Of a DNA stretch of 64,000 bases, positions 1-64,000 are shown piece by piece (within the stretch, counting starts at the first letter, position 1; every line of letters starts with the position of its first letter). The translations under genes were made by a program, and so were the position numbers. The notes below the pieces were generated by a model. The model worked only from the letters and a program-made list of their open reading frames with translations. It had not been told where the DNA came from and made no database searches. Source of the DNA: Candidatus Nomurabacteria bacterium (GTDB lineage Bacteria > Patescibacteriota > Patescibacteriia > HK-STAS-PATE-3). The stretch lies in contig CP060223.1 in the NCBI GenBank assembly GCA_023898465.1, positions 288,001 through 352,000 on the forward strand, written 5' to 3'.

Positions 1-893
1 GCGCTCGTGACTTCCTGGTGCCGTCGCGATTACAAGCTGGTAAATTTTTTGCCCTACCGCAGTCTCCTCAACAGTATAAGCAGCTTTTGATGGTAGCCGG
101 CTTTGAGCGCTATTTCCAAATCGCTCCATGCTTCCGCGATGAAGATGCTCGAGTCGATCGAGCGCCGGGCGACTTTTATCAAATTGATATGGAGTTGTCG
201 TTTGTGACCCAGGATGAAATCCTTCGCTTGACTGAGGAAATGTTCACCAAGCTAATCGCTGAAGTATTTCCAGAAAAGAAAATCCTGCAATCGCCCTGGC
301 CGCGGCTCACACACGCTGAGGTGATGGAGAAATACGGCACGGACAAACCTGATTTGCGTAAGAATAAAGACGACGATAATGAGCTGGCTTTTGCCTGGGT
401 GCTTGATTTCCCGCTTTTTGTCACGCAGTCTGAGGAAGATTTCTTTCACGGTTCTGGGAAATCTCGTTACGCGCCTTCGCACCACATGTTCACCGCGCCC
501 AAGGAAGAGGATATTCCTATGCTCGACAGCGATCCTGGCAAAGTGCGCTCATACCAGCATGATTTAGTGCTGAATGGCTTTGAAGTCGGTGGGGGAAGTA
601 TGCGTATTCATCAACCAGAGATTCAGGAAAAAGTGTTTGACATCATTGGTTTTACCAAGGAGCAAAAAAAAGAATTCCGTCACTTACTCACTGCGTTTAA
701 ATACGGCGTGCCTCCGCACGGTGGTATTGCTCCAGGCTTTGATCGCTTACTTTTCCGTTTATTGGGCGAGACAAGCATTCGGGAAATTATTCCTTTCCCG
801 CTCACGTCAGATGGCCGTGATCCAATGATGGGATCGCCTTCAAAAGTCGCTCCAAATCAACTTCGCGATTTACATATTCGTGTAGAGAAGTAA
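1..893 (+). CDS. aspS: aspartyl-tRNA synthetase, C-terminal part (5' end lies outside the window)
   Basis: Class II aaRS motifs match AspRS closely: FRDED motif 2, GGGSMRIH, HGGIAPGFDRL motif 3. The open frame runs to the window edge. Confidence 0.85.
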   Translation, partial: ARDFLVPSRLQAGKFFALPQSPQQYKQLLMVAGFERYFQIAPCFRDEDARVDRAPGDFYQIDMELSFVTQDEILRLTEEMFTKLIAEVFPEKKILQSPWPRLTHAEVMEKYGTDKPDLRKNKDDDNELAFAWVLDFPLFVTQSEEDFFHGSGKSRYAPSHHMFTAPKEEDIPMLDSDPGKVRSYQHDLVLNGFEVGGGSMRIHQPEIQEKVFDIIGFTKEQKKEFRHLLTAFKYGVPPHGGIAPGFDRLLFRLLGETSIREIIPFPLTSDGRDPMMGSPSKVAPNQLRDLHIRVEK

Positions 894-895
894 GT

Positions 896-1228
896 ATGGG
901 CCTCTCGCGCCTGCAGAAATATATCCTGAGGGAATTGGCGCAGACTCGACAAAAACAGGTGCCGAGCCAGCAGTTTCGTAAGTATTACACGAAGCAGTCA
1001 GCCAAGCCCAAGCAGAACGACATCGTTTCCATTGTCAGCACTTCCATTGAGCGTTTAATTGAGAGGGGGCTAGTCGTTGGCTACGGACGTCGCACCAAAG
1101 AGAAGTGGTTTATTGAAACGATTAGTCTGACTCCGAACGGTCGACATATCGCCAGAGCCTTACTCGGTCAACAACAGCGCTTGCCGCTCTTCCGCAGAAA
1201 AAAACATTCATCATCTTCCCATGCCTAA
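896..1228 (+). CDS. hypothetical small basic protein, possibly winged-helix
   Basis: 110-aa ORF tightly packed between aspS and the next gene. No motif recognised. Confidence 0.4.
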   Translation: MGLSRLQKYILRELAQTRQKQVPSQQFRKYYTKQSAKPKQNDIVSIVSTSIERLIERGLVVGYGRRTKEKWFIETISLTPNGRHIARALLGQQQRLPLFRRKKHSSSSHA

Positions 1229-1814
1229 AAAAACTCCAAAGATTCCTCCCAAAGTAGATCGTTACCTTAGCCAAGCTGAATATCGCTTCGAGGCTTTTGT
1301 ACACCGAACGGTTTTTACGGCCTATGATTTAGCGCAGACCCTGAAATTTCCTTTAGAGAAAATCGCGAAAGTATTGCTGGTGCGGGCTGATAAGGACTTC
1401 GCGCTTATTGTGGTGGCAGCTAAGCGACGCCTGGACATGGCCAAAATCAAGAAGGCGCTCAAAGTAAAAAGCGTGAAAATTGCCAGCGAGAAAGATATGG
1501 TGAAGTACTTTAAGGTAAAAGCCGGTGCGATGACTGCCTTTGCCAAACTGCACGGCATTACCATGGCGCTGGATCGCGGATTAGCCAAAGAGTCGCAGGT
1601 GCTTTTCCCCAGTGGTGATTTTCAAATCGCCTTGCGGCTTTCTCCTAAGCAAGTGGTGAAGAATGAAGAGGCTATCCTGGCTGATTTGAGCGTTGCCACT
1701 AATCTGAAACTGCAGACACCCAAAAAGCCTCAGAAGAAATCCCGCCCAAAGAAAAAGGCGCGTCCCAGCAAAAAGAAAGTTTCATCGCCTAAACGGAAGA
1801 AGGGGAAGCGCTAG
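1221..1814 (+). CDS. YbaK/ProX-like aminoacyl-tRNA deacylase with a Lys-rich C-terminal tail
   Basis: Sequence pattern resembles YbaK-family trans-editing domains. The last ~45 residues are polybasic (KKPQKKSRPKKKARPSKKK). Confidence 0.5.
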   Translation: MPKKTPKIPPKVDRYLSQAEYRFEAFVHRTVFTAYDLAQTLKFPLEKIAKVLLVRADKDFALIVVAAKRRLDMAKIKKALKVKSVKIASEKDMVKYFKVKAGAMTAFAKLHGITMALDRGLAKESQVLFPSGDFQIALRLSPKQVVKNEEAILADLSVATNLKLQTPKKPQKKSRPKKKARPSKKKVSSPKRKKGKR

Positions 1815-2533
1815 TGTATCAAATCAAGCTGCAGCAATTTGAAGGGCCGCTTGATCTGCTTTTGCGTTTGATTGAGCAGAATCAGCTGGATATTTCTCAA
1901 TTAGCCCTGGCGGAAGTCACCGAGCAGTTTATTGCAGAGATTGAAGCGGCTGAGTATATGAGTCCGGAGGAGCTGGCTGACTTCTTAGTCGTGGCTGCTA
2001 AACTGCTCTACATCAAGTCAAAAATACTCTTACCGCGTGATGAAGAGGATGAGGAAGAAGACCCGGGCATTTCCTTAGAGCAGCAGCTACGTCTTTACCG
2101 AGCCTACATTGATGCAGCCAAGCATATTGCCGAGCGCTGGCAAAAAGGCGATCGTATGTTTGTGCGCGAGCAGGCTAGTTTGCCTGAATCAATTTTCTTA
2201 CCACCACCGGGTGTGACACCAACCTTGCTCCAAGAGTTACTCTTGCACGTGATTGCCGGTATTGAGCCGATTGTGAATGTGAACGAAGGTGTGGTGCGCG
2301 CCACCGTAAACATCCGCGAAAAAATTACGCAAATTCGCGACATGCTGACTGCACAGCCCGACATTCGCTTCAATTCCTTGCTCGAAAAAATTACCACCAA
2401 GACTGAACTCGTTGTTACCTTCTTAGCCATGCTGGAGTTGGTCAAGCAGCGTTCAGTATTGCTGCACCAAGAAGATAATTTTTCCGACATTGTTATTTCC
2501 AGTTATAATGAAAGTCCTAACGAAAACGTATGA
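1814..2533 (+). CDS. scpA: segregation and condensation protein A
   Basis: N-terminal FEGPLDLLLRLI motif typical of ScpA. Followed directly by scpB. Confidence 0.8.
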   Translation: MYQIKLQQFEGPLDLLLRLIEQNQLDISQLALAEVTEQFIAEIEAAEYMSPEELADFLVVAAKLLYIKSKILLPRDEEDEEEDPGISLEQQLRLYRAYIDAAKHIAERWQKGDRMFVREQASLPESIFLPPPGVTPTLLQELLLHVIAGIEPIVNVNEGVVRATVNIREKITQIRDMLTAQPDIRFNSLLEKITTKTELVVTFLAMLELVKQRSVLLHQEDNFSDIVISSYNESPNENV

Positions 2534-3237
2534 CACTTGAAGCCCAAATCGAAGCATTACTTTTTGCCAGCGCCCGATCTATCAGCCTGAAAAAAATCAG
2601 CGAGCTTACGCAGCAAGACACTGAGAAGGTGCAAAGCGCGGTAGAGCAGCTTATTGAAAAATATCGCAGCGAAGAGCGAGGGATTCGACTTATTCGTCAG
2701 GCGCAATCCGTCCAAATGGCCACCAGCGCTGAGGCCAGCGACATTGTCACCGCTCTGGTAAAGGATGATCAGCGGGCTGAGCTGACCAAACCGGCCCTGG
2801 AAACACTCACCATCATTGCTTACCGTGGACCGATTACCAAGGCAGAGCTCGACACTATCCGTGGTGTGAACTGCAGTTTGATTCTCCGCAACCTGATGAT
2901 TAAGGGCTTGGTGGAAACAGCGGAACGCGGACAAAAAATAATGACGAGCTATCAAGTGACCAATGATTTTCTGAGCTTCCTTGGATTGGAAAATATTGAT
3001 CAACTGCCTGACTATGCTACCTTGCATAGTGAAGAGCACATGAATAAGCTCCTGGAAAACGACGCAAAAGCCGCTACAGAAGCAGAAAAGACTGCTGAGG
3101 AAGGCGAGGACAAGCCTCAGGAGCAGTCTGAAGAGCCGACTCAAGCTATAGAGGACGAGACAAGCTCCAGTGAACATGCTTCATCAGATGGAAACGATGA
3201 GGCGAGCGAAGGGGAACATGATCAAAACACCAACTGA
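2530..3237 (+). CDS. scpB: segregation and condensation protein B with an acidic C-terminal tail
   Basis: ALLFAS...ETLTIIAYRGPITKAELDTIRGV winged-helix motifs of ScpB. 4-bp overlap with scpA. Confidence 0.8.
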   Translation: MTLEAQIEALLFASARSISLKKISELTQQDTEKVQSAVEQLIEKYRSEERGIRLIRQAQSVQMATSAEASDIVTALVKDDQRAELTKPALETLTIIAYRGPITKAELDTIRGVNCSLILRNLMIKGLVETAERGQKIMTSYQVTNDFLSFLGLENIDQLPDYATLHSEEHMNKLLENDAKAATEAEKTAEEGEDKPQEQSEEPTQAIEDETSSSEHASSDGNDEASEGEHDQNTN

Positions 3238-4051
3238 ATTTACCAAGCGCAATGAGCCCTTCTTTGTGTTGGGCAATTGGAAAATGCATTTACGCGCCAG
3301 TGAGAGTGCGCGCATAGCCAAGGGTTTGGTGAGCACGGCCAAGCGCGTGCAGGGCAAGGTGACGACGGTGGTCTTCCCTAGCTTTCCCGCATTAGAGAAG
3401 GTCCACACCCAGGTAAAAAAGAGCGCGGTGCAGCTGGGAGCGCAAAATATGTCTTGGGAACTAGATGCCAGTGATACTGGTGAGGTTTCGGCTGAGCAGA
3501 TTAAGGAATTTGGTGCGTCCTGGGTTATTATTGGCCATTCTGAACGGCGCTTAAAACTGGCTGAGTCAGATGAAATGATAGAGCGTAAATTGGCTGCAGC
3601 GCTTTTGCGCGGGTTGCAGCCGGTCTTATGCGTGGGCGAGTCTGCACTTGAGCGTAACCAAGGCAGGGGATTATTGCATATCATGCATCAAGTTGAATCA
3701 GCCATGCGTTACGTGCAGCCGCAAAAAGATCAGGTGATTACCATTGCCTATGAGCCAATCTGGGCTATTTCACCTGGTAAACCCTGCGAGCCGGCTGATG
3801 CTGATGAAATGACGCAAAATATCCGACAAGTTCTCATTGACCGCTACGGGGTAAAACCAGCCTACCAACATTTCCGGATTCTCTATGGCGGGAGCGTCGA
3901 TGCCAACAATATTGCCTCGTATTTACGCTTAGATGAAGTTTCCGGCGTACTTGTCGGCAGCGCCTCGCTGAAAATTCCTTCATTTCGTGCTATGCTAGTG
4001 AAAGCTGCTCAGCTTCGGCAGTCGTTAGTAAAGAAGCGCACTCATTCCTAA
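3218..4051 (+). CDS. tpiA: triosephosphate isomerase
   Basis: GNWKMH, IIGHSERR, YEPIWAI, ILYGGSV motifs. Start placed at the internal ATG after the scpB stop. Confidence 0.85.
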   Translation: MIKTPTEFTKRNEPFFVLGNWKMHLRASESARIAKGLVSTAKRVQGKVTTVVFPSFPALEKVHTQVKKSAVQLGAQNMSWELDASDTGEVSAEQIKEFGASWVIIGHSERRLKLAESDEMIERKLAAALLRGLQPVLCVGESALERNQGRGLLHIMHQVESAMRYVQPQKDQVITIAYEPIWAISPGKPCEPADADEMTQNIRQVLIDRYGVKPAYQHFRILYGGSVDANNIASYLRLDEVSGVLVGSASLKIPSFRAMLVKAAQLRQSLVKKRTHS

Positions 4052-4064
4052 TACTCCCGTATCC

Positions 4065-5090
4065 ATGCCACGTAAGACTTCTGCAAAACGACGACTCGCC
4101 ATTAACGGATTTGGCCGAATTGGACGAGCTGCTTTTAAAATTGCTTTAGAAAGTAAAAAGTTTGATATTGTCGCGATTAACGACCTGACTGATACCGAAA
4201 GTCTGGCCATGCTCCTGAAGCATGATTCGGTGTATCGCAACTTCAATCACAAGGTTGGCTTTACCAAGGATTCCCTTATTGTGGATGGTAAAAAAATTCG
4301 CATTCTGGCTGAAAAAGATCCGGCTATGTTGCCTTGGAAGCGTCTGAAGATTGACGTGGTGCTCGAATGTACTGGCCGCTTTGTGAAGGATGGCGCTGCC
4401 CGGGCCCATATCAAAGCAGGTGCCAAAGCAGCTGTCGTTTCTGCGCCAACCAAGGGCGGAGACATCCCAACAGCCTTACTCGGTGTGCGTCAACCAAAGC
4501 CCGGCGAGCAGGTCGTTTCTAACGCTTCTTGCACTACGAATAACGTCGCACCGGTCACTCGAGTGATTATGGAGAATTTCGGCGTGTTGCGAGCAGCCAT
4601 GACCACGATTCACTCCTACACGGCTGAGCAAAACTTGGTTGACGGCCCACCGCCACCATTGCACCGCGATTTACGACGTATGCGAGCTGCTGCGGTTAAC
4701 CTCGTACCAACCACTTCTGGCGCGGCTATTGCCACGACCGAGGTGATTCCTGAGCTTAAGGGCTCCTTTGATGGTTTTGCTATTCGCGTGCCAACACCAG
4801 TGGTGTCCTTGTCTGACTTCACTTTCCTGGTAAAGAAAAAGACCACTATCGAAGAAGTAAACCGAGCCATGAAAAAGGCGGCTGAGGATCCTTCCTACAA
4901 AAATGTGCTGGCCGTAAATGAAGAACCACGCGTCTCTAGCGACTTTATTGGCGACCCACATTCTGCAATAGTTGACTTACCGCTCACGAATGTGATAGGT
5001 GGCGACCTTGTCAAAATCGTGGCTTGGTATGATAATGAATGGGGATATTCAACGCGGCTGGTAGAGATGGCACAGAAAGTGCATATCTAA
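4065..5090 (+). CDS. gap: glyceraldehyde-3-phosphate dehydrogenase
   Basis: INGFGRIGR Rossmann motif and SNASCTTN active-site Cys motif. Confidence 0.9.
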   Translation: MPRKTSAKRRLAINGFGRIGRAAFKIALESKKFDIVAINDLTDTESLAMLLKHDSVYRNFNHKVGFTKDSLIVDGKKIRILAEKDPAMLPWKRLKIDVVLECTGRFVKDGAARAHIKAGAKAAVVSAPTKGGDIPTALLGVRQPKPGEQVVSNASCTTNNVAPVTRVIMENFGVLRAAMTTIHSYTAEQNLVDGPPPPLHRDLRRMRAAAVNLVPTTSGAAIATTEVIPELKGSFDGFAIRVPTPVVSLSDFTFLVKKKTTIEEVNRAMKKAAEDPSYKNVLAVNEEPRVSSDFIGDPHSAIVDLPLTNVIGGDLVKIVAWYDNEWGYSTRLVEMAQKVHI

Positions 5091-5126
5091 AAGCACGCAA
5101 AAAACGAAAGGGGGTGTATTCCGTAC

Positions 5127-5312
5127 ATGTTACAGCTTAATTCATCAATGCTCGCCAGAGCCTTTCTCTGGTTCGGCCTCGTTTGTGGGTTGTTTGCCGT
5201 ATTAACCCAGCTGTCTGGTAAGACTTTCTTTGCCAGCTCGTTTTTCTATCTACAGGCCGGTATTTTAGGCGTCTTAGCCAGCATTGCCGTCCGAATGGAT
5301 AAGAATAAGTAG
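5127..5312 (+). CDS. small two-TM membrane protein (hypothetical)
   Basis: 61-aa ORF with two hydrophobic segments. Good RBS (AAGGGGGTG) 8 nt upstream. Confidence 0.35.
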   Translation: MLQLNSSMLARAFLWFGLVCGLFAVLTQLSGKTFFASSFFYLQAGILGVLASIAVRMDKNK

Positions 5313-5381
5313 TTTGAGCAGGGCCATAATGAAGGGCTTGGCGAATTGCGTAGTTTTTGTTACCCTACGCTGGTATTTCGG

Positions 5382-5456
5382 GGCCCTATCGTCTAGTGGC
5401 TAGGACGCATGGTTCTCATCCATGTAACAGGGGTTCGATTCCCCTTAGGGCTACCA
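5382..5456 (+). tRNA. tRNA-Glu (anticodon CTC), CCA encoded
   Basis: Cloverleaf folded by hand: acceptor GGCCCTA/TAGGGCT, D-arm GTCTAGTGGCTAGGAC (near-identical to E. coli tRNA-Glu), anticodon stem CATGG/CCATG with loop TTCTCAT, T-arm AGGGGTTCGATTCCCCT, discriminator A, CCA. Confidence 0.9.
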
Positions 5457-5612
5457 GCCCGCTTAGCGGGCTCTGCTGATAAGGATAGAAGAAAGTAAAA
5501 GTGGAATGTTTAGCATGTTGTTTTATAAGTTAAGGAATCGAACGGGCGAGGACGTCTGCCAGCGGCAGGCGACCGCAAGCCCCGGCCTGAAGTCCCGATA
5601 GGGACGGAATGG

Positions 5613-5634
5613 TCGATTCCCCTTAGGGCTACCA
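5613..5634 (+). repeat. 22-bp direct repeat identical to the tRNA-Glu 3' end (TCGATTCCCCTTAGGGCTACCA); att-like remnant
   Basis: Exact 22-nt match to 5435-5456, located 157 bp downstream of the complete tRNA. Confidence 0.8.
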
Positions 5635-5927
5635 CGGGCCATTGCGCCGTGCGGACTGCGTCCGACCAGGTCGGACTCCGCCCTTACGGCGCATGTCCCT
5701 TTCCCCATTGCAAACAGTCCCTCTCGGCAGCCTCGAGGTCCTTGGTTTGCAACGGGGGCCCCGATAAGAGTGCGGGCCCAAGTGCTCGGCATTACAAAGC
5801 GTCCCAGAAAAAATGCCAGACACAAGTCTTCGGCATTTAATGAGAAGAAGACGTAGGTCAACTTCAGAGTGAGTCACCACAAACATCGTCGCTGCGCTAG
5901 AGGCAGCATAATTCAGGAGGAAAAAAT

Positions 5928-6467
5928 ATGTCACGTAGCGTACTCATTTTCATCGTACTCCTCGTTATCCTCGCAGTAGGCGGTGGAATTGTTTGGTGGA
6001 TGGTCACCAACCCAAGCGAAAATAGCAACACAAATAATGCCGTTGTCGCGAATACCAACACTGAGGTGAATGCAAATGCTGCACCGAATATTGATGTACA
6101 GGCCGGTGCGGTGGATGTAGGACGAGAAGCCTTGCTGACCAGTGCGAACTTCCGCGCCAGCTCAGCTTCATTGCTCAGCGAATTTGACGGCCTAAGCGCC
6201 GCTGAAGATAAAAGCTACCTGGTTGTCTATTACATGTTGACGCCTTACGAAGGATCAAGCGAAAACGTGCCAAATCTGAACGATCAAAACGTTTCAGTCA
6301 GCAGCGGTGACACTTCCTATACACTGCAAGCAATTGGCACCACCCAGAGCGAAACTGATGGCGAAGAACTTGGCTATCTGCGTTTCGAAGTGCCTGTTGA
6401 CGCAAGCGGATTTGTCCTAACGATTTTAGACGGCGACATAGAGCAGACGATTGATCTGGGCTTTTAA
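5928..6467 (+). CDS. N-terminally membrane-anchored Asn/Thr-rich secreted protein (hypothetical)
   Basis: Single N-terminal TM helix then a low-complexity linker. AGGAGG RBS. Confidence 0.55.
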   Translation: MSRSVLIFIVLLVILAVGGGIVWWMVTNPSENSNTNNAVVANTNTEVNANAAPNIDVQAGAVDVGREALLTSANFRASSASLLSEFDGLSAAEDKSYLVVYYMLTPYEGSSENVPNLNDQNVSVSSGDTSYTLQAIGTTQSETDGEELGYLRFEVPVDASGFVLTILDGDIEQTIDLGF

Positions 6468-6520
6468 CCTATTGAGTGCCGGGTGAGTAACGGGGGATTG
6501 GCATTAGCGCAGGAGATGGC

Positions 6521-7633
6521 ATGAAGATTGGCATAGTTACGCAGAGCTTTTTCCCCATTCGCGGAGGTGTCGCAGAACACGTCTATCATACAGCGCATGC
6601 TTTAGAGCGGCGCGGACACGAGGTCGTTATTATTACGGCCAATTTTAGTCGTTTTGATGAGGATAGGGGATGTCGGGTCGAGCGCATCGGCCGCGATTTA
6701 ACCATTCCCTTTAATCAGGCTTTTGTAAACCTGACCATTAGCTGGAATATCCCGCAGGAGTTACGCCACCTAGAGCGCAAGTACGGCTTCGACGTGGTGC
6801 ATATTCACGGACCCTACGAACCATTTTTACCTGCCCTGGCGCTGAAGAATATCGAGTGCCCAAAGGTTGGCACTTTTCATGCCTTTAACGCGCATCCCTC
6901 GTTGGGCTATCGCGTGTTTGAAAATTACATCCGAACCTTTAAGGATCGTTTGTCAGCCCGCATCGCGGTTTCGCAAGCCGCTAAGGACTTTATCTCGCAT
7001 CATTTCCCGGATGATTATGAAATCATCCCAAACGGCGTGGATGTGCAGCGCTTTAGTCCGCAGGTCAAACCCTTCCCTTGGTATAACCCAGAGAAATTCA
7101 CCATCCTCTTTGTCGGTCGTATGGATCCGCGCAAAGGTTTGAAATATCTCTTACGCGCCTTCACCATGATCGCGTCCGAGTTCCCGCAGGCCGAGGTGGT
7201 GGTTGTCGGCAATGGTATATTGCGTCGCTATTACGAAACCTTTTTAGAGCCGAGCCTGAAAGATCGCGTGCGTTTCGAGGGCTTTGTCTCGGCTGCAGAT
7301 TTACCGCGCTACTATGCCTCCAGCGATGTGTATGTGTCGCCAGCCACCGGCAATGAGAGTTTCGGCATTGTCTTGCTCGAGGGTATGGCCAGCGGCAAGC
7401 CGGTGATTGCGTCGGATATTGACGGGTATCGGGATGTGATTCGCCATGGCCAGGATGGGATTTTGGTGCCAAAATCTGACCCAGCCGCCCTAGCCCAGGC
7501 TCTCCGCACCCTGGCCCGTGACCCGCAAGAAAGAGCAAAATACCAGCAGGCCGGCCGTCAGCGGGCTGAGGAATTCTCCTGGGAGTCTATTACTGACCGC
7601 TTGGAGGAGGTGTATAGGAGGGTGGTGTATTGA
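6521..7633 (+). CDS. GT4-family glycosyltransferase
   Basis: Glycos_transf_1-like C-terminus with EGMASGKPVIASDIDGYRDVI (E-x7-E) motif. Confidence 0.75.
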   Translation: MKIGIVTQSFFPIRGGVAEHVYHTAHALERRGHEVVIITANFSRFDEDRGCRVERIGRDLTIPFNQAFVNLTISWNIPQELRHLERKYGFDVVHIHGPYEPFLPALALKNIECPKVGTFHAFNAHPSLGYRVFENYIRTFKDRLSARIAVSQAAKDFISHHFPDDYEIIPNGVDVQRFSPQVKPFPWYNPEKFTILFVGRMDPRKGLKYLLRAFTMIASEFPQAEVVVVGNGILRRYYETFLEPSLKDRVRFEGFVSAADLPRYYASSDVYVSPATGNESFGIVLLEGMASGKPVIASDIDGYRDVIRHGQDGILVPKSDPAALAQALRTLARDPQERAKYQQAGRQRAEEFSWESITDRLEEVYRRVVY

Positions 7634-7666
7634 ACGTAGCAATGGAAGAATTATTAAAGTAAAAGA

Positions 7667-10600
7667 ATGGACTCTGCCCCATTAACACTACAAACGAAGA
7701 CACTGCAGAGGTCTTCCGATCTAAATAATTACAGACTCTATCGCGCAGCTCTTGAATGGGAGTTGATTGATCCTATTGTCATAGAAGACCGGGATGACAT
7801 GCATTCCGAAAGTAGTTGGCGTGATCGTCTTGAGCCGTATCATCATCAAGTAACTAACCTAATAACTTTTTGTCGTCGCCTACCTGTTACTTTACTGGCG
7901 GATGATGTCGGGTTAGGAAAAACAATTAGTGCTGGCCTAGTTTTAAGCGAGTTAATTTCGCGCGGGAGAATTTCAAAAATATTAATAGTTTGCCCAAAAA
8001 TACTTCGAGATCAGTGGAAAGAAGAATTGGAAATAAAGTTCCGAATTCCGTCCACAATTGTGACAGGAAGAGAATTAATTACGGCAAAGCCTCCTGAAGA
8101 ACCAGGAGCGGTAATTACCACATACAATACGGCCAGACTGTATTTAGATAGAATTGACCAGAATGGTTTTGAAATATTGATACTTGATGAGGCGCATAAA
8201 TTGCGGAATCTATATGGTGTTGACCCAACACCTCAAGTTGCAATTAAATTCCGTAAAGCTCTGGCTGACCGGATGTTTAAGTACGTATTAATGTTAACTG
8301 CAACGCCGATCCAGAACAGACTATGGGATCTCTACTCGTTGGTTGACTTATTAACCGTTGCACGCGGCCATGAAAATCCCTTTGGAACGCCAGGTATTTT
8401 TGCGAGAAAATTTATTGCAGATAGTCGCACACAAGCGCGTCAGCTTAATCCGGAGATGCGGGATGAGTTTCGCTCAATTATTTACGGTTATATGTCTCGG
8501 GTTCGTCGTGGAGATGCAAAACTCCACTTCCCAGAGCGGGTAGTACAGTTGCATAAAGTTGACCCAACACCAGAAGAATTGCAGTTGATCGGTGTGGTCG
8601 GAAAATCTATACAACAACTGAATGCGCTTACACAAATTGTAATCCTCCAAGCTTTGGTGAGTAGTCCAGAAGCGCTAATAAAGATGTTAGAAGGAATGGC
8701 TAAAAAAGGAACCGTACCGCGTGAGGTGTTGGCGAACGTTAAGGAATCAGCCAAAGAAATTCAAATCACTACAAAACTAAAAGGTTTGGGCGCGTTAGTT
8801 GAAAAACTTAGAAAGGAGCAACCCAATACTTGGCGGGTGGTAGTTTTTACAAGATGGCGAGAAACTCAAACAACTATCGAAACTTTTCTTGAAAAGCAAG
8901 GAGTAAAATGCGGCTTGATAAATGGCGATTCAAGTAAGCGAAATCAGGAAACAATCCAAAGATTTAAAAAAGACTTACCAGACATTAATGTAATTATTTC
9001 TACTGAAGCAGGTTCGGAGGGCGTTAACCTTCAGGCCGCTAATGTTTTGGTTAATTACGATCTCCCCTGGAATCCAATGATAGTGGAACAAAGAATAGGT
9101 CGTATTCAAAGACTTGCTTCTAATTATGCAAATGTTTCTATTTTTAATATTGTTTTGCAAAATACCTTTGAAGAATATATTGTAGGGCGCTTGATGGAAA
9201 AGTTGCAGATGGCTTCTCATGCAATTGGGGATATTGAAGCACTATTGGAAGCATCCGGCATTGATGAAGGTGAAGAAAATGGCTCAAGTGGTTTTGAAGA
9301 AAAAATTCGCCAGTTAGTAGTTGCATCTTTAGCTGGAAAAGATGTTGAGCAGGCAACTCGTAAAGCTGAACAGAGTATTTCAGAAGCTAAAACAGAATTA
9401 GACCATGAAGAAAAGAACATTAATGCTTTACTTGGGGGGATGAGTGATTCTCTAGATTCTGGTCCAAGATGTCCGAAGCTTCCTCAAACTACTAAGTCGA
9501 TGGATGTCCGTGATTTTACTACGGCTGCTCTTATGAGCTTAGGCGCGGAACTACATCCAAAAAAGGATGGTTTATTAGTTTCACAACTTGCTGGGAAAAA
9601 AGAATTAATCCGATTTGATAATAACACTCTGAGCAGTGAAGAGGAGAGTGTCTTATATGCACCGGGAACTTCAACTTTTGAACGCTTAGTCCATAAAGTT
9701 GCAAATGTAGGAAAACACATTGTTGAAGACCTTGATAAAAACCCCCAACAGCAAATTGAGAAAGTAAGTCGTCAATGGGTCGAAAGTTTTGGCGGAGACT
9801 TCGAAAATGTAACGGTAGAGGACGTTTCTCGATGTTTTGCAGGAGTAGCAATAATTCGTGCAAGATCAACAGTAGCTCACGATAGTTATGAGCGTCTCAT
9901 TGAGGTTTCGTGCGCTCCCACTGAGCATTTCAGTTTTGTGACAAGAACGGGATTGGAACCCATCGGAGACTATATTGAAAATCCGACATCTGTTGGTGCG
10001 CTTTCAGAAAAATTAATTGAAAAAGCCAGCCAAGACTCGAGTATTCTTGAGTTCTGTAGATTTTATTTAGAACGAAGATCTCAAGAAATTGCCTCCGCAG
10101 GAAATGACGAAAGAAAAAAGAAAAAGCTTGAGGATGAGTTTACGCCCCGTCTTGAATTTTCCCTAGTCGGTCTTGAGGGCAAGGTTCATCGGATAGTTAA
10201 AAATCAGGTCTCTTATAGAATTGAACGTGAGGGCCAATACAAAAGTACCCTCATGATAACCCCCTCTTCTGGGCAAGTTGATATGCCGGGGATGGGACAA
10301 TGCATGAAAACAGGTAAGACTGTACCGAGCGATTGCTTAGCAAAGTGCGAAATAAGCGGACTTATAGTATTGCGGCATTTTCTTGATCAATCAGAGATCA
10401 GTAATCGACTGGCGCTCCCTGAGCACATCGTTTTATGTACGTTAAGCAACAAGCGAGTGCTAGCGGACGAAGCTATAAAATCAGATGTTACGGGCAAACT
10501 AGTCGCAAAGAAGTTTTTAAAAACATCTTCTCTGAGTGGCAAATTCGCTGAACCACAGTTCATTAACACTTGTGAGTTTACAAAAACAGAAGTTCTGGAA

Positions 10601-11194
10601 AGCGAAATTGCGGTCAGCCAGATTTCAGGAAAAAGATATCGCATTGATGAGCAACTTAAATCCGCAGTTTCAGGAAAACTAGGCCATCGACAAGAATTTG
10701 TAGCAAGTAGTATTTCATCAGCCCCACTTCTTGAAGAAGAAGCCATTCGTTCGGTCACTGGAAAATTTTGTGCACCAATGGAAGCGAGGCCCTGCACTTG
10801 GAGTGGTCGAAAGTGTCACCCCGAAGACCTTAGGACTTGCGAGTTGACCGGAGTCCAAATTCATTCAGAGTACGTAACGCTCGAACCACCAATTCGTTTA
10901 GAAACCCTAAATAATCTTTTGAATGGCACGAGGAGCAAATCTGACAAATTGGAAGTATGGCCTTCACTTTCAAATAGCGTTACAGCTTTATTAAAAGCAA
11001 AACGTTGTAAAATTGAAACAGCAGAAGTTTCACCTAGTGACGATATTTTGGCCGCTTCTATAGAGCTTCGAACTTTTCTAGGCCTGCGCGTGAGTCACAT
11101 TGGCGTACTTTATTCAATAAAGGATGGATCCGTAGTCGGGCGTGTTGCTAGAGGCAAGCGTGGTGATAAGGGCTGGAATCAAACTAAGAACTAA
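7667..11194 (+). CDS. SNF2-family DEAD-like helicase (1175 aa) with a long uncharacterised C-terminal extension containing 15-aa tandem repeats
   Basis: Motif I ADDVGLGKT, motif II LILDEAHKLRN, motif III LTATPIQN, helicase-C STEAGSEGVNLQ and motif VI DLPWNPMIVEQRIGRIQR. About 600 aa after the helicase core have no recognised domain. Low-GC region. Confidence 0.85.
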   Translation: MDSAPLTLQTKTLQRSSDLNNYRLYRAALEWELIDPIVIEDRDDMHSESSWRDRLEPYHHQVTNLITFCRRLPVTLLADDVGLGKTISAGLVLSELISRGRISKILIVCPKILRDQWKEELEIKFRIPSTIVTGRELITAKPPEEPGAVITTYNTARLYLDRIDQNGFEILILDEAHKLRNLYGVDPTPQVAIKFRKALADRMFKYVLMLTATPIQNRLWDLYSLVDLLTVARGHENPFGTPGIFARKFIADSRTQARQLNPEMRDEFRSIIYGYMSRVRRGDAKLHFPERVVQLHKVDPTPEELQLIGVVGKSIQQLNALTQIVILQALVSSPEALIKMLEGMAKKGTVPREVLANVKESAKEIQITTKLKGLGALVEKLRKEQPNTWRVVVFTRWRETQTTIETFLEKQGVKCGLINGDSSKRNQETIQRFKKDLPDINVIISTEAGSEGVNLQAANVLVNYDLPWNPMIVEQRIGRIQRLASNYANVSIFNIVLQNTFEEYIVGRLMEKLQMASHAIGDIEALLEASGIDEGEENGSSGFEEKIRQLVVASLAGKDVEQATRKAEQSISEAKTELDHEEKNINALLGGMSDSLDSGPRCPKLPQTTKSMDVRDFTTAALMSLGAELHPKKDGLLVSQLAGKKELIRFDNNTLSSEEESVLYAPGTSTFERLVHKVANVGKHIVEDLDKNPQQQIEKVSRQWVESFGGDFENVTVEDVSRCFAGVAIIRARSTVAHDSYERLIEVSCAPTEHFSFVTRTGLEPIGDYIENPTSVGALSEKLIEKASQDSSILEFCRFYLERRSQEIASAGNDERKKKKLEDEFTPRLEFSLVGLEGKVHRIVKNQVSYRIEREGQYKSTLMITPSSGQVDMPGMGQCMKTGKTVPSDCLAKCEISGLIVLRHFLDQSEISNRLALPEHIVLCTLSNKRVLADEAIKSDVTGKLVAKKFLKTSSLSGKFAEPQFINTCEFTKTEVLESEIAVSQISGKRYRIDEQLKSAVSGKLGHRQEFVASSISSAPLLEEEAIRSVTGKFCAPMEARPCTWSGRKCHPEDLRTCELTGVQIHSEYVTLEPPIRLETLNNLLNGTRSKSDKLEVWPSLSNSVTALLKAKRCKIETAEVSPSDDILAASIELRTFLGLRVSHIGVLYSIKDGSVVGRVARGKRGDKGWNQTKN
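10301..10893 (+). repeat. about 12 tandem degenerate 15-codon repeats encoding [CS]-x-h-[ST]-G-[KR]-x8 within the helicase C-terminal region
   Basis: Protein-level periodicity: CEISG, CTLSNK, SDVTGK, SSLSGK, CEFTKT, SQISGK, SAVSGK, SSISSA, SVTGK, CTWSGR, CELTGV at 15-residue spacing. Confidence 0.7.
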
Positions 11195-11195
11195 T

Positions 11196-12686
11196 ATGAA
11201 CCCTCTACTTACAAAAACCGATTATCTTCTTTACCGGGAATGCCCAAAGAATGTTTGGTATAAAATCCAAAAACCTGAATTGTATGCTACATCGGAGCTA
11301 ACAGAGTTTGAAAAATCGATAATGGAAACAGGTAATGAGGTTGAAAAGATTGCAAGGCAACTTTTTCCAAACGGGGTGTTAGTAACTTATCGTGATGCGC
11401 GCGGTCAAGCTGAGACACAAAAGCTATTGGCGGAGAACAAGGATGTGATTTTTCAGCCAGTTTTTGTCAAAAATAACTTTTTGGCTGCTATTGATGTTCT
11501 ACAAAAAGAAAAGAATGGCAAGGGCTACAATGTTTACGAAATAAAATCGACTAGTGATGTAGATAAGAAAACACATTTTCACGACCTAGCATTTCAAGTA
11601 AACGTTCTCAGAATGACAGGCCTGGGAATTAATAAATCATTTGTCATTCATCTAAACTCTGAATATATTCGAAAGGGAGAAATTGAGCTGGATCAGTTAT
11701 TTAAAGTATCAGATGTGACGGATGAAGTAGAAAGTCTTTTACCGGATGTTGCGACTGAGGCGGAAGAAGCATTGAAGTATATTAGCCAAACTTCTGAACC
11801 AGAGGGGTACTGCTGCTGTATTTATAAAGGTCGATCAAGGCATTGTTCAACCTTTCAGCTAGCGAACCCCGAAGTACCCGAATATAGTGTCCACGATATT
11901 TCTAGGATAGGGGTAAGCAAGGCTAAATTAAAAGAGCTAATTGACGGAAGTATTTTTCACCTGGACAAGATTCCGCCACACATTAAATTAAGCGAAATTC
12001 AACAAGGTCAAGTTGAAACCTATAAATTGAATAAGGTATTAGTAGATAAGGAAAGAATTGCGGAAGAATTTAGTGGTCTCACATTCCCACTTTATTTTCT
12101 TGATTATGAAACATTTCCATCAGCAATACCAAGATATGATGGCTTTTCACCATATAAACAAATTCCGTTCCAGTATTCTGTTTACAAACTAGATTCAGTC
12201 GAGAGTGAGCCAACTCATTTTGATTTTTTGTACTCTGGTCCCGAAGACCCCAGCAAGCACTTTGCCGAGTCTTTAAGGGAACATATCGGGGATAAAGGCT
12301 CGATCATCGTTTGGCATAAAGACTTCGAGTGTGGCAGAAATAATGAAATAGGTAGTCGAATTCCTACTTCGAAGGCTTTTTTTGACTCTGTTAATCAGCG
12401 AGTATACGATCTCGAAGACATTTTCAAGAAACAATACCACGTTCATCGAGATTATAAGGGAAGCACATCTATTAAAAACGTATTGCCTGTTTTAGTGCCA
12501 GAATTAACGTATAAAGACCTTGAAATTCGTGATGGTGGCAGTGCAGCGGATAGTTGGGACAAAATAATTAGTGGTGTATATAACGAGACAGAGAAAGAAA
12601 AGGTAATAAAAGATTTAAAGATTTATTGTGGTCTTGATACATTTGCAATGTATGCTATTTGGAATTGCTTGAACAAGCTACTCTAA
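11196..12686 (+). CDS. Cas4/RecB-like PD-(D/E)xK nuclease with Cys cluster fused to a DEDD-like 3'-5' exonuclease domain (DUF2779-like architecture)
   Basis: N-terminal Cys (YRECPKN), D...EIK nuclease motifs, QxxxY-like motif, CCC-x8-C cluster, then FLDYETF (Exo I-like DxE) and YDLEDIF...H motifs. Start is 1 nt after the helicase stop, so translationally coupled. Confidence 0.6.
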   Translation: MNPLLTKTDYLLYRECPKNVWYKIQKPELYATSELTEFEKSIMETGNEVEKIARQLFPNGVLVTYRDARGQAETQKLLAENKDVIFQPVFVKNNFLAAIDVLQKEKNGKGYNVYEIKSTSDVDKKTHFHDLAFQVNVLRMTGLGINKSFVIHLNSEYIRKGEIELDQLFKVSDVTDEVESLLPDVATEAEEALKYISQTSEPEGYCCCIYKGRSRHCSTFQLANPEVPEYSVHDISRIGVSKAKLKELIDGSIFHLDKIPPHIKLSEIQQGQVETYKLNKVLVDKERIAEEFSGLTFPLYFLDYETFPSAIPRYDGFSPYKQIPFQYSVYKLDSVESEPTHFDFLYSGPEDPSKHFAESLREHIGDKGSIIVWHKDFECGRNNEIGSRIPTSKAFFDSVNQRVYDLEDIFKKQYHVHRDYKGSTSIKNVLPVLVPELTYKDLEIRDGGSAADSWDKIISGVYNETEKEKVIKDLKIYCGLDTFAMYAIWNCLNKLL

Positions 12687-12690
12687 ACCT

Positions 12691-13392
12691 ATGAGCTTTC
12701 TTAAGATTTTTAGTGATGATTCTAAAGACAAGCCAAAAGAAAATGATAGTCGGAAACCTGAATGTCCATACTGTCAGGGCGTTTTAGTTAAAATTCCTGC
12801 TAGAAAAACAAAATGTTTTCACTGTGGGAAATATATTTTTGTACGAACACAGACAAAGGACAGAAAGCTCGTTTTGGTTACTGAAGAAAATTCGGCCGCG
12901 ATAGACTCTGAATGGGAGTCAAAACAAGCCGCTACGATCACTTCATTGGTGGAGAAAGTAGATTTTACAAAGAAAAAAGAAGGTCTGCGCGAAGGGTTTG
13001 GGGACAAGGAACCCTCCGTTAGTGACATAAAGTGGGGCTTGTGGAACAAGAGGCTTCAGGAAGCAATGAAACGCAATGATTTTTCAGAACTTTCAGGAAT
13101 ATATTTTCAAATGGCTCTGCGCTTGCACGAAAGTGGAAAAGACAGCTTTAAACTTCAGGGCCAGGCTCAAAAAATGTTTTTGTTTAAAGAAAAGCAAAGC
13201 GGTGTTGTTTCTAGCGTAGAGGTTTTTTCTAGAGATGGCTGTGAAGAATGTAAGAAAATAAACGGAAAGAAATTTGTTATTTTTGAAGCACTAAAACTCA
13301 TGCCACTACCCGTTCAATCCTGCACAAACAAACTGAATAAGAATGCGCCCAATGGTTGGTGTCGATGCACTTTTCTTCCTTTTATAGATTAA
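12691..13392 (+). CDS. double zinc-ribbon protein (hypothetical)
   Basis: N-terminal CPYC-x18-CFHC and C-terminal CEEC...C-x3-C...CRC motifs. Begins 4 nt after the nuclease stop. Confidence 0.5.
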   Translation: MSFLKIFSDDSKDKPKENDSRKPECPYCQGVLVKIPARKTKCFHCGKYIFVRTQTKDRKLVLVTEENSAAIDSEWESKQAATITSLVEKVDFTKKKEGLREGFGDKEPSVSDIKWGLWNKRLQEAMKRNDFSELSGIYFQMALRLHESGKDSFKLQGQAQKMFLFKEKQSGVVSSVEVFSRDGCEECKKINGKKFVIFEALKLMPLPVQSCTNKLNKNAPNGWCRCTFLPFID

Positions 13393-13545
13393 GACTTTGC
13401 CACCAATACTTTTGTTTCGGTCGCTGAGCATCCACCCTTTTTATCCCCCTCTGCCGATCTTCTAAAAAGAAACGGGAATTTAATCACGTAAAAAATAAAG
13501 AGGACCCATTATAACCCCTTGCCTCCGTCATTCGCGAACGACGGG

Positions 13546-13574
13546 GTTGACAGGGCTTTTTTGTTATACTATTC
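13546..13574 (+). promoter_or_regulatory. sigma70-like promoter of the hrcA operon (TTGACA-17-TATTCT)
   Basis: Consensus -35 hexamer, 17-nt spacer, reasonable -10, immediately upstream of CIRCE. Confidence 0.55.
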
Positions 13575-13579
13575 TTGTT

Positions 13580-13606
13580 TTAGCACTCAAATATTGAGAG
13601 TGCTAA
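13580..13606 (+). promoter_or_regulatory. CIRCE operator (TTAGCACTC-N9-GAGTGCTAA), HrcA binding site
   Basis: Perfect 9-9-9 inverted repeat matching the CIRCE consensus, 10 nt upstream of hrcA. Confidence 0.9.
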
Positions 13607-13615
13607 TTCAAGCCC

Positions 13616-14341
13616 ATGAAGCTCTCAGAACGACAACAACACATATTACAGGCCGTGATTCAAGAACACCTGGTGCAGGGGAAGCCGGTTGGTTCGCAGC
13701 AACTGGTGACGGCCGGTGGATTCGACGTGTCGAGCGCGACTATGCGCAATGAAATGGCTGAATTAGAGGAAAAGGGCTTTTTAACGCATCCCCACACCTC
13801 AGCCGGTCGGATTCCGACGGAGCAGGGTTGGCGCTACTACCTCGACCATATCATTGAAAAAAAAGAGCTAAGTAAAAAGGAAGAAAGCTATCTGCAGCAG
13901 CAAGTGAAAAGCAGCGAGCCAGCTGGTCCGCAAAAAGTGAAAACCTTAGCCAAAGCACTGGCTGAGCTGTCAGAAGAAGCCATCATGATCGGTTTCGCGC
14001 CAAATGATGTGTACTACACCGGCTTGCGTAACCTTTTCTCTAAACCGGAATTCCAGGATTTTGCCGTGGTGACGCAGTTGTCTGAAGTGATTGACCATTT
14101 GGACGAGGCCTTGTCTCGCTTATTTCTACGAAAAGAAAAGTCCCAGCAGGATGTAACAGTATTAGTGGGACAGGAGCATCCTTTTGGCGCTGACTGCAGT
14201 GTCATTATGACGCAGATTCCGGTGGCCAAGGGGAATGCGACCGGTATACTCGGTATCCTGGGCCCGATGCGGCAGCAATATGCAGACAACATTGCTCGAT
14301 TAGATTATTCTCGTCATTTACTTACTGAATTATTTTCCTAA
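13616..14341 (+). CDS. hrcA: heat-inducible transcription repressor HrcA
   Basis: N-terminal winged helix (ILQAVIQEHL...PVGSQQL) and context: CIRCE upstream, grpE-dnaK downstream. Confidence 0.8.
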   Translation: MKLSERQQHILQAVIQEHLVQGKPVGSQQLVTAGGFDVSSATMRNEMAELEEKGFLTHPHTSAGRIPTEQGWRYYLDHIIEKKELSKKEESYLQQQVKSSEPAGPQKVKTLAKALAELSEEAIMIGFAPNDVYYTGLRNLFSKPEFQDFAVVTQLSEVIDHLDEALSRLFLRKEKSQQDVTVLVGQEHPFGADCSVIMTQIPVAKGNATGILGILGPMRQQYADNIARLDYSRHLLTELFS

Positions 14342-14344
14342 AGC

Positions 14345-14848
14345 ATGAGCACGAACGAAAACGAAGTCCAAGAAGACACTTCACCTGAAATGAGCACCCT
14401 GCAAAAGAAGGCGGAAGAGTACCTAGCCGGCTGGCAGCGCGCCAAGGCAGACTATCAAAACCTGAAGCGTCAGAATGAAAAAGAGCGCGAAGAGCTCATG
14501 AGTATGACCACTGGTGCGCTCATCCTCGACCTCCTGCCCGTGAAAACCAACTTTGACCTAGCCTGGCAACATCTGCCAGAGGATCTGAAAGACCACGCCT
14601 GGGTAAAGGGCATGGAACACGTGCAAAAGCAGTTTACCGAATTTTTACAAACCCTGGGTATTAGTTCCTATCAACCATCACATGAAGCCTTTGACCCCAG
14701 TAGCATGGAAGCGATCGAGCACACGGCTGACGCAGAAGTGCCCGAGGGTCAGGTGATCCGCACCACTGAGCCAGGCTATCGGATGCGCGACAAAGTCATC
14801 CGTCCGGCCAAAGTGGTGGTCAGCTCAGGTCCTAGTCAAGAATCGTAA
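14345..14848 (+). CDS. grpE: nucleotide exchange factor GrpE
   Basis: Size, coiled-coil N-terminus, AGWQRAKADYQN motif, position between hrcA and dnaK. Confidence 0.8.
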   Translation: MSTNENEVQEDTSPEMSTLQKKAEEYLAGWQRAKADYQNLKRQNEKEREELMSMTTGALILDLLPVKTNFDLAWQHLPEDLKDHAWVKGMEHVQKQFTEFLQTLGISSYQPSHEAFDPSSMEAIEHTADAEVPEGQVIRTTEPGYRMRDKVIRPAKVVVSSGPSQES

Positions 14849-14883
14849 TCTTCTCTCAACATTAACCCTTAAGGAGAAACACT

Positions 14884-15294
14884 ATGGCAATTATCAAATG
14901 GAGTCCTTTTGCAGACATGCTTGGCGAAGATTTCTTCGAAGACATGCCGCTGGCTCGTAATTATCGCTTTGTCCCGGCCCTCGACATTTATGAGGATAAG
15001 GACAACATCGTAGTAGAAACCCCACTCTCGGGCATTGATCCAAACAAAGTAAATATTGAGATCGAGGACAACATCCTCAAAATCTCTGGATCAACCGAAA
15101 AGAAATCCGAAGTGGATGAAAAAAACTACTACCGCAAAGAAGTCCGCAGTGGACAATTCTTCCGCTCGGTTGCCCTGCCAAAAGCAGTGGATGCAGATAA
15201 GGCTGATGCGCAATATCACGACGGTATCCTGAAAATCACCGTGCCAAAGCGCGAAGAAGCCAAGCCAAAGACTATTTCCGTTCAAGTAAAGTAA
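14884..15294 (+). CDS. Hsp20/alpha-crystallin small heat-shock protein
   Basis: Alpha-crystallin domain pattern (PALDIYEDKDNIVVETPLSGIDPNKVNIEIEDNILKISG). AGGAG RBS. Confidence 0.8.
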   Translation: MAIIKWSPFADMLGEDFFEDMPLARNYRFVPALDIYEDKDNIVVETPLSGIDPNKVNIEIEDNILKISGSTEKKSEVDEKNYYRKEVRSGQFFRSVALPKAVDADKADAQYHDGILKITVPKREEAKPKTISVQVK

Positions 15295-15358
15295 ATTCGC
15301 CGTTTGAGCAGCCCCGCCTACGCTAAAAGCTTTGGCGGGGAACTGAGACGAGGAACCT

Positions 15359-15715
15359 ATGTCACAACAACGTATACCAGCCCCGCAATTTAATAACCCG
15401 CTCCTGCGGATGAATGGTCGCTGTCCGGTCTGCAATAGTTTGTACGACGTTCAGCAGCTGCGCATCCTGGCTGAAAAAGAGCAGTCTATCCTGGCGCACC
15501 TCGAGTGCAGCAACTGCTCAACCGCGGTGCTGTCTTATCTGCAGTTGAGCGGCATGGGCTTATCCAATCACGCATTGATTACGGATTTAACTCCGGATGA
15601 GGTGCACGATCGGATGGGAAGCTCGCCGCCTATTTCCAGCGATGACATCATTCTCTTCCACAGCTATCTGGAGAATGAGGTCAAGGCGACTGATCTCTAC
15701 AGTGAAGATAGCTAA
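15359..15715 (+). CDS. hypothetical zinc-ribbon protein within the heat-shock operon
   Basis: CPVC...CSNC motif. No other similarity recognised. Confidence 0.4.
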   Translation: MSQQRIPAPQFNNPLLRMNGRCPVCNSLYDVQQLRILAEKEQSILAHLECSNCSTAVLSYLQLSGMGLSNHALITDLTPDEVHDRMGSSPPISSDDIILFHSYLENEVKATDLYSEDS

Positions 15716-15751
15716 CACTTATTTGTAAATCTCTTTAATCTCAACACACCT

Positions 15752-17686
15752 ATGGCAAAAATTCTCGGAATCGATCTCGGTACGACCAACTCAGCAATGG
15801 CTGTAGTGGAGGGTGGTGAACCGAAAATCATTGAAAACAACGAAGGCAATCGCACGACACCTTCTATGGTGGCGATGGCCAAAAACGGCGAGCGCTTAGC
15901 TGGACAGCTGGCCAAGCGACAAGCGGTTACCAATCCAGAAAACACAATTTTCTCGGTCAAGCGTTTAATTGGACGCCACTGGGATGATGCAGAAGTGCAG
16001 CGTGATGTAAAAACCATGCCCTACAAGATTACTCAGGGCGGTGAAGGCGTGAAAGTGAAGCTGGGTGATAAGGAATACACCCCGCAGGAAATTTCCGCCA
16101 TGATCCTGCAGAAGTTAAAGGCAGACGCTGAGGAGCGCTTGGGCGAAAAAATCACTGAAGCGGTCATTACGGTTCCAGCCTACTTTGATGACAGTCAGCG
16201 CCAAGCTACCAAAGACGCGGGTCGCATTGCCGGCTTTGACGTGAAGCGCATTATTAACGAGCCAACTGCTGCAGCCTTGGCCTATGGCTTTAACAAGAAA
16301 AAGGATGAGAAGATCGCCGTGTATGACCTTGGCGGCGGTACTTTTGACATCTCTATTCTCGAAGTGTCAGCTGACACGGTGGAAGTGAAATCCACCAATG
16401 GTGACACGCACTTGGGCGGTGATGACTTTGACCAAGTGATTATTCACTGGATCATTGATGAGTTTAAGAAACTGGAAGGCATTGATCTGTCTAAGGACAC
16501 CCAAGCGCTCCAACGCTTAAAGGATTCAGCAGAAAAAGCCAAGCATGAGCTTTCCACTGCTATGGAAACAGAAATCAGTCAGCCTTTCATCACCACTGAT
16601 GCCAGCGGTCCAAAGCACTTGAGCTTGAAATTGACCCGGGCCAAACTCGAAGGCCTGGTAGGCGAGCTGGTTGAAAAAACCCTGGTGCCGGTCAAGCAGG
16701 CGCTGAAGGATGCCGGCCTAGAAGCCAGCGATATCAATGAAGTCATTATGGTTGGTGGACAGACACGCATGCCTTTGGTGCAAAAAACCGTTGAGCAATT
16801 CTTTGGCAAGAAACCACACCTGGGCGTGAACCCTGACGAAGTGGTCGCCCTCGGTGCTGCAGTGCAGGCCGGCGTGCTCCAAGGTGATGTGAAAGACGTG
16901 CTGCTACTCGACGTCACACCTTTGACCCTTGGCTTAGAAACCCTGGGCGGTGTAGCGACTCCTTTAATCGAGCGTAACACGACTGTGCCGACCTCGAAGT
17001 CGCAAACCTTCTCCACCGCAGCTGATAATCAGACCTCAGTGGAAATCCATGTGCTGCAGGGTGAGCGACCAATGGCCAGCGATAACAAGACCTTAGGCAA
17101 ATTTATCCTCTCTGGTATTCCACCAGCTCCTCGAGGTGTGCCGCAGGTTGAAGTGACCTTTGATATTGACGCCAATGGTATCCTGAACGTGAAGGCAAAA
17201 GATAAGGCCTCGGGCAAAGAGCAGTCGATTACCATTACTGCTTCCACGCAGCTCTCCAAAGATGAAATTGAGCGCATGCGTACCGAAGCTGAGTCACATG
17301 CGGAAGAGGATAAGAAAAAGCGCGAGTCAATTGAGCTGAAGAACCAGGCTGAAACCCTTATCTACACGGCTGAGAAAGCGCTCAAAGACGCTGGCGATAA
17401 AGTTACTGATGATGTGAAAAAAGAAGTGCAAGAGAAGATTGATGCCCTGAAGAAGGCGCAAGAAAGTGATGACGCCGCGCAAATCCAGCCAGCCCTTGAT
17501 GTGCTCAATCAAAGCATGCAAAAAATCGGCCAAGCCATGTACGGCCAGCAGCAGCCAGGTCAGCCCGGCGCTGAACAAGCTGGTCAAGATGCTGGAGCAG
17601 CCGGTCAGGCCTCTGAAGAACCCAAAACTGATAACGCCAAAGATAGCGATACGGTAGAGGGGAACTACGAGGAAGTAAAAAAATAA
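15752..17686 (+). CDS. dnaK: molecular chaperone DnaK (Hsp70)
   Basis: [17 protein letters not shown] and other Hsp70 signatures, 644 aa. Confidence 0.95.
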
Positions 17687-17755
17687 GCGCACTAACCCCG
17701 CCGTGTCTGCAAAGGCACGGCGGGATCGCAAATAATCTTCATAACTAGGAATACT

Positions 17756-18085
17756 ATGGCCAACAATTACAATATGCCCCCACAACAACAACGCCCGCAG
17801 ATTCAGATTAAGATTGCTGATGAGCAATTAAAAGGTGCTTACACCAACTCGGTGGCAGTTTTTCACTCCAAAGAGGAGTTTGTGCTTGATTTCATGAACG
17901 TGTATCCACCGCAAGGCATGGGCACGGTTGTCAGTCGCGTGATCACCAGCCCGGGACACATGAAGCGCCTCCTGGCAGCTCTGCAGGACAATATTGCCAA
18001 ATATGAGAAGCAACATGGTAAAATAGAAGAGGCAAAAACGCCTGACGCATCATTTGGCTTTAATACCGAAGAAAAGGATAAATAA
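17756..18085 (+). CDS. DUF3467-like protein
   Basis: YTNSVAVFHSKEEFVLDF motif characteristic of DUF3467. Located between dnaK and dnaJ. Confidence 0.5.
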   Translation: MANNYNMPPQQQRPQIQIKIADEQLKGAYTNSVAVFHSKEEFVLDFMNVYPPQGMGTVVSRVITSPGHMKRLLAALQDNIAKYEKQHGKIEEAKTPDASFGFNTEEKDK

Positions 18086-18337
18086 ATGGAAGAAGATAGT
18101 GAAAATAAATTAGTAAGCTGGAAAATAAAATTTATTTTTGGAGCCGTGATCGTGTCACTTTTTGCGGTTGAGGTAGGTGCTTTGTATGAACATGCGCCGA
18201 TGAATGATCATACAGGACCATGTAAGGTTATTGATTGCCATCAGGATCATACTGAAGAGTCTATATTTAACGGGGCAGTAAGTGGTATTTCTCCGTCAGG
18301 AACCATGGATTATACTGACCTTAACATTCCAAGCTAG
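18086..18337 (+). CDS. hypothetical small membrane protein
   Basis: 83-aa ORF with one TM segment. Start is adjacent to the previous stop. Confidence 0.35.
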   Translation: MEEDSENKLVSWKIKFIFGAVIVSLFAVEVGALYEHAPMNDHTGPCKVIDCHQDHTEESIFNGAVSGISPSGTMDYTDLNIPS

Positions 18338-18351
18338 TAGTTATAGTTATT

Positions 18352-19419
18352 ATGGCCTCGAAGCAAAACAAAAAAAAGAAAGAAGAGCCAGTCGCGCCTT
18401 TGCAATACCATCAGCGTAATCGTTTGATAGGGATATACGCCTTTGCGATTCTTGCTTGGGCAGGCTTTTGGTGGCTCATCCGGACGGCCTTTGCTGCAGA
18501 GATGCTACTTAGCGCAGAAACGCTTTGGCTCGTCAGTGGTGCTTTTGTGCTGTTTGGGCTTTCCCTTGGACTCTTTGGCTTGATGGCGGCAGTTGTTCGC
18601 ATACCGCGTTGGGGCGTTCTCTATGCCGCCGGAGCTGGGCTATTGCCGATCGCGTTTTTCCCTTTGAACCTTTTTACTTTGGCCGGAGCTTTACTGCTCA
18701 TGGCAGTGTGGTTTCGCTATTGGGCCATGGTAACGGAGGAGTCTGAGCATCGCATTCGCTTCAATCTAGTAAAAAGTGTTACCCACGGACTTGGTACGAT
18801 AATTTACCTGACCGTATTAAGTGTGGCCGTGTTTTATCTGGCCGTGACCAGTCAGTCGAATCAAACAAGCACGACATTTATTGATAACGTAACAAACTCC
18901 GCCTCTGATGCCGTCTTAGCAGTGCTGGATAATCAGCTGCCGGAATTTGATGCACAAATGACTTTGGATGCATTTATTACGCAGTATAGCGACCAGGATA
19001 TCACCGCCCTTTTACCTGAAAACTTTTTACCGGAAGACGTAAATAAATCCTTATTGGAAGAAAACACGCAGCAGAATATTGAAAACCTGGACGAAACCGC
19101 GCGGCAAGCAGCTATTGAAGAAGCGCGTACGCAGTTATTGCAAGCCTTGAATATTCACGCTGAGGGTAGTGACAGTATGGAAACGGTGGTGCGTCGCTTA
19201 GTGGAAGATAAACTGCAGCCGTTACTTGAGCGTTATGATACTGTTATCCCGCCAGTGCTCGCCTTAGCACTTTTCTCAGTCCTTTCCATCCTGGGCCTGG
19301 TGTATTTCTGGTGGATCGTGTTGTGGGCTTTCATTTGCTATGGTATCCTGCGAATTCTTCGCTGGGTGGAATTTGTTGAACATACGCAGACCGTCACCCG
19401 CGCGGAAATAAAGAACTGA
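18352..19419 (+). CDS. hypothetical polytopic membrane protein
   Basis: 355 aa with multiple hydrophobic helices and an acidic central region. Confidence 0.5.
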
Positions 19420-19423
19420 AGCT

Positions 19424-20530
19424 ATGGCTAGAGATTATTACGAAATCCTCGGCGTCAGCCGCAACGCCTCGCAGGATGATATTAAAAAAGCATATCGCAA
19501 ATTAGCGCATCAACACCACCCAGATAAAAAGGGCGGGGATGAGGCAAAGTTTAAAGAGGTAAACGAGGCCTACCAGGTATTAGGCAACGCGGACAAACGG
19601 GCCAAGTACGATCAATTTGGCAGTGCTGTGTTCCAAGGTGGCGGAGCAGGCCCGGGCGGCGCCCAGTGGTCTGATTTCGCGCGCGGTGGTGGTTTCGGCG
19701 GCGGACAAGCCTATGGCAATGTTGATTTTGGTGACCTGGGAGATATTTTTGGCGACATTTTTGGTTTTGGTGGGCAGCGAGGCGGCCGCGGGAGTCGTCA
19801 GCAGCGCGGGAATGACGTGGAAACTGAAGTCCATATCTCCTTGAAAGACGCTGCTTTTGGTGTAAGTAAGTCTTTAGAGCTGACACAAGATTTGCCTTGC
19901 AGCACCTGTAAAGGAAACGGCGCTAAGCCAGGCTCAAAAGTGGATACCTGCTCGACCTGCGGAGGCAGCGGGCAAGTCGCTCAAGTGCGTAACACCTTAT
20001 TCGGTGCTATGCAGACCGTGGGTGCCTGTCCAAATTGCCAGGGCGAGGGGACTATCGTGAAAGAAGCCTGTACCACCTGCCGAGGCAGTGGAGTTGAGCG
20101 ACGGAAGCGCACACTAAAAGTACAGATCCCGGCCGGAATCGCTGATGGGCAGAGTATACGTTTGAACGGCGAAGGACAGGCAGGCAAGCGGGGAGTCGCA
20201 CCTGGAGATTTATATGTCCGAGTACGCGTTGATATGGATGCGAGTTTCGAGCGACAAGGCGATGATCTCTACATGCGCGTTCCCGTGTCGGTTTCCCAAG
20301 CTGCCTTAGGCGATAGCATTCAGATTGCCACCATCGATGGAGAAGTGAAGCTTGATATCCCGTCCGGTACGCAGCCAAATAGCAAGATACGCCTGAAGGG
20401 TAAGGGTATGACTCATCTGCGCTCCCGCGGCCGCGGCGATCTTTACGTTGTGGTGAAAGTGGAGATTCCAAAGAAGCTGAGCAAGGAAGCGAAAAAGGCG
20501 CTGGAGGTGTTGCGCGGCGAGGGGGTTTAG
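19424..20530 (+). CDS. dnaJ: chaperone DnaJ
   Basis: J-domain (YYEILGV...HPDKK), Gly/Phe-rich linker, four CxxCxGxG zinc-finger repeats. Confidence 0.9.
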
Positions 20531-20537
20531 TTTCATA

Positions 20538-20569
20538 GACAAGGCGTCCCGGCCTTGTCGTAGTTTTTT
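20538..20569 (+). terminator. rho-independent terminator after dnaJ
   Basis: GACAAGGC-loop-GCCTTGTC 8-bp stem followed by TAGTTTTTTG. Confidence 0.6.
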
Positions 20570-20757
20570 GTTATTCCATCCCGCCCTCACCGTGTTGTTA
20601 TAAGTAACTGCTCAAAGTACCACCTTTGAGCAGTAGTAGCGCTCCTCCCTGAACGTGGTAGTTCATGGAGTTGGGTAGTTCTTGCGTGAAGGTATGCGCT
20701 CTGCTACCATACGGGCGTTTTCACGTTCCTTAGGAGTGAATCAAGAGGAGGGAGCAC

Positions 20758-21081
20758 ATGTCCTGCACTTTTACCTTTCCCGTACCCAAGGGCGTCACGG
20801 AGTTTCGGATCACCACACCCAATTCTGAGAAACTGGCCGGCACCGGACCTCGCTGGGTGGAGGTCAAGGAAGGCTGGACCAGATCCTACAAGCCGATCGA
20901 GGGTGGGCCTGGTACCATCAGAGTGACCAAGGTTGGTCAGGTGCGAGGCGGACACCGTATGGTGACCGTCGAGCTGGTCGACATGACCGCCACCTACGAG
21001 GCGGTGCTGCACTGCAAGCCGGCACCGAGCCAGGCAGTGCAGGAGGCCAGACAGGAGGTCCCGGTCGCCCAAGCATCCTAG
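20758..21081 (+). CDS. GC-rich small protein (107 aa), probably horizontally acquired
   Basis: About 62% GC with strong GC3 bias in a ~47% GC genome. GGAGGG RBS and its own downstream terminator. Confidence 0.5.
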   Translation: MSCTFTFPVPKGVTEFRITTPNSEKLAGTGPRWVEVKEGWTRSYKPIEGGPGTIRVTKVGQVRGGHRMVTVELVDMTATYEAVLHCKPAPSQAVQEARQEVPVAQAS

Positions 21082-21103
21082 CTTCTCGACGCGCATAGTC
21101 CAC

Positions 21104-21137
21104 AACGGCCTAGTATTGCACTGGGCCGTTTTCTTTT
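21104..21137 (+). terminator. rho-independent terminator after the GC-rich ORF
   Basis: AACGGCC-loop-GGCCGTT stem followed by TTCTTTT. Confidence 0.55.
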
Positions 21138-21199
21138 ACGCGTTCATTGCAGCAGATTCGCGATTGTGGTATAATGCAAATAGATAAACACATACACAC

Positions 21200-21745
21200 A
21201 TGGGGGAAGCACAACAATTTGTCGCAAATATTGACTGGGCCACGCCTACTTGGGATTTATTCATCATCCTCTTCTTTGTGGTGGCTGGTTTGCTCTATGG
21301 TTTGAGTCTTGGTCGCGATCGCATTGTGGTTATCTTGGTGTCGATTTATATGGCTATGGCAGTGGCAACTACCGCGCCCTATATTGGCGAGTTAAATGCG
21401 CAAATCGGCATTCAGAATGTGTTTGTGTTCCAAATCTCCGCCTTCCTCGTTGCCTTTATTGCGCTTTTTCTGCTCTTGTCGCGCTCAGCCTTGCTCAAAA
21501 CAATTGCTGTTGGTGATGCGCAAGGCAGCTGGTGGCAGGTGCTGGTCTTCAGCATTCTCCATGTTGGCTTATTGGTGAGCATTACTTTGTCCTTTTTGCC
21601 GCCTGAAGCAGCTGAGGGTCTGTCACCACTCACACGTCAAATGTTTGCCTCCGAGGGCGCTCGCTTTGGCTGGATTATTGCGCCGATTATCTTAATGGTG
21701 CTCTTGCGCACGGATAACAAAAAGAAGTTTAAGTACGATATGTAG
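21200..21745 (+). CDS. CvpA-like small membrane protein (hypothetical)
   Basis: 181 aa with four predicted TM helices. Size and topology resemble the CvpA family. Confidence 0.35.
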   Translation: MGEAQQFVANIDWATPTWDLFIILFFVVAGLLYGLSLGRDRIVVILVSIYMAMAVATTAPYIGELNAQIGIQNVFVFQISAFLVAFIALFLLLSRSALLKTIAVGDAQGSWWQVLVFSILHVGLLVSITLSFLPPEAAEGLSPLTRQMFASEGARFGWIIAPIILMVLLRTDNKKKFKYDM

Positions 21746-21829
21746 GAGAAATTCGAAATACTAATTTCGAAAATCAAAACAAATACTAAATCCGAATAAT
21801 ACAGAAGGAGGAATTGAGTCCCTAGAAAT

Positions 21830-22828
21830 TTATTTTTCCACTGCTGTGACCTCCTGCGGGAGGATTTTTTCTATTTGCTCAACTGATTCCACTTGTACGA
21901 GTTTTTGACGCAAGGCAGAGGCGCCTTCGATTCCGCGGATGTACCAGGTGAGATGCTTGCGAATTTCAAACATGCCGCGGCGTCCTTTTCGTTCATAGAG
22001 TAGTTCAGCATGTCGGAGCATGAGCGCGCGGATTTCCGGCCAGCTGATTGGATCGTAGGATCCACTTTCTAAATACTGACGCGTTTGACGGAAAATCCAC
22101 GCCTGTCCCTGGCTGCCACGGGCAATACCCACTCCATCAGCACCAGTTTGCTCGAGCATGCGTTTTGTATCCTCAGGTGTTTTAATACCCCCGTTCGCGA
22201 GTACTAATCCTTTGAAACGCTGCTTCACTGCTTGAATCATTTCAGTGTCTACTTCGCCACTATGACCCATTTCATATGAACGTCCGTGGATCATGATAGT
22301 GCTGACCGGGAGATCTTCAATTGCCTCGACGAGATCTAGGGCAGTATAACGCTCTTGGCATCCCGGGTCTTCTTCCTTACTTCGCTTGCGTATACTCGAA
22401 CGCACTTTAATAGAGAGGGGGATGGATACGCTGCCTAAAACAGATTCAATAAGCGCACGACAATAGGCTGGTTTGCGAAGCAGTGCCGCGCCAGAGCCGT
22501 GGCCCACCACCTTACGAGCCGGGCAGCCAAAGTTAATATCAATGCCGGAAAATCCGCGCGCCTCCACCTCTTTAGCTGCTTTTGCAAAAGCCTCGATGTC
22601 GTGTCCAAAGATTTGACAGACCACCGGTTGCTCAGCCGGATCAAAATCCATTTTCGCCAAAGCGGTGCGACCGCGATGTGCGATTGCGTCAGAAGAAATA
22701 AATTCGGTATATGCAACGGCAGCTCCTTGTTCGCGACAAAGCTGACGAAATGCCGAATCAGTCACGCCCTCCATGGGTGCCAGGGCGATAATCGGCTGCT
22801 TGAGTTGTGTCCAAAAGTTAGTAGCCAT
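21830..22828 (-). CDS. dusB: tRNA-dihydrouridine synthase
   Basis: ALAPMEGVTD, IDINFGCP motifs of the Dus family TIM barrel. Confidence 0.85.
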   Translation of the reverse strand: MATNFWTQLKQPIIALAPMEGVTDSAFRQLCREQGAAVAYTEFISSDAIAHRGRTALAKMDFDPAEQPVVCQIFGHDIEAFAKAAKEVEARGFSGIDINFGCPARKVVGHGSGAALLRKPAYCRALIESVLGSVSIPLSIKVRSSIRKRSKEEDPGCQERYTALDLVEAIEDLPVSTIMIHGRSYEMGHSGEVDTEMIQAVKQRFKGLVLANGGIKTPEDTKRMLEQTGADGVGIARGSQGQAWIFRQTRQYLESGSYDPISWPEIRALMLRHAELLYERKGRRGMFEIRKHLTWYIRGIEGASALRQKLVQVESVEQIEKILPQEVTAVEK

Positions 22829-22949
22829 ACGCAGATGCCCACTTTTCCTACCACGTTTTTGCTCTGCCGGTCAATACAAAGCGTGTGTGTCATTGACTTT
22901 TCGCTTGAGGCGAGTTAGCGTTTTGTTAGACCTTTACAGGGAGGGAAGT

Positions 22950-23216
22950 ATGGCTTCACTGCAGGTTTTTGTGCAAGAGGGCTCCAGGAAGCTCGTGCCT
23001 TTGGAAATCGTACTGGACGGAGGGCGTTTGACCTTCCGGGTGATTACCTCGCTCGGAGAAATGGGGGATACTGAGGCGCGCAGTGTGCTTGCCTCCTTGG
23101 TGGAGACCTGCCAAGGCGAGGGCTTGGCGTATACTCCAGAGTGCATTCGGGATGGAGATCGGCATGTGATCGACATGCTCTTTTTTACCCTGAATGCAAA
23201 GCCCACCACCTCGTGA
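22950..23216 (+). CDS. GC-rich small hypothetical protein (88 aa)
   Basis: Internal ATG preceded by an AGGGAGGGA RBS. About 55% GC. Confidence 0.35.
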   Translation: MASLQVFVQEGSRKLVPLEIVLDGGRLTFRVITSLGEMGDTEARSVLASLVETCQGEGLAYTPECIRDGDRHVIDMLFFTLNAKPTTS

Positions 23217-23264
23217 GTGGAGGAGATGATCAGAAACGTCTCGGTTATACCGGGGCGTTTTCCT

Positions 23265-24362
23265 TTAGACGTCGCGTACTCGGAATGACTTCCAGGCCAG
23301 TAAGAAGGACAGGAGAATCCAGCCACCCAGGATGCTGAACTCATAACCGAAGTCACTTATTGGGCTGCCATTTACTGCTACGCCACGTAAGACCTTGAGC
23401 AGTGAAGTGAGTGGCAAGAAGTCAACAATCCGTTCCACAGCTGGTGGTAACATGTCAGGCGAGAAAAAGACGCCAGACAAGAACATCATCGGCGTGGTGA
23501 AAGCATTAGACATTGCCTCAGCAGTATTCACTGTTTTTGCTTGTCCAGCCACAAAGAATCCGATGTTGAGGAAGACGATTGTGCCAATAAGTGTAACCAG
23601 AGTAAGCAGTAACAAGCTGCCGTGAATTTCGACACCAAAGACTAAGCGGGCCACGCTGAGAATTACCGTGATCTGCATTAAAGACAGCACGAGATAAGAT
23701 CCAACCTCAGCCACTAAGAAATTTCGTACCTTAATCGGCGTAGCTAATAAACGCTTGAGGATTTTTCGTTCACGATAGCGCGTAATGCCCACAGCAATAC
23801 CAATGATGGCCGAGAACATGATAGCCATGCCCAGGATGCCCGGGGTAAGGAAATCGAGGTATTTCACATCTTGACCCTGCACACCCTCGGTTGCCACGGT
23901 GAAAATAGGTTGGGCGCCCGCGATTTGCAGATTTACCTTATTTAAAAAGTCATTAAGCACGCTGACGATAATACCGCTCTGCTGATTTGTTTCATCCAGT
24001 ATAACGGTGAAGTTGAGCGGCTCAGTTACTTCATTTTGGGGGACTTGGCCATAGGCGTCTGGGATAACAATAATCCCATCGAGCTCACCATCTTTCATGC
24101 TTTGCACCGCCTCATCCTTATTCGTAATATCGGATTCAGTGAAAATTTCTAAGGAGAACATTTGCTCGCGCAGCATTTGAGAGGATTCAGTTTGTGCCTC
24201 ATCAATCACTGCAATATCAAAGGAGGCTGGAGCATCAAAATTAAATAAGCCAAAAATAACTAGGAAGAGCAGGGGAAAGACCAGCGACCAAAAGAGAGAC
24301 TGCCGGTCGCGAAACAGCATTTTGAGGTTGGAAAGGAAAAGCCTCCAGGTAGGGTTATTCAC
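23265..24362 (-). CDS. ABC-2 type transporter permease
   Basis: 365 aa: N-terminal TM, large extracytoplasmic loop, then a 5-TM ABC-2 membrane domain. Overlaps the ATPase gene. Confidence 0.7.
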   Translation of the reverse strand: MNNPTWRLFLSNLKMLFRDRQSLFWSLVFPLLFLVIFGLFNFDAPASFDIAVIDEAQTESSQMLREQMFSLEIFTESDITNKDEAVQSMKDGELDGIIVIPDAYGQVPQNEVTEPLNFTVILDETNQQSGIIVSVLNDFLNKVNLQIAGAQPIFTVATEGVQGQDVKYLDFLTPGILGMAIMFSAIIGIAVGITRYRERKILKRLLATPIKVRNFLVAEVGSYLVLSLMQITVILSVARLVFGVEIHGSLLLLTLVTLIGTIVFLNIGFFVAGQAKTVNTAEAMSNAFTTPMMFLSGVFFSPDMLPPAVERIVDFLPLTSLLKVLRGVAVNGSPISDFGYEFSILGGWILLSFLLAWKSFRVRDV

Positions 24363-25320
24363 GGAGTTTGCTCCCGGTTAAGTGCAAGAAGACATCCTCC
24401 AAGGTTGCTCGAGTGACTTCAATATCTTCCAAGTGCATTTGATGCTGCTCAGCCCAACGGATGAGTGGAGGGAGTACGGCTGAGGCGTGAGTTATTTGTA
24501 ATCGGTATGAGTTTGGCTCACCGTTCATTTCAGCTTTGATGACACCTTCCATGTTAGTGAATTCACTCACTTCTACAGCCTGCGGTGTTTTAAAAGCAAG
24601 ATGGGCAGACGCGTCCAGCTGATCAATCAGTGCCTTAGGCGTATCCAAAGCTACAATCTTACCGTGATCTATGACGCCAATACGATCACAAAGCTCCTCA
24701 GCTTCTTCCATATAGTGGGTGGTGAGGACGACGGTCTTGCCTTGTTCCTTAATCTTGCGAATGAATTGCCACATATGCCGACGCGCCTGTGGGTCCAGAC
24801 CAGTGGTCGGCTCATCCAAGAATACAATCTCCGGATCATTCACTAGGCTAACGGCAATTGAGAAACGTTGCTGCTGACCGCCGGATAATTCCTTTACCAG
24901 TGCTTTTCGCTTTTCGTAGAGGTCAACAATCTTCAGTAGCTCCTCAGCATTTTTTTGCTTTGGGTAAAAAGTGCCAAACAGTTTCAAAATTTCTTCCAGT
25001 GACAGGTAATCGTAAAAAGATGATGACTGTAGTTGGATACCAATGCGTTGCTTTACTTTTTCTACCTCGTGATGAGAATCAAAGCCAAGCACCTTGGCTG
25101 AGCCTCGGGTGGGTACTTGCAGGCCTTCAATTATTTCCAGTGTGGTGGTTTTCCCGGCGCCATTAGGACCCAGGAAGCCAAAAATTTCACCTTGGGCCAC
25201 TTGGAAACTAATGCCGTCCACTGCAGTAAGTTTGCCTGAGCCTTTACCCGGGAGAGGAAATTCTTTGACTAGTTCTTGTACTTCGATGACAGACATAAAG
25301 CAAAGGGGAGTGTAGTACAT
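24355..25320 (-). CDS. ABC transporter ATP-binding protein
   Basis: Walker A GPNGAGKTT, signature LSGGQQQR, Walker B LDEPTTGLD. Confidence 0.9.
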   Translation of the reverse strand: MYYTPLCFMSVIEVQELVKEFPLPGKGSGKLTAVDGISFQVAQGEIFGFLGPNGAGKTTTLEIIEGLQVPTRGSAKVLGFDSHHEVEKVKQRIGIQLQSSSFYDYLSLEEILKLFGTFYPKQKNAEELLKIVDLYEKRKALVKELSGGQQQRFSIAVSLVNDPEIVFLDEPTTGLDPQARRHMWQFIRKIKEQGKTVVLTTHYMEEAEELCDRIGVIDHGKIVALDTPKALIDQLDASAHLAFKTPQAVEVSEFTNMEGVIKAEMNGEPNSYRLQITHASAVLPPLIRWAEQHQMHLEDIEVTRATLEDVFLHLTGSKLRE

Positions 25321-25871
25321 TCAAATGTGGGTGTAAAGGGAGCATTTGACATATTTTCATATTGTTTTATCCTTAGTCAGGATCTTTCGAAGAAATCAAT
25401 AGAGATGGCCTAACCCGCTCTTGGGGTTGAAGTCAACGTTGTTGCATTTCTCGGGTCCCTTTGGGACTCATGCAACCGATCGACAAACTGTTCTTCGGAA
25501 CAGGGGTCTGAGCCAAAACCAGTGTCGTGTACGTTGTACGACGTTGCGACTCTGGGGTTGTGGGGCATGCAGTAGAGTTCCGTACAGAAACTCATCGAGT
25601 AAGAAAATCGAGGGTTGAGAAGCCCCACGATCTCGACTAGCATGTACCCTGGACTTCGGTCCGCTGGGTGTTCGTCCCTTCGTGGTATATCGGCCTTCAT
25701 GGTCGAGCGCACATCCATGGCTAAACAATAGAAAGATCCTTTTGACCAGGACCTAGTCCTGTGCTCTCGAGGGGTGACACCACGTGTGCTCACCCCTCTC
25801 TTTCTTGCTTGTTTTCTGCTTCTCGCCTAGACTGACCATAGCTCTTTTGTTTCGTCGATCGAGGAGGGACC

Positions 25872-26051
25872 ATGAGGTTGTTTCTTCTTTGTGTCACCAT
25901 CGTCGCCCTGCCAAGCATGTTTGGCTATGCGGTGCTATGGGCGAGTGCTCGAGGAGCAAAGGCCATCGAGGATGAGCTCCCTGACGACAGGGAAGGGCGG
26001 CGGGCAGCTCATTTGGCCAGATCGCTTGATCCACCTTTTCCTGACTACTAA
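25872..26051 (+). CDS. small secreted/membrane peptide (59 aa) not in the supplied ORF track
   Basis: ATG preceded by a GAGGAGGGA RBS. Hydrophobic N-terminus (MRLFLLCVTIVALPSMFGYAVLWASA). GC-rich. Followed by a terminator. Confidence 0.4.
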   Translation: MRLFLLCVTIVALPSMFGYAVLWASARGAKAIEDELPDDREGRRAAHLARSLDPPFPDY

Positions 26052-26070
26052 GTCAGGTGCATTCCATTGA

Positions 26071-26097
26071 GACGACTTTGCCCGGAGTCGTCTTTTC
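26071..26097 (+). terminator. rho-independent terminator
   Basis: GACGACT-loop-AGTCGTC stem followed by TTTTC. Confidence 0.55.
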
Positions 26098-26147
26098 ATA
26101 GCGTCTTTTCGAGAAAATTGCTATAGTGGAAGCTGAATTACGGGGGT

Positions 26148-27980
26148 ATGACGCAAAAATTTTCTTCATTAGAAAAAATAGCTGCCCAGCTTCGTTATGA
26201 TGTGCTCACCATGACGTCGCGGGCCGGATCAGGTCATCCATCATCTTGCTTATCCGCAGTCGAGATAATGACTGCTTTGTTTTTTGGAGGAGTATTTCAC
26301 GCTGATCTGACGAAGCCGGAGTATGCGAATAACGACCGACTTATTTTTTCAAAAGGTCATGCTGCTCCATTGCTCTATGCGCTCTACGCAAGTGCAGGTC
26401 AAGTAACGGAAAAAGAGCTGCTGAGTTTGCGTGCGTTCCAAAGTCCGCTGGAGGGGCACCCTAGTCGCGCTTTTCCTTACACTGAGGTGCCGACCGGATC
26501 GCTAGGACAAGGTTTATCCAATGGCATAGGTATGGCTGAGTACGCACACCGTCATCGTTTGTCGTATCACACCTATGTGCTTCTTGGTGACAGTGAAATG
26601 AGTGAAGGTTCAAACTGGGAGGCAATGGAGTATGCGGCCTCGCATAAGTTGAGTGCACTCGTGGCGCTTATTGACCTGAATGATTTAGGTCAAAGCATGC
26701 GCACTCTGCCACTCGCTAAGGCGGAACAATTAGCTGCTCGGATAAAGTCATTTGGATGGCAAGTCTATGTTGTTGATGGGCATACTATCCCACAACTCTT
26801 GTCCGTGTTGAGTAAGGCAAAAAAGAGTCTCCAAAAACCCGTAGCGATTATTGCTCGGACGGTAAAAGGGAAAGGCGTCTCTTTTATCGAGGGGCGTCAA
26901 GGCTGGCATGGAAAAGCGCTGAGCAATGAAGAGCTGGAAAAAGCTTTAAAAGAAATTCCGTATCCAAAAAATAGAGTGCGAGGAAAGCTAGCCCAGCCGC
27001 AGAAAAAATCCCTGCCAGAATCAACAGCACGTCCAGTGCCGAATTGCCAGTACCGTAAGAGCACTTCAGTTTCCACTCGACGGGCGGCTGCCCATGCACT
27101 TGTCCGATTGGCGCCAAAGTATCCGGAGCTGCTTGTCCTAGACACTGAGGTAGGAAACTCAACGCATACGGAAGACTTTGCCGAAGTGTATCCTGAGCGT
27201 TTTTTGCAGTGTGGCATAGCTGAACAAAATGCCGTTGGCATGGTTAATGGCTTAGCGCGTCGCGGCGCTTTACCAGTCTACGCTACCTTTAGCGCCTTTC
27301 TCACACGAGCCTTTGATCAGCTGCGCATGAATCAATACAGCGACACGCGTCAGGTGTATATTGGTACGCATTCGGGTGTTTCTATTGGCGCGGATGGTCC
27401 ATCGCAAATGGGTCTGCAGGACATTGCCATGTTTCGTTCGCTGGAAAAAAGCGTGGTGCTTTATCCATCTGATGCCTTTGCAGCTGAGCGCTTAGTTGAG
27501 GAGGCTATGAAGCAGAGCGGTATGGTCTATATCCGCGCGACCCGGCCTCGAGTACCTATACTGTACAGCGCAGGGACAAAGTTTATTGTCGGCGGCAGTC
27601 AGACTTTGCGTCAAAGTACAAATGATAAACTCACCATTCTCGCCGCTGGCATCACTGTGTTTGAGGCATTAAAAGCTGCTGATGCATTAGCTGGCAGGGG
27701 CGTTAAGGTGCGAGTGATCGACCTCTATAGTGTGAAGCCGCTTGATGTGTCAACCTTACGCAAGGCGGCTAAGCAAACGAAAGCCTTCATCGTTGTAGAG
27801 GATCATAACCCTGAGGGCGGTATTGCCGAAGCAGTGCGTAGTGCTTTTATCCAATGCCCAGTACCCATCTATAGCCTAGCGGTGCAAAAACGACCCAAGA
27901 GCGGAACGCCAGAAGAACTTTTAAAATATTGCAATATTGATGCCAGTGCCATACTTCGTAAAGCGCAGACACTCATATGA
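26148..27980 (+). CDS. tkt: transketolase (single-chain)
   Basis: N-terminal TPP-binding domain (SGHPSS..., GDSEMSEG), pyrimidine-binding and C-terminal domains. Confidence 0.85.
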   Translation: MTQKFSSLEKIAAQLRYDVLTMTSRAGSGHPSSCLSAVEIMTALFFGGVFHADLTKPEYANNDRLIFSKGHAAPLLYALYASAGQVTEKELLSLRAFQSPLEGHPSRAFPYTEVPTGSLGQGLSNGIGMAEYAHRHRLSYHTYVLLGDSEMSEGSNWEAMEYAASHKLSALVALIDLNDLGQSMRTLPLAKAEQLAARIKSFGWQVYVVDGHTIPQLLSVLSKAKKSLQKPVAIIARTVKGKGVSFIEGRQGWHGKALSNEELEKALKEIPYPKNRVRGKLAQPQKKSLPESTARPVPNCQYRKSTSVSTRRAAAHALVRLAPKYPELLVLDTEVGNSTHTEDFAEVYPERFLQCGIAEQNAVGMVNGLARRGALPVYATFSAFLTRAFDQLRMNQYSDTRQVYIGTHSGVSIGADGPSQMGLQDIAMFRSLEKSVVLYPSDAFAAERLVEEAMKQSGMVYIRATRPRVPILYSAGTKFIVGGSQTLRQSTNDKLTILAAGITVFEALKAADALAGRGVKVRVIDLYSVKPLDVSTLRKAAKQTKAFIVVEDHNPEGGIAEAVRSAFIQCPVPIYSLAVQKRPKSGTPEELLKYCNIDASAILRKAQTLI

Positions 27981-28807
27981 ATATAGTTTTTGACATTGGT
28001 GGTACAAACATTCGCATTGCGCGAGTAAAAGGCACTCGCCTTGATCGAATTGAGAAATTTTCCACTCCCTCAAAGCCACAAGCTGCATTTACCTTGATGG
28101 TAAAGCACATTGATGCGCTTCGAGGTGAGGAAAAAGTCACACGGATTATCGGTGGCGTACCCGGGTCAGTGGATAGTACACGTCAACAGTTAGTCCGGGC
28201 AGCTAATTTAACGCAATGGAAAAAATTCGCCCTGGGAAAAAAACTTGCCCAGCATTATTCCGCTCGTGTACAACTTTATAATGATGCTGATCTCGCAGGA
28301 TTAGGTGAAGCATATTATGGCGCGGGAAAAGGCAAAGAAGTGTTTGCTTACCTTACCCTGAGCACCGGCATCGGCGGCACGAGAATCGTGAAAGGGAAAA
28401 TTGACCAGGCAAGTGGAACATTTGAACCTGGACACCACGTGATAGATGCTGCAACTGTCCTTCGGAAGGGCCCACGGTCAGAAGGCTATTGGGAAAAATT
28501 CGTTTCTGGTTCAGCTCTGCAGCGCCGCTTCCATAACCCAGCTGAAAAAATACATGATGCCAAAGTGTGGCAGGAATTTCATGCATATATTGCCCTGGGT
28601 TTGGTCAACGTCAGTATTTTTTGGTCACCGGAGGCCATAGTCTTAGGTGGCGCGCTTATGCAGAATACGCACGTTTCCATATCCCGTTTGCAAAAACTTT
28701 TACAAAAGTATTATTACATTTCCAGTCCTACACCCAAGCTCATCCGAGGCAAGTTAGGGGATAGAGCGGGCTTGTATGGCGCAATGAGTTTACTTCGTCA
28801 TATTTAA
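27977..28807 (+). CDS. ROK-family sugar kinase (glucokinase-like)
   Basis: N-terminal FDIGGTNIRIA ATPase motif. ROK-like size. Confidence 0.6.
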   Translation: MNIVFDIGGTNIRIARVKGTRLDRIEKFSTPSKPQAAFTLMVKHIDALRGEEKVTRIIGGVPGSVDSTRQQLVRAANLTQWKKFALGKKLAQHYSARVQLYNDADLAGLGEAYYGAGKGKEVFAYLTLSTGIGGTRIVKGKIDQASGTFEPGHHVIDAATVLRKGPRSEGYWEKFVSGSALQRRFHNPAEKIHDAKVWQEFHAYIALGLVNVSIFWSPEAIVLGGALMQNTHVSISRLQKLLQKYYYISSPTPKLIRGKLGDRAGLYGAMSLLRHI

Positions 28808-28816
28808 GGAGCGTAT

Positions 28817-29251
28817 ATGCTTTATCTCGCATCCGACCACGGTGGATATCAACTCAAAGAGAAGTTAAAAAAACAATTAGGCAAGGCAAATATTTCTTTT
28901 GTCGACTTGGGTGCAAAAACAGTGAAGCCGGATGATGATTATCCCATCATTACCAAGCAGCTGGCCGAGGCGGTGGCAAAGTCCTCGAAGCATCAGGGCA
29001 TACTGGTCTGTCGATCTGGTACTGGGGTGTGCATTGCCGCGAATAAGATGAAAAAGATTCGAGCAGTGGCAGCGGGCGATGCGTGGACAGCCAGACGCGG
29101 CAAACGCGATGAAAATGCAAACGTGCTTTGTCTAGGATCTGAGCATCCTAATGCGGCCCAGAGCTGGAGCATTGTCCAGGCTTGGTTAAAGCAAGCATTT
29201 CGTAATAGCACTCGGGATAAGCGTCGCCTCATTCAGATAAGTACTTTGTAA
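28817..29251 (+). CDS. rpiB: ribose-5-phosphate isomerase B
   Basis: DHGGY...CRSGTGVCIAANK motifs of RpiB/LacAB. Confidence 0.85.
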   Translation: MLYLASDHGGYQLKEKLKKQLGKANISFVDLGAKTVKPDDDYPIITKQLAEAVAKSSKHQGILVCRSGTGVCIAANKMKKIRAVAAGDAWTARRGKRDENANVLCLGSEHPNAAQSWSIVQAWLKQAFRNSTRDKRRLIQISTL

Positions 29252-29890
29252 ATGGCGAAGGTCCTGCTTACTCCATCAATTCTCACTGCCTCGATCGCGG
29301 TTGCGCAAAAGCAAGTAAAACTTTTTCATAGCTTTTGCCCTCGACTGCACTTGGATTTAATGGACGGCGTCTTTGTTGCGCAGCGATCATTCAGTCCGAA
29401 GCAGCTCATGAAGCTGCGTTTGCCGCGGCAGACAAGTGCGCATTTAATGGTGCATGATCCCAGCGAATGGATGAGCCAAGGGGTGCAGGCGGGGATTCGT
29501 AGTTTTATCTTACATACCAGCTCTGACTTCACTCCAGTCTTGTTACGCGAGTTGTCTGCGCAATATACATTGCGTCTGGCTGTCCGGCCGGGCGTTTCCT
29601 TGAGCGAGGTGAAGAAGCTGGCCAAGTATGCAAAAGGTCTACATGTGATGACAGTTGAGCCGGGCCGTCAGGGTGGACCCTTTTTGCCTGCTCAGATAAG
29701 CGTGCTGAGGCGTTTGCGTAAGCTTTATCCGCGCATGTCGATCAGCGTAGATGGACACATGAATGCTGATACCATACCACTCGCCGTTGAGGCAGGGGCA
29801 AACGAGATCATTTTAGGTTCAGTATTGACTCGGTCTCGTGAGCCAAAGAAAGTGTTTCACGCTTTGCAAAAAATAGCCCAGGCAGTTTAG
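29252..29890 (+). CDS. rpe: ribulose-phosphate 3-epimerase-like
   Basis: PSILTASI...HLDLMDG motifs of the Rpe TIM barrel. Pentose-phosphate gene context. Confidence 0.7.
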   Translation: MAKVLLTPSILTASIAVAQKQVKLFHSFCPRLHLDLMDGVFVAQRSFSPKQLMKLRLPRQTSAHLMVHDPSEWMSQGVQAGIRSFILHTSSDFTPVLLRELSAQYTLRLAVRPGVSLSEVKKLAKYAKGLHVMTVEPGRQGGPFLPAQISVLRRLRKLYPRMSISVDGHMNADTIPLAVEAGANEIILGSVLTRSREPKKVFHALQKIAQAV

Positions 29891-29932
29891 GAGATTGCGC
29901 CGCCGGCAGACTTCCAGTATAGTAGCCACTGT

Positions 29933-31807
29933 ATGAACGCCCAGTCTATTCGTAAGGAATTTCTAGAATATTTTGCGTCCAAAGGTCACGCGGTAGTGCC
30001 CTCATCTTCGCTCATACCAGATAATGATGCGTCAGTATTGCTGACCACGGCTGGAATGCAACAGTTTAAGCCATACTTCTTAGGGCAGCGTGATCCTAAA
30101 GAAGACTTTGGTGCGAATCGTCTTTGCTCGGTACAGAAGTGTTATCGCACGAGTGATATTGAGCCGGTCGGCGATGCCTCGCATCACACCTTTTTTGAAA
30201 TGCTGGGTAACTTCGCCATGCATGATTATTTTAAACCCGAAGCAATTGCTTTTGCCTGGGAGTTTCTGACCAAGAAAATGCACCTCCACAAGGATCGACT
30301 TTGGGCAACCTATTATGCCGGAGACGAGTTGGTGGGTGAGGATAGTGAGGCGGCAAAGCTATGGGAAGAGTATTTACCAAAAGAACGCATCCAGGGCTTT
30401 GGTCGCGATGCCAACTGGTGGGGTCCACCAGGTAATACCGGGTCTTGCGGTCCTTGCGCTGAGCTGCACTATGACATGACGGAAAAGGCCTGTGCCCTGG
30501 GAGAACAGTGTAAGCCAAACTGTGCCTGCGGTCGTTTCGTAGAGCTCTGGAATCTTGTGTTCACGGAGTACGAAAAAAATGAGAAAGGCGAATTCACTCC
30601 TTTGCCAACCAAGAATATTGATACCGGCATGGGTTTAGAGCGCCTGGCGACCGTTGTCCAAAAAAAGCAGAGCAACTACGAAACAGATTTATTTGCACCA
30701 ATTTTCGAGTTTCTAGAAAAAGACGAACACTTTGGTCAATTGGAATTTGCTTCAGAGAATTTGAAGCGCATGCGTATTGTGGCTGATCATATTCGAGGCG
30801 CGGTTTTCTTATTAGCTGATGGTGTGCGCTTTAGTAATAAGGATCGGGGATATGTGTTGCGTCGTGTGGTCCGTCGAGCAATTGATCAGTATGCATCGCT
30901 TGAACTTACTTTTGCCGGCATTGTTGAAACGATAGTGAGCATGTACGAAATGCCATATCCGTACTTGCGAGAGCATCAGTCAGAAATAGTGAGCTTGTTG
31001 GAAAAAGAGCTCGAAGGCTACCGTCGAGTATTAAAAGCTGATGTCACGGTGGTGTATAAGAAAGTGCAGAAGCAGCTTGGGTCGCAAGAGCTTGAAGAAA
31101 TGACAGAGCGGACACCGAGCGAACGGGACATAAGTGCTGAAGAAGCTTTTCGACTATTTACTAGCTACGGCTTTTCACCTGATCGATTAAAGAAAGAGGG
31201 CTATCGTTTTGATGAGGCAGCCTTCCAAGAGTTTCTCAAGCAGCATCAGGATGTTTCACGATCGCAGTCAGGGAAGGTGACTGGATTCCATGGAGGTTTA
31301 GCAGACACCAAGCCAAACACTGTGCGCGGGCATACTGCAACACACTTACTCCAAGCGGCTTTGCGTGAAGTGCTGGGGAATCATGTGGCACAAAAGGGAA
31401 GTAATATCACTACTGAACGCGTGCGTTTTGACTTCCTGCATCCTGATAAAATGACACCTGAGCAGATTCAGCAAGTTGAGCAGATTGTGAATGAAAAGAT
31501 CAAGGCGGATTTACCGGTCTATAAGAAGTGGTACACGGTAGCTGAAGCCAAAGAGATTGGCGCCTTAGGTTTATTTGAAGAGCGCTACGGCGATAAGGTG
31601 TCAGTATATTTAATGGGAAGTGAAGATCCGGCAAAAGTTTTTTCAAAAGAGTTTTGTGGAGGCCCTCACGTTGCGCACACCGGCTTAATCGGCAGCTTTA
31701 AAATAAGCAAGGAAGAATCTTCTAGTGCTGGGGTGCGCCGTATTAAAGCCTTGGTGGGGGAGAGTCTTGACCCTTCTTTGGCTGGAAAAGAAATCGAAAC
31801 GCTCTAA
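29933..31807 (+). CDS. alaS: alanyl-tRNA synthetase, short form lacking the C-Ala/DHHA1 domain
   Basis: AlaRS catalytic N-terminus (LLTTAGMQQFKP), editing-domain HTATHLL and CGGPHV motifs. Only 624 aa. Confidence 0.85.
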   Translation: MNAQSIRKEFLEYFASKGHAVVPSSSLIPDNDASVLLTTAGMQQFKPYFLGQRDPKEDFGANRLCSVQKCYRTSDIEPVGDASHHTFFEMLGNFAMHDYFKPEAIAFAWEFLTKKMHLHKDRLWATYYAGDELVGEDSEAAKLWEEYLPKERIQGFGRDANWWGPPGNTGSCGPCAELHYDMTEKACALGEQCKPNCACGRFVELWNLVFTEYEKNEKGEFTPLPTKNIDTGMGLERLATVVQKKQSNYETDLFAPIFEFLEKDEHFGQLEFASENLKRMRIVADHIRGAVFLLADGVRFSNKDRGYVLRRVVRRAIDQYASLELTFAGIVETIVSMYEMPYPYLREHQSEIVSLLEKELEGYRRVLKADVTVVYKKVQKQLGSQELEEMTERTPSERDISAEEAFRLFTSYGFSPDRLKKEGYRFDEAAFQEFLKQHQDVSRSQSGKVTGFHGGLADTKPNTVRGHTATHLLQAALREVLGNHVAQKGSNITTERVRFDFLHPDKMTPEQIQQVEQIVNEKIKADLPVYKKWYTVAEAKEIGALGLFEERYGDKVSVYLMGSEDPAKVFSKEFCGGPHVAHTGLIGSFKISKEESSSAGVRRIKALVGESLDPSLAGKEIETL

Positions 31808-31828
31808 ATTTTTTCTTAAGAAAAAGTA

Positions 31829-31849
31829 AGCCCTCCCAAGGGCTTTTTT
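31829..31849 (+). terminator. rho-independent terminator after alaS
   Basis: AGCCCT-CCCA-AGGGCT hairpin followed by TTTTTT. Confidence 0.7.
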
Positions 31850-31893
31850 GTATTGACGAAACCATTTTAAGTGATAAAATACTTGCGTAATAA

Positions 31894-32005
31894 GCCGTCG
31901 CATATAAAGCGCGACGGCGCACAAAAAAGAAATATTCGCTCTCTTACAAAGTTCTCAAAACATTTATTACAAAATCCGCGCCGTCGCAATGTGAGCGCCG
32001 TCGCA
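31894..32005 (+). promoter_or_regulatory. array of GCCGTCGC motifs upstream of ssb (one palindromic pair plus two direct copies 17 bp apart)
   Basis: GCCGTCGC-ATATAAAGC-GCGACGGC palindrome at 31894-31918. GCGCCGTCGCA direct repeats at 31978-31988 and 31995-32005. Confidence 0.5.
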
Positions 32006-32070
32006 GGTGAATGTGGAAAAGTATTTTTTCTTTCAACGCATACGACAAAGGTGGCATGAAAGGAGTTCAC

Positions 32071-32481
32071 ATGGACGTGAACAAAGTAACTTTGATCGGG
32101 AATTTAGTCCGCGATCCCGAGGCGAGAAATTTACCGAGCGGACAGGCGATTAGCACTTTTTCACTCGCCACAAACTATAGCTGGCGAGACATTAAAACAA
32201 AGAGTCGCAAGGAGTCAACTGAATTTCATGACATTGTTGCCTGGGGAAAATTGGGCGAAATCATCCAGCAGTACGTGAAAAAGGGCAGCAAAGTATATAT
32301 CGAAGGTCGCCTCCACCGTCGTTCTTGGGAAGATAAGGCAAAACAAAAGCATTATCGAACCGAGGTAGTTGCAGAAAATTTGGTCATGCTAGGTCATCGT
32401 AGTGCAAAGACAAAAGAAGTTGAACCAACCGAGTTACCAAAAGATGAGGTCAGTGTAGAAGAAATCCCCGTTACCGCTTAA
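32071..32481 (+). CDS. ssb: single-stranded DNA-binding protein
   Basis: OB-fold N-terminus (VNKVTLIGNLVRDPE...), acidic C-terminal tail. Confidence 0.85.
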   Translation: MDVNKVTLIGNLVRDPEARNLPSGQAISTFSLATNYSWRDIKTKSRKESTEFHDIVAWGKLGEIIQQYVKKGSKVYIEGRLHRRSWEDKAKQKHYRTEVVAENLVMLGHRSAKTKEVEPTELPKDEVSVEEIPVTA

Positions 32482-32769
32482 GCTCTTTACACTCGAGAAG
32501 TTTGAACAAGCGTTCAGGCTTCTCGTCCGCTCAGCATGTGCGATCACTTGATGGTTCCTTTAAATTTTGATCGCCACCAAAATTTGTCTGCTATCAAGCG
32601 GCTGCTATGTTGAGTGGACGAGAGGTTAATTCTCTTCTTATGCAAATCATTTACTCCATCATTTCTATACTTATTCTCTGTGTTTTGGGAATCATTTTCC
32701 GAGTGCTTACTTGGACAGAGGAAGAAAACTAATTGTCTTTGTTGTAAGACTTTAGGTGTCTGTAGAAAA

Positions 32770-32961
32770 ATGAACAAAGCTACACTAATAAAAGGATTAC
32801 TACGTTTTGGTGCGAGCAGCTTATTACTCTCAGGGTATTATTTTCATATTTTTTCTACCGATAGCATATTGGTTGACTTAGTCGTTCCTCTTGCTACTTT
32901 TATCTTTGCCGTCTTTTTGATTGATAAAGGTGTAGATAGAGCTTTCAGAAAACTCAACTAA
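32770..32961 (+). CDS. hypothetical small membrane protein (AT-rich region)
   Basis: Internal ATG with two hydrophobic helices. Weak evidence. Confidence 0.2.
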   Translation: MNKATLIKGLLRFGASSLLLSGYYFHIFSTDSILVDLVVPLATFIFAVFLIDKGVDRAFRKLN

Positions 32962-33095
32962 AAATGGGGGAAAGAACGCCTAAGCGTTTCTTCCCCACAC
33001 TCCAATAGAGAGAATGCTGCAGCGCGGTTGCTACGTCAACGCCTGATTTTTAGCTTGGAAAAGTTAGAAAAAAATGGTATACTAAGATCGAAGAA

Positions 33096-34280
33096 ATGAA
33101 ACTTCGATCTCATCGACAAGCAAAATATAAAGACAAGGTCGTGCTCTATCGCGCGACCTATGATATTACCCTAGCAAAACGAGGAAACGCCTGGGTGGTG
33201 CCGGATGATACCCGCATTCGGGAAACTTTGCCGTCTTTGCGTTGGATATTGAAGCAAAAACCCCGGGCAGTGGTAATTCTCACCTGGCTGGGTCGCCCAA
33301 AACGAAGCGGCGACCCGCAATATAAGCTTGATCCTGTAGCAAAGCGCTTAAGCTCACTGCTACATAAGCCAGTGAAGAAACTTGATCAGACCGTGGGTCC
33401 AAAGGTGCAAGAAGTCATTGAAGACGCAAAAGCGGGCAGTATACTTATGCTTGAAAATGTGCGCTTTGAAAAAGGTGAGGAAAATAATTCAACTGCCTTT
33501 GCAAAGGCGCTCGCCGCTAACGCCGATATAATGGTAAATGATGCTTTTGGTCAGTGTCATCGCAATGTGCCTTCCATTGTCGGCGTGCAAAAGTATTTAC
33601 CCTCATTTGCCGGACCTTTGCTTGAAAAAGAGGTAGAAATGCTTGACCTAGTGCGTAAAAAACCGAAGCGCCCACTGGTGGCGATTATGGGCGGTGTAAA
33701 AATTGGTACACGCATCGGGTTAATTAAATATTATCTTAAGCACGTTGATTACTTGTTGCTTGGTGGCGCCTTATCAAACACAATCCTGGCCGTGAAGGGT
33801 GTGCAGATTGGTAAATCTGTACAGGAGCCAGGCGTTCGTTCCGTGGTGCGTGGCCTCAATCTCATGAACAAAAAACTATATATTCCAATTGATGTGGTAA
33901 CCTCTACTGACGCAAAAGGAAAGGGATCTTTGCATCGACGACCAGTTGGCCGGGTAAGTAAGAATGAGTACATACTTGATATTGGTCCTGATACCGTAGC
34001 GCTTTTTTCTTCTATTATTCGAAAAGCTCGAATGATAGTATGGAATGGACCTCTTGGTTATACTGAAAATAAGCGCTTTGCGTACGGTACACGTTCGATA
34101 GCGCTAGAAATGGCAAAAGGTAAGGGCGAAACAATTGTAGGCGGAGGCGACACGCTTGCCATCTTGTCTCAGTCTCATCTTTTATCAAAATACGATCATG
34201 TCTGCACGGCTGGAGGGGCCATGCTGACTTACCTTGAATACGGGACACTCCCGGGTCTTAAACCACTTTTTACTCGTTAA
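33096..34280 (+). CDS. pgk: phosphoglycerate kinase
   Basis: PGK motifs (LENVRFEKGEE, GGGDT). TG-extended -10 (TGGTATACT) upstream. Confidence 0.9.
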   Translation: MKLRSHRQAKYKDKVVLYRATYDITLAKRGNAWVVPDDTRIRETLPSLRWILKQKPRAVVILTWLGRPKRSGDPQYKLDPVAKRLSSLLHKPVKKLDQTVGPKVQEVIEDAKAGSILMLENVRFEKGEENNSTAFAKALAANADIMVNDAFGQCHRNVPSIVGVQKYLPSFAGPLLEKEVEMLDLVRKKPKRPLVAIMGGVKIGTRIGLIKYYLKHVDYLLLGGALSNTILAVKGVQIGKSVQEPGVRSVVRGLNLMNKKLYIPIDVVTSTDAKGKGSLHRRPVGRVSKNEYILDIGPDTVALFSSIIRKARMIVWNGPLGYTENKRFAYGTRSIALEMAKGKGETIVGGGDTLAILSQSHLLSKYDHVCTAGGAMLTYLEYGTLPGLKPLFTR

Positions 34281-34293
34281 TATTTTCTCCTTC

Positions 34294-35568
34294 ATGCCTA
34301 CACCAAGCATCTCCAAAGTTACTGCACTAGAAATTCTTGATTCACGTGGCAATCCTACCGTGATGGCAAAGGTTGAATTAAGCAATGGTATGGAAGCGCG
34401 AGCGGGGGTGCCATCCGGAGCTTCTACCGGACGTTTTGAAGCATTGGAGTTGCGCGATAATGACATTAATCGATACCGCGGCCGGGGCACTCGTAAAGCA
34501 GTAGATAATATTAAGACGGTTATTCACCAAGCGCTAAAAGGTAAAAGTGTTGATGATAGCTCGCAGATTGATCGCATCATGATTGATTTGGACGGTACAG
34601 AATACAAATCCAAGTTGGGGGCAAATGCCATCCTGGCGGTTTCATTAGCCTGCGCGCGCTTAGCCGCAAAAGTCTCAGGTAAACCACTCTATCAGTACAT
34701 TCATGAGCATTATGGTTTTTCTGATCAGCCGCTCCGCTTACCCGAACCCATGATGAACATTATGAATGGAGGTAAACACAGCGACTCTGGCTTATCGATC
34801 CAAGAATTTATGGTTGTACCGCACGCGCCGTCCTTCCATGAACGAGTACGCATCGGCGCAGAAATTTTTATGGCTCTCGGAGATCTCCTTCATCAGCAGC
34901 GGCTCTCAAAGTTGGTCGGAGATGAGGGTGGCTATGCACCACGCTTAGATGCAAACACAAAAGCTTTTGAGATGATTCTCGAAGCAATTCATCAGACAAA
35001 TTACAAACCAATCGATGATGTGACTTTGGCTATCGATGCCGCAGCAACGGTCTTTTATGAAGCTGATCTGAATCAATATCGTCTTATGCCAGAGGATTCA
35101 ACTTACTCGGCTGATAAGTTAGTTGATCTCTATAAAGAATGGACAGAAAAATATTTCCTTCGCTCGGTTGAAGATGGATTGCGTGAAGATGACTGGAACG
35201 GTTGGAAGATGATGACAAAGAAGTTAGGAGGAAAAGCTATGGTGGTAGGTGACGATCTCTTTGTAACGAATCCATCGCGCTTACGAGAAGGTATAAAGAA
35301 AAATGCTGCCAACGCTATCATTATCAAGCCGAACCAGATAGGCACAATGACTGAGGCAATTGAGGCGACAAAACTGGCTCAGCAAAATCATTACGCGGTG
35401 ATTGTGGCGCATCGCTCTGGTGAAACTATTGATGATTTTATTGCTGACTTAGCTGTTGGCGTGAACGCAGATTATATTAAGACTGGCTCCTTGTCTCGTG
35501 GCGAGCGTATGGCAAAATACAATCGCTTGTTGGAAATCGAAATGGAATTGAGTGAGTGGAAGAAATAA
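34294..35568 (+). CDS. eno: enolase
   Basis: ILDSRGNPTV, SGASTG, IKPNQIGT motifs. Start at the ATG after the pgk stop. Confidence 0.9.
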   Translation: MPTPSISKVTALEILDSRGNPTVMAKVELSNGMEARAGVPSGASTGRFEALELRDNDINRYRGRGTRKAVDNIKTVIHQALKGKSVDDSSQIDRIMIDLDGTEYKSKLGANAILAVSLACARLAAKVSGKPLYQYIHEHYGFSDQPLRLPEPMMNIMNGGKHSDSGLSIQEFMVVPHAPSFHERVRIGAEIFMALGDLLHQQRLSKLVGDEGGYAPRLDANTKAFEMILEAIHQTNYKPIDDVTLAIDAAATVFYEADLNQYRLMPEDSTYSADKLVDLYKEWTEKYFLRSVEDGLREDDWNGWKMMTKKLGGKAMVVGDDLFVTNPSRLREGIKKNAANAIIIKPNQIGTMTEAIEATKLAQQNHYAVIVAHRSGETIDDFIADLAVGVNADYIKTGSLSRGERMAKYNRLLEIEMELSEWKK

Positions 35569-35577
35569 ACAGCTACT

Positions 35578-37158
35578 ATGGCAACGAAAAAAGGGACTAG
35601 CACAAAAACTTCTCGAGAAGCACATCTTTGGCCCGCAGTATTGTTAGTCATTGATGGCTTTGGTCACGCGCCAGCCGGCCCAGGGAATGCTGTTACCCTG
35701 GCCAAGACGCCGAACCTAACAAAAATTATGAAAGAAAATCCCTGGACCCTACTTGACGCATCTGGTCCAGCAGTTGGTTTACCCCCGGGTCAGGCAGGAA
35801 ACTCCGAAGCTGGCCATATGAACATCGGGGCAGGTCGAGTTGTATTGCAAGATAGCGTGCATATCACGAAAGAAATTGAAGATGGCCGCTTCTTTAAAAA
35901 TGCCGCATTCCTAGATGCTATCCACCACTGTCAAAAACGCAACAGCCGTGTGCATTTGATGGGGTTACTTTCTAACGAACAGAGTGGGCATAGTAATCCG
36001 GGTCATTTGCAAGCACTCTTAAAGCTCATGCGGCAAAAAAAAGTGAAAGAAGTCTATTTACATCTTTTCACTGATGGTCGCGATACACCTCCCCGTAGCG
36101 GCCTCGGCATGCTTCATAAGTTAGAAAAAACTTTGCGACCAAATGAGCGGGTTGTCAGCATCGCCGGACGTCTATGGGCAATGGATCGTAAGAAAAATTG
36201 GCAGCGAACAGATGCCTCATATCATATGCTTATTGAGGGACAAGGTCATCAAGTAAAATCCGCCTCAGAAGCCATCAGTCAAGGCTATGCGCATGGTACG
36301 ACTGATGAATTTATCGAACCCTCTGTCATATTTGAGAAAGATAAGCCGGTCGGTCGAATCGAGGACGGTGATGCAGTCATTTACTTTAATTTACGTTCTG
36401 ATCGCGCCCGGCAGCTTACCAAGCCTTTTGTGCAGGATAACTTCAAAGAATTCCGTCGCCGCAAAGTCATGCACGACTTAGCCTTTGTGGCTATGACCGA
36501 CTTTGGCCCAGACTTGAATCATTTATTGACTGCGTATCCAAGCGTTGATATTCAGGGCACTTTGCCGATGGCCCTAAAAGGGAAGCGGCAAATGTATATT
36601 GCAGAGAATGAAAAATTCGCCCATGTAACGTATTTCTTAAACGGTGGCTATGCTAACCCGGTGGCAAATGAAGATCGCATTATGATTCCTTCACCTGCGG
36701 TTGCCCATTATGATGAGGTGCCTGGGATGTCCACCCCGGGGATTACCTTGCGTACACTTTCCGTTTTGCAAAAAAAGCAGTACGACTTTATTGGCATGAA
36801 CTTTGCCAATTGCGATATGGTAGGGCATACCGGAAATCTCAAAGCCGCCATCACTGCTGTCGAAACCGTTGATGAGGCGATTGGAACTTTATACAAAGAA
36901 ATCCAAAAGCAGGATGGGTTACTTTTTATAACTGCCGATCATGGCAATGTAGAAAGTATGCTCTTCCCAGAAACCGGTGAGGCCGATACTGAACATTCGC
37001 AAAACCCGGTTCCATTCATTATCGCTGGCAAAGTTCCGAAGCAGTTTAACATTTTGAAAAAAGATGGCGTGTTGGGTCAGGTAGCTCCGACCGTGCTTGA
37101 TACTTTGGGGATCCCCATACCGACAGAAATGAAACTCAGTTCACTATGGCAAAAGTAA
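35578..37158 (+). CDS. gpmI: 2,3-bisphosphoglycerate-independent phosphoglycerate mutase (copy 1)
   Basis: iPGM motifs (LVIDGFG, NSEAGHMNIGAGR, TADHGN). Confidence 0.85.
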   Translation: MATKKGTSTKTSREAHLWPAVLLVIDGFGHAPAGPGNAVTLAKTPNLTKIMKENPWTLLDASGPAVGLPPGQAGNSEAGHMNIGAGRVVLQDSVHITKEIEDGRFFKNAAFLDAIHHCQKRNSRVHLMGLLSNEQSGHSNPGHLQALLKLMRQKKVKEVYLHLFTDGRDTPPRSGLGMLHKLEKTLRPNERVVSIAGRLWAMDRKKNWQRTDASYHMLIEGQGHQVKSASEAISQGYAHGTTDEFIEPSVIFEKDKPVGRIEDGDAVIYFNLRSDRARQLTKPFVQDNFKEFRRRKVMHDLAFVAMTDFGPDLNHLLTAYPSVDIQGTLPMALKGKRQMYIAENEKFAHVTYFLNGGYANPVANEDRIMIPSPAVAHYDEVPGMSTPGITLRTLSVLQKKQYDFIGMNFANCDMVGHTGNLKAAITAVETVDEAIGTLYKEIQKQDGLLFITADHGNVESMLFPETGEADTEHSQNPVPFIIAGKVPKQFNILKKDGVLGQVAPTVLDTLGIPIPTEMKLSSLWQK

Positions 37159-38744
37159 GCTCCTCAGTTTATCGACCCGTCGTGCTTGTTGTCTACGATG
37201 GTTTTGGTGTCGCACCAGCTTCTCGCGGCAATGCCATTAGCTTAGCCAAGACACCACACTTTGACGATATACTCCGGCATTACCCGGCAATTACCCTACA
37301 AGCTTCTGGCGAGGCGGTTGGTTCGCTCTGGGGGGAGTTGGGGAATTCAGAAGTCGGACACATGAATATGGGCGCCGGCCGCATCGTTTATCAGGATTTG
37401 CCGAGAATCACCAAGGCAGTTGCCGACGGCAGTATCATGAAAAATCCAGCCTTGCTTGATGCGGTAAAGCACGTGAAGGAGAAGGGGAGCAGTCTCCATA
37501 TTATGGGATTGATGAGCTCAGGAGGTGTGCATAGTTTTAATGAGCACGCCTATGCTTTACTCGAATTTGCCAAGCATGAAAAAATCGACAAAGTATTTAT
37601 TCATGCCTTCTTAGACGGTCGCGATACGCCGCATAATAGCGCAGAGCGTTTTATTACCAAACTTCAAGCGACAATACAGAGTTTAGGCGTAGGGAAGATT
37701 GCCTCACTCTCTGGACGCTACTGGGCCATGGATCGAGATAATCGTTGGGATAGGATTGAAAAAGCGTATCGCGTATTAGTTGACGGCAATGCAGAACAAA
37801 GCGCAACTGATCCGATGCAAGCAATTCACGACAGCTATGCAAAGAAAGTATACGATGAGGAATTTATACCTACAGTTATCACTGATGCGGCCGGCGCCCC
37901 GATTGGGAAGATAAACAATAACGACGCAGTCATTTTCTTTAATTTCCGACCAGATCGCGCTCGCCAGTTAACCAAGGCATTTGTGCTGCCAGGTTTTGAA
38001 AAGTTTTCTCGTGTCTACATGCCAGATCTCTTTTTTGTGACAATGACTGAGTACGAAAAGGATTTGCCGGTGAGTATTGCCTTCCCACCTGAGCATGTGG
38101 CAGAGCCTCTAGCAAAAGTCCTCTCTGACGCCGGCAAGACACAACTCCATATTGCCGAGACGGAAAAGTATGCCCATGTCACTTTCTTCTTTAACGGAGG
38201 CCGAGAAAAAGCCTATCCGCAAGAGGACCGCATACTTATTCCTTCACCGGCAGTGAATTCCTATGATCAGAAGCCGGACATGAGCGCTCGTGAAATAACC
38301 GATCGCGTGATTGAAGAAATTCAGAGCATGAAGTATGACTTGATTGTTATTAATTACGCAAACGCAGATATGGTGGGTCACACCGGCAAATTGCCAGCGA
38401 CGATTGAGGCAATTGAAATGTTGGATGAGATGACAGCCCGGCTCAAAGAAATTGTCGAGGAGGTAAACGGTGTGTTGCTACTAACTGCTGATCACGGCAA
38501 TGCTGAGGATATGATTAATTTACAAACCGGCTTTTTACAAAAAGAGCACACGACAAATCCTGTCCCATGTATTTTGGTAGGAAAGGCTTTTCGTTCAACG
38601 AAAGATAAAGACACCATGTCGCTCGATCTTTCTTTGCAGACGCCACGAGGATTACTTTCTGATGTTGCACCAACTATTCTCGAGCTGATGGGAGTTGCCA
38701 AACCAAAATCCATGACTGGAAAGAGTTTGCTCCATGTGTTTTAG
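37146..38744 (+). CDS. iPGM paralog (copy 2), tandem to copy 1
   Basis: Same motif set (VVYDGFG, NSEVGHMNMGAGR, TADHGN), same length. Overlaps copy 1 by 13 nt. Confidence 0.85.
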   Translation: MAKVSSSVYRPVVLVVYDGFGVAPASRGNAISLAKTPHFDDILRHYPAITLQASGEAVGSLWGELGNSEVGHMNMGAGRIVYQDLPRITKAVADGSIMKNPALLDAVKHVKEKGSSLHIMGLMSSGGVHSFNEHAYALLEFAKHEKIDKVFIHAFLDGRDTPHNSAERFITKLQATIQSLGVGKIASLSGRYWAMDRDNRWDRIEKAYRVLVDGNAEQSATDPMQAIHDSYAKKVYDEEFIPTVITDAAGAPIGKINNNDAVIFFNFRPDRARQLTKAFVLPGFEKFSRVYMPDLFFVTMTEYEKDLPVSIAFPPEHVAEPLAKVLSDAGKTQLHIAETEKYAHVTFFFNGGREKAYPQEDRILIPSPAVNSYDQKPDMSAREITDRVIEEIQSMKYDLIVINYANADMVGHTGKLPATIEAIEMLDEMTARLKEIVEEVNGVLLLTADHGNAEDMINLQTGFLQKEHTTNPVPCILVGKAFRSTKDKDTMSLDLSLQTPRGLLSDVAPTILELMGVAKPKSMTGKSLLHVF

Positions 38745-38774
38745 TTACTCCTTGTTGTGATATACTAAATATCT

Positions 38775-39398
38775 ATGGAAGGTTTCACTGTCCCCGTAGA
38801 AGTTTCCGCGCGACATCTCCACGTAACTGAGGAGACTTTTCATATCTTATTTGGAGCTGAAGCGAATTTGAGTATTGAGAAAAATATTTCTCAGCCAAAT
38901 CAGTTTATAGCAAAAGAGCGGGTAAAAGTAATCGGACCAAAAGGTTCATTTTCATCTGTTGGTATTGTTGGTCCTTATCGTGCATATACCCAGCTTGAAC
39001 TGGCTAAGAGCGACGCGCGTCACATCGGCGTAGATGCTGCGTTAACCGTGTCTGGCACAGAGGTAGAAAATACCGTGCCAGTGACACTGGAGGGTCCCCT
39101 AGGCTCTGTAACGATTCATAAAGATGTCATTATTGCCGCGCGACATCTCCACTGCGATCCAGCAACGGCAGCTAAGTATGGCCTGAAACATCTGGATAAG
39201 GTAAAAGCGCGAATCACTGGCCCCCGTGGCTTAGCATTTGATCAGGTGGTAGTACGGGCGAGAGAAGGCAAAGACGCATTAGCGCTGCATCTCGATACTG
39301 ATGAAGGGAATGCGGCAGGGGTAGAGCCCGGGACGACTGCGGAACTCATACTAGAAGATATTTCCGACGTGCCGCAGCCTGAATTAACTCTCGACTAG
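38775..39398 (+). CDS. pduL: PduL-type phosphate acyltransferase
   Basis: Two-repeat architecture with duplicated ARHLH motifs (SARHLHV... and AARHLHC...). Confidence 0.7.
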   Translation: MEGFTVPVEVSARHLHVTEETFHILFGAEANLSIEKNISQPNQFIAKERVKVIGPKGSFSSVGIVGPYRAYTQLELAKSDARHIGVDAALTVSGTEVENTVPVTLEGPLGSVTIHKDVIIAARHLHCDPATAAKYGLKHLDKVKARITGPRGLAFDQVVVRAREGKDALALHLDTDEGNAAGVEPGTTAELILEDISDVPQPELTLD

Positions 39399-39399
39399 T

Positions 39400-40545
39400 A
39401 TGTACACTCTTTCCGTGAATGTAGGCAGCTCAAGTATGAAGTTTGCCGTTTTTGCTCGTGATGAAAAGGTGCTACTGCGGGGTGTGCTCGATGGTATGAA
39501 GCGCGTTAATGTTGTTGTGCATTTGCAGTACGGTAACAAGAAGCGAACCTATGATGTGCGCGGGCCAATTCGTTTGGCTAAGGCGTTTCAATTACTTCGC
39601 AGCGCATTAACCGAGGCGGGGATTGATCAGGCAGAAGTATCAAGCGTGGGTCATCGAGTTGTACACGGGGGAAAGTTTGGTCATGCGGTGAAAATTACCC
39701 CGGCAGTATTACGCGAGTTAAAAAAGTACATTCCACTGGCGCCTCTGCATCAAGGTCAAGATATTGAGGCTATACGTACTGCCCAAAAAGTTTTTCCTGA
39801 GGCGCAGCATATAGCGGTTTTTGACACCTCATTCTTTACGCACTTACCTGAAAAAGCAAAATACTACGCGTTACCGCGAGCGATCATGAAGAAATACCAG
39901 CTGCGCCGGGCAGGTTTCCACGGCCCTTCGCACCAGCACGCTGCCCAGTACGCCGCCCAGAAACTCGGCCGGCCTTTGCGTAAACTTAATCTCATCAGCA
40001 TACACCTAGGTTCAGGCTGTAGCATGACGGCAATTCAGCACGGTAAGCCAGTTGATACCTCTATGGGTTTCACTCCATTGGAAGGCTTAGTCATGTCTAC
40101 TCGTTCTGGTGATATTGATCCTGGCCTGATGCTCTTTCTTTTACGACAGGGATGGAACGTTTCCATGATTGATCGATTACTTCATACGCAATCCGGCTGG
40201 TACGGCCTAAGCGGATTTGTAGATTTTCGTGATGTACTTAAAGCATCTGGTTATCCCGTACCAAATTGGAAATTGCCGCATAAAGTAAATACACAACAAA
40301 AGGCCGAGTGTCGGGCGACAGTCGATACTGTGCTGTATCGACTGACCAAGTATCTTGGTGCGTACTGGGCAGTGCTTGGTGAAGTTGATGCAGTTATTTG
40401 TACCGGCGCAATGGGAGCGAAGAATGTCTGGTTTCGGAAGGCTCTGAAATCCTCCTCGCCTTTGTTTCATCATGCGAAGTGGTTAGCGGTGGAATCAGAC
40501 GAAGAGTTATTAATTGCTCGAGCAGTCCATACTACAGTGAAATAA
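39400..40545 (+). CDS. ackA: acetate (propionate) kinase
   Basis: ASKHA-fold motifs: VNVGSSSMKF, VHGG, IHLGSGCS, STRSGDIDPG. Confidence 0.85.
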   Translation: MYTLSVNVGSSSMKFAVFARDEKVLLRGVLDGMKRVNVVVHLQYGNKKRTYDVRGPIRLAKAFQLLRSALTEAGIDQAEVSSVGHRVVHGGKFGHAVKITPAVLRELKKYIPLAPLHQGQDIEAIRTAQKVFPEAQHIAVFDTSFFTHLPEKAKYYALPRAIMKKYQLRRAGFHGPSHQHAAQYAAQKLGRPLRKLNLISIHLGSGCSMTAIQHGKPVDTSMGFTPLEGLVMSTRSGDIDPGLMLFLLRQGWNVSMIDRLLHTQSGWYGLSGFVDFRDVLKASGYPVPNWKLPHKVNTQQKAECRATVDTVLYRLTKYLGAYWAVLGEVDAVICTGAMGAKNVWFRKALKSSSPLFHHAKWLAVESDEELLIARAVHTTVK

Positions 40546-40547
40546 CT

Positions 40548-41045
40548 ATGTGGTTTACGCCTAGTGAATGGATTGAGCTACTCATCTTGTTTTTTGCTAC
40601 CTTACTTATCCCGACCTTTAATTTCGTCTCACCTTTCCGTCCAATCCTTCTCATTATCGCTTTTGCCACTCATATCCACTTTCTTGTTGTTGGTGTGGTG
40701 GCTTCGGTGGGGGCAACGCTCGGCACTTTGCCACTTTACTACGTTGGACGAAAAACGCAGGAAATGGAAAAGGTGCAAACATGGCTGCAGCATCACTCAA
40801 AATGGAAGCGCTTACTTGAGAGAGTAGAACACAGCACATTTCTTGTCCTTTTGCTTTTACTTTGGACACCCTTACCTGATCAACTCGTTGGACTCTATGG
40901 CGGATTTGAGCGCTATACTATGAAAAAGTTTCTCCTAGCAAATTTTATTGGGCGAGCCGTATGGTACATCCCTCTCGCTTTTGCTGCGACAATATTTGAT
41001 GATCCATTAAGTGGCTTATGGCATTGGCTAACCGGGTGGCTATAA
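40548..41045 (+). CDS. hypothetical 4-TM membrane protein
   Basis: Internal ATG right after the ackA stop. Hydrophobic helices. Confidence 0.45.
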   Translation: MWFTPSEWIELLILFFATLLIPTFNFVSPFRPILLIIAFATHIHFLVVGVVASVGATLGTLPLYYVGRKTQEMEKVQTWLQHHSKWKRLLERVEHSTFLVLLLLLWTPLPDQLVGLYGGFERYTMKKFLLANFIGRAVWYIPLAFAATIFDDPLSGLWHWLTGWL

Positions 41046-41086
41046 GTTGCGTGAAAGTAGAAAAATTCGTATACTAGTGGAACGTC

Positions 41087-42832
41087 ATGGAGGAAATAAC
41101 ACTGAAAATTGGGGGTATCGCCGGGGCGGGAATTAAATCTACCGGCGAGATATTTGCAAAAATCTGCTTGCGCTCAGGCTGGCATGTCTTTGATTACACT
41201 GAATATCCCTCACTTATTCGCGGAGGACATAACACCTATCACGTGCGAGCAGCCACGGAGCCAATCTGGAGCACGGTGCAGTATATACACATCCTTATCG
41301 CACTAAATGAGGAGGCCGTACGACTTCATTTGGAGCACGTGATTGAGGGTGGAGTAGTGGTGTACGATCCTTCGGTCGTGGATGCTGAAAAACTTGGTCG
41401 AGGTCGTAGTGATGTGCGCTTTTGTGCAGTACCTTTTGCTGAATTGGCCATTTCCTCAGGCGGTATTGAAAAGATGGGAAATATGGTTTCCATTGGTGCG
41501 GTGGTTGGACTCTTACACGGCTCGCTGAAAATTACCAAGTCAGTTATTGCCGATATTTTTGCCACTAAGGGTGAGCAAATTGTTTCACAGAATGAAGTAG
41601 CGGCTGAGGCTGGCTATGAATATGTGCAAGAGCATTTTTCTGAACCTTTTGCATGGACTTTGCATGAGTTGGATGCGCCTGAACAGATGCTCGTAGCAGG
41701 AAACGAAGCATTAGGCTTTGGCGCTTTAGCCGGCGGCGTGCAATTTTATGCGGGATATCCCATGACACCATCCTCATCCATCCTGCATTTCATGGCCAAA
41801 TACGGGCCAAAGCAGGGCGTGGTAGTGAAGCACGCTAGCGATGAAATTGGTGCAGTAAATATGTGCATTGGCGCTGGATTTGCGGGAGCGCGAGCCATGA
41901 CCGCCAGTTCGGGTGGGGGTTTTTCTCTCATGGTGGAATCACTTGGTCTAGCTGGGATTACCGAAACGCCAATTGTTATTACCGAAGTGCAGCGTGGTGG
42001 TCCAGCCACCGGCCTACCAACCTGGACCGAGCAAGCCGACCTTCGCTTTGTTGCTCATGCCTCACAGGGTGAATTTCCTCGCGTGCTTTTGGCACCTGCT
42101 TCGGTCGAGGAATGCTTTACCCATGCGGCACTGGCACTTAATCTAGCAGAAATCGCACAAACCCCAGTGCTTATCTTGTCTGATAAATTATTGGCAGAGA
42201 GTCAGAAGAGTACAGAGCCTTTCACCTCCAAACACGTTGCTATTGATCGAGGTAAGCTCATGACCACTCGGGAGGCAAATAGACAAAAAGACTACCACCG
42301 TTATGAAATCACAGAGGATGGTATTTCACCTCGAGCTGTACCAGGCCTGCCCAATACACTTTTCCTAGCTAATAGCGATGAGCATGACACCTATGGCTAT
42401 AGTGAAGAGAACGCAGAGAATCGCACCGCAATGGTTGATAAGCGAGCTCGTAAGCTTGAGCAGATTAAGGATTTACTGCCAAAGCCGATAATAATCGGAC
42501 CAAAGCAAGCTGACTACACTTTTATTACCTGGGGATCCACTATGGGCCCGGTGCTTGATGCAATGCGTATCCTCGAGGCTGAGGGACATAGCGTGCAGAT
42601 GTATCGCTTGCCAGTGATACTTCCGTTCCCAAGCGAAGAGGTAACACAATTTCTAGAAACTACCACGCAAACTATTTTAGTAGAGAATAACAGCGAAGGT
42701 CAGCTTGGTGGTTTGATTCGCGAAAAAACTGGTTACGAATTAGATGTGCACATGTTGAAATATGATGGCCGGCCCTTTTTCCCAGAGGAAATTGTACAAA
42801 ACTTTTTAGCAATGATTGAAGAAGCGCATTAA
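41087..42832 (+). CDS. korA: 2-oxoacid:ferredoxin oxidoreductase, fused gamma-alpha subunit
   Basis: Gamma-domain N-terminus (GGIAGAGIKSTGEIFA) followed by the alpha-subunit core. Paired with a TPP-binding beta subunit. Confidence 0.8.
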   Translation: MEEITLKIGGIAGAGIKSTGEIFAKICLRSGWHVFDYTEYPSLIRGGHNTYHVRAATEPIWSTVQYIHILIALNEEAVRLHLEHVIEGGVVVYDPSVVDAEKLGRGRSDVRFCAVPFAELAISSGGIEKMGNMVSIGAVVGLLHGSLKITKSVIADIFATKGEQIVSQNEVAAEAGYEYVQEHFSEPFAWTLHELDAPEQMLVAGNEALGFGALAGGVQFYAGYPMTPSSSILHFMAKYGPKQGVVVKHASDEIGAVNMCIGAGFAGARAMTASSGGGFSLMVESLGLAGITETPIVITEVQRGGPATGLPTWTEQADLRFVAHASQGEFPRVLLAPASVEECFTHAALALNLAEIAQTPVLILSDKLLAESQKSTEPFTSKHVAIDRGKLMTTREANRQKDYHRYEITEDGISPRAVPGLPNTLFLANSDEHDTYGYSEENAENRTAMVDKRARKLEQIKDLLPKPIIIGPKQADYTFITWGSTMGPVLDAMRILEAEGHSVQMYRLPVILPFPSEEVTQFLETTTQTILVENNSEGQLGGLIREKTGYELDVHMLKYDGRPFFPEEIVQNFLAMIEEAH

Positions 42833-42834
42833 GC

Positions 42835-43704
42835 ATGGCCAAAGCAATCGAAAAAAAAGATAAGTTTCACACTGATAAGTCGCCAACTTGGTGCCCGGGC
42901 TGCGGCGATTTCAGTATTTGGATGGCGCTGAAAGAAGCGTTGGAGAAGTTGCAGCTAGAACCAGAAAAAGTTGTGATTGTGTACGGCATTGGTTGTTCTG
43001 GCAATATGGCGAATTATGTCCGCACCTATGGCTTCCACGGCCTGCACGGAAGAGCCTTACCAGTAGGTGAGGCGGTGAAGATGATTAATCCAGGCATGAC
43101 CGTGATCGTAGTCGGTGGAGATGGTGATGGTTTGGGCGAGGGGATCGGCCATTTCTTGCACTCAGTGCGTGGCAATCATGATCTCACGTATATTATTCAT
43201 GATAACCAGGTGTATGGCCTAACCACTGGGCAGACCGCGCCAACCTCAGCTAAGGGTTTTGTTACAAAATCTACTCCCTTCGGCGTCTTGGAAGAGCCGG
43301 TGAACGCCGCAGCACTAGCTTTAGCAGCTGGCGGGCACTTTGTGGCGCGTGGTTTTGCTGGCGAGCAAATGCATTTGGTTGATACTTTGGTTCGAGCTAT
43401 TCAGCACCCTGGCTTCTCGCTTGTAGATGTACTCCAGCCTTGTGTCACTTTTAATGACTTAAATACCTACGCCTGGTTTTTTGAGCGTATTTACAAACTG
43501 GAAGAGAGTGAGTATGCTCCGAATGACCGAATGCAGGCGATGGTAAAAGCAATGGAAAGCGCCACGCTGCCGATTGGTGTGATGTATGAAGGTGAAAGTA
43601 CGCCATATCATTTGGGTGTTGAGGGTCTGGATATTAGTAAGCCTTTAGCTGAGCAAAAGTTGAAGCCGAGAAATATTTCTACGATTGTCGAGCACTACCT
43701 CTAA
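42835..43704 (+). CDS. korB: 2-oxoacid:ferredoxin oxidoreductase beta subunit (TPP-binding)
   Basis: WCPGCGD motif and TPP-binding GDG...N motif. Confidence 0.8.
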   Translation: MAKAIEKKDKFHTDKSPTWCPGCGDFSIWMALKEALEKLQLEPEKVVIVYGIGCSGNMANYVRTYGFHGLHGRALPVGEAVKMINPGMTVIVVGGDGDGLGEGIGHFLHSVRGNHDLTYIIHDNQVYGLTTGQTAPTSAKGFVTKSTPFGVLEEPVNAAALALAAGGHFVARGFAGEQMHLVDTLVRAIQHPGFSLVDVLQPCVTFNDLNTYAWFFERIYKLEESEYAPNDRMQAMVKAMESATLPIGVMYEGESTPYHLGVEGLDISKPLAEQKLKPRNISTIVEHYL

Positions 43705-45496
43705 GATGAGCACCACAACTCAGGAACAGTTTCGGGAGGGGCCGAGCACGTCACGGGCGCGTTGGCTTTTTCGTAACCCAGTCGCCGAAAGCTTTGCCGC
43801 CAGCTTCCCTGAACATAGCGCGGTTATGCTGCAGCTATTGCAGGCACGGGGCTTAGAAAAGCAAACGCAAATTGATGAATTTTTGCAGCCTGATTATGGC
43901 AGCGACGTGCATGACCCTTTCCTTTTTCGTGATATGCACAAAGCGGTTGATCGCATTATTGATGGCGTGAAAAAAAATGAACGCATTGTTGTGTATGGCG
44001 ACTATGATGCTGATGGCGTGTGTGGCGCTTCTGTGCTCTGGTCTACTCTACATGCCCTCGGTGCCAACCCAGGAGTGTATTTACCTGATCGGCAGAGTGA
44101 GGGTTATGGTTTAAATGAAAAAGCCCTAGAGTCGCTTCACTCGCAGGGTTACACTCTCGTAATCACGGTTGATTGCGGTGTGACGAGCGTGGGGGAAGTA
44201 AAGAAGGCAAATGAGTTAGGCATCGACGTTATTATCACTGACCACCATAGCGAGCCGCCGGAGCTACCTGCCGCTTTTGCTATTCTCAACCCAAAACTCG
44301 CTGAAGAAACATATCCATTTCGTGAATTAGCCGGTACTGCTGTAGGTTTTAAACTAGCTCATGCGCTTTTACTTAAAAGTGAGTATGGGAAATCCTTTAA
44401 TCGTGAGCCCCTCGTGCAAGGTTGGGAAAAATGGCTACTTGATTTAGTGGCAATAGCCACTGTAGCAGACATGATGCCGATGTTAGGTGAGAATCGCACG
44501 TTAACCATGTATGGCTTGAAGGTGTTGCAAAAAACCCGCCGCCTGGGATTACGTTCACTTTTCTCTGTCATGCATAATGATCTCGCGAAAGCGGATACCG
44601 AGACTATCGGCTTCATGATAGCTCCACGCTTAAATGCAGCTGGTCGCCTTGATCATGCAAACACTGCTTTTCGTTTACTTGTTACTGAGGACGCCGCTGA
44701 AGCATTCGCACTGGCTGACGATTTAGAACGGACCAATACAGCTCGCCAGGCAGAGACAGAGCGAATCGTTGATGCAGCTATTGAGCAAATTGGATCTGAG
44801 CCCGAGCAACCGATTGTCGGTGCGTATCATCCAGACTGGCAAGTTGGCGTACTGGGATTAGCGGCCGGCCGCCTGGTGCATCGCTATGGACGTCCGGCTA
44901 TTGTTATGGCTAAGGTGCGTGGTCTGGTAACGGGATCAGGACGTTCTATACCTGCGCTAAATCTCATGGAAGCACTTGACCCGCTTCGTCCAAATTTTGA
45001 AAAGTTCGGTGGGCATCCGCAGGCATGTGGCTTCACATTGAAGGCAAATTACACACCAGAGGAATTTGTTATAGATTTTGCCGCGCGCGCCGGAGAGCTG
45101 CTGAAGGGGAGGGAGTTAGCACCGGAATTACTTATTGACGCGGAACTAGTTTTGCATGATGTGAATTGGGATTTACTTGAACAAATTGAGCAACTGGCAC
45201 CTTTTGGACAGAATGCGCGACGTCCAATTTTCGCAGTCCGCAATGTACAGGTCGTTGAAGCGCGCCAGGTAGGCAAGAAAAATCAACACCTCAGCCTTAC
45301 CATTCGTTCTGCGCAGGGGACTGAACATCGTAGCATCGGCTTTACCTGGGGAGAGGAGCACAGTAAACTACCAGTAGGCAAAAATATTGATTTAGCTTTT
45401 GAGCTCAGTGCAGACGAATGGAATGGTGAACGTCGCCTGCAGCTCAAAATACTTGATATTCATTACAGCGATGAAACAGATAATACTTCGATCTGA
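43685..45496 (+). CDS. recJ: single-stranded-DNA-specific exonuclease RecJ
   Basis: DHH motifs (VVYGDYDADGV, ITDHH) and DHHA1 region (GGHPQACG). Confidence 0.85.
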   Translation: MSSTTSKMSTTTQEQFREGPSTSRARWLFRNPVAESFAASFPEHSAVMLQLLQARGLEKQTQIDEFLQPDYGSDVHDPFLFRDMHKAVDRIIDGVKKNERIVVYGDYDADGVCGASVLWSTLHALGANPGVYLPDRQSEGYGLNEKALESLHSQGYTLVITVDCGVTSVGEVKKANELGIDVIITDHHSEPPELPAAFAILNPKLAEETYPFRELAGTAVGFKLAHALLLKSEYGKSFNREPLVQGWEKWLLDLVAIATVADMMPMLGENRTLTMYGLKVLQKTRRLGLRSLFSVMHNDLAKADTETIGFMIAPRLNAAGRLDHANTAFRLLVTEDAAEAFALADDLERTNTARQAETERIVDAAIEQIGSEPEQPIVGAYHPDWQVGVLGLAAGRLVHRYGRPAIVMAKVRGLVTGSGRSIPALNLMEALDPLRPNFEKFGGHPQACGFTLKANYTPEEFVIDFAARAGELLKGRELAPELLIDAELVLHDVNWDLLEQIEQLAPFGQNARRPIFAVRNVQVVEARQVGKKNQHLSLTIRSAQGTEHRSIGFTWGEEHSKLPVGKNIDLAFELSADEWNGERRLQLKILDIHYSDETDNTSI

Positions 45497-45881
45497 CGGC
45501 GGCGCGCGGGGCAACCCAGGTCCAGCCGGTATTGGCGTGGTCCTAGAGGCTGATGGGCAAATCGTAGCAGAAATCAGCGAGTATATTGGTGAAGCGACGA
45601 ACAATGTTGCTGAGTACTCAGCCTTGATTGCTGGTCTGAAAAAAGCTAAAGAATTAGCCGCTACAACCGTGCAGTGCTTTCTCGATAGTCAGTTGATTGT
45701 TGAGCAGATGAATTTACGCTACAAAGTAAAAAATCCAGACTTGGGTAAACTTTTCTTGCAAGCGCAAAACCTGGCACACACTTTTAGTAAAGTGACCTAT
45801 CAGCATGTACCGCGCGAATTAAATAAAGCCGCTGATGCGCTGGTGAATAAGGCGATTGATAGTGCGGTGGGCGCTAGCTAA
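45474..45881 (+). CDS. rnhA: RNase H type I-like protein
   Basis: DGGARGNPGPAG...NNVAEYSAL motifs, as in actinobacterial RNase H domains. Confidence 0.7.
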   Translation, partial: KQIILRSDGGARGNPGPAGIGVVLEADGQIVAEISEYIGEATNNVAEYSALIAGLKKAKELAATTVQCFLDSQLIVEQMNLRYKVKNPDLGKLFLQAQNLAHTFSKVTYQHVPRELNKAADALVNKAIDSAVGAS

Positions 45882-45891
45882 CTTTATTCGC

Positions 45892-46281
45892 ATGCACAAG
45901 GACATTGAATTATATAACAGGGCTTTAACGGCAAAAGAAAAAGCCATTTGCACAACGCTTGCTCACAGCATTGACGAGAGTCTTAAGTTGGCAGAAAGTA
46001 AAATATGGCACGCCCATCCGGTTTGGTTCTTAGCCGGTAATCCCATTGTCGGGTATAGTAAAATGAAGGAAGGTGTTCGGATACTTTTTTGGAGCGGCCA
46101 ATCCTTTGATGAGGAAAAGTTACAACCCGAAGGAAGTTTTAAAGCAGCTGAAGCCAGATATACTAATGTGAAGCAAATGAATAAAACTGACCTTAAAAGG
46201 TGGCTAAAAAAGGCAAAAGAAATTCAGTGGGACTACAAAAATATAGTCAAGCGAAAAGGACGACTTGAGAGGTTGAAATAG
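45892..46281 (+). CDS. hypothetical protein, DUF1801/YdhG-like
   Basis: HPVWFLAGNPIVGY...ILFWSG pattern. Low confidence in the family assignment. Confidence 0.35.
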   Translation: MHKDIELYNRALTAKEKAICTTLAHSIDESLKLAESKIWHAHPVWFLAGNPIVGYSKMKEGVRILFWSGQSFDEEKLQPEGSFKAAEARYTNVKQMNKTDLKRWLKKAKEIQWDYKNIVKRKGRLERLK

Positions 46282-46330
46282 CGTTGTGTTAACTAGACGG
46301 TTCTTGATGGTGAGTTTTTTTATTTAAACA

Positions 46331-46546
46331 AAGAAAAAGACCCCCCATCAGATGTGCTAATGGGGGGTAGGGACGGGTCTCGGCGGCACCTTAGGGCACC
46401 AGGGGTCCGCTCTGTTCTACGGTCAACTTTTTCACGTCTCAAGGGACGTGCCAAAGAGTGCTGAACAATCACAGACCGCGTTGGCCACTGTATGCACTCG
46501 CTCACCATCCCGTGTGCAGAAGCTAACAAAAACTACCTTTTGCGTC
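46331..46546 (-). ncRNA. candidate small RNA on the minus strand, ending at a canonical rho-independent terminator
   Basis: Minus-strand hairpin ACCCCCCAT-11nt-ATGGGGGGT followed by TCTTTTTCTTT at 46331-46368. GC-rich structured body. Putative TTGCAA-18-CATACT promoter at 46554-46583. No convincing protein-like ORF. Confidence 0.4.
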
Positions 46547-46629
46547 AATAGAGAGTATGACAATTACCAACTTTCCTTGCAAAAAAGGTCATTTTCAGGC
46601 ACTATTAGCCCGTACTTAACCACACACCT

Positions 46630-49386
46630 ATGCGCATGCGACGATGGATTCTCACAATAGTAGCAGTAGTTTTTGTGCTCAGTGCTTTAATTGCAGCTTT
46701 AGCGAACACCATAACAGATTGGTGGTGGTTTCAATCGATTCAGCAGACTGATCTCTTCCTCACGCCATTGTATACACAACTACTCTTAGGTTTCGGAGTA
46801 GGCTTATTTGTGGCTCTACTTTTCTTTTTTAATACCTATTTAGTTGGTCGTTTCGCGCGTACGCCATCAAAGACTTTTCAATGGTCACAACGAAAAGGGG
46901 ATGCTGTAGAAATTAAGTCGGTAGCGGTGGCGCCATTTGCTCGCAAGATAAGCATGGTCTTTGCCTTGCTCCTTGGGTTAATTTTTGGATTTACTGCGGC
47001 TAGTCACTGGGAAACCGTGCAACTATTCCTTCATCGTGTGGCTGTTGGACAGACCGATCCATTATTTGGGCGTGATGTGAGTTATTACTTTTTCACGCTG
47101 CCTTTTGTAAAGATTGTGGTACAGACGGCTTTTGCGGCCATGTTACTACTCACCATAACGACCATTGTTTTGTATTTTGTGCATGGTGCCTTAGAAGTTG
47201 GTCGTCGCATTATGGGGCGGGATCGACTGGGTATGAAGACTTTAGTAAGCGCCGCACGTCAGCATCTGTCCATTATCAGCGCGATTCTTTTCGCCTTAGT
47301 CGCTGTTCAGCTTTATTTCATCGCAGTTCCGGATTTAGTGTATAGCGCTACTGGTCCAATCACTGGAGCGAGTTATACCGATGTCCACATCCGCTTGCCC
47401 ATCCTTTATATCGGCACGGGTATTGCGATTCTTCTAGCCGTCAGTCTACTTGCCCACAGTATTAAATCCTCTACACGTTGGGTGGCTGGATTTGCCGGAG
47501 CTTTTCTAGTTCTCTTCATTGTCGGTGGTTGGTTAGTGCCTGATTTGTTGCAGCGCTTCGTTGTTTTACCGAACGAATTAGATAAAGAGTCGGAGTATAT
47601 CACCCGTCATCTCGAGGCTACTCGGCAAGCCTATGGTTTAGATACCATTGAGAAACGTGATCTATCCGGTGACACCGCACTAACCCGGAGTGATATTGAT
47701 GCGAATCCTGGCACAATTAAAAATGTTCGCTTGTGGGATCGCGATCCACTTCTTGATACCTTTAGCCAGATTCAGGAAATTCGCACCTACTATGAGTTTA
47801 ATTCGATCGATAATGATCGCTATACCATCAATGGTGATTATCGTCAGGTGCTATTGTCACCCCGTGAATTGGAGGCTGGGAATCTCCCTCAGCGTAATTT
47901 TATTAACGAGCATCTAACCTTCACCCACGGATATGGACTTACCTTGGGTCCTGTGAACGAAGTCACACCAGAAGGTTTACCAGTGCTATTTGTGCAGGAT
48001 ATTCCACCAAGCTCTTCCACTAATGTTGAGGTGAAGCGTCCGGAAATTTACTTCGGTGAATTAGCAAATGATTACGTCGTAGTAGATAGCGGTGCGAAAG
48101 AGTTTGATTATCCATCCGGTGAGGAAAATGTCTTCAGTGATTACAGTGGAGATGGGGGAGTGCAGGTGAACTCTCTATTCCGTAAGTTGCTCTACGCTAT
48201 TCGCTTCCAATCAAGTAAATTCCTGTTCTCCTCAGATATCAAAGGCGACTCACGCGTCATGTACTACCGTGATATTCAGGATCGAGTGCAGCGTACCTTG
48301 CCGTTTTTACGCTTTGATGGTGACCCATATCTCGTGGTGCGTGATGATGGTTCCTTGACTTGGATCTACGACGCGTATACCACCTCGAATGCGTATCCAT
48401 ATGCCGAGCGAGTCTCTGATGCACTCCTACAGCATAATAGCGGTGGGCTCTATGGTCAGATTAACTACATTCGCAATGCGGTAAAAGTGAGCATTGATGG
48501 ATATACAGGCGCCATGACCTTCTATGTCGCGGACGCTAATGATGCAATTATTCAGGCATATCAGGGCGTTTTCCCGGCTAGCTTCACCTCAATGAATGAA
48601 ATGCCGGATGATTTGCGTTCACATATCCGCTTCCCAGAAGATATGTTCCAGTATTTGACCAACATCTACTCGATCTATCACATGGAGGATGCGCAAATCT
48701 TCTATAACCGCGAGGACCAGTGGTCGATTCCAACCCGGCCAAATGAAAGCTCTGATCCCTTCATGCGACATATGATTATGCGCTTGCCAGAAGAGGAAAA
48801 AGAGGAATACATCCTCATGCTTCCTTTCACGCCTAGGGGTAAAGATAATCTCTCAGCCTGGATGGTTGCCCGAAATGACGGCCAACACTACGGTCAATTG
48901 GTTGTGTATCGATTCCCGAAACAAAAGTTAGTGTATGGCCCAATCCAGATCATCAATCGTATTAACCAGGATCCGGATATTTCGCGACAAATTTCACTTT
49001 GGGATCAGCGCGGCTCAGAGGTTATTCGTGGTAACTTGTTGGTTATCCCGATTGAGTCATCCTTGCTTTATGTGCAGCCAATTTATCTCCGTGCCGAAGG
49101 AGGACGCATCCCAGAGTTGAAGCGCGTCATTGTAGCGCATGAAAACAAGATCGCCATGGAGGAAACGCTTGATCAAGCCTTGATTCGACTTTTCCCTCGT
49201 GATGGAGAGGCGCCAGCACCGAGCAATACCACCGATGAAGAGACTGATACCACGGACGCAAGTGTGGCGCAGCAGGCCAGCGATGCATACCAGCGAGCCT
49301 TAGATGCGCAGCGGAATGGCGACTGGACGACCTATGGCGAGGAGATACAGCGTCTCGGTGAGTTGCTTGGGCAGCTAAACCAATAG
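46630..49386 (+). CDS. UPF0182-family large membrane protein
   Basis: 918 aa with N-terminal multi-TM region carrying a WWWF motif, and a large extracytoplasmic domain, as in actinobacterial UPF0182 proteins. Confidence 0.65.
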   Translation: MRMRRWILTIVAVVFVLSALIAALANTITDWWWFQSIQQTDLFLTPLYTQLLLGFGVGLFVALLFFFNTYLVGRFARTPSKTFQWSQRKGDAVEIKSVAVAPFARKISMVFALLLGLIFGFTAASHWETVQLFLHRVAVGQTDPLFGRDVSYYFFTLPFVKIVVQTAFAAMLLLTITTIVLYFVHGALEVGRRIMGRDRLGMKTLVSAARQHLSIISAILFALVAVQLYFIAVPDLVYSATGPITGASYTDVHIRLPILYIGTGIAILLAVSLLAHSIKSSTRWVAGFAGAFLVLFIVGGWLVPDLLQRFVVLPNELDKESEYITRHLEATRQAYGLDTIEKRDLSGDTALTRSDIDANPGTIKNVRLWDRDPLLDTFSQIQEIRTYYEFNSIDNDRYTINGDYRQVLLSPRELEAGNLPQRNFINEHLTFTHGYGLTLGPVNEVTPEGLPVLFVQDIPPSSSTNVEVKRPEIYFGELANDYVVVDSGAKEFDYPSGEENVFSDYSGDGGVQVNSLFRKLLYAIRFQSSKFLFSSDIKGDSRVMYYRDIQDRVQRTLPFLRFDGDPYLVVRDDGSLTWIYDAYTTSNAYPYAERVSDALLQHNSGGLYGQINYIRNAVKVSIDGYTGAMTFYVADANDAIIQAYQGVFPASFTSMNEMPDDLRSHIRFPEDMFQYLTNIYSIYHMEDAQIFYNREDQWSIPTRPNESSDPFMRHMIMRLPEEEKEEYILMLPFTPRGKDNLSAWMVARNDGQHYGQLVVYRFPKQKLVYGPIQIINRINQDPDISRQISLWDQRGSEVIRGNLLVIPIESSLLYVQPIYLRAEGGRIPELKRVIVAHENKIAMEETLDQALIRLFPRDGEAPAPSNTTDEETDTTDASVAQQASDAYQRALDAQRNGDWTTYGEEIQRLGELLGQLNQ

Positions 49387-49387
49387 C

Positions 49388-49954
49388 ATGAAACGGGGGA
49401 TCAAGGTACTGCTTATTTCCGACGCTTGGATTAATCTTGCCTTAGGCATGATAGGTCCGATTTACGCTATTTTTGTGGAAGACATTGGCGGGGACCTCCT
49501 GGACGCGAGCTGGGCGTATTCCGTTTACATGATCACTGCTGGAGTTGTGATGTTTTTGCTTGGTAAGTGGGAGGATCGCGCCAAACACAAGGAAAAGTTT
49601 GTGGTTATTGGTTATGCGCTTATTAGCCTAGCGTGTTTCATGTATATTTTTGTGAATAGTCAGATTATGCTTTTGTTCACGCAGGCAGTACTTGGACTTT
49701 CTCTCGCCGTGCTCAGTCCGTCATTTGATGCCATTTATTCACATTTTGTGAAGCGTAAAGAAGAGGCCTCAAATTGGGGTATTTGGGAAGCGATGAGTTA
49801 TGTAGTGACCGCCATTGCCGCGATCATTGGAGGCTATGTCGCGGACGGTTTCGGTTTCCGCACCCTTTTCATTGTCATGTTTGTTATTTCCTTATTTGGT
49901 ACAAGTTATAGCATGCATTTGTATCGAGGTAAGAAGTATTTGAATCGGGGATGA
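49388..49954 (+). CDS. 6-TM MFS-like half-transporter (possible gene fragment)
   Basis: 188 aa, about 6 hydrophobic helices. GGYVADGFGFR resembles the MFS motif-A loop. Confidence 0.4.
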   Translation: MKRGIKVLLISDAWINLALGMIGPIYAIFVEDIGGDLLDASWAYSVYMITAGVVMFLLGKWEDRAKHKEKFVVIGYALISLACFMYIFVNSQIMLLFTQAVLGLSLAVLSPSFDAIYSHFVKRKEEASNWGIWEAMSYVVTAIAAIIGGYVADGFGFRTLFIVMFVISLFGTSYSMHLYRGKKYLNRG

Positions 49955-49971
49955 TTCGAATGAATATGAGA

Positions 49972-50010
49972 AGAACAGGGACCACGCGAAGGCATAGTCC
50001 CTGTGTTCTG
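49972..50010 (-). terminator. hairpin terminator downstream of the minus-strand secreted-protein gene
   Basis: GAACAGGGAC / GTCCCTG(TG)TTC stem just past the stop codon on the minus strand. Confidence 0.4.
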
Positions 50011-50490
50011 CTATTCACCGCTTGATCCGGCGCCGATCGAGGCTCCAAACACCGTCACTCCGTCGCGTTGTCCGATCATCAAGTCAACCGGTGGGAGTTG
50101 GATGAACTTCATCACATAAGGGTTCAGATACTGCAGTACCCGGAAGTGGGCAGCGTATCCGAGTATCGGGTCAAATCCGTCCGAAGGTTGGAAGCCAAGC
50201 GTTGCTGATACACCGAGGAAAGGAAGCGGTTGCACATGGACATGGCCGCCCAACATCCAGAGGATTTCCTTGTCCTCGACCTGCAGGCAGACTTGGGGTC
50301 CGACCGAGAGGTGGCTGAGAGGAAAAAGTCGATGGTACTGACCGTCGAGACGCAGTTCGTCTTCTTCATCGACTCTGGTGTCGCCACCAACGATGATTGC
50401 TCCGAACTTGGGATGAGTATCGTCGTCAGCCAGGCTTGTCCCAGCCATCAAGCCTAGCAGTAACAGTGAAAAAAGAACGCACACTTTCAT
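50011..50490 (-). CDS. GC-rich secreted protein with a signal peptide (hypothetical)
   Basis: Start at MKVCVLFSLLLLGLMAGTSLA (signal peptide) with a GGAGGG RBS. About 56% GC versus ~47% in flanking DNA. Confidence 0.5.
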   Translation of the reverse strand: MKVCVLFSLLLLGLMAGTSLADDDTHPKFGAIIVGGDTRVDEEDELRLDGQYHRLFPLSHLSVGPQVCLQVEDKEILWMLGGHVHVQPLPFLGVSATLGFQPSDGFDPILGYAAHFRVLQYLNPYVMKFIQLPPVDLMIGQRDGVTVFGASIGAGSSGE

Positions 50491-50578
50491 GGCACACCCT
50501 CCGTATGCATAGTGGAAACTGACGCTTACTATGGTACTCCAGGAGGGACTATCTCGCAAAAAGTGGAGAAATAGCAAC

Positions 50579-50607
50579 TTGACAAACAGGCGCTTTTTCG
50601 GTATGTT
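50579..50607 (+). promoter_or_regulatory. sigma70-like promoter of rnpB (TTGACA-17-TATGTT)
   Basis: Consensus -35, 17-nt spacer, -10 positioned 6 nt before the predicted RNA 5' end. Confidence 0.6.
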
Positions 50608-50612
50608 CGCAT

Positions 50613-51031
50613 GTGCTGACGTGCGCCGGATGACTGCTCCGCCTTAGGTGGAGAGGAAAGTCCGAACACCCCCCAAGCCCCCCATTTTTGAGAGGTTTGT
50701 GGAAGTAGGTCGTTCCGAAAGGGAACCGAGCAATTGGTTGTAAGCTTTCGGCCGAATAACCAATGGTTTAGGGAAAGTGTCACAGAGACAATACTGCCGA
50801 TGATCTCGCTTAGCGGGATACAGGTAATAGGTGAAAAGTAAGGGCCTAAGAATCCTTTCTCTTCATAGGTGACTATGAGGAGTGAAAAACCCGACCTGGT
50901 GCAAGATCGCATAGGTCTAGTCATTCGACTGGACGGGTAGATCGCATGATCCCGACGGCGACGTCGGGGCTAGAGAGATAGTCATCCCTCATTATGAGGA
51001 CAGAATTCGGCTTATAGGTGTGCGTCAGCAC
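50613..51031 (+). ncRNA. rnpB: RNase P RNA, bacterial type A
   Basis: Conserved blocks GAGGAAAGTCCGAACAC (P4), ACAGAGACAA, GGTAATAGGTGAAAAG, GACAGAATTCGGCTTAT (3' P4 strand). P1 helix GTGCTGACG/CGTCAGCAC closes the molecule. About 420 nt. Confidence 0.85.
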
Positions 51032-51043
51032 CTAAGAGAATTT

Positions 51044-52432
51044 ATGAAAAAGCTTGAATTGGTAATTAGCGCAATTCTTGTACCGATCGACTGGCTTATG
51101 ATCGTTGCTGCTGGTTTGGCTTCGTATTACCTACGTTTCACCAGTTTTGCTGAATTGCGACCGGTTATTTATGAAATGCCATTTGATGAGTACGTTAATA
51201 TCGTGCTCGGAGTGGCAGTGTTATGGCTGCTTATTTTTGCCATGAGCGGTCTCTATAGCTTAGGTGGTCGTGTCCGATGGGTTGATGAATTCGCAAAGGT
51301 CTTTTTTGCCTGTTCAACCGGAGTTATGCTCCTGATTATTTTGATTTTCTTCCAGCGTGAACTTTTTTCTTCACGTTTTATTATTGTATCCGGCTGGGTG
51401 CTTAGCATACTTTTTGTGGCCCTAGCCCGCATTGTGGTTCGCGTTGTACAACATTCCTTATATGTGAAAGGTGTGGGTGTGCATCGTTTAGCTCTGGTAG
51501 GTAATAGTGGATCTCAGCATGAATTACAGAATCACATTAGCAATCATCCTGGGTTAGGCATGCGTGTGGTGCATACCTATGGGCAAGCAGATGAAAGCGT
51601 TCTTCCTCAGCTGGAAACGCTTATGCAACAGCGTGCCATTGACGAGCTAGTGGTCACTGATGCACGGATGCCAAAAGAAGCTATGTTGAAGTTGATCGAA
51701 TTGGCAAATGATTATCATGTAAATTTTAAATATGCGGCAGATCGTTTTGAGACCATGGCGTCAAGTATTAGTACGCAAACGCTGGGTGGTATACCGATCA
51801 TTGAATTGTGCCGCACACCGCTCGATGGTTGGGGTAAGATATTGAAACGCAGCTTCGATATTTTTGGCGCGGTGATAGGTCTCATCATTCTTATTCCAGT
51901 CGGCGCAATAGTCGCCTTAGCTATCTCCATAGACAATCCAGGTCCGATCTTTGTTCGACTTGAGCGGATAGGTAAAGCAAATAAACGATTCCATCTTTAT
52001 AAGTTTCGTTCCATGGTGCCAAATGCGCATGCTATGAAGCCACAACTCATGCAAATGAATGAGCGAAATGATGGACCCCTCTTTAAAATGAAAAACGATC
52101 CACGCATTACGCGAGTTGGTCGCTTCCTCCGGGTTTCCAGTATTGATGAGCTACCGCAGCTATGGAACGTGTTAAAAGGTGAAATGAGTTTAGTGGGCCC
52201 TCGTCCACATGAGCCAGAAGAGGTGGCAAAGTATTCGCGCAACGATCGCAGCCTGCTGACTGTGAAGCCGGGGATTACCGGCCTGGCACAGATTTCCGGT
52301 CGTTCTACACTTAGCTTTGAGGAAGAGGTGCGCTTGGATCTCTATTACATTGAGCATTGGTCGCTTCGTCTAGATCTGCATATACTCGTAAAAACACCCG
52401 CAGTCGTGTTGTCGACTCGTTCCGCCGCATGA
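51044..52432 (+). CDS. polyprenyl-phosphate sugar phosphotransferase (WbaP/WcaJ-like initiating transferase)
   Basis: Five N-terminal TM helices and the C-terminal bacterial sugar-transferase domain (DIFGAVIGL...KFRSM...DELPQLWNVLKGEMSLVGPRP). Start set at the ATG downstream of rnpB. Confidence 0.8.
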   Translation: MKKLELVISAILVPIDWLMIVAAGLASYYLRFTSFAELRPVIYEMPFDEYVNIVLGVAVLWLLIFAMSGLYSLGGRVRWVDEFAKVFFACSTGVMLLIILIFFQRELFSSRFIIVSGWVLSILFVALARIVVRVVQHSLYVKGVGVHRLALVGNSGSQHELQNHISNHPGLGMRVVHTYGQADESVLPQLETLMQQRAIDELVVTDARMPKEAMLKLIELANDYHVNFKYAADRFETMASSISTQTLGGIPIIELCRTPLDGWGKILKRSFDIFGAVIGLIILIPVGAIVALAISIDNPGPIFVRLERIGKANKRFHLYKFRSMVPNAHAMKPQLMQMNERNDGPLFKMKNDPRITRVGRFLRVSSIDELPQLWNVLKGEMSLVGPRPHEPEEVAKYSRNDRSLLTVKPGITGLAQISGRSTLSFEEEVRLDLYYIEHWSLRLDLHILVKTPAVVLSTRSAA

Positions 52433-53565
52433 AAAAACCACGCATCGCTTTAGTTCATGAGCACTTAGCCCAGGACGGGGGAGCAGAAAAAGTGCTGAAA
52501 GTGTTTCAGGAAATGTTTCCTGAGGCGCCTACCTATACCTTGGTATTTGATAAACGCAAAACGAATCGGGCCTTTTTAGGAAAGGATATTCGCACGTCTT
52601 TTATTCAAAAGTTGCCTTTCGGGGTACGTCATTATCAAATGTATTTGCCACTTATGCCATCGGCGGTTGAGCAATTCAACTTAGGTGACTACGATATTGT
52701 GCTCTCTTCCAGTTCTGCTTTATCAAAGGGCGTGCTCACGCTTCCAGAGACTCTTCACATTTGTTACTGCCATTCACCAACGCGCTATCTGTGGAGTGAT
52801 ACGCATCGTTACGTGCAGGAGCTACCCTACAATCGTCTGATCAAAAAGTTTGTTCCGATGCTGCTTAATCGCATTCGCATGTGGGACCGTTTAGCGGCTG
52901 AGCGAGTTGATACTTTTATTGCAAATTCATACGCTATCCGACGTCGCATTCAGAAATATTATCAGCGCGACAGTCAGGTTATTTATCCGCCGGTTGATGC
53001 ACAGTCATTTAGTATTAGCCCGACTATTGGCAATTACTATTTGATCGGTGGTCGCTTAGTTGCGTACAAGCGCTATGACCTGGCGGTGATGGCCTTTAAT
53101 CGCCTTGGTATTCCTTTGAAGATATTTGGCGATGGGCCGGAACTTAAAAACCTCAAAAGCATTGCTAAGTCTAATATTGAGTTTGTCGGCAAAGTTTCGC
53201 CGGATGAATTAAAAAAGCTGTATCGTGAGTGCGTGGCTTTTCTTCACCCACAAGAAGAAGACTTTGGCATCACTGCAATTGAGGCAATGGCGTCTGGTCG
53301 TCCTGTTATTGCGTATGCGGCTGGTGGTGCGCTGGAAACAGTAATACCCGGAAAAACAGGCGAGCTTTTTGATGATCAAAATTGGGAAACCTTAGCAGAC
53401 ACAATAGTCCGTTTCCATCCCGAACAGTATTCACCAGAAGAAATTCGTGCGCACGCTTTGCAGTTTGATACCGAAGTGTTTAAGAAGCGGGTGCACGACT
53501 TTGTCGATCAAAAATACGCTGAGCATTCAACTATTCGTAATTCATCACATCCCTATGGAGCTTGA
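52429..53565 (+). CDS. GT4-family glycosyltransferase
   Basis: GT4 fold with EAMASGRPVIAYAAGGALE motif. ATGA overlap with the upstream gene. Confidence 0.75.
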   Translation: MKKPRIALVHEHLAQDGGAEKVLKVFQEMFPEAPTYTLVFDKRKTNRAFLGKDIRTSFIQKLPFGVRHYQMYLPLMPSAVEQFNLGDYDIVLSSSSALSKGVLTLPETLHICYCHSPTRYLWSDTHRYVQELPYNRLIKKFVPMLLNRIRMWDRLAAERVDTFIANSYAIRRRIQKYYQRDSQVIYPPVDAQSFSISPTIGNYYLIGGRLVAYKRYDLAVMAFNRLGIPLKIFGDGPELKNLKSIAKSNIEFVGKVSPDELKKLYRECVAFLHPQEEDFGITAIEAMASGRPVIAYAAGGALETVIPGKTGELFDDQNWETLADTIVRFHPEQYSPEEIRAHALQFDTEVFKKRVHDFVDQKYAEHSTIRNSSHPYGA

Positions 53566-54178
53566 CGGATACCTACGGGCCACATTGCGCCGCCGCACTT
53601 TGGTCATCTCACTTACCTTACTCGGCGGTATTATTGCCTTTGTCTTAAGTTATCTGACGCCGGTGCGCTATGATGTGGCAGTCGCCTCAACTATCCAGCG
53701 TGTGAATGGTCAGAACACTGAACAGTTTCAGTACGATGAGTATTATGCACTGCAGTCGGTTGACCTCGTGGCGCAAACTATCGTGAGCTGGTTTGCCACC
53801 CCATCTTTTGTGGTAGCGGTGTACGAGGAAGCTGGGTTTGATCCGGCAGTCCAATCAGTCAACGAATTAAGTCGTCGCTTTGAAGCACGGAAGTATTCCG
53901 GCCAAAACGTGGTAATAAACTTCACTCAAGAATCGCGAGACAGCGCTGAAAAACTTGCCCAGGGTATTATTGCTTTAGTTGGTGAGCGAGTACCGCAGCT
54001 TGTCCAAGATGCTAATGATACTGGTGCCTTTGCAATTGATTTTGATGCGCCGGTTATTTCCGAGCGAAAAGCAAATCAATTACTCGATACGATACTCGGA
54101 TTATTGGTAGGACTTTTTGTTGCCCTGTTTATTGCCGCTGCGCAAGAAGCCTTAAGCCGGGACACGCAAAGTGTCTGA
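53555..54178 (+). CDS. Wzz/chain-length-determinant-like bitopic membrane protein
   Basis: About 207 aa with N- and C-terminal TM helices flanking a periplasmic domain. Polysaccharide cluster context. Confidence 0.4.
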   Translation: MELDGYLRATLRRRTLVISLTLLGGIIAFVLSYLTPVRYDVAVASTIQRVNGQNTEQFQYDEYYALQSVDLVAQTIVSWFATPSFVVAVYEEAGFDPAVQSVNELSRRFEARKYSGQNVVINFTQESRDSAEKLAQGIIALVGERVPQLVQDANDTGAFAIDFDAPVISERKANQLLDTILGLLVGLFVALFIAAAQEALSRDTQSV

Positions 54179-55307
54179 GAAACGAGTTGGCATTGATGCA
54201 CGTTTCTTTGGACCAGGGGGTAAGGGCTTAGGTCGCTACACCGAGCGTTTGATTAAACACTTGGAGGCACTCGACTTGCCATTTGAGCTGGTAGTTTTTT
54301 TGCGCGAAGAAAATTGGGAAGAGTATCAGCCAAGTAATCCCAAAGTGAAGAAAGTCTTAGCTCCGTATCGCTGGTATTCACTTGCCGAGCAGCTGTATTT
54401 TCCACGCTTGATACGCGCGCAAAAACTTGACCTCACCCACTACGCACACTTTAATGTGCCACTCTTTGCGCCAAAGCGTTTCATCGTCACTATTCACGAT
54501 CTCATCTTAACAAAGTTTCCCACCGAGCGGGCGAGCACACTAGGCCCCTTACGCTATTGGGTGAAACATGCCGGGTCGCAGTTGGTCTTGCAGCAGGCCG
54601 TGAAGCGCGCAGAGAAGGTGATTACAGTATCTCAGTACTCAGCCGAGCAAATCGCTCAAACGCTCCATGTGCCAAAAGAGAAAATTCAAGTAATTCTCGA
54701 GGGTTGTGAACCATTAGCAAACACAGATCCAGTGAGGCCACAGAGCTTAACCCAAGTAGAAGATGGCTATGTGCTCTACGTTGGTAACGCGTATCCGCAT
54801 AAGAATCTAGAATATCTGCTAGAAGTTTGGGAAAAGATGAGAGCCTCTGGACGTGATGAGACGCTCGTCTTAGTGGGTAAGATGGATTATTTTTATTCTC
54901 GGCTTCGTGAGCGCGCCAAGCAAAAGGGTTTACTCGAAGGAAAATCACCAGTTGTCTTTGCTGGAGGTTTGAGCGATGCCGAGCTGCAATGGGCTTATGC
55001 ACACAGCGGTCTCTATGTATTTCCATCTCTTATGGAAGGTTTTGGTCTGCCTCCGCTTGAAGCAATGCGCGCCGGCGTGCCTGTGGTGGCTGCTCGTGCT
55101 TCTTGCCTCCCTGAAATTTTGGGCCCGGCTGCTGAGTATTTTGATCCACATTCACAGGAAGACCTCCAGCGCGCTATGTTGGCTGTTTTAGATAACCCCG
55201 CACTTCGGGAAAAGTACATCTCCTTAGGCTATGAGCAGATAGGGCGCTATCGTTGGGAGGAAATGGCAAAGCAGACCGCCCAACTTTATCAAGAACTGCT
55301 ATACTAG
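54171..55307 (+). CDS. GT4-family glycosyltransferase
   Basis: EGFGLPPLEAMRAGVPVVAARAS motif. Confidence 0.75.
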   Translation: MSEKRVGIDARFFGPGGKGLGRYTERLIKHLEALDLPFELVVFLREENWEEYQPSNPKVKKVLAPYRWYSLAEQLYFPRLIRAQKLDLTHYAHFNVPLFAPKRFIVTIHDLILTKFPTERASTLGPLRYWVKHAGSQLVLQQAVKRAEKVITVSQYSAEQIAQTLHVPKEKIQVILEGCEPLANTDPVRPQSLTQVEDGYVLYVGNAYPHKNLEYLLEVWEKMRASGRDETLVLVGKMDYFYSRLRERAKQKGLLEGKSPVVFAGGLSDAELQWAYAHSGLYVFPSLMEGFGLPPLEAMRAGVPVVAARASCLPEILGPAAEYFDPHSQEDLQRAMLAVLDNPALREKYISLGYEQIGRYRWEEMAKQTAQLYQELLY

Positions 55308-55326
55308 GGTGATAGAGGATTGACCC

Positions 55327-57531
55327 ATGCTACACTCATCCAAATCTAACTCGACCGAAGGCGTCCCACAACAAAATGTGCTTGATTTGCGCAAAATGTT
55401 GCAGCGGCCAAAACCAGCGCCAGAAGTAAAGAAAAAACCTGTTCAGAAAATAGTGAAAGAGCAGCTTTCTTCTCTTCGCCCGACTCATTTCTCAATTGAA
55501 AAACCAAAGGTGAGCATGCGCTTACCTCAGGTTTCTTTTGTATATTTCCGTCGCCTACCTGGACATTGGCGAAGTGTGCTGGTCTTTGCGGCGATTGCGT
55601 TACTTTTACTCAGTCCTATGCTCCTAAGCGGGCCTGTACGTCGTTTACATACAGCGAAAGGTGAAGTTTTAGCTGCCTCCACTCAAGCCTATGCGTTTTT
55701 ACAAACAGCCGGTGATGAGGCGAGTCAATTTGAGTTTAGCAAGGCTGAGGATGCTTTTAACCAGGCGCTCAGTCAATTTCAAGATGCGCAAAATTCTTTT
55801 GATGGTATTGGTGGCTCATTAAAGACGATTTTGCGGATTATGCCTTTTACCGGCTCCTCAGTCACTACTGGTGAAGCGTTGCTGACGGCTGGTCAGTCAA
55901 TCGCCCGAGCTGGTCAACGCTTTAGCCAGGCGGCGCAGGTGCTGACCGAGCAAACGAGTCAACTTGATCCAAATGTAGAGCAGGGCACAAATTTACAAGA
56001 AATTTTTCAAGTACTTCCCCCGGCTTTAGATGATATTAGCAGTGACATCGATGTTGCGCTGGCAGCAATTAAAAAGGTTGATCCAAAGCAGGTACCAGAA
56101 TCATATCGAGATGCGCTTGAGCAAGTGCGAAGTCAGCTGCCGAGTTTTTATGTAGCATTCCATCGAGTTCAATCAAGTGTTCATGTGCTATCTACACTCT
56201 TCTCTAGCGGCGAAGAAAAGCAATACGCTCTCGTCTTTCAAAATAGTAATGAGCTACGCCCGACCGGTGGCTTCATGGGGAGCTGGGCGCTTATCAGTGT
56301 ACGGGATGGCCGAGTAAAGGTGCTTGAAGTGCCAGGGCGGGGTTTCCTCGACTTAAATTTTGGAAGCGATGCACCGTATGTGCCACCTGAGCCTCTCCAG
56401 CTCGTTAATCCGACTTGGCAAATTCAAGACGCGAATTGGTGGCCAGATTTTCCTAGCTCGGCCGAGAAAATTAATTGGTTCTACGAGCGGGCAAGAGGAT
56501 ACCAGCTTGATGGCATTATTGCCATGACACCAGCAGTCGTAGAGGATTTACTTAGCTTAACCGGCTCAATTGAGTTACCTGACTATGATTTGCAGGTTGA
56601 TGCCGAGAGCTTCCGCACCGGTTTACAAGAGGCAGTTGAAGTGACCTATGATAAGGAGTTGAACCAGCCGAAGCAAGTTGTTGGAGCATTATTGCCCAAG
56701 CTGCTTGAATCAGTTTTTGCGCTGCCAACCAAGGATTTACTACAGGTCGCATCAGTCTTAACCGATTCATTGGCTCATCGAGATATTTTACTTTATAGCA
56801 AAGATGTTGACTTACAGAACGAAATTCGCGACTTAGGTTGGGCTGGGGAGGTGTTATCGGCGCCGCATGATTATCTTCAAGTGGTCGAAGCGAACATCGG
56901 GGGTGGCAAGACCGATGGCATGATGCAGCAAGATATTTCCCATGAAGTAAGTATCCAATCTGATGGAAGTCTAGAAGTGCACCTAACCTTGCACCGGCGT
57001 AATCTCGGCGATCCAAATGACGAGTGGACTGGTGTGAAAAATGTCTCGTACTTGCGTTTCTATGTGCCAGAGGGAAGTCGTTTCTTAAGCGCTGAGGGAT
57101 TTACTGCGATTGGTCCAGGGCGTCAGCAACGCGTACCCTCTGATGCACAAAGCGATCCGACGAGTGCTGGGCTCGAGCAAATTGATGCAGAGGATGCGCT
57201 TTCCCATACGCAGATAAGTCATGGCTTTGCTAAGACAATATTTGGTAATTGGCTTGAATTAGGCCCTGGTGAAGAAGTAACTGCAACAATAAGCTATCAA
57301 CTACCGTTTACTTGGGATGATGTGCGTAAGGATGGATATAGCCTCTATGTTCAACAACAAGCCGGGACGAGTCAGCGTACATTACTAAGTAGTTTTAGTT
57401 TTCCTGAATCATTTACTCCAAACTGGTCTAGTCCGACCGGTGGAGAGGTATATCGCCTCGGAAATTCGGTGCGCTTTTCTGCTCCTTTAGTAATGGATCA
57501 GAGTTATGCGCTTTCTTTTACTAAGCGCTAG
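55327..57531 (+). CDS. DUF4012-domain protein (N-terminal TM anchor)
   Basis: LRPTGGFMGSWALISV motif characteristic of DUF4012. Typical polysaccharide-cluster neighbour. Confidence 0.6.
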   Translation: MLHSSKSNSTEGVPQQNVLDLRKMLQRPKPAPEVKKKPVQKIVKEQLSSLRPTHFSIEKPKVSMRLPQVSFVYFRRLPGHWRSVLVFAAIALLLLSPMLLSGPVRRLHTAKGEVLAASTQAYAFLQTAGDEASQFEFSKAEDAFNQALSQFQDAQNSFDGIGGSLKTILRIMPFTGSSVTTGEALLTAGQSIARAGQRFSQAAQVLTEQTSQLDPNVEQGTNLQEIFQVLPPALDDISSDIDVALAAIKKVDPKQVPESYRDALEQVRSQLPSFYVAFHRVQSSVHVLSTLFSSGEEKQYALVFQNSNELRPTGGFMGSWALISVRDGRVKVLEVPGRGFLDLNFGSDAPYVPPEPLQLVNPTWQIQDANWWPDFPSSAEKINWFYERARGYQLDGIIAMTPAVVEDLLSLTGSIELPDYDLQVDAESFRTGLQEAVEVTYDKELNQPKQVVGALLPKLLESVFALPTKDLLQVASVLTDSLAHRDILLYSKDVDLQNEIRDLGWAGEVLSAPHDYLQVVEANIGGGKTDGMMQQDISHEVSIQSDGSLEVHLTLHRRNLGDPNDEWTGVKNVSYLRFYVPEGSRFLSAEGFTAIGPGRQQRVPSDAQSDPTSAGLEQIDAEDALSHTQISHGFAKTIFGNWLELGPGEEVTATISYQLPFTWDDVRKDGYSLYVQQQAGTSQRTLLSSFSFPESFTPNWSSPTGGEVYRLGNSVRFSAPLVMDQSYALSFTKR

Positions 57532-57545
57532 TAGAATAGCATTTT

Positions 57546-59177
57546 ATGAGTGGTCGCTGGCAACGAATTCAAACATCACTAACTGGCGGAGCCTTGCTGA
57601 TTGCAGCGGCTTCTTTAGTGAGTAAGGTATTAGGCTTTGTTCGTGACAGGCTTTTGGCTGCTCAATTTGGCGCAGGTGATACGCTTGATGCGTACTATGC
57701 AGCGTTTAAGCTTCCGGACTTAATATTTAATGTGCTGGTGCTCGGCGCCTTATCAGCAGCTTTCATCCCTGTTTTTATCGAGCGTTGGCAAAAATGTCAG
57801 ACCGAAGAAGAAAAACAGCAAGCGTGGCATATTGCAAATTCGGTTTTAAATATTTTGCTGATTATTCTGGCGGTCCTTAGCGTGCTCTTGATACTTTTCG
57901 CGCCGTGGTTAGTACCGTTTTTGGCTCCTGGATTTCCTGAAGAGAAGATGCGTCTAACTGTGCAGCTGACGCAGATCATGCTCGGTTCGATTCTTTTCTT
58001 CGGGGTGAGTAATGTGTTTAGCGGCCTATTAAACGCTTTTCGACGATTTGCTGCGTATGCTATGGCGCCGATTTTTTACAACGTCGGCATCATCGTCGGT
58101 ATCACCGCGTTTTATAGCTGGTGGGGCATCCCAGGTTTAGCCTGGGGGGTTGTGTTAGGTGCGGCATTGCACATGCTTGTACAAATTCCGGCCGTCTTTC
58201 ACACGGGTTATCGCTATTCCACCGCACTTGATATGCGCGATCCAGCAGTGAAAAAAATAATGCGCCTTATTTTGCCGCGAACTTTAGGCCTAGCAGTAAA
58301 CCAATTGAACAATGTTGTCATTACCATCATTGGGTCAACTCTGGCAGCGGGCTCGGTCGCCATTTTTAATTTTGCAAACAATTTACAAAGCTTTCCCATT
58401 GGCTTAGTCGGAGTTTCGCTTGCTGTGGCGGCCTTCCCATATTTTTCCGAAGCTTTTTCTCAGCAGGATAAAGAGAAGTTTGTGACGCATTTTTCTATAA
58501 CCCTACGTCGGATCGTCTTCTTTATCGTGCCGGCCGCTGTCCTCATCCTCTTACTACGTGCGCATATTGTTCGTGTTGTCTTGGGGGCAGGGGAGTTTGA
58601 TTGGGAGGCAACATATTTAACTGCGCAGACGCTGGGGTATTTCGCAGTCTCACTAGTAGCCCAAAGTTTATTACCAATGTTAGCTCGGTCTTTTTATGCT
58701 GATCAGGATACAAGCACTCCGGTAAAAATCGCTGTGGTCAGTCTCTTGGTCAACGTCGCTTTATCGATCTGGTTGGCGCCTCAGCACGGAATACTTGGTT
58801 TGGCTGCTGCATTTTCCGTAGCCAATGTGGTGAATATGCTGCTCTTATTGGCAGTGCTTCGGGTACGGCATGGAAATCTCGATGACGAGAGAATAATCCG
58901 ATCGACTATTAATATTTTACTCGCCTCAGCAGTGATGGCCTTGGTTACCTGGATAAGTTTGCGCGCATTTTTACCTGGAATTAACAATCGGACCTTTATC
59001 GGCATCTTCTTGCAAGGGGCAATAGCGGGCAGTATTGGTATTCTTGTATATTTGGGAATTGCCATCACTTTCCGTTTTGATGAGGTGCATCTTGTCACAA
59101 CACGTCTGCAGCGGATTTGGCAACAATTGAGAGCTGTGCTAAGAAACGGTGGTAAGTGGAAACAGGGAGCAGAATAA
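57546..59177 (+). CDS. murJ: lipid II flippase MurJ
   Basis: 14-TM MOP-superfamily protein with an MviN-like N-terminus (LVSKVLGFVRDRLLAAQFGAGDTLDAYYAAFKLPD). Confidence 0.85.
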   Translation: MSGRWQRIQTSLTGGALLIAAASLVSKVLGFVRDRLLAAQFGAGDTLDAYYAAFKLPDLIFNVLVLGALSAAFIPVFIERWQKCQTEEEKQQAWHIANSVLNILLIILAVLSVLLILFAPWLVPFLAPGFPEEKMRLTVQLTQIMLGSILFFGVSNVFSGLLNAFRRFAAYAMAPIFYNVGIIVGITAFYSWWGIPGLAWGVVLGAALHMLVQIPAVFHTGYRYSTALDMRDPAVKKIMRLILPRTLGLAVNQLNNVVITIIGSTLAAGSVAIFNFANNLQSFPIGLVGVSLAVAAFPYFSEAFSQQDKEKFVTHFSITLRRIVFFIVPAAVLILLLRAHIVRVVLGAGEFDWEATYLTAQTLGYFAVSLVAQSLLPMLARSFYADQDTSTPVKIAVVSLLVNVALSIWLAPQHGILGLAAAFSVANVVNMLLLLAVLRVRHGNLDDERIIRSTINILLASAVMALVTWISLRAFLPGINNRTFIGIFLQGAIAGSIGILVYLGIAITFRFDEVHLVTTRLQRIWQQLRAVLRNGGKWKQGAE

Positions 59178-59185
59178 GCCCGTCT

Positions 59186-59290
59186 ATGCATCAACACATC
59201 CGTAATTTCAGCATCATTGCCCATATTGATCATCCCGCTACCACTCTGTTTTTTTATCTACTAAGTAGGCGGGACGGGACTCGGTAATCT
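59186..59290 (+). pseudogene. remnant 5' fragment of lepA (encodes MHQHIRNFSIIAHIDH...), synonymously recoded relative to the real lepA start
   Basis: The 12-aa stretch IRNFSIIAHIDH is encoded at 59201-59236 and again in lepA at 59314-59349 with about nine synonymous differences. The fragment ORF then diverges and stops. Confidence 0.55.
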
Positions 59291-59292
59291 CT

Positions 59293-61074
59293 ATGAATTC
59301 CGCTGATAAGCAAATTCGAAATTTTAGTATTATCGCTCATATCGATCATGGGAAGTCGACTTTAGCCGATCGATTCTTGGAGTTGACAGGTACAGTAGAT
59401 GCTCGGCATATGCGAGCTCAGTATCTCGACCGGATGGATTTAGAGCGTGAACGGGGTATTACGATCAAGCTCAAGCCAATTCAGATGCAGTATAAGGGCT
59501 ATACCCTGAACTTGATTGATACACCAGGTCATGTGGATTTTACCTATGAGGTATCACGTTCCTTAGCAGCTGTTGAGGGGGTAATTCTCATTGTCGATGC
59601 GACGCAAGGTGTCGAGGCGCAGACAGTCGCCAATCTTTACTTAGCTTTGCAACAGGATCTACAGATCATTCCGGTTATGAACAAAATTGATCTGCCGAAT
59701 GCTGATGTGCCGCGGGTGAGGCAGGAATTAGCCCAACTCATCGGTGTGGACCCCGAGTCAATTTTAGCTGTTTCTGCCAAGACGGGGGAAGGTGTCGAAG
59801 CAGTACTTGAGCGAATTATTGCTGAAGTGCCAGCACCCAAAGGTACGCTTGATGCACCAACCCAGGCGCTTATTTTTGACTCCTACTTTGATGACTATCG
59901 AGGAGTGATTAGCTCGGTGCGAGTGGTCAACGGCGCAATTCGCAGCAATGAGGATATCCGTTTTCTTGCTACCAAAACGCAAACCAAAGCGCTCGAGGTT
60001 GGTCACTTTGGCATGGAGTTTCAACCAAAGCCTGAAATAAAAGCCGGCGAGATTGGATATATCGTGACCGGACTGCGTGACATTGAAAAGGCAAAAGTGG
60101 GTGATACGATAAGCACCACGAAAAGCGTTGCCACAGCACTGCCGGGATATCAGGCAATGAAGCCAATGGTTTTTGCCGCACTCTATTGCCAATCGGGCGA
60201 TGAGTTTGAGCGATTGCGCGAAGGAATTGAAAAGTTAAAATTGAACGACGCTGCCTTAGACTACATTCCTGAGCATTCGCCAGCACTAGGTTTTGGTTTT
60301 CGCTGTGGTTTCTTAGGCATGCTGCATATGGAAGTGGTAGAGCAGCGTCTGAAGCGAGAATTTGGTATCAGTGTTATTGTGAGCGCCCCATCAGTGGCCT
60401 ATCGAATCACTACAACAAACAAAGAAACAAAGGATTATGCAAATCCGATGGATTGGCCGGAAGCGAATCACATAGTGAAAGTTGAGGAGCCGTGGATGAG
60501 TGTAACCGTCGTCAGTCCAAACGACTGGATAGGCCCGGTCATGCAGGCAGTGACTGATCGGCGCGGGGTGTACAAGACTACCGAGTATCTCGAAGGAGGT
60601 CGCTTAGTGTTGCATTATGAAGTGCCTTTATCCTCGTTGATCAGCGATTTTCATGATACACTGAAGAGCGTATCGCAGGGTTATGCTTCTTTAAATTACG
60701 ATTATTTAGGCTTCCGAGAGGCAGACGTGACTCGATTGGATATCCACGTTGCCGAAGAGATGGTTGATGCGCTCACCATGATTGTGAATAGCGATGAGGC
60801 GTATCGAGAAGGTCGACGCGTGGTTGATACCCTCAAGGACATCCTTCCTCGTCAACAGTTTGAACTCAAAATCCAAGCCTTGATTGGCGGTAAGGTGATT
60901 GCCTCCAGCCGAATCGCTCCATTGCGCAAAGATGTCACGGCAAAACTCTATGGAGGCGATGTCACTCGTAAGCGTAAACTCTTGGAAAAGCAGAAAAAGG
61001 GAAAGAAGCGCATGAAAACCATGGGGCGCGTTTCTATCCCGGCTGATGCTTATATTAAACTGTTGCGGCGTTAA
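59293..61074 (+). CDS. lepA: elongation factor 4 (LepA)
   Basis: IRNFSIIAHIDHGKSTL G1 motif, DTPGHVDF, NKID and the LepA-specific C-terminal domain. Confidence 0.9.
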   Translation: MNSADKQIRNFSIIAHIDHGKSTLADRFLELTGTVDARHMRAQYLDRMDLERERGITIKLKPIQMQYKGYTLNLIDTPGHVDFTYEVSRSLAAVEGVILIVDATQGVEAQTVANLYLALQQDLQIIPVMNKIDLPNADVPRVRQELAQLIGVDPESILAVSAKTGEGVEAVLERIIAEVPAPKGTLDAPTQALIFDSYFDDYRGVISSVRVVNGAIRSNEDIRFLATKTQTKALEVGHFGMEFQPKPEIKAGEIGYIVTGLRDIEKAKVGDTISTTKSVATALPGYQAMKPMVFAALYCQSGDEFERLREGIEKLKLNDAALDYIPEHSPALGFGFRCGFLGMLHMEVVEQRLKREFGISVIVSAPSVAYRITTTNKETKDYANPMDWPEANHIVKVEEPWMSVTVVSPNDWIGPVMQAVTDRRGVYKTTEYLEGGRLVLHYEVPLSSLISDFHDTLKSVSQGYASLNYDYLGFREADVTRLDIHVAEEMVDALTMIVNSDEAYREGRRVVDTLKDILPRQQFELKIQALIGGKVIASSRIAPLRKDVTAKLYGGDVTRKRKLLEKQKKGKKRMKTMGRVSIPADAYIKLLRR

Positions 61075-61182
61075 TTCCCTTATCTAGCTGAAAAACGGTG
61101 ATATCGTAAAGAGTATCATTGCTGCCAGCATGATGATGGAAACAACCAGCCAAATCTTGTGTGCGGTTTTCTTACGTGCCAT

Positions 61183-61731
61183 ATGCTCGATTCGTATATT
61201 AGCAAAAATTTAAAAGATGGAGAAACGGTCTTGCGGATAGTGAAGCAATTTCCCTTTATGGTGGCATTTCGACTTTCTCTGCTGGGCATTGTGCTGCTGC
61301 TCGATTTCTTCTTTTTAACCTTTTTTATACAAAGAGGCACCTGGGGCTTTCTTCTCTTTTGCTTGGTGCTTTTAGCGGTGATTTTTTTCTCATGGCGTCA
61401 ATGGTACATGTGGTCAATGAATGTTCTGCTCATTACCAACCAGAGGATTGTTGATATTGATCAAAGAGGCTTTTTTGATCGTACGGTTTCTGAGACCACC
61501 TATCGACGTATTCAAGATGTGAGTTATTCAAGCTCAGGTATCTTTGCCACACTTTTTCACTATGGCAGGATTGTTATTCAAACTGCAGGCACGCAGACGA
61601 GGATTGAATTGGCCTATATTAAGAATCCAGAGCACGTGCAAGATCTGATTACGCATCTTCAGGATGAGAGCGCGCTGACTGATCGAGCAAAAAGTCAGCC
61701 AGAGGAGGGGAACCATGCCCAGGAAATCTAA
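61183..61731 (+). CDS. membrane protein with bacterial PH-like domain (DUF304/YdbT-like)
   Basis: Two TM helices followed by a bPH-like region (VLLITNQRIVDID...GRIVIQTAG). Confidence 0.5.
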   Translation: MLDSYISKNLKDGETVLRIVKQFPFMVAFRLSLLGIVLLLDFFFLTFFIQRGTWGFLLFCLVLLAVIFFSWRQWYMWSMNVLLITNQRIVDIDQRGFFDRTVSETTYRRIQDVSYSSSGIFATLFHYGRIVIQTAGTQTRIELAYIKNPEHVQDLITHLQDESALTDRAKSQPEEGNHAQEI

Positions 61732-62137
61732 AAAGCGCCAAACGCAACAAAATCCCTTAGCCAAAACTCGCTTTGTGCTAGCTCTTGCTTTACTCGTTCT
61801 CGCCGTAATCAGTACCTCAATTGTAAAAGAGCTTATCCGGCGTCACGATGTACATAGTGAGTTATCTGGTTTATCAGAGGAAATTGCAGCCCTAGAGTCA
61901 CGCAATACTGAGCTGGGCTCGCTTCTGACATATTTGCAAAGCTCGACCTACCATGAACAAGAAGCTCGTCTTAAACTTGGCCTCCAGGGTCAGGGCGAGC
62001 GAGTACTTATTGTGCCAGGCTCCGAAAAAACTTTGCCTGACAACGTAAATGTAGAGAATGCAAAAGGTACAGATCCCCAAAAAGTGCAGGGTAATCCAAA
62101 CAAATGGTGGAAGTGGCTTTTCTTGGCAAAAGATTGA
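61715..62137 (+). CDS. FtsB/DivIC-like septum formation protein
   Basis: N-terminal TM helix, then a coiled coil (EIAALESRNTELGSL) and HEQEARLKLGL motif typical of FtsB/DivIC. Confidence 0.55.
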   Translation: MPRKSKKRQTQQNPLAKTRFVLALALLVLAVISTSIVKELIRRHDVHSELSGLSEEIAALESRNTELGSLLTYLQSSTYHEQEARLKLGLQGQGERVLIVPGSEKTLPDNVNVENAKGTDPQKVQGNPNKWWKWLFLAKD

Positions 62138-62190
62138 CGGAAAAGGCCTAATTCCGTACACTTCTAGAGTACTATCTTTATCTCAATCCC

Positions 62191-63243
62191 ATGCCTCAGA
62201 CACAACCAAGTCAAGAAAGTCCTGCCGCTGCTCCTACGCCGGCGCCAGTAATGCCAGATGCTCAAGCTAAAATGAAAAAGCCGCAACTCAACAATCTCTA
62301 TGTCAAAGTTATCGGAGGCGTCCTCGGACTCTTTGTCTTGTTATTGATTGTGGTTGGTCTTGGTTTGTACGTGTTTGACTGGAAGGTAAATGTAGTCACT
62401 AATGTGGCAAAAACACTTCGCTATCCTATTGTCTTTGCGAATAGTCAGCCAATTTCCTACACCGCAATGCTGGAGGATAAGGCGACATTAAGTCATTACT
62501 ACAAAGCGCAATCAGACCTAAGTCCTGATCTCTTCCCAGAACCAAGTGACGAGGAGTTAACTGCAATTGTGTTAAATAAGCTGCTTAGCGACGCAATGAC
62601 AAATCAAATTGCGCATGATCAGGGTGTGAAGGTGAGTAACGCTGATGTGGAGTCAGAATACCAAAGCGTTGTTAGTCAATCAGGTAATGTTGAGACTGTA
62701 GAGCAAAATATTCGCGATCTATATAATTGGGACGTTGCCACCTTTAAAGAAAAGGTAATTCGACCCTTCCTCGTTCGCTCAGCAATTCAAGAGAAACTGG
62801 CGAATAATAACGATGAAAATGCACAAAAGCGTGAGTTAGCTGATGCGGTTTTGGCCAGAGTAAAAAATGGCAATGAAGATTTTGGCGAAGTTGCCAAGCA
62901 GTTTAGCGAAGATGAATCAACTGCCAGCAATGGCGGTGAGCTAGGCTTCTTTGGTCAGGGAGAAATGGTGCAGCCATTTGAAGACGCAGTGAGTCAACTT
63001 GAGCCAGGTGAAGTCAGCGACATCGTTGAAACGAGCTTTGGCTATCACATCATTCAACTCGAGGAAAAAGCTACGGACGATGATGGTAATCCAACTTATC
63101 GAGCCCGCCATATCCTCATCCGCACAAAGAGCGTGGACGACCTCATTGATGAGCGTCTAAAAGATGCCTCAGTATGGTTGCTTGCCAAGGGCTTTGTATG
63201 GAGCAAGGATGATGTCCAGGTATTGCCAGAAAGCGCACTATAG
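62191..63243 (+). CDS. parvulin-type peptidyl-prolyl cis-trans isomerase (SurA/PrsA-like), membrane-anchored
   Basis: N-terminal TM helix and a C-terminal PpiC domain (GGELGFFGQGEMVQPFEDA...FGYHIIQ). Confidence 0.75.
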   Translation: MPQTQPSQESPAAAPTPAPVMPDAQAKMKKPQLNNLYVKVIGGVLGLFVLLLIVVGLGLYVFDWKVNVVTNVAKTLRYPIVFANSQPISYTAMLEDKATLSHYYKAQSDLSPDLFPEPSDEELTAIVLNKLLSDAMTNQIAHDQGVKVSNADVESEYQSVVSQSGNVETVEQNIRDLYNWDVATFKEKVIRPFLVRSAIQEKLANNNDENAQKRELADAVLARVKNGNEDFGEVAKQFSEDESTASNGGELGFFGQGEMVQPFEDAVSQLEPGEVSDIVETSFGYHIIQLEEKATDDDGNPTYRARHILIRTKSVDDLIDERLKDASVWLLAKGFVWSKDDVQVLPESAL

Positions 63244-63283
63244 GGATGCTAAAAAGTAGCTTCGCACAGTACGATGCGGAGCG

Positions 63284-63359
63284 TGGAGCCGAAGGGGGGA
63301 GTCGAACCCCCGACCTCTGCTTTACGAAAGCATTGCTCTACCAACTGAGCTACTTCGGC
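63284..63359 (-). tRNA. tRNA-Thr (anticodon CGT), CCA encoded
   Basis: Reverse complement folds as GCCGAAG acceptor, GCTCAGTTGGTAGAGC D-arm, anticodon loop TTCGTAA, T-arm GGGGGTTCGACTCCCCC, discriminator T, CCA. Confidence 0.85.
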
Positions 63360-63424
63360 GAGTTATTATTGTCCGATTTTCAGAGCAAGGGAAGAATAGC
63401 GAAGACAGGGGAGTAACGTCAAGA

Positions 63425-64000
63425 AATGGCCTATCCGATTCATCCAAAAGCAGGCGATTACTTTTTACAGGGAGGTCGCTTTGGGGTATTGCTTACTCAT
63501 GGCTTTTCTGGCTCTGCCTATGACCTGCGCGAGTTGGCCGAAGAGCTGCATACTCAAGGCTGGACCGTCTTAGTGAAGAGGTTAGCTGGCCACGGCACTG
63601 ATCCGCGTGATTTAGCGCAGAATGGGATAGCCGAGTGGCGAGCCTCGCTCGATGAAGCGCTTCATACACTACAAGAACATTGTGACAAAATCGCAGTTAT
63701 TGGCAATTCATTTGGCGGTAATCTTTTGACTGACCTGGCTCTGCGCCACCCAGGACAAGTATCCGGCATTGGGCTTTTATCAACGCCGATTTTTACCTAT
63801 GGTGAATGGTGGAAGCGTTTAGTGCTTCCTATGCTTATGCGTATTAAGTTTTCAGTGAAAAAGGCCTGGGTGCGCTACGAGGGTAAGGCTGATTATCTGG
63901 CTCGAGGTTCATACATTGAAATTCCGTTGCGTGCCTATAAGCAGTTTCTCGATTTTCTTAAGATCAGCCGCACTGAATTTTCACAGGTGCAGATCCCAGT
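63425..64000 (+). CDS. alpha/beta-hydrolase (esterase/lipase-like), 3' end outside the window
   Basis: GNSFGG nucleophile elbow (GxSxG) and HGFSGS oxyanion-hole region. Frame open to the window end. Confidence 0.6.

Follow-up and report, generated by a model that had tools for sequence, protein, structure and literature searches.

[quoted passage not shown]

The 22-nt sequence that forms the 3' end of a tRNA-Glu gene of Candidatus Nomurabacteria is present a second time a short distance downstream. This second copy is best explained, with a probability that we put at about 0.6, as the 3' end of a non-coding unit of the tRNA-linked repeat (TLR) type that was gained in this lineage behind the tRNA gene, and not as the remnant of an integrase-bearing island. 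The design of the unit is equivalent to that of the TLRs of Escherichia coli, it is conserved in other genomes, and among relatives the site is found both occupied and empty. Judged by the architecture read from its sequence, the unit is a member of the TLR class and extends this class to another phylum and another tRNA.

The tRNA-Glu gene (anticodon CTC) was called by both ARAGORN and Rfam, and its last 22 nt, from T-loop position 55 to the CCA, constitute the first copy of the repeat. Within the window, by which we mean the whole 64-kb stretch of DNA that was analysed, there are exactly two occurrences of the 22-mer TCGATTCCCCTTAGGGCTACCA, one at 5435-5456 and one at 5613-5634; they share the + strand, with a start-to-start spacing of 178 bp and 156 bp of intervening sequence. 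The chance expectation was 0.01 matches, and two matches were obtained in none of 100 shuffles. No additional match with up to 3 mismatches was detected in the window, nor any third copy with up to 6 mismatches in 22 over the 64 kb, the extra match at 17225 (5 mismatches) being at chance level. A tRNA 5' half was found upstream of the second copy neither in the sequence nor by ARAGORN. The sequence-only reading, which had described a complete tRNA-Glu followed by an exact copy of its 3' end lacking a 5' half, was thus correct in its basic observation. A 9-nt complement of the tRNA 5' end is also present at 5756-5764, at chance level.

The second copy lies in an intergenic, non-coding segment (5457-5927) with a G+C content of 61-63% in 5500-5800 versus about 48% in the surroundings. 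The earlier description of the sequence between and after the repeats as GC-rich and foreign-looking holds for its composition, but the BLAST comparison of 5457-5927 that had been proposed gave no match to 50,697 phage and 72,556 plasmid records, and against the window itself the 22-mer was the sole match. Moreover, a search for the unit pattern in 2.9 million viral contigs returned no true unit and a single chance match, which corresponds to a tRNA-Leu. A phage, plasmid or viral origin was consequently rejected. A protein-coding insert was rejected as well: of the three ORFs in the G+C-rich block (63-112 aa), one lies on the + strand and the other two on the - strand, with Pfam matches for 0 of the 3, and the ORFs in and adjoining the insert gave no Pfam match either.

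The tRNA gene is preceded by genes for tRNA_edit, ScpA, ScpB, TIM and GAPDH and by a 61-aa membrane ORF, and the G+C-rich gap is followed by a 179-aa ORF, a GT4 glycosyltransferase, a low-G+C block with an SNF2 helicase, DUF2779 and a 233-aa ORF, and then HrcA, GrpE, Hsp20 and DnaK. The next GAPDH relatives of this organism are at most 74% identical and belong to the Patescibacteria. Among the flanking genes at 1221-7633 and 7667-17686 neither an integrase nor a recombinase was found, in agreement with the earlier statement that the site has no integrase; housekeeping genes, the SNF2 helicase and DUF2779 are present instead.

Table 1. Features of the tRNA-Glu locus and the downstream unit, in window coordinates; stems and hairpins are predicted.
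Feature	Position	Strand	Basis
tRNA-Glu(CTC), CCA encoded	5382..5456	+	ARAGORN; Rfam tRNA 62.5 bits; 22-mer search
Trailer hairpin GCCCGC-TTA-GCGGGC, directly 3' of CCA	5457..5471	+	sequence, fold
A+T-rich spacer, trailer hairpin to unit	5472..5533	+	sequence, composition
Anti-T-loop segment GGAATCGAAC, 5' strand of closing stem P1	5534..5543	+	inverted repeat I3, folds
Hairpin P2, GGGC...GCCC around GTCTGCC-AGC-GGCAGGC	5544..5582	+	MFE and centroid folds; family consensus
Hairpin P3, GGCC...GGTC around GTCCC-GATA-GGGAC	5584..5614	+	MFE and centroid folds; alignment A3
Repeat copy 2, exact tRNA-Glu 3'-end copy, 22 nt	5613..5634	+	22-mer search, repeat search, fold
G+C-rich block, three strong hairpins at about 5643-5693, 5703-5757 and 5813-5836	5635..5840	+	fold z-score -3.6; inverted repeats I1, I2

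The features of the locus are collected in Table 1, and the anatomy given there for the unit (P1, P2, P3 and a tail) is a prediction from free-energy folding and covariation across loci. The anti-T-loop segment GGAATCGAAC is the perfect reverse complement of GTTCGATTCC, the T-loop/T-stem of tRNA-Glu (tRNA positions 53-62), a complementarity that the sequence-only reading had overlooked. In the predicted fold of 5529-5634 (z-score -3.05; z-scores at the locus range from -3 to -4), nucleotides 5534-5539/41 pair with 5613/15-5620 to form P1; this stem closes P2 and P3, which gives a three-way junction. The second copy is thereby divided into the 3' strand of P1 (5613-5620) and a 14-nt single-stranded tail (5621-5634, CCTTAGGGCTACCA), so that the acceptor 3' strand and the ACCA remain unpaired. 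Because of this predicted three-way junction, the copy appears as the 3'-terminal part of a module about 100 nt long (5534-5634) and not as a bare fragment. The unit starts 78 nt 3' of tRNA-Glu on the same strand and comes to 178 bp if the trailer is counted. The trailer hairpin has no T-run after it and was absent from the terminator scan, and hence is not a canonical intrinsic terminator. The relation of the block at 5635-5840 to the unit is uncertain: it is missing in the two relatives L137 and L145, and no counterpart of it was found after the units of other loci.

When 5000-6200 was searched with Rfam at E ≤ 10, and the whole window with gathering thresholds, only tRNAs and an RNase P RNA were returned, and searches on 15 related loci returned nothing for the units. 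The acceptor piece of a two-piece (permuted) tmRNA was considered and rejected. Such a piece should have a tRNA-Ala-like acceptor end with a G3:U70-compatible 3' strand, and the identity found here is the wrong one, as the 3' strand UAGGGCU, with G at position 70, is that of tRNA-Glu; in addition, ARAGORN detected no tmRNA and Rfam gave no tmRNA or tmRNA_permuted match. A retroelement primer-binding site, the homing spacer of a CRISPR-associated transposon, a T-box and a TnpB omega-RNA guide were discarded because the orientation or geometry was wrong or the partner genes were missing.

TLRs have been known since 1978, but the literature searched has no description of them outside E. coli and its relatives, and the term is seldom used there. 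In the E. coli record, each 178-bp repeat unit of tyrT includes GGGGAAGGAT, G+C-rich hairpins over about 100 nt, and AATCCTTCCCCCACCACCA, which is the last 19 nt of tRNA-Tyr. The consensus of the Rfam RtT family (RF00391) likewise pairs an upstream segment with the tRNA-derived copy in a closing stem, followed by a single-stranded ...CCACCA tail. [quoted passage not shown] Those linked to rrn operons lie between two terminators, are transcribed by read-through and are processed, and it has been suggested that the copied end directs TLR cleavage (PMC8144298). TLRs have no known function, and an earlier starvation phenotype of rtT was retracted (PMC8144298).

The unit in the window resembles the TLRs of tyrT/tyrV (RtT, rttR, RF00391) in lying directly behind a tRNA gene, 3' of it and in the same orientation, and in ending with an exact copy of the tRNA 3' end that includes the CCA (19 nt in E. 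coli; 22 nt in the window, where all 22 bases, ACCA included, are identical to the upstream stable RNA). In both, an upstream complement of the copied part closes a stem around G+C-rich hairpins and leaves the acceptor strand and CCA as a tail; in the window this arrangement is present in the predicted MFE and centroid folds and is kept in the family alignment. The sizes also agree, with units of about 100-180 bp and a period of about 140-180 bp, the value of 178 bp in both cases being probably a coincidence, and with one unit in the window and 1-5 at related loci. In contrast, no sequence or covariance-model similarity was detectable between them: RtT gave no match at E ≤ 10 in 5000-6200, while in the positive control the same model recognised four E. 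coli units with 133-137 bits. The unit is therefore assigned to the TLR class by architecture and not to the RtT sequence family. The two also differ in context (tRNA-Glu, Patescibacteria and one unit versus tRNA-Tyr, Proteobacteria and 3.14 units) and in the composition of P1, which in the window uses the T-loop complement (tRNA positions 53-62) and in E. coli tyrT the end of the T-loop, the 3' strand of the T-stem and the start of the acceptor strand.

A further counterpart is provided by rrA/rrB/rrF of the E. coli rrnA, rrnB and rrnD operons, where a copy of the 3' end of a stable RNA is likewise found about 150 bp downstream (PMC8144298). These elements constitute a precedent for read-through transcription and processing at the copied end (PMC8144298), and their terminator-unit-copy-terminator layout is shared by many of the metagenome units described below. 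They are linked to 5S rRNA and bind Hfq and CsrA via GGA motifs, whereas the unit in the window is linked to a tRNA and, unlike them, has no canonical terminator between the stable RNA gene and the unit. Unlike the window unit, the rrnB TLR also shows no evident P1-like complement to its copy.

Outside the window, the orthologous locus of the distant Patescibacteria genome L005 (Kerfeldbacteria, GAPDH 63% identical) has the order GAPDH, small ORF, tRNA-Glu(CTC), and its 22-mer TCGAATCCCCATGGCGGTACCA, which follows the sequence of its own tRNA, is found again about 140 nt past the tRNA, with the complement of that T-loop ahead of this copy as well. In the GAPDH-anchored scan of reference genomes this was the one locus, of 25 checked, with the tRNA nearby. 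A metagenome scan was carried out with a pattern consisting of an anti-T-loop segment, 55-85 nt and then the T-loop through ACCA. It returned 51 loci, of which about 25 are true units located behind tRNA-Glu(ctc, ttc), Lys, Ala(cgc, ggc), Arg, Gly and tmRNA genes, always on the strand of the tRNA. Set aside as false positives were two palindromic contigs, an 11-locus family that gave weak tmRNA-like matches, and about 8 ordinary tRNAs that have GGAWTCGAA upstream. As the search pattern demanded both, P1 and the ACCA are present in the metagenome set partly by construction, and it is L005 and E. coli that confirm the design independently. Tandem units are frequent among these loci, with a maximum of 5 copies in L095, where the period is about 150 bp, and the insert between copies measures about 90-160 bp across phyla and tRNA types. 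Many loci have a strong intrinsic terminator between the tRNA and the unit, so that expression there would need read-through, as in E. coli rrnB, and in several of them the post-tRNA terminator is repeated after the copy.

By blastn, the body of the unit has no primary-sequence homology with the other loci, and the likeness lies in structure and architecture alone. With few exceptions, the units share a common fold composed of P1, two hairpins and a tail. In the alignment A2 (12 sequences), 92% of the cells are paired, versus 29-49% with slid partners, and the covariation score of 0.456, compared with 0.16 in shuffles, was reached by none of 500 shuffles. In the alignment A3 (window, L085, L100, L118 and L134), 13 of the 27 pairs show a compensatory change, several of them in P3, and the consensus with the same four loci reveals a GC-to-CG compensatory change in the basal stem of P2. 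The single P1 position not constrained by the search pattern shows complementarity in 23 of 24 independent loci (p = 3e-6). In 19 of 26 units folding is better for the sense than for the antisense strand (p = 0.004), with a margin of 6-11 kcal/mol in the family of the window.

The comparison with related genomes that the sequence-only reading had called for was informative. In L137 and L145, the two closest fully syntenic relatives (GAPDH identity 73%), only 63-95 nt separate tRNA-Glu from the downstream orthologue of the 179-aa ORF, and at their sites neither a second copy of the 22-mer nor the G+C-rich block is present, which fits the proposal of a very small insert; the tRNA-Glu of L145 differs by 2 nt from that of the window. 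The site is also empty in L139 and L143. The block of about 400 nt is therefore a lineage-specific gain. The contigs L001-L003 belong to the same strain and are 100% identical, and so are uninformative on polymorphism. Other loci of the group carry partial versions: L138 has a 66-nt mini version at the tRNA-Glu locus, and in L142 a GIY-YIG ORF lies between tRNA-Glu and a 55-nt partial copy, which has a hairpin inserted in its T-loop. Genes also occupy the space that separates a copy from the body of the following unit, namely a Peptidase_S51 gene and a 130-aa ORF on the opposite strand in L085, and a 23S_rRNA_IVP gene repeated at a 668-bp period between the units of L099/L132. In L108/L126, where neighbouring tRNAs encode the CCA, the unit-bearing tRNA-Ala ends CAC|AG and the last copy ends CACCA, with a shared stretch of 21-22 bp, which suggests that the last copy is the displaced original end of the tRNA.

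The sequence-only reading had interpreted the repeats as attL and attR of a tyrosine-integrase element, the trace of a prophage or island inserted in the T-loop of tRNA-Glu whose interior was later almost entirely lost. The geometry agrees with this part of the proposal, since a direct repeat from the T-loop to the CCA is reportedly the classic sublocation of tRNA-targeting integrases (Williams 2002, as cited in PMC9897764); as in the att duplications of islands, prophages and ICEs at tRNA and tmRNA genes, a complete tRNA is accompanied by a displaced partial 3' copy in direct orientation with its boundary in the T-loop, and occupied and empty sites coexist among relatives. The high G+C content of the insert relative to the genome points in the same direction, as does a truncated resolvase-like ORF, below the Pfam threshold, just downstream in L005. 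However, integrase elements measure kilobases and carry their integrase, and the insert found here consists of 156 non-coding, structured bp; no integrase or phage gene lies near the site in the window, and none was recognised at the other arrays examined. Nor would random decay be expected to leave inserts alike in size and fold across phyla and tRNA types. The insert is not decayed junk but a folded module with stems that covary from locus to locus, which speaks against its reading as a possible remnant of an excised or deleted island. A neutral displaced copy should moreover diverge, but the copy in the window is 22/22 identical and in each lineage the copy follows its own tRNA. With the lack of phage or plasmid similarity added to this, an integrase scar is very unlikely. 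It had also been stated that a duplicated 22-mer conserved among relatives as part of a structured RNA, and not polymorphic for insertion, would speak against an attachment site; a structured element of this design, with the sequence of its own tRNA, does recur in L005 and many genomes, yet insertion polymorphism is present. The same recurrence, with compensatory changes in unrelated lineages, makes it highly improbable that slippage or unequal exchange produced a neutral local duplication without function or mobility, in which the fold would be incidental to a G+C-rich sequence. The window does contain a single unit, and several further partial duplications are seen at tRNA-Glu loci of this group (L138, L142), but the fold z-scores of -3 to -4 and the 22/22 identity kept while the flanks differ are against it.

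A different possibility is that the unit is a non-autonomous DNA element or cassette site, made of a structured body and a core from the T-loop to the CCA, loosely comparable to an integron attC, which would insert at the 3' ends of tRNAs, duplicate there and capture genes through a recombinase encoded elsewhere or through host recombination, the RNA fold being a by-product or a fold of single-stranded DNA. Such an element would account for the sites empty in L137, L145, L139 and L143 and occupied in the window and L005, for arrays of 2-5 tandem units, for genes placed exactly between a copy and the body of the unit after it (L085, L099/L132), for the GIY-YIG ORF ahead of the partial copy of L142, and for the CCA found only in the last copy of L108/L126, as expected of a displaced original end; presence and absence, cargo and this CCA pattern suit DNA-level insertion at least as well as an RNA function. 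The analogy with integron cassette arrays (attI plus structured attC), which is meant as an analogy only, extends to a fixed site, here the tRNA 3' end, followed by an array of units that end in a structured imperfect palindrome and a short core, with slots that are empty or filled by genes. Unlike integrons, however, the arrays have no IntI-type integrase, and the units are oriented with the tRNA operon and probably transcribed from it. The core sequences did not fit the attC R-box consensus in a by-eye comparison. No recombinase was recognised beside the arrays, either by Pfam in the flanks of the site in the window or by eye in the ORFs adjoining 13 other arrays, a minority of which were Pfam-scanned. 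The absence of any true unit from the viral contigs, the sense-strand folding bias, which favours an RNA made in the direction of the tRNA, and the transcription and processing of the E. coli TLRs (PMC8144298) are further points against this explanation, and unequal crossing-over between copies would suffice for tandem arrays without a site-specific system. On balance we consider a DNA element by itself fairly unlikely, although the RNA reading and the reading as a mobile or cassette-like element may both be true together.

If the unit is of the TLR type, it would be co-transcribed with tRNA-Glu, by analogy with the E. coli elements. The absence of a U-tract terminator after the tRNA and the sense-strand folding bias hint at transcription, and read-through past the trailer hairpin is plausible because this hairpin has no U-tract. 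As the terminus of the unit is identical to that of the tRNA, the tRNA 3'-maturation machinery would define its 3' end, and the same maturation and protection machinery may stabilise it. The product would then be a small structured RNA whose amount may track transcription of the tRNA operon.

A single locus of this kind is ordinary once recognised, and it is the recurrence across phyla, together with the hints of mobility and cargo, that carries the interest. The presence of the same architecture in a streamlined genome of about 1 Mb in the Patescibacteria, and behind many tRNAs and tmRNA, speaks for a design that is selected or self-propagating, and a local accident is unlikely as its origin. 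With their covarying stems, occupied and empty sites and cargo arrays, the loci constitute a comparative set that makes the role and origin of TLRs testable. For annotation, partial copies of tRNA 3' ends less than about 200 bp from the parent tRNA should not automatically be taken as island boundaries or att scars. A broader proposal, which at present seems quite unlikely, is that TLR-type units are not peculiar to E. coli but a bacteria-wide class of small structured modules (Patescibacteria, Firmicutes-like bacteria and Proteobacteria) that copies the 3' end of the preceding tRNA or tmRNA, spreads or duplicates by insertion in the T-loop and could capture cassettes at tRNA genes; if true, they would be an integron-like or self-propagating system without a recognisable recombinase of its own. 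As to their distribution, the metagenome locus L113 also contains the start of an OLE RNA, with a match below the Rfam gathering score, and since OLE RNA is known from Firmicutes, the units probably extend beyond the Patescibacteria.

The units, structured modules of about 100 nt that stand behind a tRNA and close with a copy of its 3' end, can be found on either side of coding sequence. In L085, a locus recovered by the metagenome pattern scan, a tRNA-Glu gene is followed by one unit, by a Peptidase_S51 gene and a 130-aa ORF that both run on the opposite strand, and by a second unit almost identical to the first, with a 1-nt insertion in the tRNA-end copy that closes unit 1. The arrangement resembles a gene cassette enclosed by two TLR-type units, that is, units of the tRNA-linked repeat class. 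At two tRNA-Lys loci from the same scan, L099 and L132, the tRNA is followed by a 668-bp repeat composed of a unit and the gene for a 114-aa "23S rRNA intervening sequence protein" (PF05635). The repeat is present twice in L132 and once in L099, where a gene-less unit lies ahead of it. The final copy of the tRNA-Lys end is degenerate beyond 15 nt.

In two Kerfeldbacteria genomes, tRNA-Glu(CTC) is adjoined by a small GIY-YIG ORF of about 91 aa. The ORF of L142 separates the complete tRNA-Glu from a 55-nt partial copy that extends from the anticodon arm to CCA and has its T-loop interrupted by a 31-nt hairpin. In L005, an ORF assigned to GIY-YIG by eye overlaps the 5' end of tRNA-Glu. The GIY-YIG ORF may represent a selfish cassette with tRNA-Glu(CTC) as its target.

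The copied ends do not always match the adjacent tRNA. At L108/L126, L096/L128, L101 and L117, the tRNA gene beside the unit ends in CAG, CTT, CGA or CAT rather than in an encoded CCA, and CCA is present on the last copy of the tRNA 3' end; CCA is encoded in all three other tRNAs of the L108/L126 contig. In L134, the two units behind tRNA-Glu(TTC) carry ends that fit a tRNA-Glu(CTC)-type 3' end, as found in L118 and L137, rather than that of their neighbour; an array can therefore persist after its parent tRNA is lost or move away from it. L138, a relative at the locus of the window unit, has a pseudo-copy of the tRNA-Glu 5' half, broken by insertions, upstream of tRNA-Glu and, downstream, two hairpins that form a mini element of 66 nt, whose 3'-terminal GGTGGGGCTACCA is an acceptor end unlike that of the adjacent tRNA-Glu.

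Other structures were also retrieved by the pattern scan. A family of 11 loci (L086, L089, L094, L098, L105, L106, L110, L114, L122, L125 and L135) combines a complete T-arm and an alanine-type acceptor end (…GGTTCGAATCCCCTCGGGTCCACCA) with non-tRNA sequence ahead; Rfam returned only weak tmRNA matches (20–22 bits) for these loci, which may represent an unusual or permuted tmRNA. Palindromes of about 110–120 nt, perfect in L119 and near-perfect in L102, have tRNA 3' parts in opposite orientation as their arms, and could be either hairpin elements or artefacts of assembly.

Coordinates of the features discussed, in the window and in the compared loci
Feature	Sequence	Position	Strand	Remarks
Same-strain assembly L001	window	5024-9467		
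Same-strain assembly L002	window	5777-6856		
Same-strain assembly L003	window	5838-6783		
Low-G+C block	window	7667-13392		G+C 0.38-0.42 vs ~0.48; between GT4 gene and hrcA
Second G+C-rich patch	window	20560-21110		~60% G+C
107-aa ORF in this patch	window	20758-21081	+	good Shine-Dalgarno sequence
Mechanically listed ORFs	window	50011-50577, 50529-50924	-	partial overlap with RNase P RNA
Bacterial RNase P RNA, class A	window	50618-51030	+	164.8 bits
tRNA-Glu, two units, two genes	L085	~7559-9262	-	
tRNA-Glu(CTC) and GIY-YIG ORF	L142	2807-3312		
tRNA-Glu(CTC) and GIY-YIG ORF	L005	5228-5556		
tRNA-Glu(TTC), two units	L134	2365-2671		
tRNA-Glu, 5'-half pseudo-copy, mini element	L138	4770-5060		

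Elsewhere in the window, the low-G+C block codes for an SNF2-family helicase of 1175 aa and a 514-aa DUF2779 protein, and contains a further ORF of 233 aa that gave no Pfam match. The block, of about 5.7 kb, looks like a separate insertion because in the syntenic relative L145 HrcA directly follows GT4. The second G+C-rich patch looks foreign by composition, and its 107-aa ORF has no Pfam match. The minus-strand ORFs listed at the RNase P RNA may be spurious. Finally, L001, L002 and L003, which were assembled independently from the same strain, break within or beside the G+C-rich hairpin block behind tRNA-Glu(CTC); possible causes are poorly covered hairpins or a population that is heterogeneous at the locus.

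Follow-up and report, generated by a model that had tools for sequence, protein, structure and literature searches.

Organization of the interval between tRNA-Glu and gene 5928

In the window (the whole stretch of 64,000 nucleotides that was analyzed), which comes from a compact genome with genes mainly on the + strand, 471 nt separate the end of a tRNA-Glu(CUC) gene from the ATG at position 5928. The neighboring genes encode GAPDH, a 61-aa protein, a 179-aa protein, a glycosyltransferase, a SNF2 helicase, and a DUF2779 protein. Exact-protein look-ups returned the same organism only, and the 61-aa and 179-aa proteins match nothing beyond their own organism (a "Candidatus Nomurabacteria" MAG, H6760_01405 and H6760_01415). 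The features of the locus are listed in Table 1.

Table 1. Features of the tRNA-Glu locus (window coordinates) and of cargo genes discussed in the text (coordinates of the loci named)
Feature	Position	Strand	Remarks
tRNA-Glu(CUC)	5382-5456	+	Intact, CCA encoded; ARAGORN; Rfam tRNA, 62.5 bits
Proximal repeat copy	5435-5456	+	Last 22 nt of tRNA-Glu; direct repeat search
Short GC hairpin, GCCCGC-TTA-GCGGGC	5457-5471	+	Directly after the tRNA; MFE fold
AT-rich linker	5472-5533	+	-10-like TATAAG at 5524-5529, 5 nt ahead of the module
Three-way-junction module	5534-5620	+	Inverted repeat; MFE, -47 kcal/mol, z = -3.05
P1	5534-5541 (GGAATCGA) paired with 5613-5620	+	Inverted copy of T-loop/T-stem; closing helix
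P2	5544-5582	+	Hairpin domain inside P1 (MFE fold)
P3	5584-5612	+	Hairpin GUCCC-GAUA-GGGAC at 5592-5605 (MFE fold)
Distal exact copy of the tRNA-Glu 3′ end (TCGATTCCCCTTAGGGCTACCA)	5613-5634	+	Read as the displaced original end
Long GC-rich hairpin, 25-nt arms	5643-5693	+	Begins 9 nt after the distal copy
Hairpin CCCCATTGCAAAC/GTTTGCAACGGGG	5703-5757	+	
Hairpin GGGCCC..GGGCCC	5756-5779	+	
Hairpin AAATGCC..GGCATTT	5811-5838	+	In the lower-GC part
AGGAGG RBS and ATG of 179-aa protein	5915-5930	+	Membrane-anchored protein
PF05635 (23S rRNA-intervening-sequence) cargo	L101 (oriented -), 9583-9927	-	tRNA-Lys cassette
PF05635 cargo	L133 (oriented -), 10828-11172; second copy from 11498	-	tRNA-Lys cassettes

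The original prediction described the interval as richer in GC than the neighboring genes, and this is borne out for positions 5534 to 5800, which are ~65% GC (65.3% for 5534 to 5634 and 64.5% for 5635 to 5800, versus a window mean of 47.3% and ~49 to 50% in the flanking genes). The interval is not uniform, with 29% GC in the AT-rich linker and 45% in positions 5801 to 5927. The long, near-perfect stems that had been pointed out are real: the arms at 5643 to 5667 and 5669 to 5693 are 25 nt long and 80% complementary, and those at 5703 to 5715 and 5745 to 5757 are 13 nt long and 92% complementary. The GGGCCC palindromes are present at 5756 and 5774, and the strong AGGAGG RBS for gene 5928 lies at 5915 to 5920, 7 nt ahead of the ATG. 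Compared with dinucleotide shuffles, positions 5457 to 5927 as a whole fold with z = -4.13 on the + strand and -3.66 on the - strand, and none of 100 shuffles is equally stable. Folded alone, positions 5529 to 5634 have z = -3.05 and positions 5635 to 5860 have z = -2.88.

The statement that the only open reading frames here are antisense did not hold, since frames of 63 and 41 aa lie on the + strand in addition to those of 112 and 101 aa on the - strand. A HMMER search with the longest, the 112-aa antisense frame, against 1.84 billion protein representatives gave two matches (E ~1e-5), and both are internally repetitive proteins. A coding explanation of positions 5457 to 5927 is therefore unlikely, and this search turned up no credible homolog that would make the frame a protein-coding gene. 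The match that was followed up (P0005) proved to be the translation of a 174-nt tandem repeat with no relation to tRNAs, and the 112-aa frame was rejected as a gene. The repeat array itself occupies positions 4750 to 5650 of its locus (L142), where it is annotated as a 214-aa protein. The original prediction had also raised a structured RNA, and Rfam 15 contains no family that matches positions 5457 to 5927 at the gathering threshold or at E = 10; the scan gave only noise (at most 17 bits, with E at least 1.4).

A 178-nt unit bounded by two copies of the tRNA-Glu 3′ end

An exact second copy of the terminal 22 nt of tRNA-Glu (TCGATTCCCCTTAGGGCTACCA), which span T55 in the T-loop through CCA, occupies positions 5613 to 5634; the chance expectation for such a repeat is 0.01 matches per window. 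As in tRNA-targeting integrative elements, the tRNA is intact and a direct repeat of its 3′ segment bounds an insert. The unit so defined (5457 to 5634, 178 nt) consists of a hairpin, the AT-rich linker, a three-way-junction module, and the 22-nt copy of the tRNA 3′ end. It holds no gene, and no recombinase is encoded in its 178 bp or beside it in the window. tRNA-Glu at 5382 to 5456 is the sole tRNA that ARAGORN reports; the distal copy, which has neither the 5′ T-stem nor the 5′ strand of the acceptor, lacks a complete cloverleaf or tmRNA fold and is not a second gene. There are no other copies of positions 5457 to 5927 within the window.

Inside the unit, the hairpin at 5457 to 5471 occupies the position that a terminator has in most related units and is not followed by a T-run. 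The TATAAG near the end of the linker could, judging from its letters, act as a promoter element, and a consensus promoter scan did not flag it. At 5534 to 5543, ~70 nt before the distal copy, is an inverted T-arm (GGAATCGAAC), the reverse complement of the T-loop plus T-stem. This arrangement is that of a class of units described below, whose layout we define as a tRNA, a short spacer, an inverted T-arm, 58 to 90 nt of structure, and a copy running from the T-loop to CCA. In the window, the spacer is 77 nt, the inverted T-arm begins at 5534, and the copy begins at 5613.

One way to obtain two identical copies so close together would be a local duplication of tRNA-Glu that has since decayed to a pseudogene fragment, with no mobile origin. 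We regard this as highly improbable, because identity stops abruptly at T55, the same sharp boundary is found in unrelated loci, and no similarity to the tRNA body is seen across the 53 nt that precede the distal copy (5560 to 5612). The closest GAPDH relative in the collections searched is 64% identical, and these collections contain no close relative that would give an empty-site comparison for the window locus.

A counterpart in a Kerfeldbacteria genome

Among 80 loci gathered via GAPDH, one other than the window has a tRNA-Glu beside gap. This locus (L002) is from a Kerfeldbacteria MAG whose GAPDH is 63% identical to that of the window, and its gene order is the same: gap, a 61-aa membrane protein, and tRNA-Glu, with homologs of the 179-aa protein and the glycosyltransferase further on (the 179-aa homolog is between the unit and the glycosyltransferase gene). 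Its tRNA-Glu is followed by 55 nt, an inverted T-arm (GGGATTCGAA), a GC-rich structure of ~76 nt, and a copy of its own 3′ end, TCGAATCCCCATGGCGGTACCA, a 22-nt sequence that differs from the one in the window. A resolvase fragment and other junk lie downstream of the unit. None of the other eight tRNAs in the GAPDH-fetched loci has such a 3′-end repeat.

The Kerfeldbacteria locus also bears on positions 5635 to 5927, the half of the interval beyond the unit. It has a strong hairpin at a similar offset after its distal copy, and hairpins or terminators follow close behind this copy in two metagenome loci (L097 and L120). These similarly placed hairpins make it probable that the hairpin at 5643 to 5693 was the native terminator of tRNA-Glu or a hairpin of its original 3′ flank. 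The three hairpins that follow it (5703 to 5757, 5756 to 5779, and 5811 to 5838), together with the RBS, probably are the flank or leader of gene 5928. Positions 5635 to 5927 contain no decayed extra unit and no tRNA fragment, consensus scans of them gave nothing above shuffle background, and among all sequences fetched only contigs of the same organism are similar to them.

The original prediction of a long structured leader can apply only to positions 5635 to 5927, which would then be a riboswitch-like or similar element controlling the 179-aa gene. Four consecutive hairpins with z = -2.88, a stretch that ends at a strong RBS, and an intergenic space unusually long for a compact genome are what such a leader would look like. 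However, there is no Rfam match even at E = 10, no homologs were found for a covariation test, the orthologous gene in the Kerfeldbacteria locus is preceded by unrelated sequence, and the first hairpin is placed like the tRNA flank hairpins of other loci. We therefore consider a regulatory leader of this length very unlikely.

Recurrence of the layout in metagenomes

We scanned metagenomes with the pattern "GGAWTCGAA, 58-88 nt, TCGAWTCCCC N8 ACCA," which imposes the P1 complementarity but leaves the presence and identity of an upstream gene free. Of the 52 loci recovered, 20 have a tRNA (Glu, Lys, Ala, Arg, Pro, or Gly) or a tmRNA with the same 3′ end 43 to 77 nt upstream. In another seven, a unit of the same kind follows cargo, another unit, or the contig end. 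The remainder are real tRNAs with a chance upstream match (7 loci), a separate soil tRNA-like family (11), long palindromes (3), and unclear cases (4). The layout is found after tRNA and tmRNA genes of widely differing bacteria. When 18 unit-bearing loci were compared with Rfam, only tRNAs and tmRNAs were matched.

The members of the soil family (L086, L089, L094, L100, L108, L109, L112, L116, L123, L127, and L136) share a tRNA-like sequence of ~100 nt that ends in ...AGGGGTTCGAATCCCCTCGGGTCCACCA, and some copies also possess the matching 5′ strand of the acceptor. ARAGORN detects no tRNA in any of the 11, and the one compared with Rfam (L086) has no match at the gathering threshold. The three long perfect palindromes (L096, L105, and L121) consist of two facing inverted tRNA 3′ halves and could be real inverted duplications or assembly artifacts.

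Applied to viral contigs, the same pattern gave a single match, which is a genuine tRNA-Leu and not a free element. Neither the interval after tRNA-Glu nor one Firmicutes-type unit had any relevant BLAST match in phages, and the latter had none in plasmids. The only recombinase adjoining a unit is a large serine recombinase whose gene ends just upstream of the unit in L132; none of seven loci with homologs of it (four phage records and three metagenome contigs) has an adjoining unit, and the link was rejected. Separately, a 332-kb viral contig (IMGVR_UViG_3300033405_000002; L084, 4611 to 4684, - strand) carries a tRNA that ARAGORN assigns as Glu-CTC, and the last 22 nt of this tRNA are identical to the 3′ end of tRNA-Glu in the window.

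Arrays, cargo, and polarity of the units

Several loci contain more than one unit. A tRNA-Ala is followed by four tandem units in L095, L103 has two units, L115 has at least two, and L106 and L130 each combine two units of different types. Units start right behind ...ACCA, usually with a terminator hairpin first, and end at the next ...ACCA, and the period is 140 to 178 nt across more than 20 independent loci. Some units carry genes. In L085, a larger unit of ~1.4 to 1.5 kb, which carries an S51 peptidase gene plus one other gene, comes after an empty unit of 183 nt, and the two units end in the same module. One empty unit and one with a gene for a 23S-IVS (four-helix-bundle) protein are found in L101, and its relative L133 has two copies of the 23S-IVS cargo unit, which shows that unit content differs between related loci; it also varies among L104, L106, and L130. 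The PF05635 family to which this cargo belongs is otherwise known from insertions in rRNA genes.

The ends of the copies indicate the order of events. In three loci (L097, L129, and L119), the tRNA ends in ACTT or ACAT and the distal copy ends in ACCA, and in L103 both the tRNA and the inner unit end in ACGA, with ACCA only on the distal copy. Since CCA is kept only on the distal copy in these four loci, their sequences point to the distal copy being the original 3′ end and to new units entering at the tRNA. The two copies in the window are identical and carry no polarity information, and we infer the polarity there from the same four loci. Distal copies are mutated or shortened in L091, L115, L101, and L133, as expected of a displaced fragment. 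In most families, the identity between unit tail and tRNA begins at T55, which would mark the left edge of the exchange. Two units follow a tRNA-Glu(UUC) in L135 (2292 to 2671), and their 3′ ends correspond to an acceptor of the tRNA-Glu(CUC) type and not to that of the adjacent tRNA, a mismatch suggesting that a unit tail need not match the neighboring tRNA.

Integration at a tRNA classically leaves a direct repeat that runs from the T-loop to CCA, and the window unit could in principle be the scar of a conventional prophage or genomic island, that is, of a tyrosine-integrase element that lost everything between its attachment arms and whose hairpins are incidental. The resolvase fragment and other junk downstream of the Kerfeldbacteria unit are consistent with this. 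However, random deletion would not yield 140 to 178 nt in more than 20 independent loci, and an inverted T-arm is present 58 to 88 nt before the distal copy in both cases that were not selected for it, the window and the Kerfeldbacteria locus. Neither the free element that was sought in the viral scan nor any relevant phage or plasmid sequence was found, and the compensatory changes described below are not expected of incidental helices. An island scar is thus a distinctly unlikely source of the unit.

The three-way-junction module

In the MFE fold, P1, P2, and P3 form a three-way junction and the acceptor-strand-plus-ACCA tail is single-stranded. The P1/P2/P3 architecture is common to 12 CPR-type units, that of the window and 11 others. 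A covariance model built from four tRNA-Glu units, with the window excluded, recognizes positions 5534 to 5634 at 32.2 bits (E = 6e-5) and the 3′ end of tRNA-Glu itself at 13.5 bits, but chance cases of a tRNA plus an upstream GGAWTCGAA reach 23 to 30 bits on the same model, and the score of the window derives mainly from P1, the base of P2, and the tRNA-derived end. In global alignments with seven units, the interior of P2 and P3 in the window has no significant similarity (z at most 1.65). Because the score is near those of the chance cases and comes from P1 and the tRNA-derived end, the window unit is assigned to the class by its architecture and not by homology of P2 and P3. The model also matches positions 59683 to 59779 (+ strand; 19.2 bits, E = 0.036) inside a long open reading frame (59293 to 61074), probably by chance.

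The original prediction looked to covariation for support of the structure. A single joint alignment of all CPR-type units failed, as the internal regions are too diverged. In two subfamily alignments, small samples of five sequences each from which the structures themselves were derived, both partners differ in 13 and 14 pairs, and 92% and 88% of the cells are paired. The observed values were never reached in 500 shuffles, and values are much lower when the partners are slid by 1 to 3 columns. Units inside the L095 array likewise differ from one another by compensatory changes. In these small samples of related units the helices covary; the row of the window aligns poorly.

In each of the 12 CPR-type units, the tRNA-sense strand gives a more stable fold than its complement, by 1.2 to 10.8 kcal/mol with RNA parameters and by 0.3 to 4.2 kcal/mol with DNA parameters, and these units are 55 to 63% purine. 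Firmicutes-type units have no such strand asymmetry in folding. The covarying helices, together with the asymmetry in CPR-type units, argue that selection acts on a single folded strand, be it RNA or single-stranded DNA, and are hard to reconcile with a purely double-stranded protein-binding site.

These properties are also those of a small RNA gene, the main rival to an insertion. Positions 5534 to 5634 would then be a structured RNA of ~100 nt in tRNA sense, made from TATAAG or by read-through, in which a three-way junction carries a single-stranded tail identical to the tRNA-Glu 3′ end. The duplicated tRNA end would be part of the function of the RNA, which might serve the host or an element, e.g., as a decoy or guide for an enzyme that recognizes tRNA 3′ ends. 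Covarying helices, the folding advantage of the tRNA-sense strand in 12 of 12 CPR-type units, and their purine richness all fit this proposal, as do a G-U pair kept in four of five sequences, the TATAAG 5 nt ahead of P1, and the terminator hairpins after most units. It is harder to reconcile with the lack of an Rfam match at any threshold, the lack of strand asymmetry in Firmicutes-type units, and the distance of only 10 to 35 nt between the upstream terminator and P1 in most units, which does not leave room for a standard promoter. Moreover, the arrays, the cargo-bearing units, and the CCA polarity point to a history of DNA insertion. We consider an RNA gene unlikely on the whole, although it is a serious competitor.

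A proposed miniature integrative cassette at tRNA-Glu

On balance, we lean toward the interpretation that positions 5457 to 5634 are a miniature, gene-less integrative cassette of 178 bp that targets tRNA-Glu and is followed by displaced native flank. Of the readings in the original prediction, degraded mobile DNA comes closest for this part of the interval, but the unit appears undegraded and has an ordered layout that recurs behind many tRNAs and tmRNAs. Site-specific recombination would place the cassette in the T-loop of tRNA-Glu(CUC), and the cassette would supply its own copy of the last 22 nt so that the tRNA stays intact. After this copy would come, in order, the small hairpin, the AT-rich linker, and the GC-rich three-way-junction module at the right end. 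The original 3′ end of the tRNA would have been pushed 178 nt downstream to 5613 to 5634, where its T-loop and T-stem bases could pair with the inverted T-arm copy at 5534 to 5541 and close the module. The hairpin at 5643 to 5693 would be the original 3′ flank of the tRNA and the remainder up to 5927 flank plus the leader of gene 5928, and the junction before insertion would have read ...GGGGT + TCGATTCCCCTTAGGGCTACCA-CGGGCCATTGCG. Such units would be moved by a recombinase supplied in trans, and the folded module, as single-stranded DNA or tRNA-sense RNA, might serve as a recognition module or might neutralize the displaced 3′ end.

Several features favor a cassette. The exact repeat spans T55 to CCA, as a crossover in the T-loop should produce, the Kerfeldbacteria locus has the same layout with its own, different, 22-nt end, and 20 scan loci have a matching upstream tRNA or tmRNA that the pattern did not require. 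The arrays, the cargo-bearing units, the differing unit content, and the CCA polarity of the copies are consistent with repeated insertion, as is the tight size range of 140 to 178 nt, which is unlike that of random deletion scars. Twelve CPR-type units share a three-way junction, with helices that covary in two subfamilies, and there is a precedent for serial tRNA integration in tycheposons, for which the outward displacement of older elements is documented. Several observations count against a cassette. No recombinase gene lies near the unit in the window, the recombinase beside the L132 unit had no counterpart with an adjoining unit in the seven loci inspected, the interior of the window unit has no significant similarity to other units, and the P1 complementarity was built into the metagenome pattern. 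Moreover, GC content is high on both sides of the distal copy, which is odd for a border between an element and native flank, and tRNA-sense folding and purine richness fit an RNA role at least equally well.

A broader proposal, which we put forward tentatively and think less likely to be right than wrong by some way, is that the units are the cassettes of a capture system of the integron type, as yet undescribed, for which the T-loop of tRNA and tmRNA genes serves as the fixed entry site. Empty or gene-carrying, the cassettes would end in a folded single-strand module mimicking the T-arm target, and each would bring a spare tRNA 3′ end and a terminator, leaving the essential gene intact after each insertion. 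Both CPR bacteria and Firmicutes would harbor the system, which would rely on a putative recombinase or RNA-guided enzyme.

Comparison with known systems

Integration at tRNA genes is already known and is a main route by which genomic islands are built. A folded unit of 140 to 178 nt closed by an inverted T-arm, in contrast, has no match in Rfam and is not previously described in the literature searched. Elements that target tRNA and tmRNA genes (tyrosine-integrase islands, tycheposons, and CIMEs) resemble the units in repeating the tRNA 3′ end with the gene restored, in serial integration at one tRNA with older copies outward and partial-tRNA scars, and in carrying cargo genes, as some of the units do. 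They differ in that the units are only 140 to 178 bp, with no integrase or other protein encoded, and in the three-way junction with its inverted T-arm, which the literature searched does not describe for those elements.

Integron cassettes with attC sites also form arrays beside one fixed primary site with the newest cassette nearest, and they end in an imperfect palindrome in which pairing is kept, sequence varies, and one strand folds better. The attC boxes (R''/R', RYYYAAC/GTTRRRY) are not matched by the unit ends (GGAATCGAAC and TCGATTCC), no IntI gene was seen, a tRNA T-loop takes the role of primary site, and most cassettes are empty. The folded attP of the CTX-phi type, a single-stranded hairpin mimic of the chromosomal XerCD target, shares with the units inverted target-like copies ~70 to 90 nt apart that can fold into a stem recreating the duplex target, and after integration the inverted copy, loop, and direct copy are all at one end of the element. 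Unlike CTX-phi, the units have a tRNA T-arm instead of dif as the target and no phage genome between their ends. Finally, PATEs (non-autonomous IS200/IS605 derivatives) and TnpB omega-RNAs are, like the units, small, gene-less, strand-specific hairpin elements in which a structured scaffold is followed by 3′ sequence identical to the flanking target. Their target is not duplicated, however, whereas that of the units is, and for the units no TnpA or TnpB was seen and the tail is partly paired within the scaffold.

To our knowledge, the mobile elements of CPR bacteria are poorly characterized. If gene-less folded units of ~150 bp do insert repeatedly at tRNA and tmRNA genes, they would represent either a minimal form of non-autonomous integration or a new structured RNA linked to tRNA 3′ ends, and they would explain a class of partial-tRNA signals and overlong intergenic regions that annotation pipelines leave blank. 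In the window, a previously unexplained GC-rich stretch is now a dissected locus with testable junctions.

Other features of the window

Two further regions of the window were noted. Positions 7667 to 13392, which encode a 1,175-aa SNF2-family helicase, a 514-aa DUF2779 protein, and a 233-aa open reading frame, are 37 to 42% GC (versus 47%), and this composition suggests horizontal acquisition of the block; it is not bounded by a further copy of the tRNA 3′ end. Positions 50618 to 51030 (+ strand) match bacterial RNase P RNA class A at 164.8 bits and are an ordinary gene for this RNA.

Follow-up and report, generated by a model that had tools for sequence, protein, structure and literature searches.

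What three tightly packed genes are doing in an AT-rich island next to the heat-shock operon of a Candidatus Nomurabacteria bacterium is the question raised by this locus. The window, that is, the whole stretch of 64,000 nucleotides that was analysed, holds in this island of 5.7 kb the genes for a helicase, a nuclease and a zinc protein, in which the original prediction saw a horizontally acquired candidate for defence or DNA processing. The reading preferred here, with moderate confidence, is that of a mosaic helicase-nuclease module which arrived by horizontal transfer and most likely restricts incoming foreign DNA such as phages and plasmids. Genomic context and analogy with known systems point to defence as the most likely function.

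Foreign DNA between a glycosyltransferase gene and the heat-shock operon

The island consists of three co-directional genes on the + strand, at 7667-11194 (gene 1), 11196-12686 (gene 2) and 12691-13392 (gene 3), and the open reading frames agree with the predicted packing, with intergenic gaps of 1 nt and 4 nt. As also predicted, a GT4 glycosyltransferase gene (6521-7633) lies on the left and hrcA-grpE-hsp20-dnaK (from 13616 onward) on the right. The GC content of the island is 0.402 vs 0.478 ± 0.014 elsewhere (z = -5.31; 469 other windows of the island's size, the lowest at 0.4485), and GC3 is 0.33-0.35 in the island vs 0.49-0.60 in the flanking genes, so the AT-richness formerly judged by eye is real, and the island deviates strongly in both GC and GC3.

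The relative L195 keeps the order TIM-GAPDH-GT4-hrcA-grpE-hsp20-dnaK with hrcA directly after GT4. Because the gene order is shared and the site is empty there, the island is an insertion; in further relatives the same junction holds other cargo. Furthermore, the cassette of genes 2 and 3, whose right edge lies at 13393..13448 (+), has a copy of 86% nucleotide identity in an unrelated context. The empty site and this second copy bear out horizontal acquisition: the island is foreign DNA. No recombinase, att-like repeats or further element genes were found in the island, and no methyltransferase or other device for distinguishing self from non-self was found in the island.

The motor, the dual nuclease and the zinc protein

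Gene 1 (7667..11194, +) encodes a 1175-aa ATPase/translocase of an uncharacterised but widespread SNF2-type family and is 100% identical to a protein annotated at NCBI as a DEAD/DEAH box helicase of Candidatus Nomurabacteria bacterium. The SNF2 core starts at about aa 55, and the motor core spans aa 75-483 (7889..9115, +), with an N-lobe at aa 75-307 (SNF2-rel_dom, E 3.4e-26) and a C-lobe at aa 381-483 (Helicase_C, E 4e-21), which confirms the predicted SNF2 helicase. Both lobes are present and motifs I, II (DEAH), III and VI are intact, as in members of the SNF2 family (SF2), and 13 homologs share the motifs DDVGLGKT, DEAH, TATP and QRIGRIQR without variation. Its closest relatives of known structure, the Sulfolobus Rad54-like protein 1z63 and RapA, match in the core only. 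The core is nearest to the DrmD, BrxH, HmaA and ZorD models, with partial matches, and gene 1 falls under all curated NCBIfam cut-offs.

The tail of gene 1 had been described as lacking a recognisable domain and as bearing repeats, and both statements hold: past about aa 520 no Pfam family is found, and the C-terminal half has no counterpart among known families or solved folds, except for a weak fold match to the RapA C-terminal region. A helical and α+β region follows the helicase at aa 541-877 (9287..10297, +) with invariant D688, D690, D739 and E742. It is succeeded at aa 878-1072 (10298..10882, +) by 13 tandem 15-residue repeats of the consensus x-[CS]-x-[ILV]-[ST]-G-[KR]-x5-[ED]-x-[LIV], each modelled as two short strands and one helical turn; at the DNA level no repeat was found in this array. 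The copy number differs among homologs: P0011, 71% identical to gene 1, has 4 more units, P0069 a further 8, and P0147 has at least 33 units in phase. The remaining aa 1073-1175 (10883..11191, +) form an α+β domain in the AF2 model, a helix with a 4-5 stranded sheet, which is conserved across the family and matches no known one. The model of the C-terminal half showed no nuclease fold.

Gene 2 (11196..12686, +) encodes a predicted dual nuclease of 496 aa. Its start is taken as the ATG at 11196, 1 nt past the stop of gene 1, in agreement with the N-termini of homologs, and the GTG at 11142 in the list of open reading frames was set aside. The Cas4-like PD-(D/E)xK domain occupies aa 1-220 (11196..11855, +), where the PADLOC Cas4 model matches aa 12-182 (E 4.6e-7), with D100, E115-x-K117 and the cysteines C16/C206/C208/C217, each of which is invariant, or conserved to 90% or more, across 10 homologs. 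The RNase H-like DEDDy 3'-5' exonuclease domain occupies aa 296-496 (12081..12683, +), where Pfam DUF2779 (PF11074) matches aa 300-425 (E 7.9e-36, 123.5 bits vs a gathering cut-off of 23.3), with D303-x-E305, E378, D405 and Y477-x3-D481; the acidic residues are invariant in the 10 homologs, and Y477 is conserved in them as well. Gene 2 is therefore a member of the DUF2779 Cas4-like + DEDD nucleases by its score, its D...ExK triad and its DEDD(y) residues, and the predicted combination of a Cas4/RecB-like nuclease, a cysteine cluster and a DEDD exonuclease is correct. This architecture is known for the family (PMC3985635, PMC13621843), whose RNase H-like domain has been placed in the 3'-5' exonuclease clade (PMC3985635). 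No solved structure related to gene 2 by sequence was found.

Gene 3 (12691..13392, +) encodes a 233-aa zinc protein, as seen from its cysteine pattern and an AF2 model (pLDDT 71.8). Of the two zinc ribbons predicted, the N-terminal one is present (CxxC-x13-CxxC; C25, C28, C42, C45) and is followed by a helical middle, whereas the second cysteine cluster, CxxC...C...CRC (C184, C187, C211, C224, C226), is probably better described as a candidate zinc module of the MuF type (phage minor head protein, SPP1 gp7). Foldseek/BFVD matches are enriched for minor capsid and head-morphogenesis proteins, all at E > 0.001, and PHROGs phrog_115, 'minor head protein', is matched by the homologs P0123 (5.6e-5) and P0125 (2.2e-4), gene 3 itself reaching E 0.33. 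No match was found in Pfam. Only about 7 homologs are detectable, and gene 3 travels with the nuclease.

Helicase-nuclease linkage and the possible functions of the island

The family of gene 1 comprises about 780 clusters at 50% identity in many phyla, and homologs 50-74% identical to it occur in Patescibacteria, Nitrospirota, Acidobacteriota, Elusimicrobiota and Alphaproteobacteria; the GT4 gene of the host, by contrast, has no relative above 63% identity. On this sequence distribution the family is evidently mobile across phyla. Immune genes evolve fast and are seldom as well conserved in sequence as this helicase, which counts against a defence reading. Among 64 helicase loci no shared neighbourhood or conserved synteny was found; the neighbourhoods are unrelated and rich in recombinases and defence genes: SIR2 + HerA, type I RM plus an OLD/UvrD pair, OLD/GajA/AriA-like ATPases, MADS genes, AbiEii, DUF2130 and serine/tyrosine recombinases. 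The enrichment of defence genes is modest and is a raw figure, taken without a background set. The C-terminal module of the helicase was absent from the viral contigs of IMG/VR, from the phages of GenBank and from the plasmids of PLSDB, so gene 1 belongs to cellular islands rather than to phages.

In about 30% of the helicase loci (about 19 of 64) a Cas4 + RNase H-like nuclease is directly adjacent, in either gene order and with gaps of 1-11 nt. The partner is either of the DUF2779 type or of the TM0106 type, the latter, fused or adjacent, having the sister COG2251 architecture (PDDEXK_1 + RNase_H_2), and in P0116 the nuclease is fused to the N-terminus of the helicase. Conversely, a helicase of the gene 1 family adjoins 24 of the 80 closest relatives of gene 2 in metagenomes. 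Relatives of gene 2 also have as neighbours GmrSD, a GajA-like + UvrD pair, Eco57I-type and type ISP RM, PIF1 and SF1 helicases, WYL, PLD and dGTPase, a context in keeping with the preferred reading. Because adjacency at about 30% is reciprocal and occurs in both orders, and because a fusion protein exists, the helicase and nucleases of the gene 2 architecture are judged from gene arrangement to be functionally linked. No link between these nucleases and this SNF2 family was found in the literature searched. The expectation of a conserved three-gene system failed: pairs recur, but the exact combination of three was seen in this island alone, with L011 as its one variant. Within 10 kb, about two thirds of the helicase homologs lack such a nuclease, so the motor may act alone or with another partner. 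This touches one of the outcomes that had been named as refuting the prediction, but the solo copies are not in the conserved synteny expected of a housekeeping helicase.

The motor of gene 1 and both nuclease domains of gene 2 retain their catalytic residues. In the module proposed here, gene 1 would be an ATP-driven SNF2-type double-strand DNA translocase, and its C-terminal region, a hairpin array of variable length with flanking α+β domains, may form a surface for target recognition or partner docking. Gene 2 would contribute two nucleases acting in opposite polarity, one Cas4/RecB-like, metal-dependent and probably Fe-S-dependent, the other a DEDDy 3'-5' exonuclease, so that motor and nuclease, if coupled, could processively degrade both DNA strands, by the logic of RecBCD/AddAB and of the helicase-nuclease defence proteins HmaA and ZorD. 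Gene 3 would be an accessory of the nuclease, possibly an adaptor for DNA ends or regulation.

A wider claim, more tentative than the one preferred, is that the gene 1 family, whether or not a nuclease accompanies it, is an unrecognised broad system against mobile elements, with the repeats as sensor or ruler and DUF2779/TM0106 proteins as promiscuous effectors. If so, the expandable array of 15-residue hairpins (13 to at least 33 units) would be a new sensor or ruler domain choosing the target of the motor, and the DUF2779/TM0106 dual nucleases would plug into many motors: SNF2, SF1, PIF1, GmrSD and Gabija-like.

Repair or recombination, in which an incidentally mobile module would help the cell to mend its own double-strand breaks or crosslinks as an analog of AddAB/RecBCD or MrfAB, is less likely, though a serious competitor of the defence reading. 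The Cas4-like domain with its cysteine ligands is similar to nucleases of the RecB/AddB family, and the DEDD domain to the repair exonuclease MrfB (PMC13621843). The minimal Mycoplasma JCVI-syn3.0 has a quasi-essential DUF2779 gene (PMC13621843), and a module of this kind could serve repair in genome-reduced CPR bacteria. Moreover, relatives 44-54% identical to gene 2 occupy housekeeping-like conserved neighbourhoods (gyrB...pheS-pheT and RNase_H_2-thioredoxin...rpoD/dnaG). However, the closest relatives, at 56% identity or more, adjoin helicases, RM genes and recombinases and not housekeeping genes, the copy in the window is an insertion absent in a syntenic relative, the helicase family crosses phyla without conserved synteny, and the searches assigned the genes to no known repair pathway; such an assignment had been named as an outcome that would speak against the prediction.

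It is quite improbable that gene 1 is a RapA/BrxHII-like remodeller of transcription or nucleoprotein acting without a nuclease, beside which genes 2 and 3 landed as an independent cassette. RapA has N-terminal, Tudor-like RNA-polymerase-binding domains, for which a core starting at about aa 55 leaves little room, its model scores 124.6, far under the cut-off of 576, and a chance landing is hard to square with the reciprocal adjacency, the short gaps, the two nuclease families and the fusion. Least probable of all, and very doubtful, is a function serving the mobile element itself, for example in replicating or recombining an integrative element or in counter-defence. Large serine recombinases within 10 kb of the helicase at 12 loci, tyrosine integrases at 6 and, nearby at 5 loci, putative ParB-methylase genes, as read from the sequence, would fit it, as would the candidate MuF-like module of gene 3, of a kind characteristic of phage head and polyvalent proteins, and relatives of gene 2 on 20 IMG/VR contigs and 29 plasmids. 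Nevertheless, the island itself is devoid of recombinase, att-like repeats and other element genes, searches of viral contigs, phage genomes and plasmids did not recover the helicase module, and gene 2 has no match in 50,697 GenBank phages.

Relation of the proposed helicase-nuclease module to known systems

The view that the island matches no nameable system is upheld, since DISARM, Zorya, Hma, BREX and RapA all fit badly. Gene 1 scores 215.5 against the NCBIfam cut-off of 610 for DISARM DrmD, and its neighbours are GT4 and hrcA, without DrmABC or a methylase; for Zorya ZorD it scores 72.9 against 1500, and no ZorA/ZorB is in the flanks. The match to BREX BrxHI/BrxHII falls short of full length, consisting of 3 stretches that add up to 193 bits, and no PglZ, BrxC or PglX was found in the flanks in the window or in the helicase loci examined. 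RapA was likewise rejected on its score and on the missing synteny across the 64 loci. A CRISPR-associated Cas4 was set aside too: no cas genes are in the flanks and no tandem repeat array is in the window, and the domain in gene 2 is a 'solo' Cas4-like one. Membership of RecBCD/AddAB requires an SF1 UvrD-like motor, while gene 1 is SNF2/SF2.

Resemblances are nevertheless instructive. HmaA is an SNF2 helicase with a C-terminal NOV_C PD-(D/E)xK nickase (PMC11232893), and the island is like Hma in pairing a PD-(D/E)xK nuclease with an SNF2 motor that is about as long (about 1200 aa) and in the association with defence islands. However, the PADLOC HmaA model matches the motor only (E 7e-46), NOV_C is absent from gene 1 in Pfam, the nuclease is separate (N-terminally fused in P0116) and of another two-domain architecture, HmaB methylase and HmaC ATPase are lacking, and the module of C-terminal repeats is unique. 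Zorya ZorD, an SNF2 helicase fused to an Mrr-like nuclease, shares the logic of motor plus PD-(D/E)xK nuclease. Profiles of the DrmD/BrxHII/RapA clade score best on the motor and on the first segment behind the helicase, but the scores are 3-4 fold under the curated cut-offs, gene 1 has no Tudor-like N-terminus, the partner genes are absent from the island, and those families lack the 15-residue repeat array and the terminal domain.

As proposed for the module, a motor feeds DNA to a RecB-family, Fe-S-associated nuclease in RecBCD/AddAB, which serve both degradation of foreign linear DNA and repair, whereas the motor of the island is SF2/SNF2, gene 2 adds a DEDDy exonuclease and a component for Chi recognition is not known. 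Gene 2 itself is a PF11074 member of the same architecture as the DUF2779/UU173 family (MMSYN1_0389 of JCVI-syn3.0, PMC13621843), although it scores 75 vs the NCBIfam cut-off of 225 for UU173, and the Cas4-like + RNase H-like architecture of the COG2251/TM0106 'RecB-family nuclease' (PMC3985635) is akin to it.

The three-gene block and its insertion site

The island consists of three co-directional open reading frames (ORFs) on the forward strand, gene 1 (7667-11194, 1175 aa) for a SNF2-type helicase, gene 2 (11196-12686, 496 aa) for a Cas4-like plus DUF2779 DEDDy nuclease and gene 3 (12691-13392, 233 aa) for a zinc protein. The ORF lister gives a GTG start at 11142 for gene 2; the ATG at 11196, which is 1 nt past the gene 1 stop, agrees with the N-termini of homologs and is used here, and the gap between genes 2 and 3 is 4 nt. 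The island is flanked on its 5' side by GAPDH, tRNA-Glu, a 179-aa ORF and a GT4 glycosyltransferase gene, and on its 3' side by hrcA, grpE, hsp20 and dnaK. The GC content of the island is 0.402 versus 0.478 ± 0.014 across 469 same-sized windows elsewhere (minimum 0.4485; z = -5.31), and GC3 is 0.33-0.35 in the island genes versus 0.49-0.60 in the flanking genes, so the original prediction of an AT-rich three-gene island is right in its ORFs, gaps, flanks and composition.

The junction segments of the window (7634-7666 and 13393-13615) were compared with those of three related loci. Even the nearest homologs of the host GT4 gene share no more than 63% identity with it. The first, L195, has the order TIM-GAPDH-60 aa-172 aa-GT4-hrcA-grpE-hsp20-dnaK with 263 nt from GT4 to the hrcA start (L195 8141-8403), and its GT4|hrcA junction is an empty site. 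L197 has a urocanase gene and L196 several small unrelated genes at this junction. Because it is empty in L195 and holds different cargo in L197, L196 and the window, the junction is a variable spot. The three-gene block is an insertion, and the suspected horizontal acquisition is borne out by the empty site and the GC and GC3 deviation. The exact boundaries and a target duplication are not definable from this comparison, since the intergenic DNA of these relatives is unalignable except for the hrcA promoter and CIRCE operator, which are kept in all three loci. No att sites or integrase were found around the island. In the window, 13547-13604 carries a sigma-70-like promoter TTGACA-17-TATACT and, 3' of it, a perfect CIRCE operator TTAGCACTC-N9-GAGTGCTAA, and both elements also precede hrcA in L195 and L197.

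The GT4 gene (6521-7633) has host GC and is probably outside the island proper. With its C-terminal half alone it scores 33.8 bits against PF20706 "GT4 in conflict systems", above the Pfam threshold. It matches generic GT1/GT4 families far more strongly, and the GT4 genes of island-less syntenic relatives hit PF20706 as well. The window also contains tRNA-Glu(CTC) at 5382-5456, a class A bacterial RNase P RNA at 50618-51030 (164.8 bits), tRNA-Thr(CGT) at 63284-63359 and other local GC dips at 18001-19000 (0.447) and 32001-33000 (0.414).

The helicase and its C-terminal repeat module

Gene 1 has the Pfam domains SNF2-rel_dom (aa 75-307) and Helicase_C (aa 381-483), with ATPase motifs invariant across the aligned homologs, and past Helicase_C there is no Pfam domain. 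PADLOC and NCBIfam gave partial matches to BrxH, DrmD, HmaA, DpdE, ZorD and RapA, all far under the curated cut-offs (for example, DrmD 215 vs 610); PDB sequence searches gave SNF2 cores only, and the C-terminal half, searched as a profile, matched no PDB entry. The AF2 model of aa 541-1175 (pLDDT 81.6) predicts helical and alpha+beta sub-domains, then a run of highly regular strand-strand-turn units and finally an alpha+beta domain.

An exhaustive profile search gave 784 clusters at 50% identity, in nearly all of which the C-terminal module begins at about aa 540, with proteins of 1200-2100 aa and up to 11 matched stretches. The number of 15-residue repeats varies: the homolog P0011, 71% identical to gene 1, has four more units, P0069 a further eight, and P0147 at least 33 in-phase units (aa 1080-1560). 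Some family members grow to 1900-2100 aa by repeat expansion. The repeat module is without known precedent and, because PDB searches gave no structural precedent for the array and its copy number differs between close relatives, the array is a candidate specificity element which merits structural study.

Gene 1 has full-length homologs of 50-74% identity in Patescibacteria, Nitrospirota, Elusimicrobiota, Acidobacteriota, many Alphaproteobacteria (cultured Bradyrhizobium and Rhodopseudomonas among them) and one gammaproteobacterium, Arenimonas donghaensis; Planctomycetota carry a branch of about 37% identity. Nitrospira proteins resemble the window protein about as closely as those of other Patescibacteria do, and no E. 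coli homolog was found in a search of one branch. The idea that the helicase came from a phage or plasmid was rejected, as its C-terminal module had zero matches in IMG/VR viral contigs, 50,697 GenBank phage genomes and 72,556 plasmids (PLSDB).

Gene 1 neighbourhoods differ entirely from locus to locus. Neighbours that recur are large serine recombinases (12 loci), tyrosine integrases (6 loci), ParB-methylases (5 loci, read from sequence only), OLD/AAA_15 ATPases (5 loci), DUF2130 (3 loci) and SbcD-like proteins (3 loci), in addition to SIR2+HerA, type I RM plus an OLD/UvrD pair, AbiEii and MADS genes. An OLD-family ATPase paired with DUF2130 adjoins the helicase in L015 (14883-18207) and L048 (6578-9885), and may be a further accessory module that recurs. 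In L008, the closest relative, the gene 3' of the nuclease (15022-15324) begins like a DUF2130 protein, with a zinc ribbon plus coiled coil.

Nuclease partners and the zinc protein

Gene 2 matches DUF2779 (E 7.9e-36) and, in its N-terminal domain, PADLOC Cas4 (E 4.6e-7). An alignment of 10 homologs shows conservation of the nuclease residues D100, E115 and K117, the cysteines C16, C206, C208 and C217 and the exonuclease-domain residues D303, E305, E378, D405, Y477 and D481. In the literature the family is a fusion of a Cas4-like domain with a DEDD(h/y) exonuclease and is called uncharacterised (PMC3985635, PMC13621843), and no solved relative was found by sequence.

Among 64 non-redundant helicase loci, a DUF2779-type nuclease directly adjoins the helicase in about 13 and a nuclease of the sister TM0106/COG2251 type (PDDEXK_1+RNase_H_2) in about 6, with gaps of 1-11 nt and in either gene order. 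Furthermore, the latter type is fused to the helicase N-terminus in P0116, and, of the 80 metagenomic relatives closest to gene 2, 24 adjoin a helicase of the gene 1 family. Two non-orthologous nucleases of like architecture, one fusion and reciprocal adjacency argue for helicase and nuclease as functional partners. The three genes together are not a conserved unit. About two thirds of the helicases have neither nuclease type as neighbour. A conserved third gene was also ruled out, as the genes 3' of the nuclease at other loci are of unrelated families. On the chromosome of Bradyrhizobium sp. STM 3562 (L039 13710-18279), the TM0106-type nuclease beside the helicase is in two pieces about 3.2 kb apart, separated by unrelated ORFs, and looks like an insertion-disrupted partner gene.

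The gene 2-type nuclease is promiscuous in its partners. Other relatives directly adjoin GmrSD, a PIF1 helicase plus ResIII protein, WYL-WCX proteins, a GajA-like+UvrD pair with an Eco57I-type enzyme, type ISP RM, another SNF2 helicase, SF1 helicases of 1500-1800 aa, Cas4-like proteins, N6/N4 methylases, PLD proteins and dGTPase.

A search of 5.8 billion clusters gave just 7 homologs of gene 3. The protein has a CxxC-x13-CxxC ribbon at its N-terminus, helices in the middle and, at its C-terminus, a conserved G-C-E-x-C...P-L-P...C...W-C-R-C module, and its predicted model is of moderate quality (pLDDT 71.8). Its BFVD matches are weak (all E > 0.001) and enriched for minor capsid and head-morphogenesis proteins, and the homologs P0123 (5.6e-5) and P0125 (2.2e-4) match phrog_115 "minor head protein", so the C-terminal part is probably a MuF-like zinc module. 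Gene 3 relatives adjoin a gene 2-type nuclease in the window, L091, L089 and L122 and a TM0106-type nuclease in L011. Because only those in L087/L088 have neither nuclease type beside them, gene 3 follows the nuclease and not the helicase. In L089 (3280-10027), a 1517-aa SF1 helicase (AAA_11/AAA_12, Zn_ribbon_Top1), a gene 3 homolog and a DUF2779 nuclease, in that order, repeat the three-part logic of the island with a different motor.

Possible function and comparison with known systems

The island pairs an intact SNF2 motor with a nuclease protein whose two active sites are both intact and, as judged by family, of opposite polarity; the genes are operonically coupled and were inserted horizontally. 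The motor would translocate on dsDNA and feed or recruit the gene 2 nuclease, which would degrade both strands in a RecBCD/AddAB-like manner, while the repeat array could be a recognition or docking surface and gene 3 may modulate the nuclease or bind DNA ends. Restriction of incoming DNA is the most likely role of such a module, with about an even chance. A repair or recombination module is possible but rather doubtful. In its favour, gene 2 relatives at 44-54% identity stand in conserved, housekeeping-like neighbourhoods in some metagenomic lineages, gyrB...DUF2779-pheS-pheT and RNase_H_2-thioredoxin-DUF2779 near rpoD/dnaG (L163, L165, L167, L178, L179; L133, L136, L139, L176), and the minimal cell JCVI-syn3.0 has a quasi-essential DUF2779 family member (PMC13621843); therefore part of the family does have a role in genome maintenance. 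A RapA-like solo remodeller with a hitch-hiking gene 2/gene 3 cassette is unlikely, and a function serving a mobile element itself very improbable.

Should its role be restriction of foreign DNA, the module would be a widespread addition to helicase-nuclease immunity in many phyla, reaching genome-reduced CPR bacteria, where defences are poorly known, and would give DUF2779-type dual nucleases their first function. The question is directly testable because some carriers of the gene 1 family are in culture (Rhodopseudomonas pseudopalustris DSM 123, Bradyrhizobium spp. and Arenimonas donghaensis). The island is a solid, experimentally tractable candidate, one among many context-predicted systems, with a putative defence role.

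Assignment to a known system was tried with PADLOC, NCBIfam and Pfam, which gave partial motor matches only. Hma was ruled out by the lack of a NOV_C domain in gene 1, and Hna was considered from the literature, with no close solved structure. As originally predicted, the island matches no namable system, and it stands outside DISARM, Zorya, Hma, BREX and RapA because it lacks a defining feature tested for each. Full-text literature searches found no description of a SNF2 helicase paired with a DUF2779/COG2251/TM0106 nuclease. The island is best classed as a putative helicase-nuclease conflict module, itself a known kind, in which the C-terminal repeat module is without known precedent, and it is proposed to work like HmaA, ZorD or RecBCD/AddAB.

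Follow-up and report, generated by a model that had tools for sequence, protein, structure and literature searches.

An SNF2-family motor paired with a Cas4-like and DEDDy dual nuclease in a low-GC island of a Candidatus Nomurabacteria genome: a candidate cassette for foreign-DNA degradation

Our analysis of a 64,000-nucleotide stretch of Candidatus Nomurabacteria DNA (the window) centres on a DUF2779 protein that joins two nuclease domains in one chain and is encoded directly behind an SNF2-family motor. We hold, with somewhat better than even confidence, that the two genes belong to a horizontally acquired cassette and work together as a split helicase-nuclease, for which the degradation of foreign DNA would be the likeliest function. 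The two-domain architecture has already been published, and the window protein adds to it a member that keeps the full set of Cys residues. What is new is the conserved cassette of an SNF2 motor and a dual nuclease, together with the swapping of partners within it, and we consider this the part worth pursuing. A preliminary description of the window had interpreted the protein as two nuclease folds; this is supported overall, with corrections to the exonuclease motifs and to the Cys pattern. The coordinates of the genes and of their parts are collected in Table 1.

Table 1. Genes, domains and composite features of the SNF2-nuclease island, in positions of the window
Feature	Coordinates	Strand	Length, residues and basis
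SNF2-family ATPase/translocase gene	7667..11194	+	1175 aa; Pfam, invariant helicase motifs
DUF2779 dual-nuclease ORF	11196-12686	+	496 aa, no internal stops, stop codon 12684-12686
Cas4/RecB-like PD-(D/E)xK domain	11196..11846	+	residues 1-217; putative motif E50...D100...E115-x-K117...Q134
Conserved linker	11847..12089	+	residues 218-298, mostly helical
DEDDy 3'-5' exonuclease domain, RNase H-like fold	12090..12686	+	residues 299-496; Pfam DUF2779 core 300-425
Cys-rich Zn-ribbon-like ORF	12691..13392	+	233 aa; start 4 nt past nuclease stop
Three-gene low-GC island (SNF2, dual nuclease, Zn-ribbon ORF)	7667..13392	+	GC composition

The N-terminal half of the nuclease is predicted to adopt a Cas4-type fold, an assignment that rests on one HMM match, a predicted fold and a set of motifs. 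The PADLOC Cas4 model matches residues 12-182 (E=4.6e-7), and a Pfam search of residues 1-300 at E<=10 returned no Cas_Cas4 (PF01930), PDDEXK_1 (PF12705) or HhH match. Sequence searches of the PDB, with phmmer and with a 32-sequence profile, gave chance matches only, and since that profile is too shallow for remote homology a fold search was used instead. The AlphaFold2 model built from the 32-sequence alignment (mean pLDDT 81.9, pTM 0.77) shows low confidence only at residues 32-46 and in the Cys-rich loop 207-241, and its top-ranking Foldseek matches in the PDB are the Cas4 protein Pcal_0546 (4r5q, E=2.5e-4), a Cas4-Cas1 fusion (7mi4) and MGME1. The motifs from which a Cas4-like N-terminus had been proposed are all present: YRECPKN at 13-19, AIDVL at 98-102, YEIKST at 114-119, Q134-VNV-L138 and C206-C207-C208...C217. 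Eighty relatives drawn from genome loci (44-69% identity) were aligned with the window protein. In this set the putative catalytic triad of D100, E115 and K117 is unchanged in 81/81 sequences, as are Q134, C206, C208 and C217, and C16 is unchanged in 79/79 sequences that are complete at that site. The Q motif has the form Q-x3-L, as against Q-x3-Y.

The cysteines had been described as a CCC-x8-C cluster completing a four-Cys site. Four invariant Cys residues are indeed found (C16, C206, C208 and C217), but the middle one of the triplet, C207, varies among relatives (D/C/S/T), so that the conserved pattern is C16 ... C206-x-C208-x8-C217 and not CCC. Judging from the sequence, these four residues probably hold an Fe-S cluster, with an unusual C-x-C-x8-C spacing. 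The linker that follows, about 80 residues long, is modelled with low to medium confidence. It is strongly conserved, and its invariant positions in alignments of relatives include H233, D234, R237, G239, S241, D250, Q269 and Q272. Its stretch HDIxRIGxSKAKLxELI might conceivably form a helix-hairpin-helix-like element.

The C-terminal half has an RNase H-like exonuclease fold. Pfam DUF2779 (PF11074) matches residues 300-425 over profile positions 1-126 (E=7.9e-36), scoring 123.5 bits where the cut-off is 23.3. The Foldseek search of the PDB returns 3'hExo, ERI2 and Maelstrom for this half, and the structural matches of the DEDD domain include ERI1, 3'hExo, RNase T and RNase D. Six of its residues, D303, E305, E378, D405, Y477 and D481, are unchanged in all 81 aligned sequences. 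In the model, D303 and E305 lie on strand beta1, E378 opens the helix after beta4 within H374-K-D-F-E378, and Y477 and D481 sit on the long C-terminal helix; because invariant residues occupy the classical Exo I and III positions, and E378 probably that of Exo II, the domain is DEDDy and not DEDDh (strictly D-E-E-D-y if E378 is counted). Exo I is D303/E305, Exo III is most likely Y477-x3-D481, of the DEDDy type, and Exo II is probably H374-x2-F377-E378. Two weak local hhalign matches to exonucleases from neighbouring genes, which we take as hints to the Exo II and III positions and not as proof, align HKDFE of the window protein with HNAKFD in the ExoX-like type (E=0.11) and its YCGLD with YCxDD in the RNase_H_2 type (E=0.26). 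The DnaQ-like character originally suggested for this half therefore holds, and so does the reading of FLDYETF (301-307) as an Exo I-like D-x-E motif. The second motif then put forward, YDLED...H (YDLED at 404-408), is not a classical Exo II or III, for which H374xxFE378 and Y477xxxD481 are likelier. Its D405 is invariant but is placed by the model on strand beta5, away from the classical Exo II position, and may act as an alternative or additional ligand.

Both halves find their counterpart in earlier work on the family. Majorek et al. (2014) assigned DUF2779 to the RNase H-like superfamily as family F.17, within the 3'-5' exonuclease clade, and reported that DUF2779 and COG2251/PF13482 (family F.13) co-occur with DUF83, a PD-(D/E)xK domain (PMC3985635), which agrees with the DUF83+DUF2779 architecture that had been suggested for the window protein. 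In a study of JCVI-syn3.0 (mSphere 2026), the DUF2779 protein MMSYN1_0389 is described as a fusion of two nucleases, one Cas4-like and one of the DEDD type, in which tyrosine takes the general-base position and only two of the four Cys residues are kept, and the family is termed uncharacterized (PMC13621843). The family is large: among the candidates scored we found 2358 homologues of the nuclease at E<=1e-5, and for cluster representatives at 50% identity the counts are 7613 at E<=1e-3 and 2053 at E<=1e-30. Relatives come mostly from Patescibacteria (e.g., Giovannonibacteria), the closest being 94% identical, and an exact-sequence lookup found no record of the window protein. Homologues of DUF2779 are carried by 29 plasmids (31-37% identity), and none was found in a search of phage genomes.

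The nuclease gene is the second of three in an island whose GC content is 40.2%, compared with 48.0% in the remainder of the window, and which is the lowest-GC 5.7-kb stretch within the 64 kb. The low GC is common to all three genes (GC3 33-35%, against 49-60% in the flanking genes), and the edges, near 7600 and 13400, are sharp. Because of this composition and these edges we read the three-gene island as horizontally acquired. It is flanked by ordinary chromosomal genes, with GAPDH and a GT4 glycosyltransferase on one side and hrcA on the other, followed by ORFs that are probably grpE and dnaK. A search of the island edges for att-like repeats, whether direct or inverted, found none, and the nearest tRNA gene (tRNA-Glu, 5382-5456) is 2 kb off and not adjacent to the island. 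Within the island, the TAA of the SNF2 gene (11192-11194) and the ATG of the nuclease (11196) are separated by one base (T at 11195), which bears out the placing of the nuclease start 1 nt past the helicase stop, and the same spacing recurs in a related locus, L001. A gap of this kind makes translational coupling of the two genes plausible; a Shine-Dalgarno-like sequence is not evident ahead of the nuclease ATG. A scan for promoters and terminators gave fewer sites than in shuffled controls and is hence uninformative. The third ORF carries CPYC...CFHC plus further Cys residues and has no match in Pfam, NCBIfam or PADLOC. A 72%-identical homologue of it is equally placed behind a 94%-identical nuclease in L163, and a 31%-identical one lies near DUF2779 in L018.

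How closely motor and nuclease belong together depends on which of the two genes is followed. We surveyed 80 genome loci with DUF2779 relatives, and this SNF2 adjoins the DUF2779 gene at only about seven (L001/L043, L004, L050, L065, L066 and L068), in two gene orders. About ten of the 80 have instead an adjacent SF1 helicase of about 1600 aa with a C-terminal MTES_1575 nuclease (PADLOC PDC-S37/Hhe-like), and at most of the others the neighbours are DsbA-like, an RNase_H_2 or ExoX-like exonuclease, RpoD or DnaG. With SNF2 at a minority of DUF2779 loci, a family-wide helicase link was rejected. These contexts bear on the strongest rival to foreign-DNA degradation, the processing of host DNA ends, which is a serious alternative for the cassette even if we judge it on balance the less likely one. 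The protein would then be a housekeeping repair or recombination nuclease, acting with or without SNF2, that resects or trims host ends, flaps or damaged termini and, in small genomes, stands in for AddAB/RecBCD, RecJ or Exo-type functions. In Patescibacteria, most copies of DUF2779 are found without a helicase gene next to them and lie beside dsbA-like, rpoD, dnaG and exonuclease genes; MMSYN1_0389, the homologue in JCVI-syn3.0, is quasi-essential in axenic culture (PMC13621843); and in the three-gene cassette there is neither a methylase nor any other obvious element for telling self from non-self. Core-type contexts, quasi-essentiality and the missing self/non-self element argue that at least some members of the DUF2779 family serve in repair.

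For the cassette linked to SNF2, degradation of foreign DNA is nonetheless the most likely role. The genes flanking SNF2-nuclease pairs vary from locus to locus and include RmuC (4 loci), DUF2130, DNA methylases, RhuM, HepT, AbiEii, ThsB-TIR, SIR2, a resolvase and Bro-N; in L001, a serine recombinase and an HTH gene precede the pair. In the three plasmids examined, the DUF2779 gene follows a GHKL (MzaB-like), AAA (IetA-like) or NACHT ATPase, and ResIII/DEAD helicases, PLD nucleases, a WYL protein and a dGTPase are encoded around it. These variable flanks and plasmid contexts resemble defence islands. The SF1 helicase with an MTES_1575 nuclease that adjoins about ten of the DUF2779 genes is a further defence-like sign.

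Followed from the helicase side, the partnership is much tighter. We collected 80 metagenome loci with full-length SNF2 relatives (53-74% identity), 38 of which have at least 1.7 kb of sequence on both sides. In 30 of these 38, the SNF2 gene adjoins a protein of about 500 aa belonging to one blastp single-linkage cluster, in three arrangements relative to SNF2 (upstream on the same strand, downstream on the same strand, and convergent). A detectable DUF2779 relative lies beside SNF2 in 24 of the 80 loci: upstream in 14, downstream on the same strand in 9, and unclassified in 1, where the tblastn spans overlap. The remaining cluster members diverge further. Of ten checked by Pfam, nine combine PDDEXK_1/Cas_Cas4 at the N-terminus with RNase_H_2 (PF13482) at the C-terminus, the sister architecture of the COG2251 type, the RNase_H_2 half alone being detected in the tenth. 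Some are convergent with SNF2. At L112 and L115, two of the loci checked, a nuclease of this sister type is fused to the SF1B helicase domains AAA_11/AAA_12, a layout that recalls Dna2 but has a DEDDy domain in addition. For 26 helicase-nuclease pairs, the pairwise identities of the helicases vary together with those of the nucleases (r=0.94, with points that are non-independent), a pattern that fits joint inheritance. The SNF2 clade thus keeps a partnership with nucleases that are Cas4-like and DEDDy, while the DUF2779 family as a whole is independent of SNF2. No description of an SNF2+DUF2779 or SNF2+COG2251 pairing was found in the literature searched, and the pair is absent as a system from PADLOC v2.

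It is in the light of this survey very unlikely that the helicase and nuclease genes are adjacent with no functional coupling and that the nuclease acts by itself. The scarcity of this SNF2 at DUF2779 loci would fit such a reading, as would the missing Shine-Dalgarno-like sequence and the 8 of the 38 well-flanked SNF2 loci that have no nuclease and carry UvrD-PDDEXK, UvrD-like or unrelated genes. Against it, however, stand the frequency with which SNF2 relatives adjoin this type of nuclease, spread over two nuclease families and three arrangements, the co-varying identities, the recurrence of the 1-nt spacing and the low GC that the three genes have in common.

The motor itself matches Pfam SNF2-rel_dom (3.4e-26) and Helicase_C (4e-21), with a helicase core at about residues 55-530, and no Pfam family was matched by its C-terminal 500-600 aa (residues 661-1175 searched). 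Motifs I, II (DEAH), III and VI are intact, and 6 orthologues share DDVGLGKT, DEAH, TATP and QRIGRIQR without any change. Its matches to DrmD, BrxH, ZorD and RapA are partial and far under cut-off. The RapA match (4e-36) could point to an RNA-processing enzyme, in which the DEDD domain trims RNA 3' ends and SNF2 acts on RNA polymerase in the manner of RapA. Many DEDD enzymes are RNases, several of them among the structural matches given above, yet we consider this explanation extremely unlikely. Least probable of all is a Cas4 of CRISPR adaptation: the PADLOC Cas4 match and the Cas4 fold would suit it, but there are no cas genes among the window neighbours (GT4, SNF2, Zn-ribbon ORF and hrcA), no cas families among the neighbours in 160 related loci, Pfam Cas_Cas4 is silent, the protein has an extra DEDDy domain, and the family occurs in non-CRISPR contexts.

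If the cassette is a split helicase-nuclease that degrades foreign DNA, several steps can be envisaged. First, the SNF2 motor would load on duplex DNA and track along it using ATP. Second, through a physical interaction that we infer, it would deliver the nuclease to, or activate it at, DNA ends, nicks or stalled structures. Third, the two nuclease domains would degrade both strands with opposite polarity. Cas4, AddB, EXO5 and Dna2 attack 5'-ended single strands, and by analogy the Cas4-like domain could do the same, whereas the DEDDy domain would remove nucleotides 3'-to-5' from the 3'-ended strand. In such a cassette the dual nuclease would be an exchangeable effector. As a rule, SNF2 enzymes move along duplex DNA but do not separate its strands, which counts against this mechanism, since the nucleases would need access to single strands.

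The closest known proteins are those of the DUF2779 family itself. With MMSYN1_0389, Mbov_0804 and family F.17, the window nuclease shares the PF11074 domain, the order of a Cas4-like N-terminus and a DEDD C-terminus, the conserved D...ExK and DEDD residues and the tyrosine as general base. It differs from MMSYN1_0389 in having all four Cys residues where two are present in that protein (PMC13621843), and, at about 500 aa, it is without the long insertions of the mollicute UU173-type proteins and is linked to SNF2. Membership of the UU173 family (NF045869) was rejected: the score of 75.4 bits falls well short of the cut-off (225), and the match covers the C-terminal part alone. The 'RecB family nucleases' of the COG2251/TM0106 type (F.13) resemble the window nuclease in size and in the order of a Cas4-like and then a DEDDy domain. 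They also adjoin the same SNF2 clade and fall into a common blastp single-linkage cluster with the DUF2779 type, but they match other Pfam models, and the window nuclease matches neither PF13482 nor PF12705; we therefore treat them as a sister family, linked to it only through blastp single linkage. The Cas4 proteins (SSO0001, Pcal_0546, and those of types I-C and I-G) differ in their CRISPR-cas context, absent here, and in lacking the additional exonuclease domain. The Cys spacing of Cas4 is C-x2-C-x5-C, compared with C-x-C-x8-C in the window nuclease.

Among helicase-nuclease machines, a split SNF2-nuclease would work similarly to AddAB, AdnAB and Dna2, but with an SF2/SNF2 motor. AddAB, AdnAB, RecBCD and Dna2 have fused SF1 helicases, whereas here the motor is separate, and where those enzymes have a second RecB domain, a DEDDy domain would serve here as the nuclease for the 3' strand. 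In addition, no Chi-recognition element is known for the SNF2-nuclease pair. Membership of AddAB/AdnAB/RecBCD was rejected, the nuclease protein having no helicase domain and the adjoining motor being SNF2; likewise, given the separate SF2 motor and the DEDD-type second nuclease, we do not regard the pair as a member of the AddAB, AdnAB or Dna2 families. MrfAB, which acts in mitomycin repair in B. subtilis, consists of the DEXH/Ski2-like helicase MrfA and a DEDDh exonuclease, and WRN combines a DEDDy exonuclease with a RecQ helicase; unlike the window nuclease, both are without a Cas4-like domain.

Finally, the cassette can be set beside known defence systems. The SNF2 core matches the models for Zorya ZorD, DISARM DrmD, BREX BrxHI and HmaA of Hma only partially. 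The DrmD score is 215 against a cut-off of 610, the ZorD score is 73 against a cut-off of 1500, the PADLOC matches are partial, and the island contains no DrmABC, PglX/Z, ZorABC or methylase. With scores far under cut-off and companion genes absent, the cassette is not a DISARM, BREX, Zorya or Hma system. From all of these, as from Hachiman and Gabija, it differs in the type of nuclease and in the absence of their companion genes. What it has in common with these systems, the two-gene Hachiman HamAB and Gabija GajAB included, is the general plan, a helicase or SNF2 motor combined with a nuclease effector, found in variable, island-like contexts.

The SNF2 ATPase gene, the DUF2779 nuclease gene and ORF233 form an island with sharp edges, distinguished by base composition, with a GC content of 40% against 48% in the rest of the window and a GC3 of 33-35% in the island genes against 49-60% in the flanking genes. 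A GT4 gene lies on one side and hrcA on the other; flanking repeats were looked for and none were found, and no tRNA gene adjoins the island. At 241 aa, the HrcA homologue is shorter than the NCBIfam profile (338 positions), which it matches in two separate stretches with a score of 186.7, slightly below the cut-off of 197.2; the protein could be a shortened form of HrcA. A scan that gave fewer sites than shuffled controls placed a promoter-like site at window 13547-13575.

Features of the window and of related loci
Feature	Location	Remarks
Low-GC island	window 7667-13392	SNF2, DUF2779 and ORF233; base composition
SNF2 tandem repeats	window 10259-10891	SNF2 residues ~865-1075
Inter-domain linker of nuclease	window 11847-12089	residues 218-298
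ORF233 and homologues	window 12691-13392; L163 5187-5930; L018 6348-7046 (-)	
HrcA homologue	window 13616-14341	241 aa
SF1 helicase	L071 3191-7987; L073, L081, L018, L022	
SF1 helicase fragments	L003, L007, L009, L011, L039	
Fused nuclease-helicase proteins	L112 804-4391 (-); L115 1415-4810; L118 1413-4808	adjoin relatives of window SNF2
Plasmid loci	L164; L165; L166	Planktothrix plasmid p2; Aliarcobacter pM830MA; Rhodoferax plasmid

ORF233 encodes a Cys-rich protein of 233 aa (CPYC...CFHC and five further Cys) for which family searches returned no match. In these gene neighbourhoods ORF233 travels with the nuclease. In L163, the locus with the 94%-identical nuclease, a homologue that is 72% identical follows the nuclease gene at a distance of 4 nt, as in the window. 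L018, which has a different helicase as neighbour, holds a 31%-identical copy close to its DUF2779 gene.

Among aligned relatives, the inter-domain linker of the nuclease matches the catalytic cores in its degree of conservation; its invariant residues include H233, D234, R237, G239, S241, D250, Q269 and Q272. It holds a putative HhH-like stretch, 'HDIxRIGxSKAKLxELI', which goes unrecognized by Pfam. The C-terminal part of SNF2, also without a Pfam match in its repeat region, contains about 14 tandem repeats of some 15 residues each, built around a [ST]-G-[KR] core and interspersed with Cys residues, and this region could be a solenoid for DNA binding or partner docking.

On these three plasmids, the DUF2779 genes lie directly 3' of an ATPase gene of GHKL (MzaB-like), NACHT or AAA (IetA-like) type. 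The operons also encode PLD nucleases, DEAD/ResIII helicases, a WYL regulator and a dGTPase.

DUF2779 also recurs with another helicase: in about 10 of the 80 DUF2779 loci it adjoins an SF1 helicase of ~1600 aa with a C-terminal MTES_1575/DUF559 endonuclease, of a type similar to PADLOC PDC-S37/Hhe. In three metagenome loci, relatives of the window SNF2 adjoin proteins of 1131-1195 aa in which the N-terminal region of the sister nuclease family (PDDEXK_1 being detected in L112) and RNase_H_2 (DEDDy) are fused to an SF1B helicase (AAA_11/AAA_12). Pfam scanning covered L112 and L115, and the architecture in L118 is presumed from protein size and cluster. The plan of these fused proteins is similar to that of Dna2, with the addition of a 3'-5' exonuclease.
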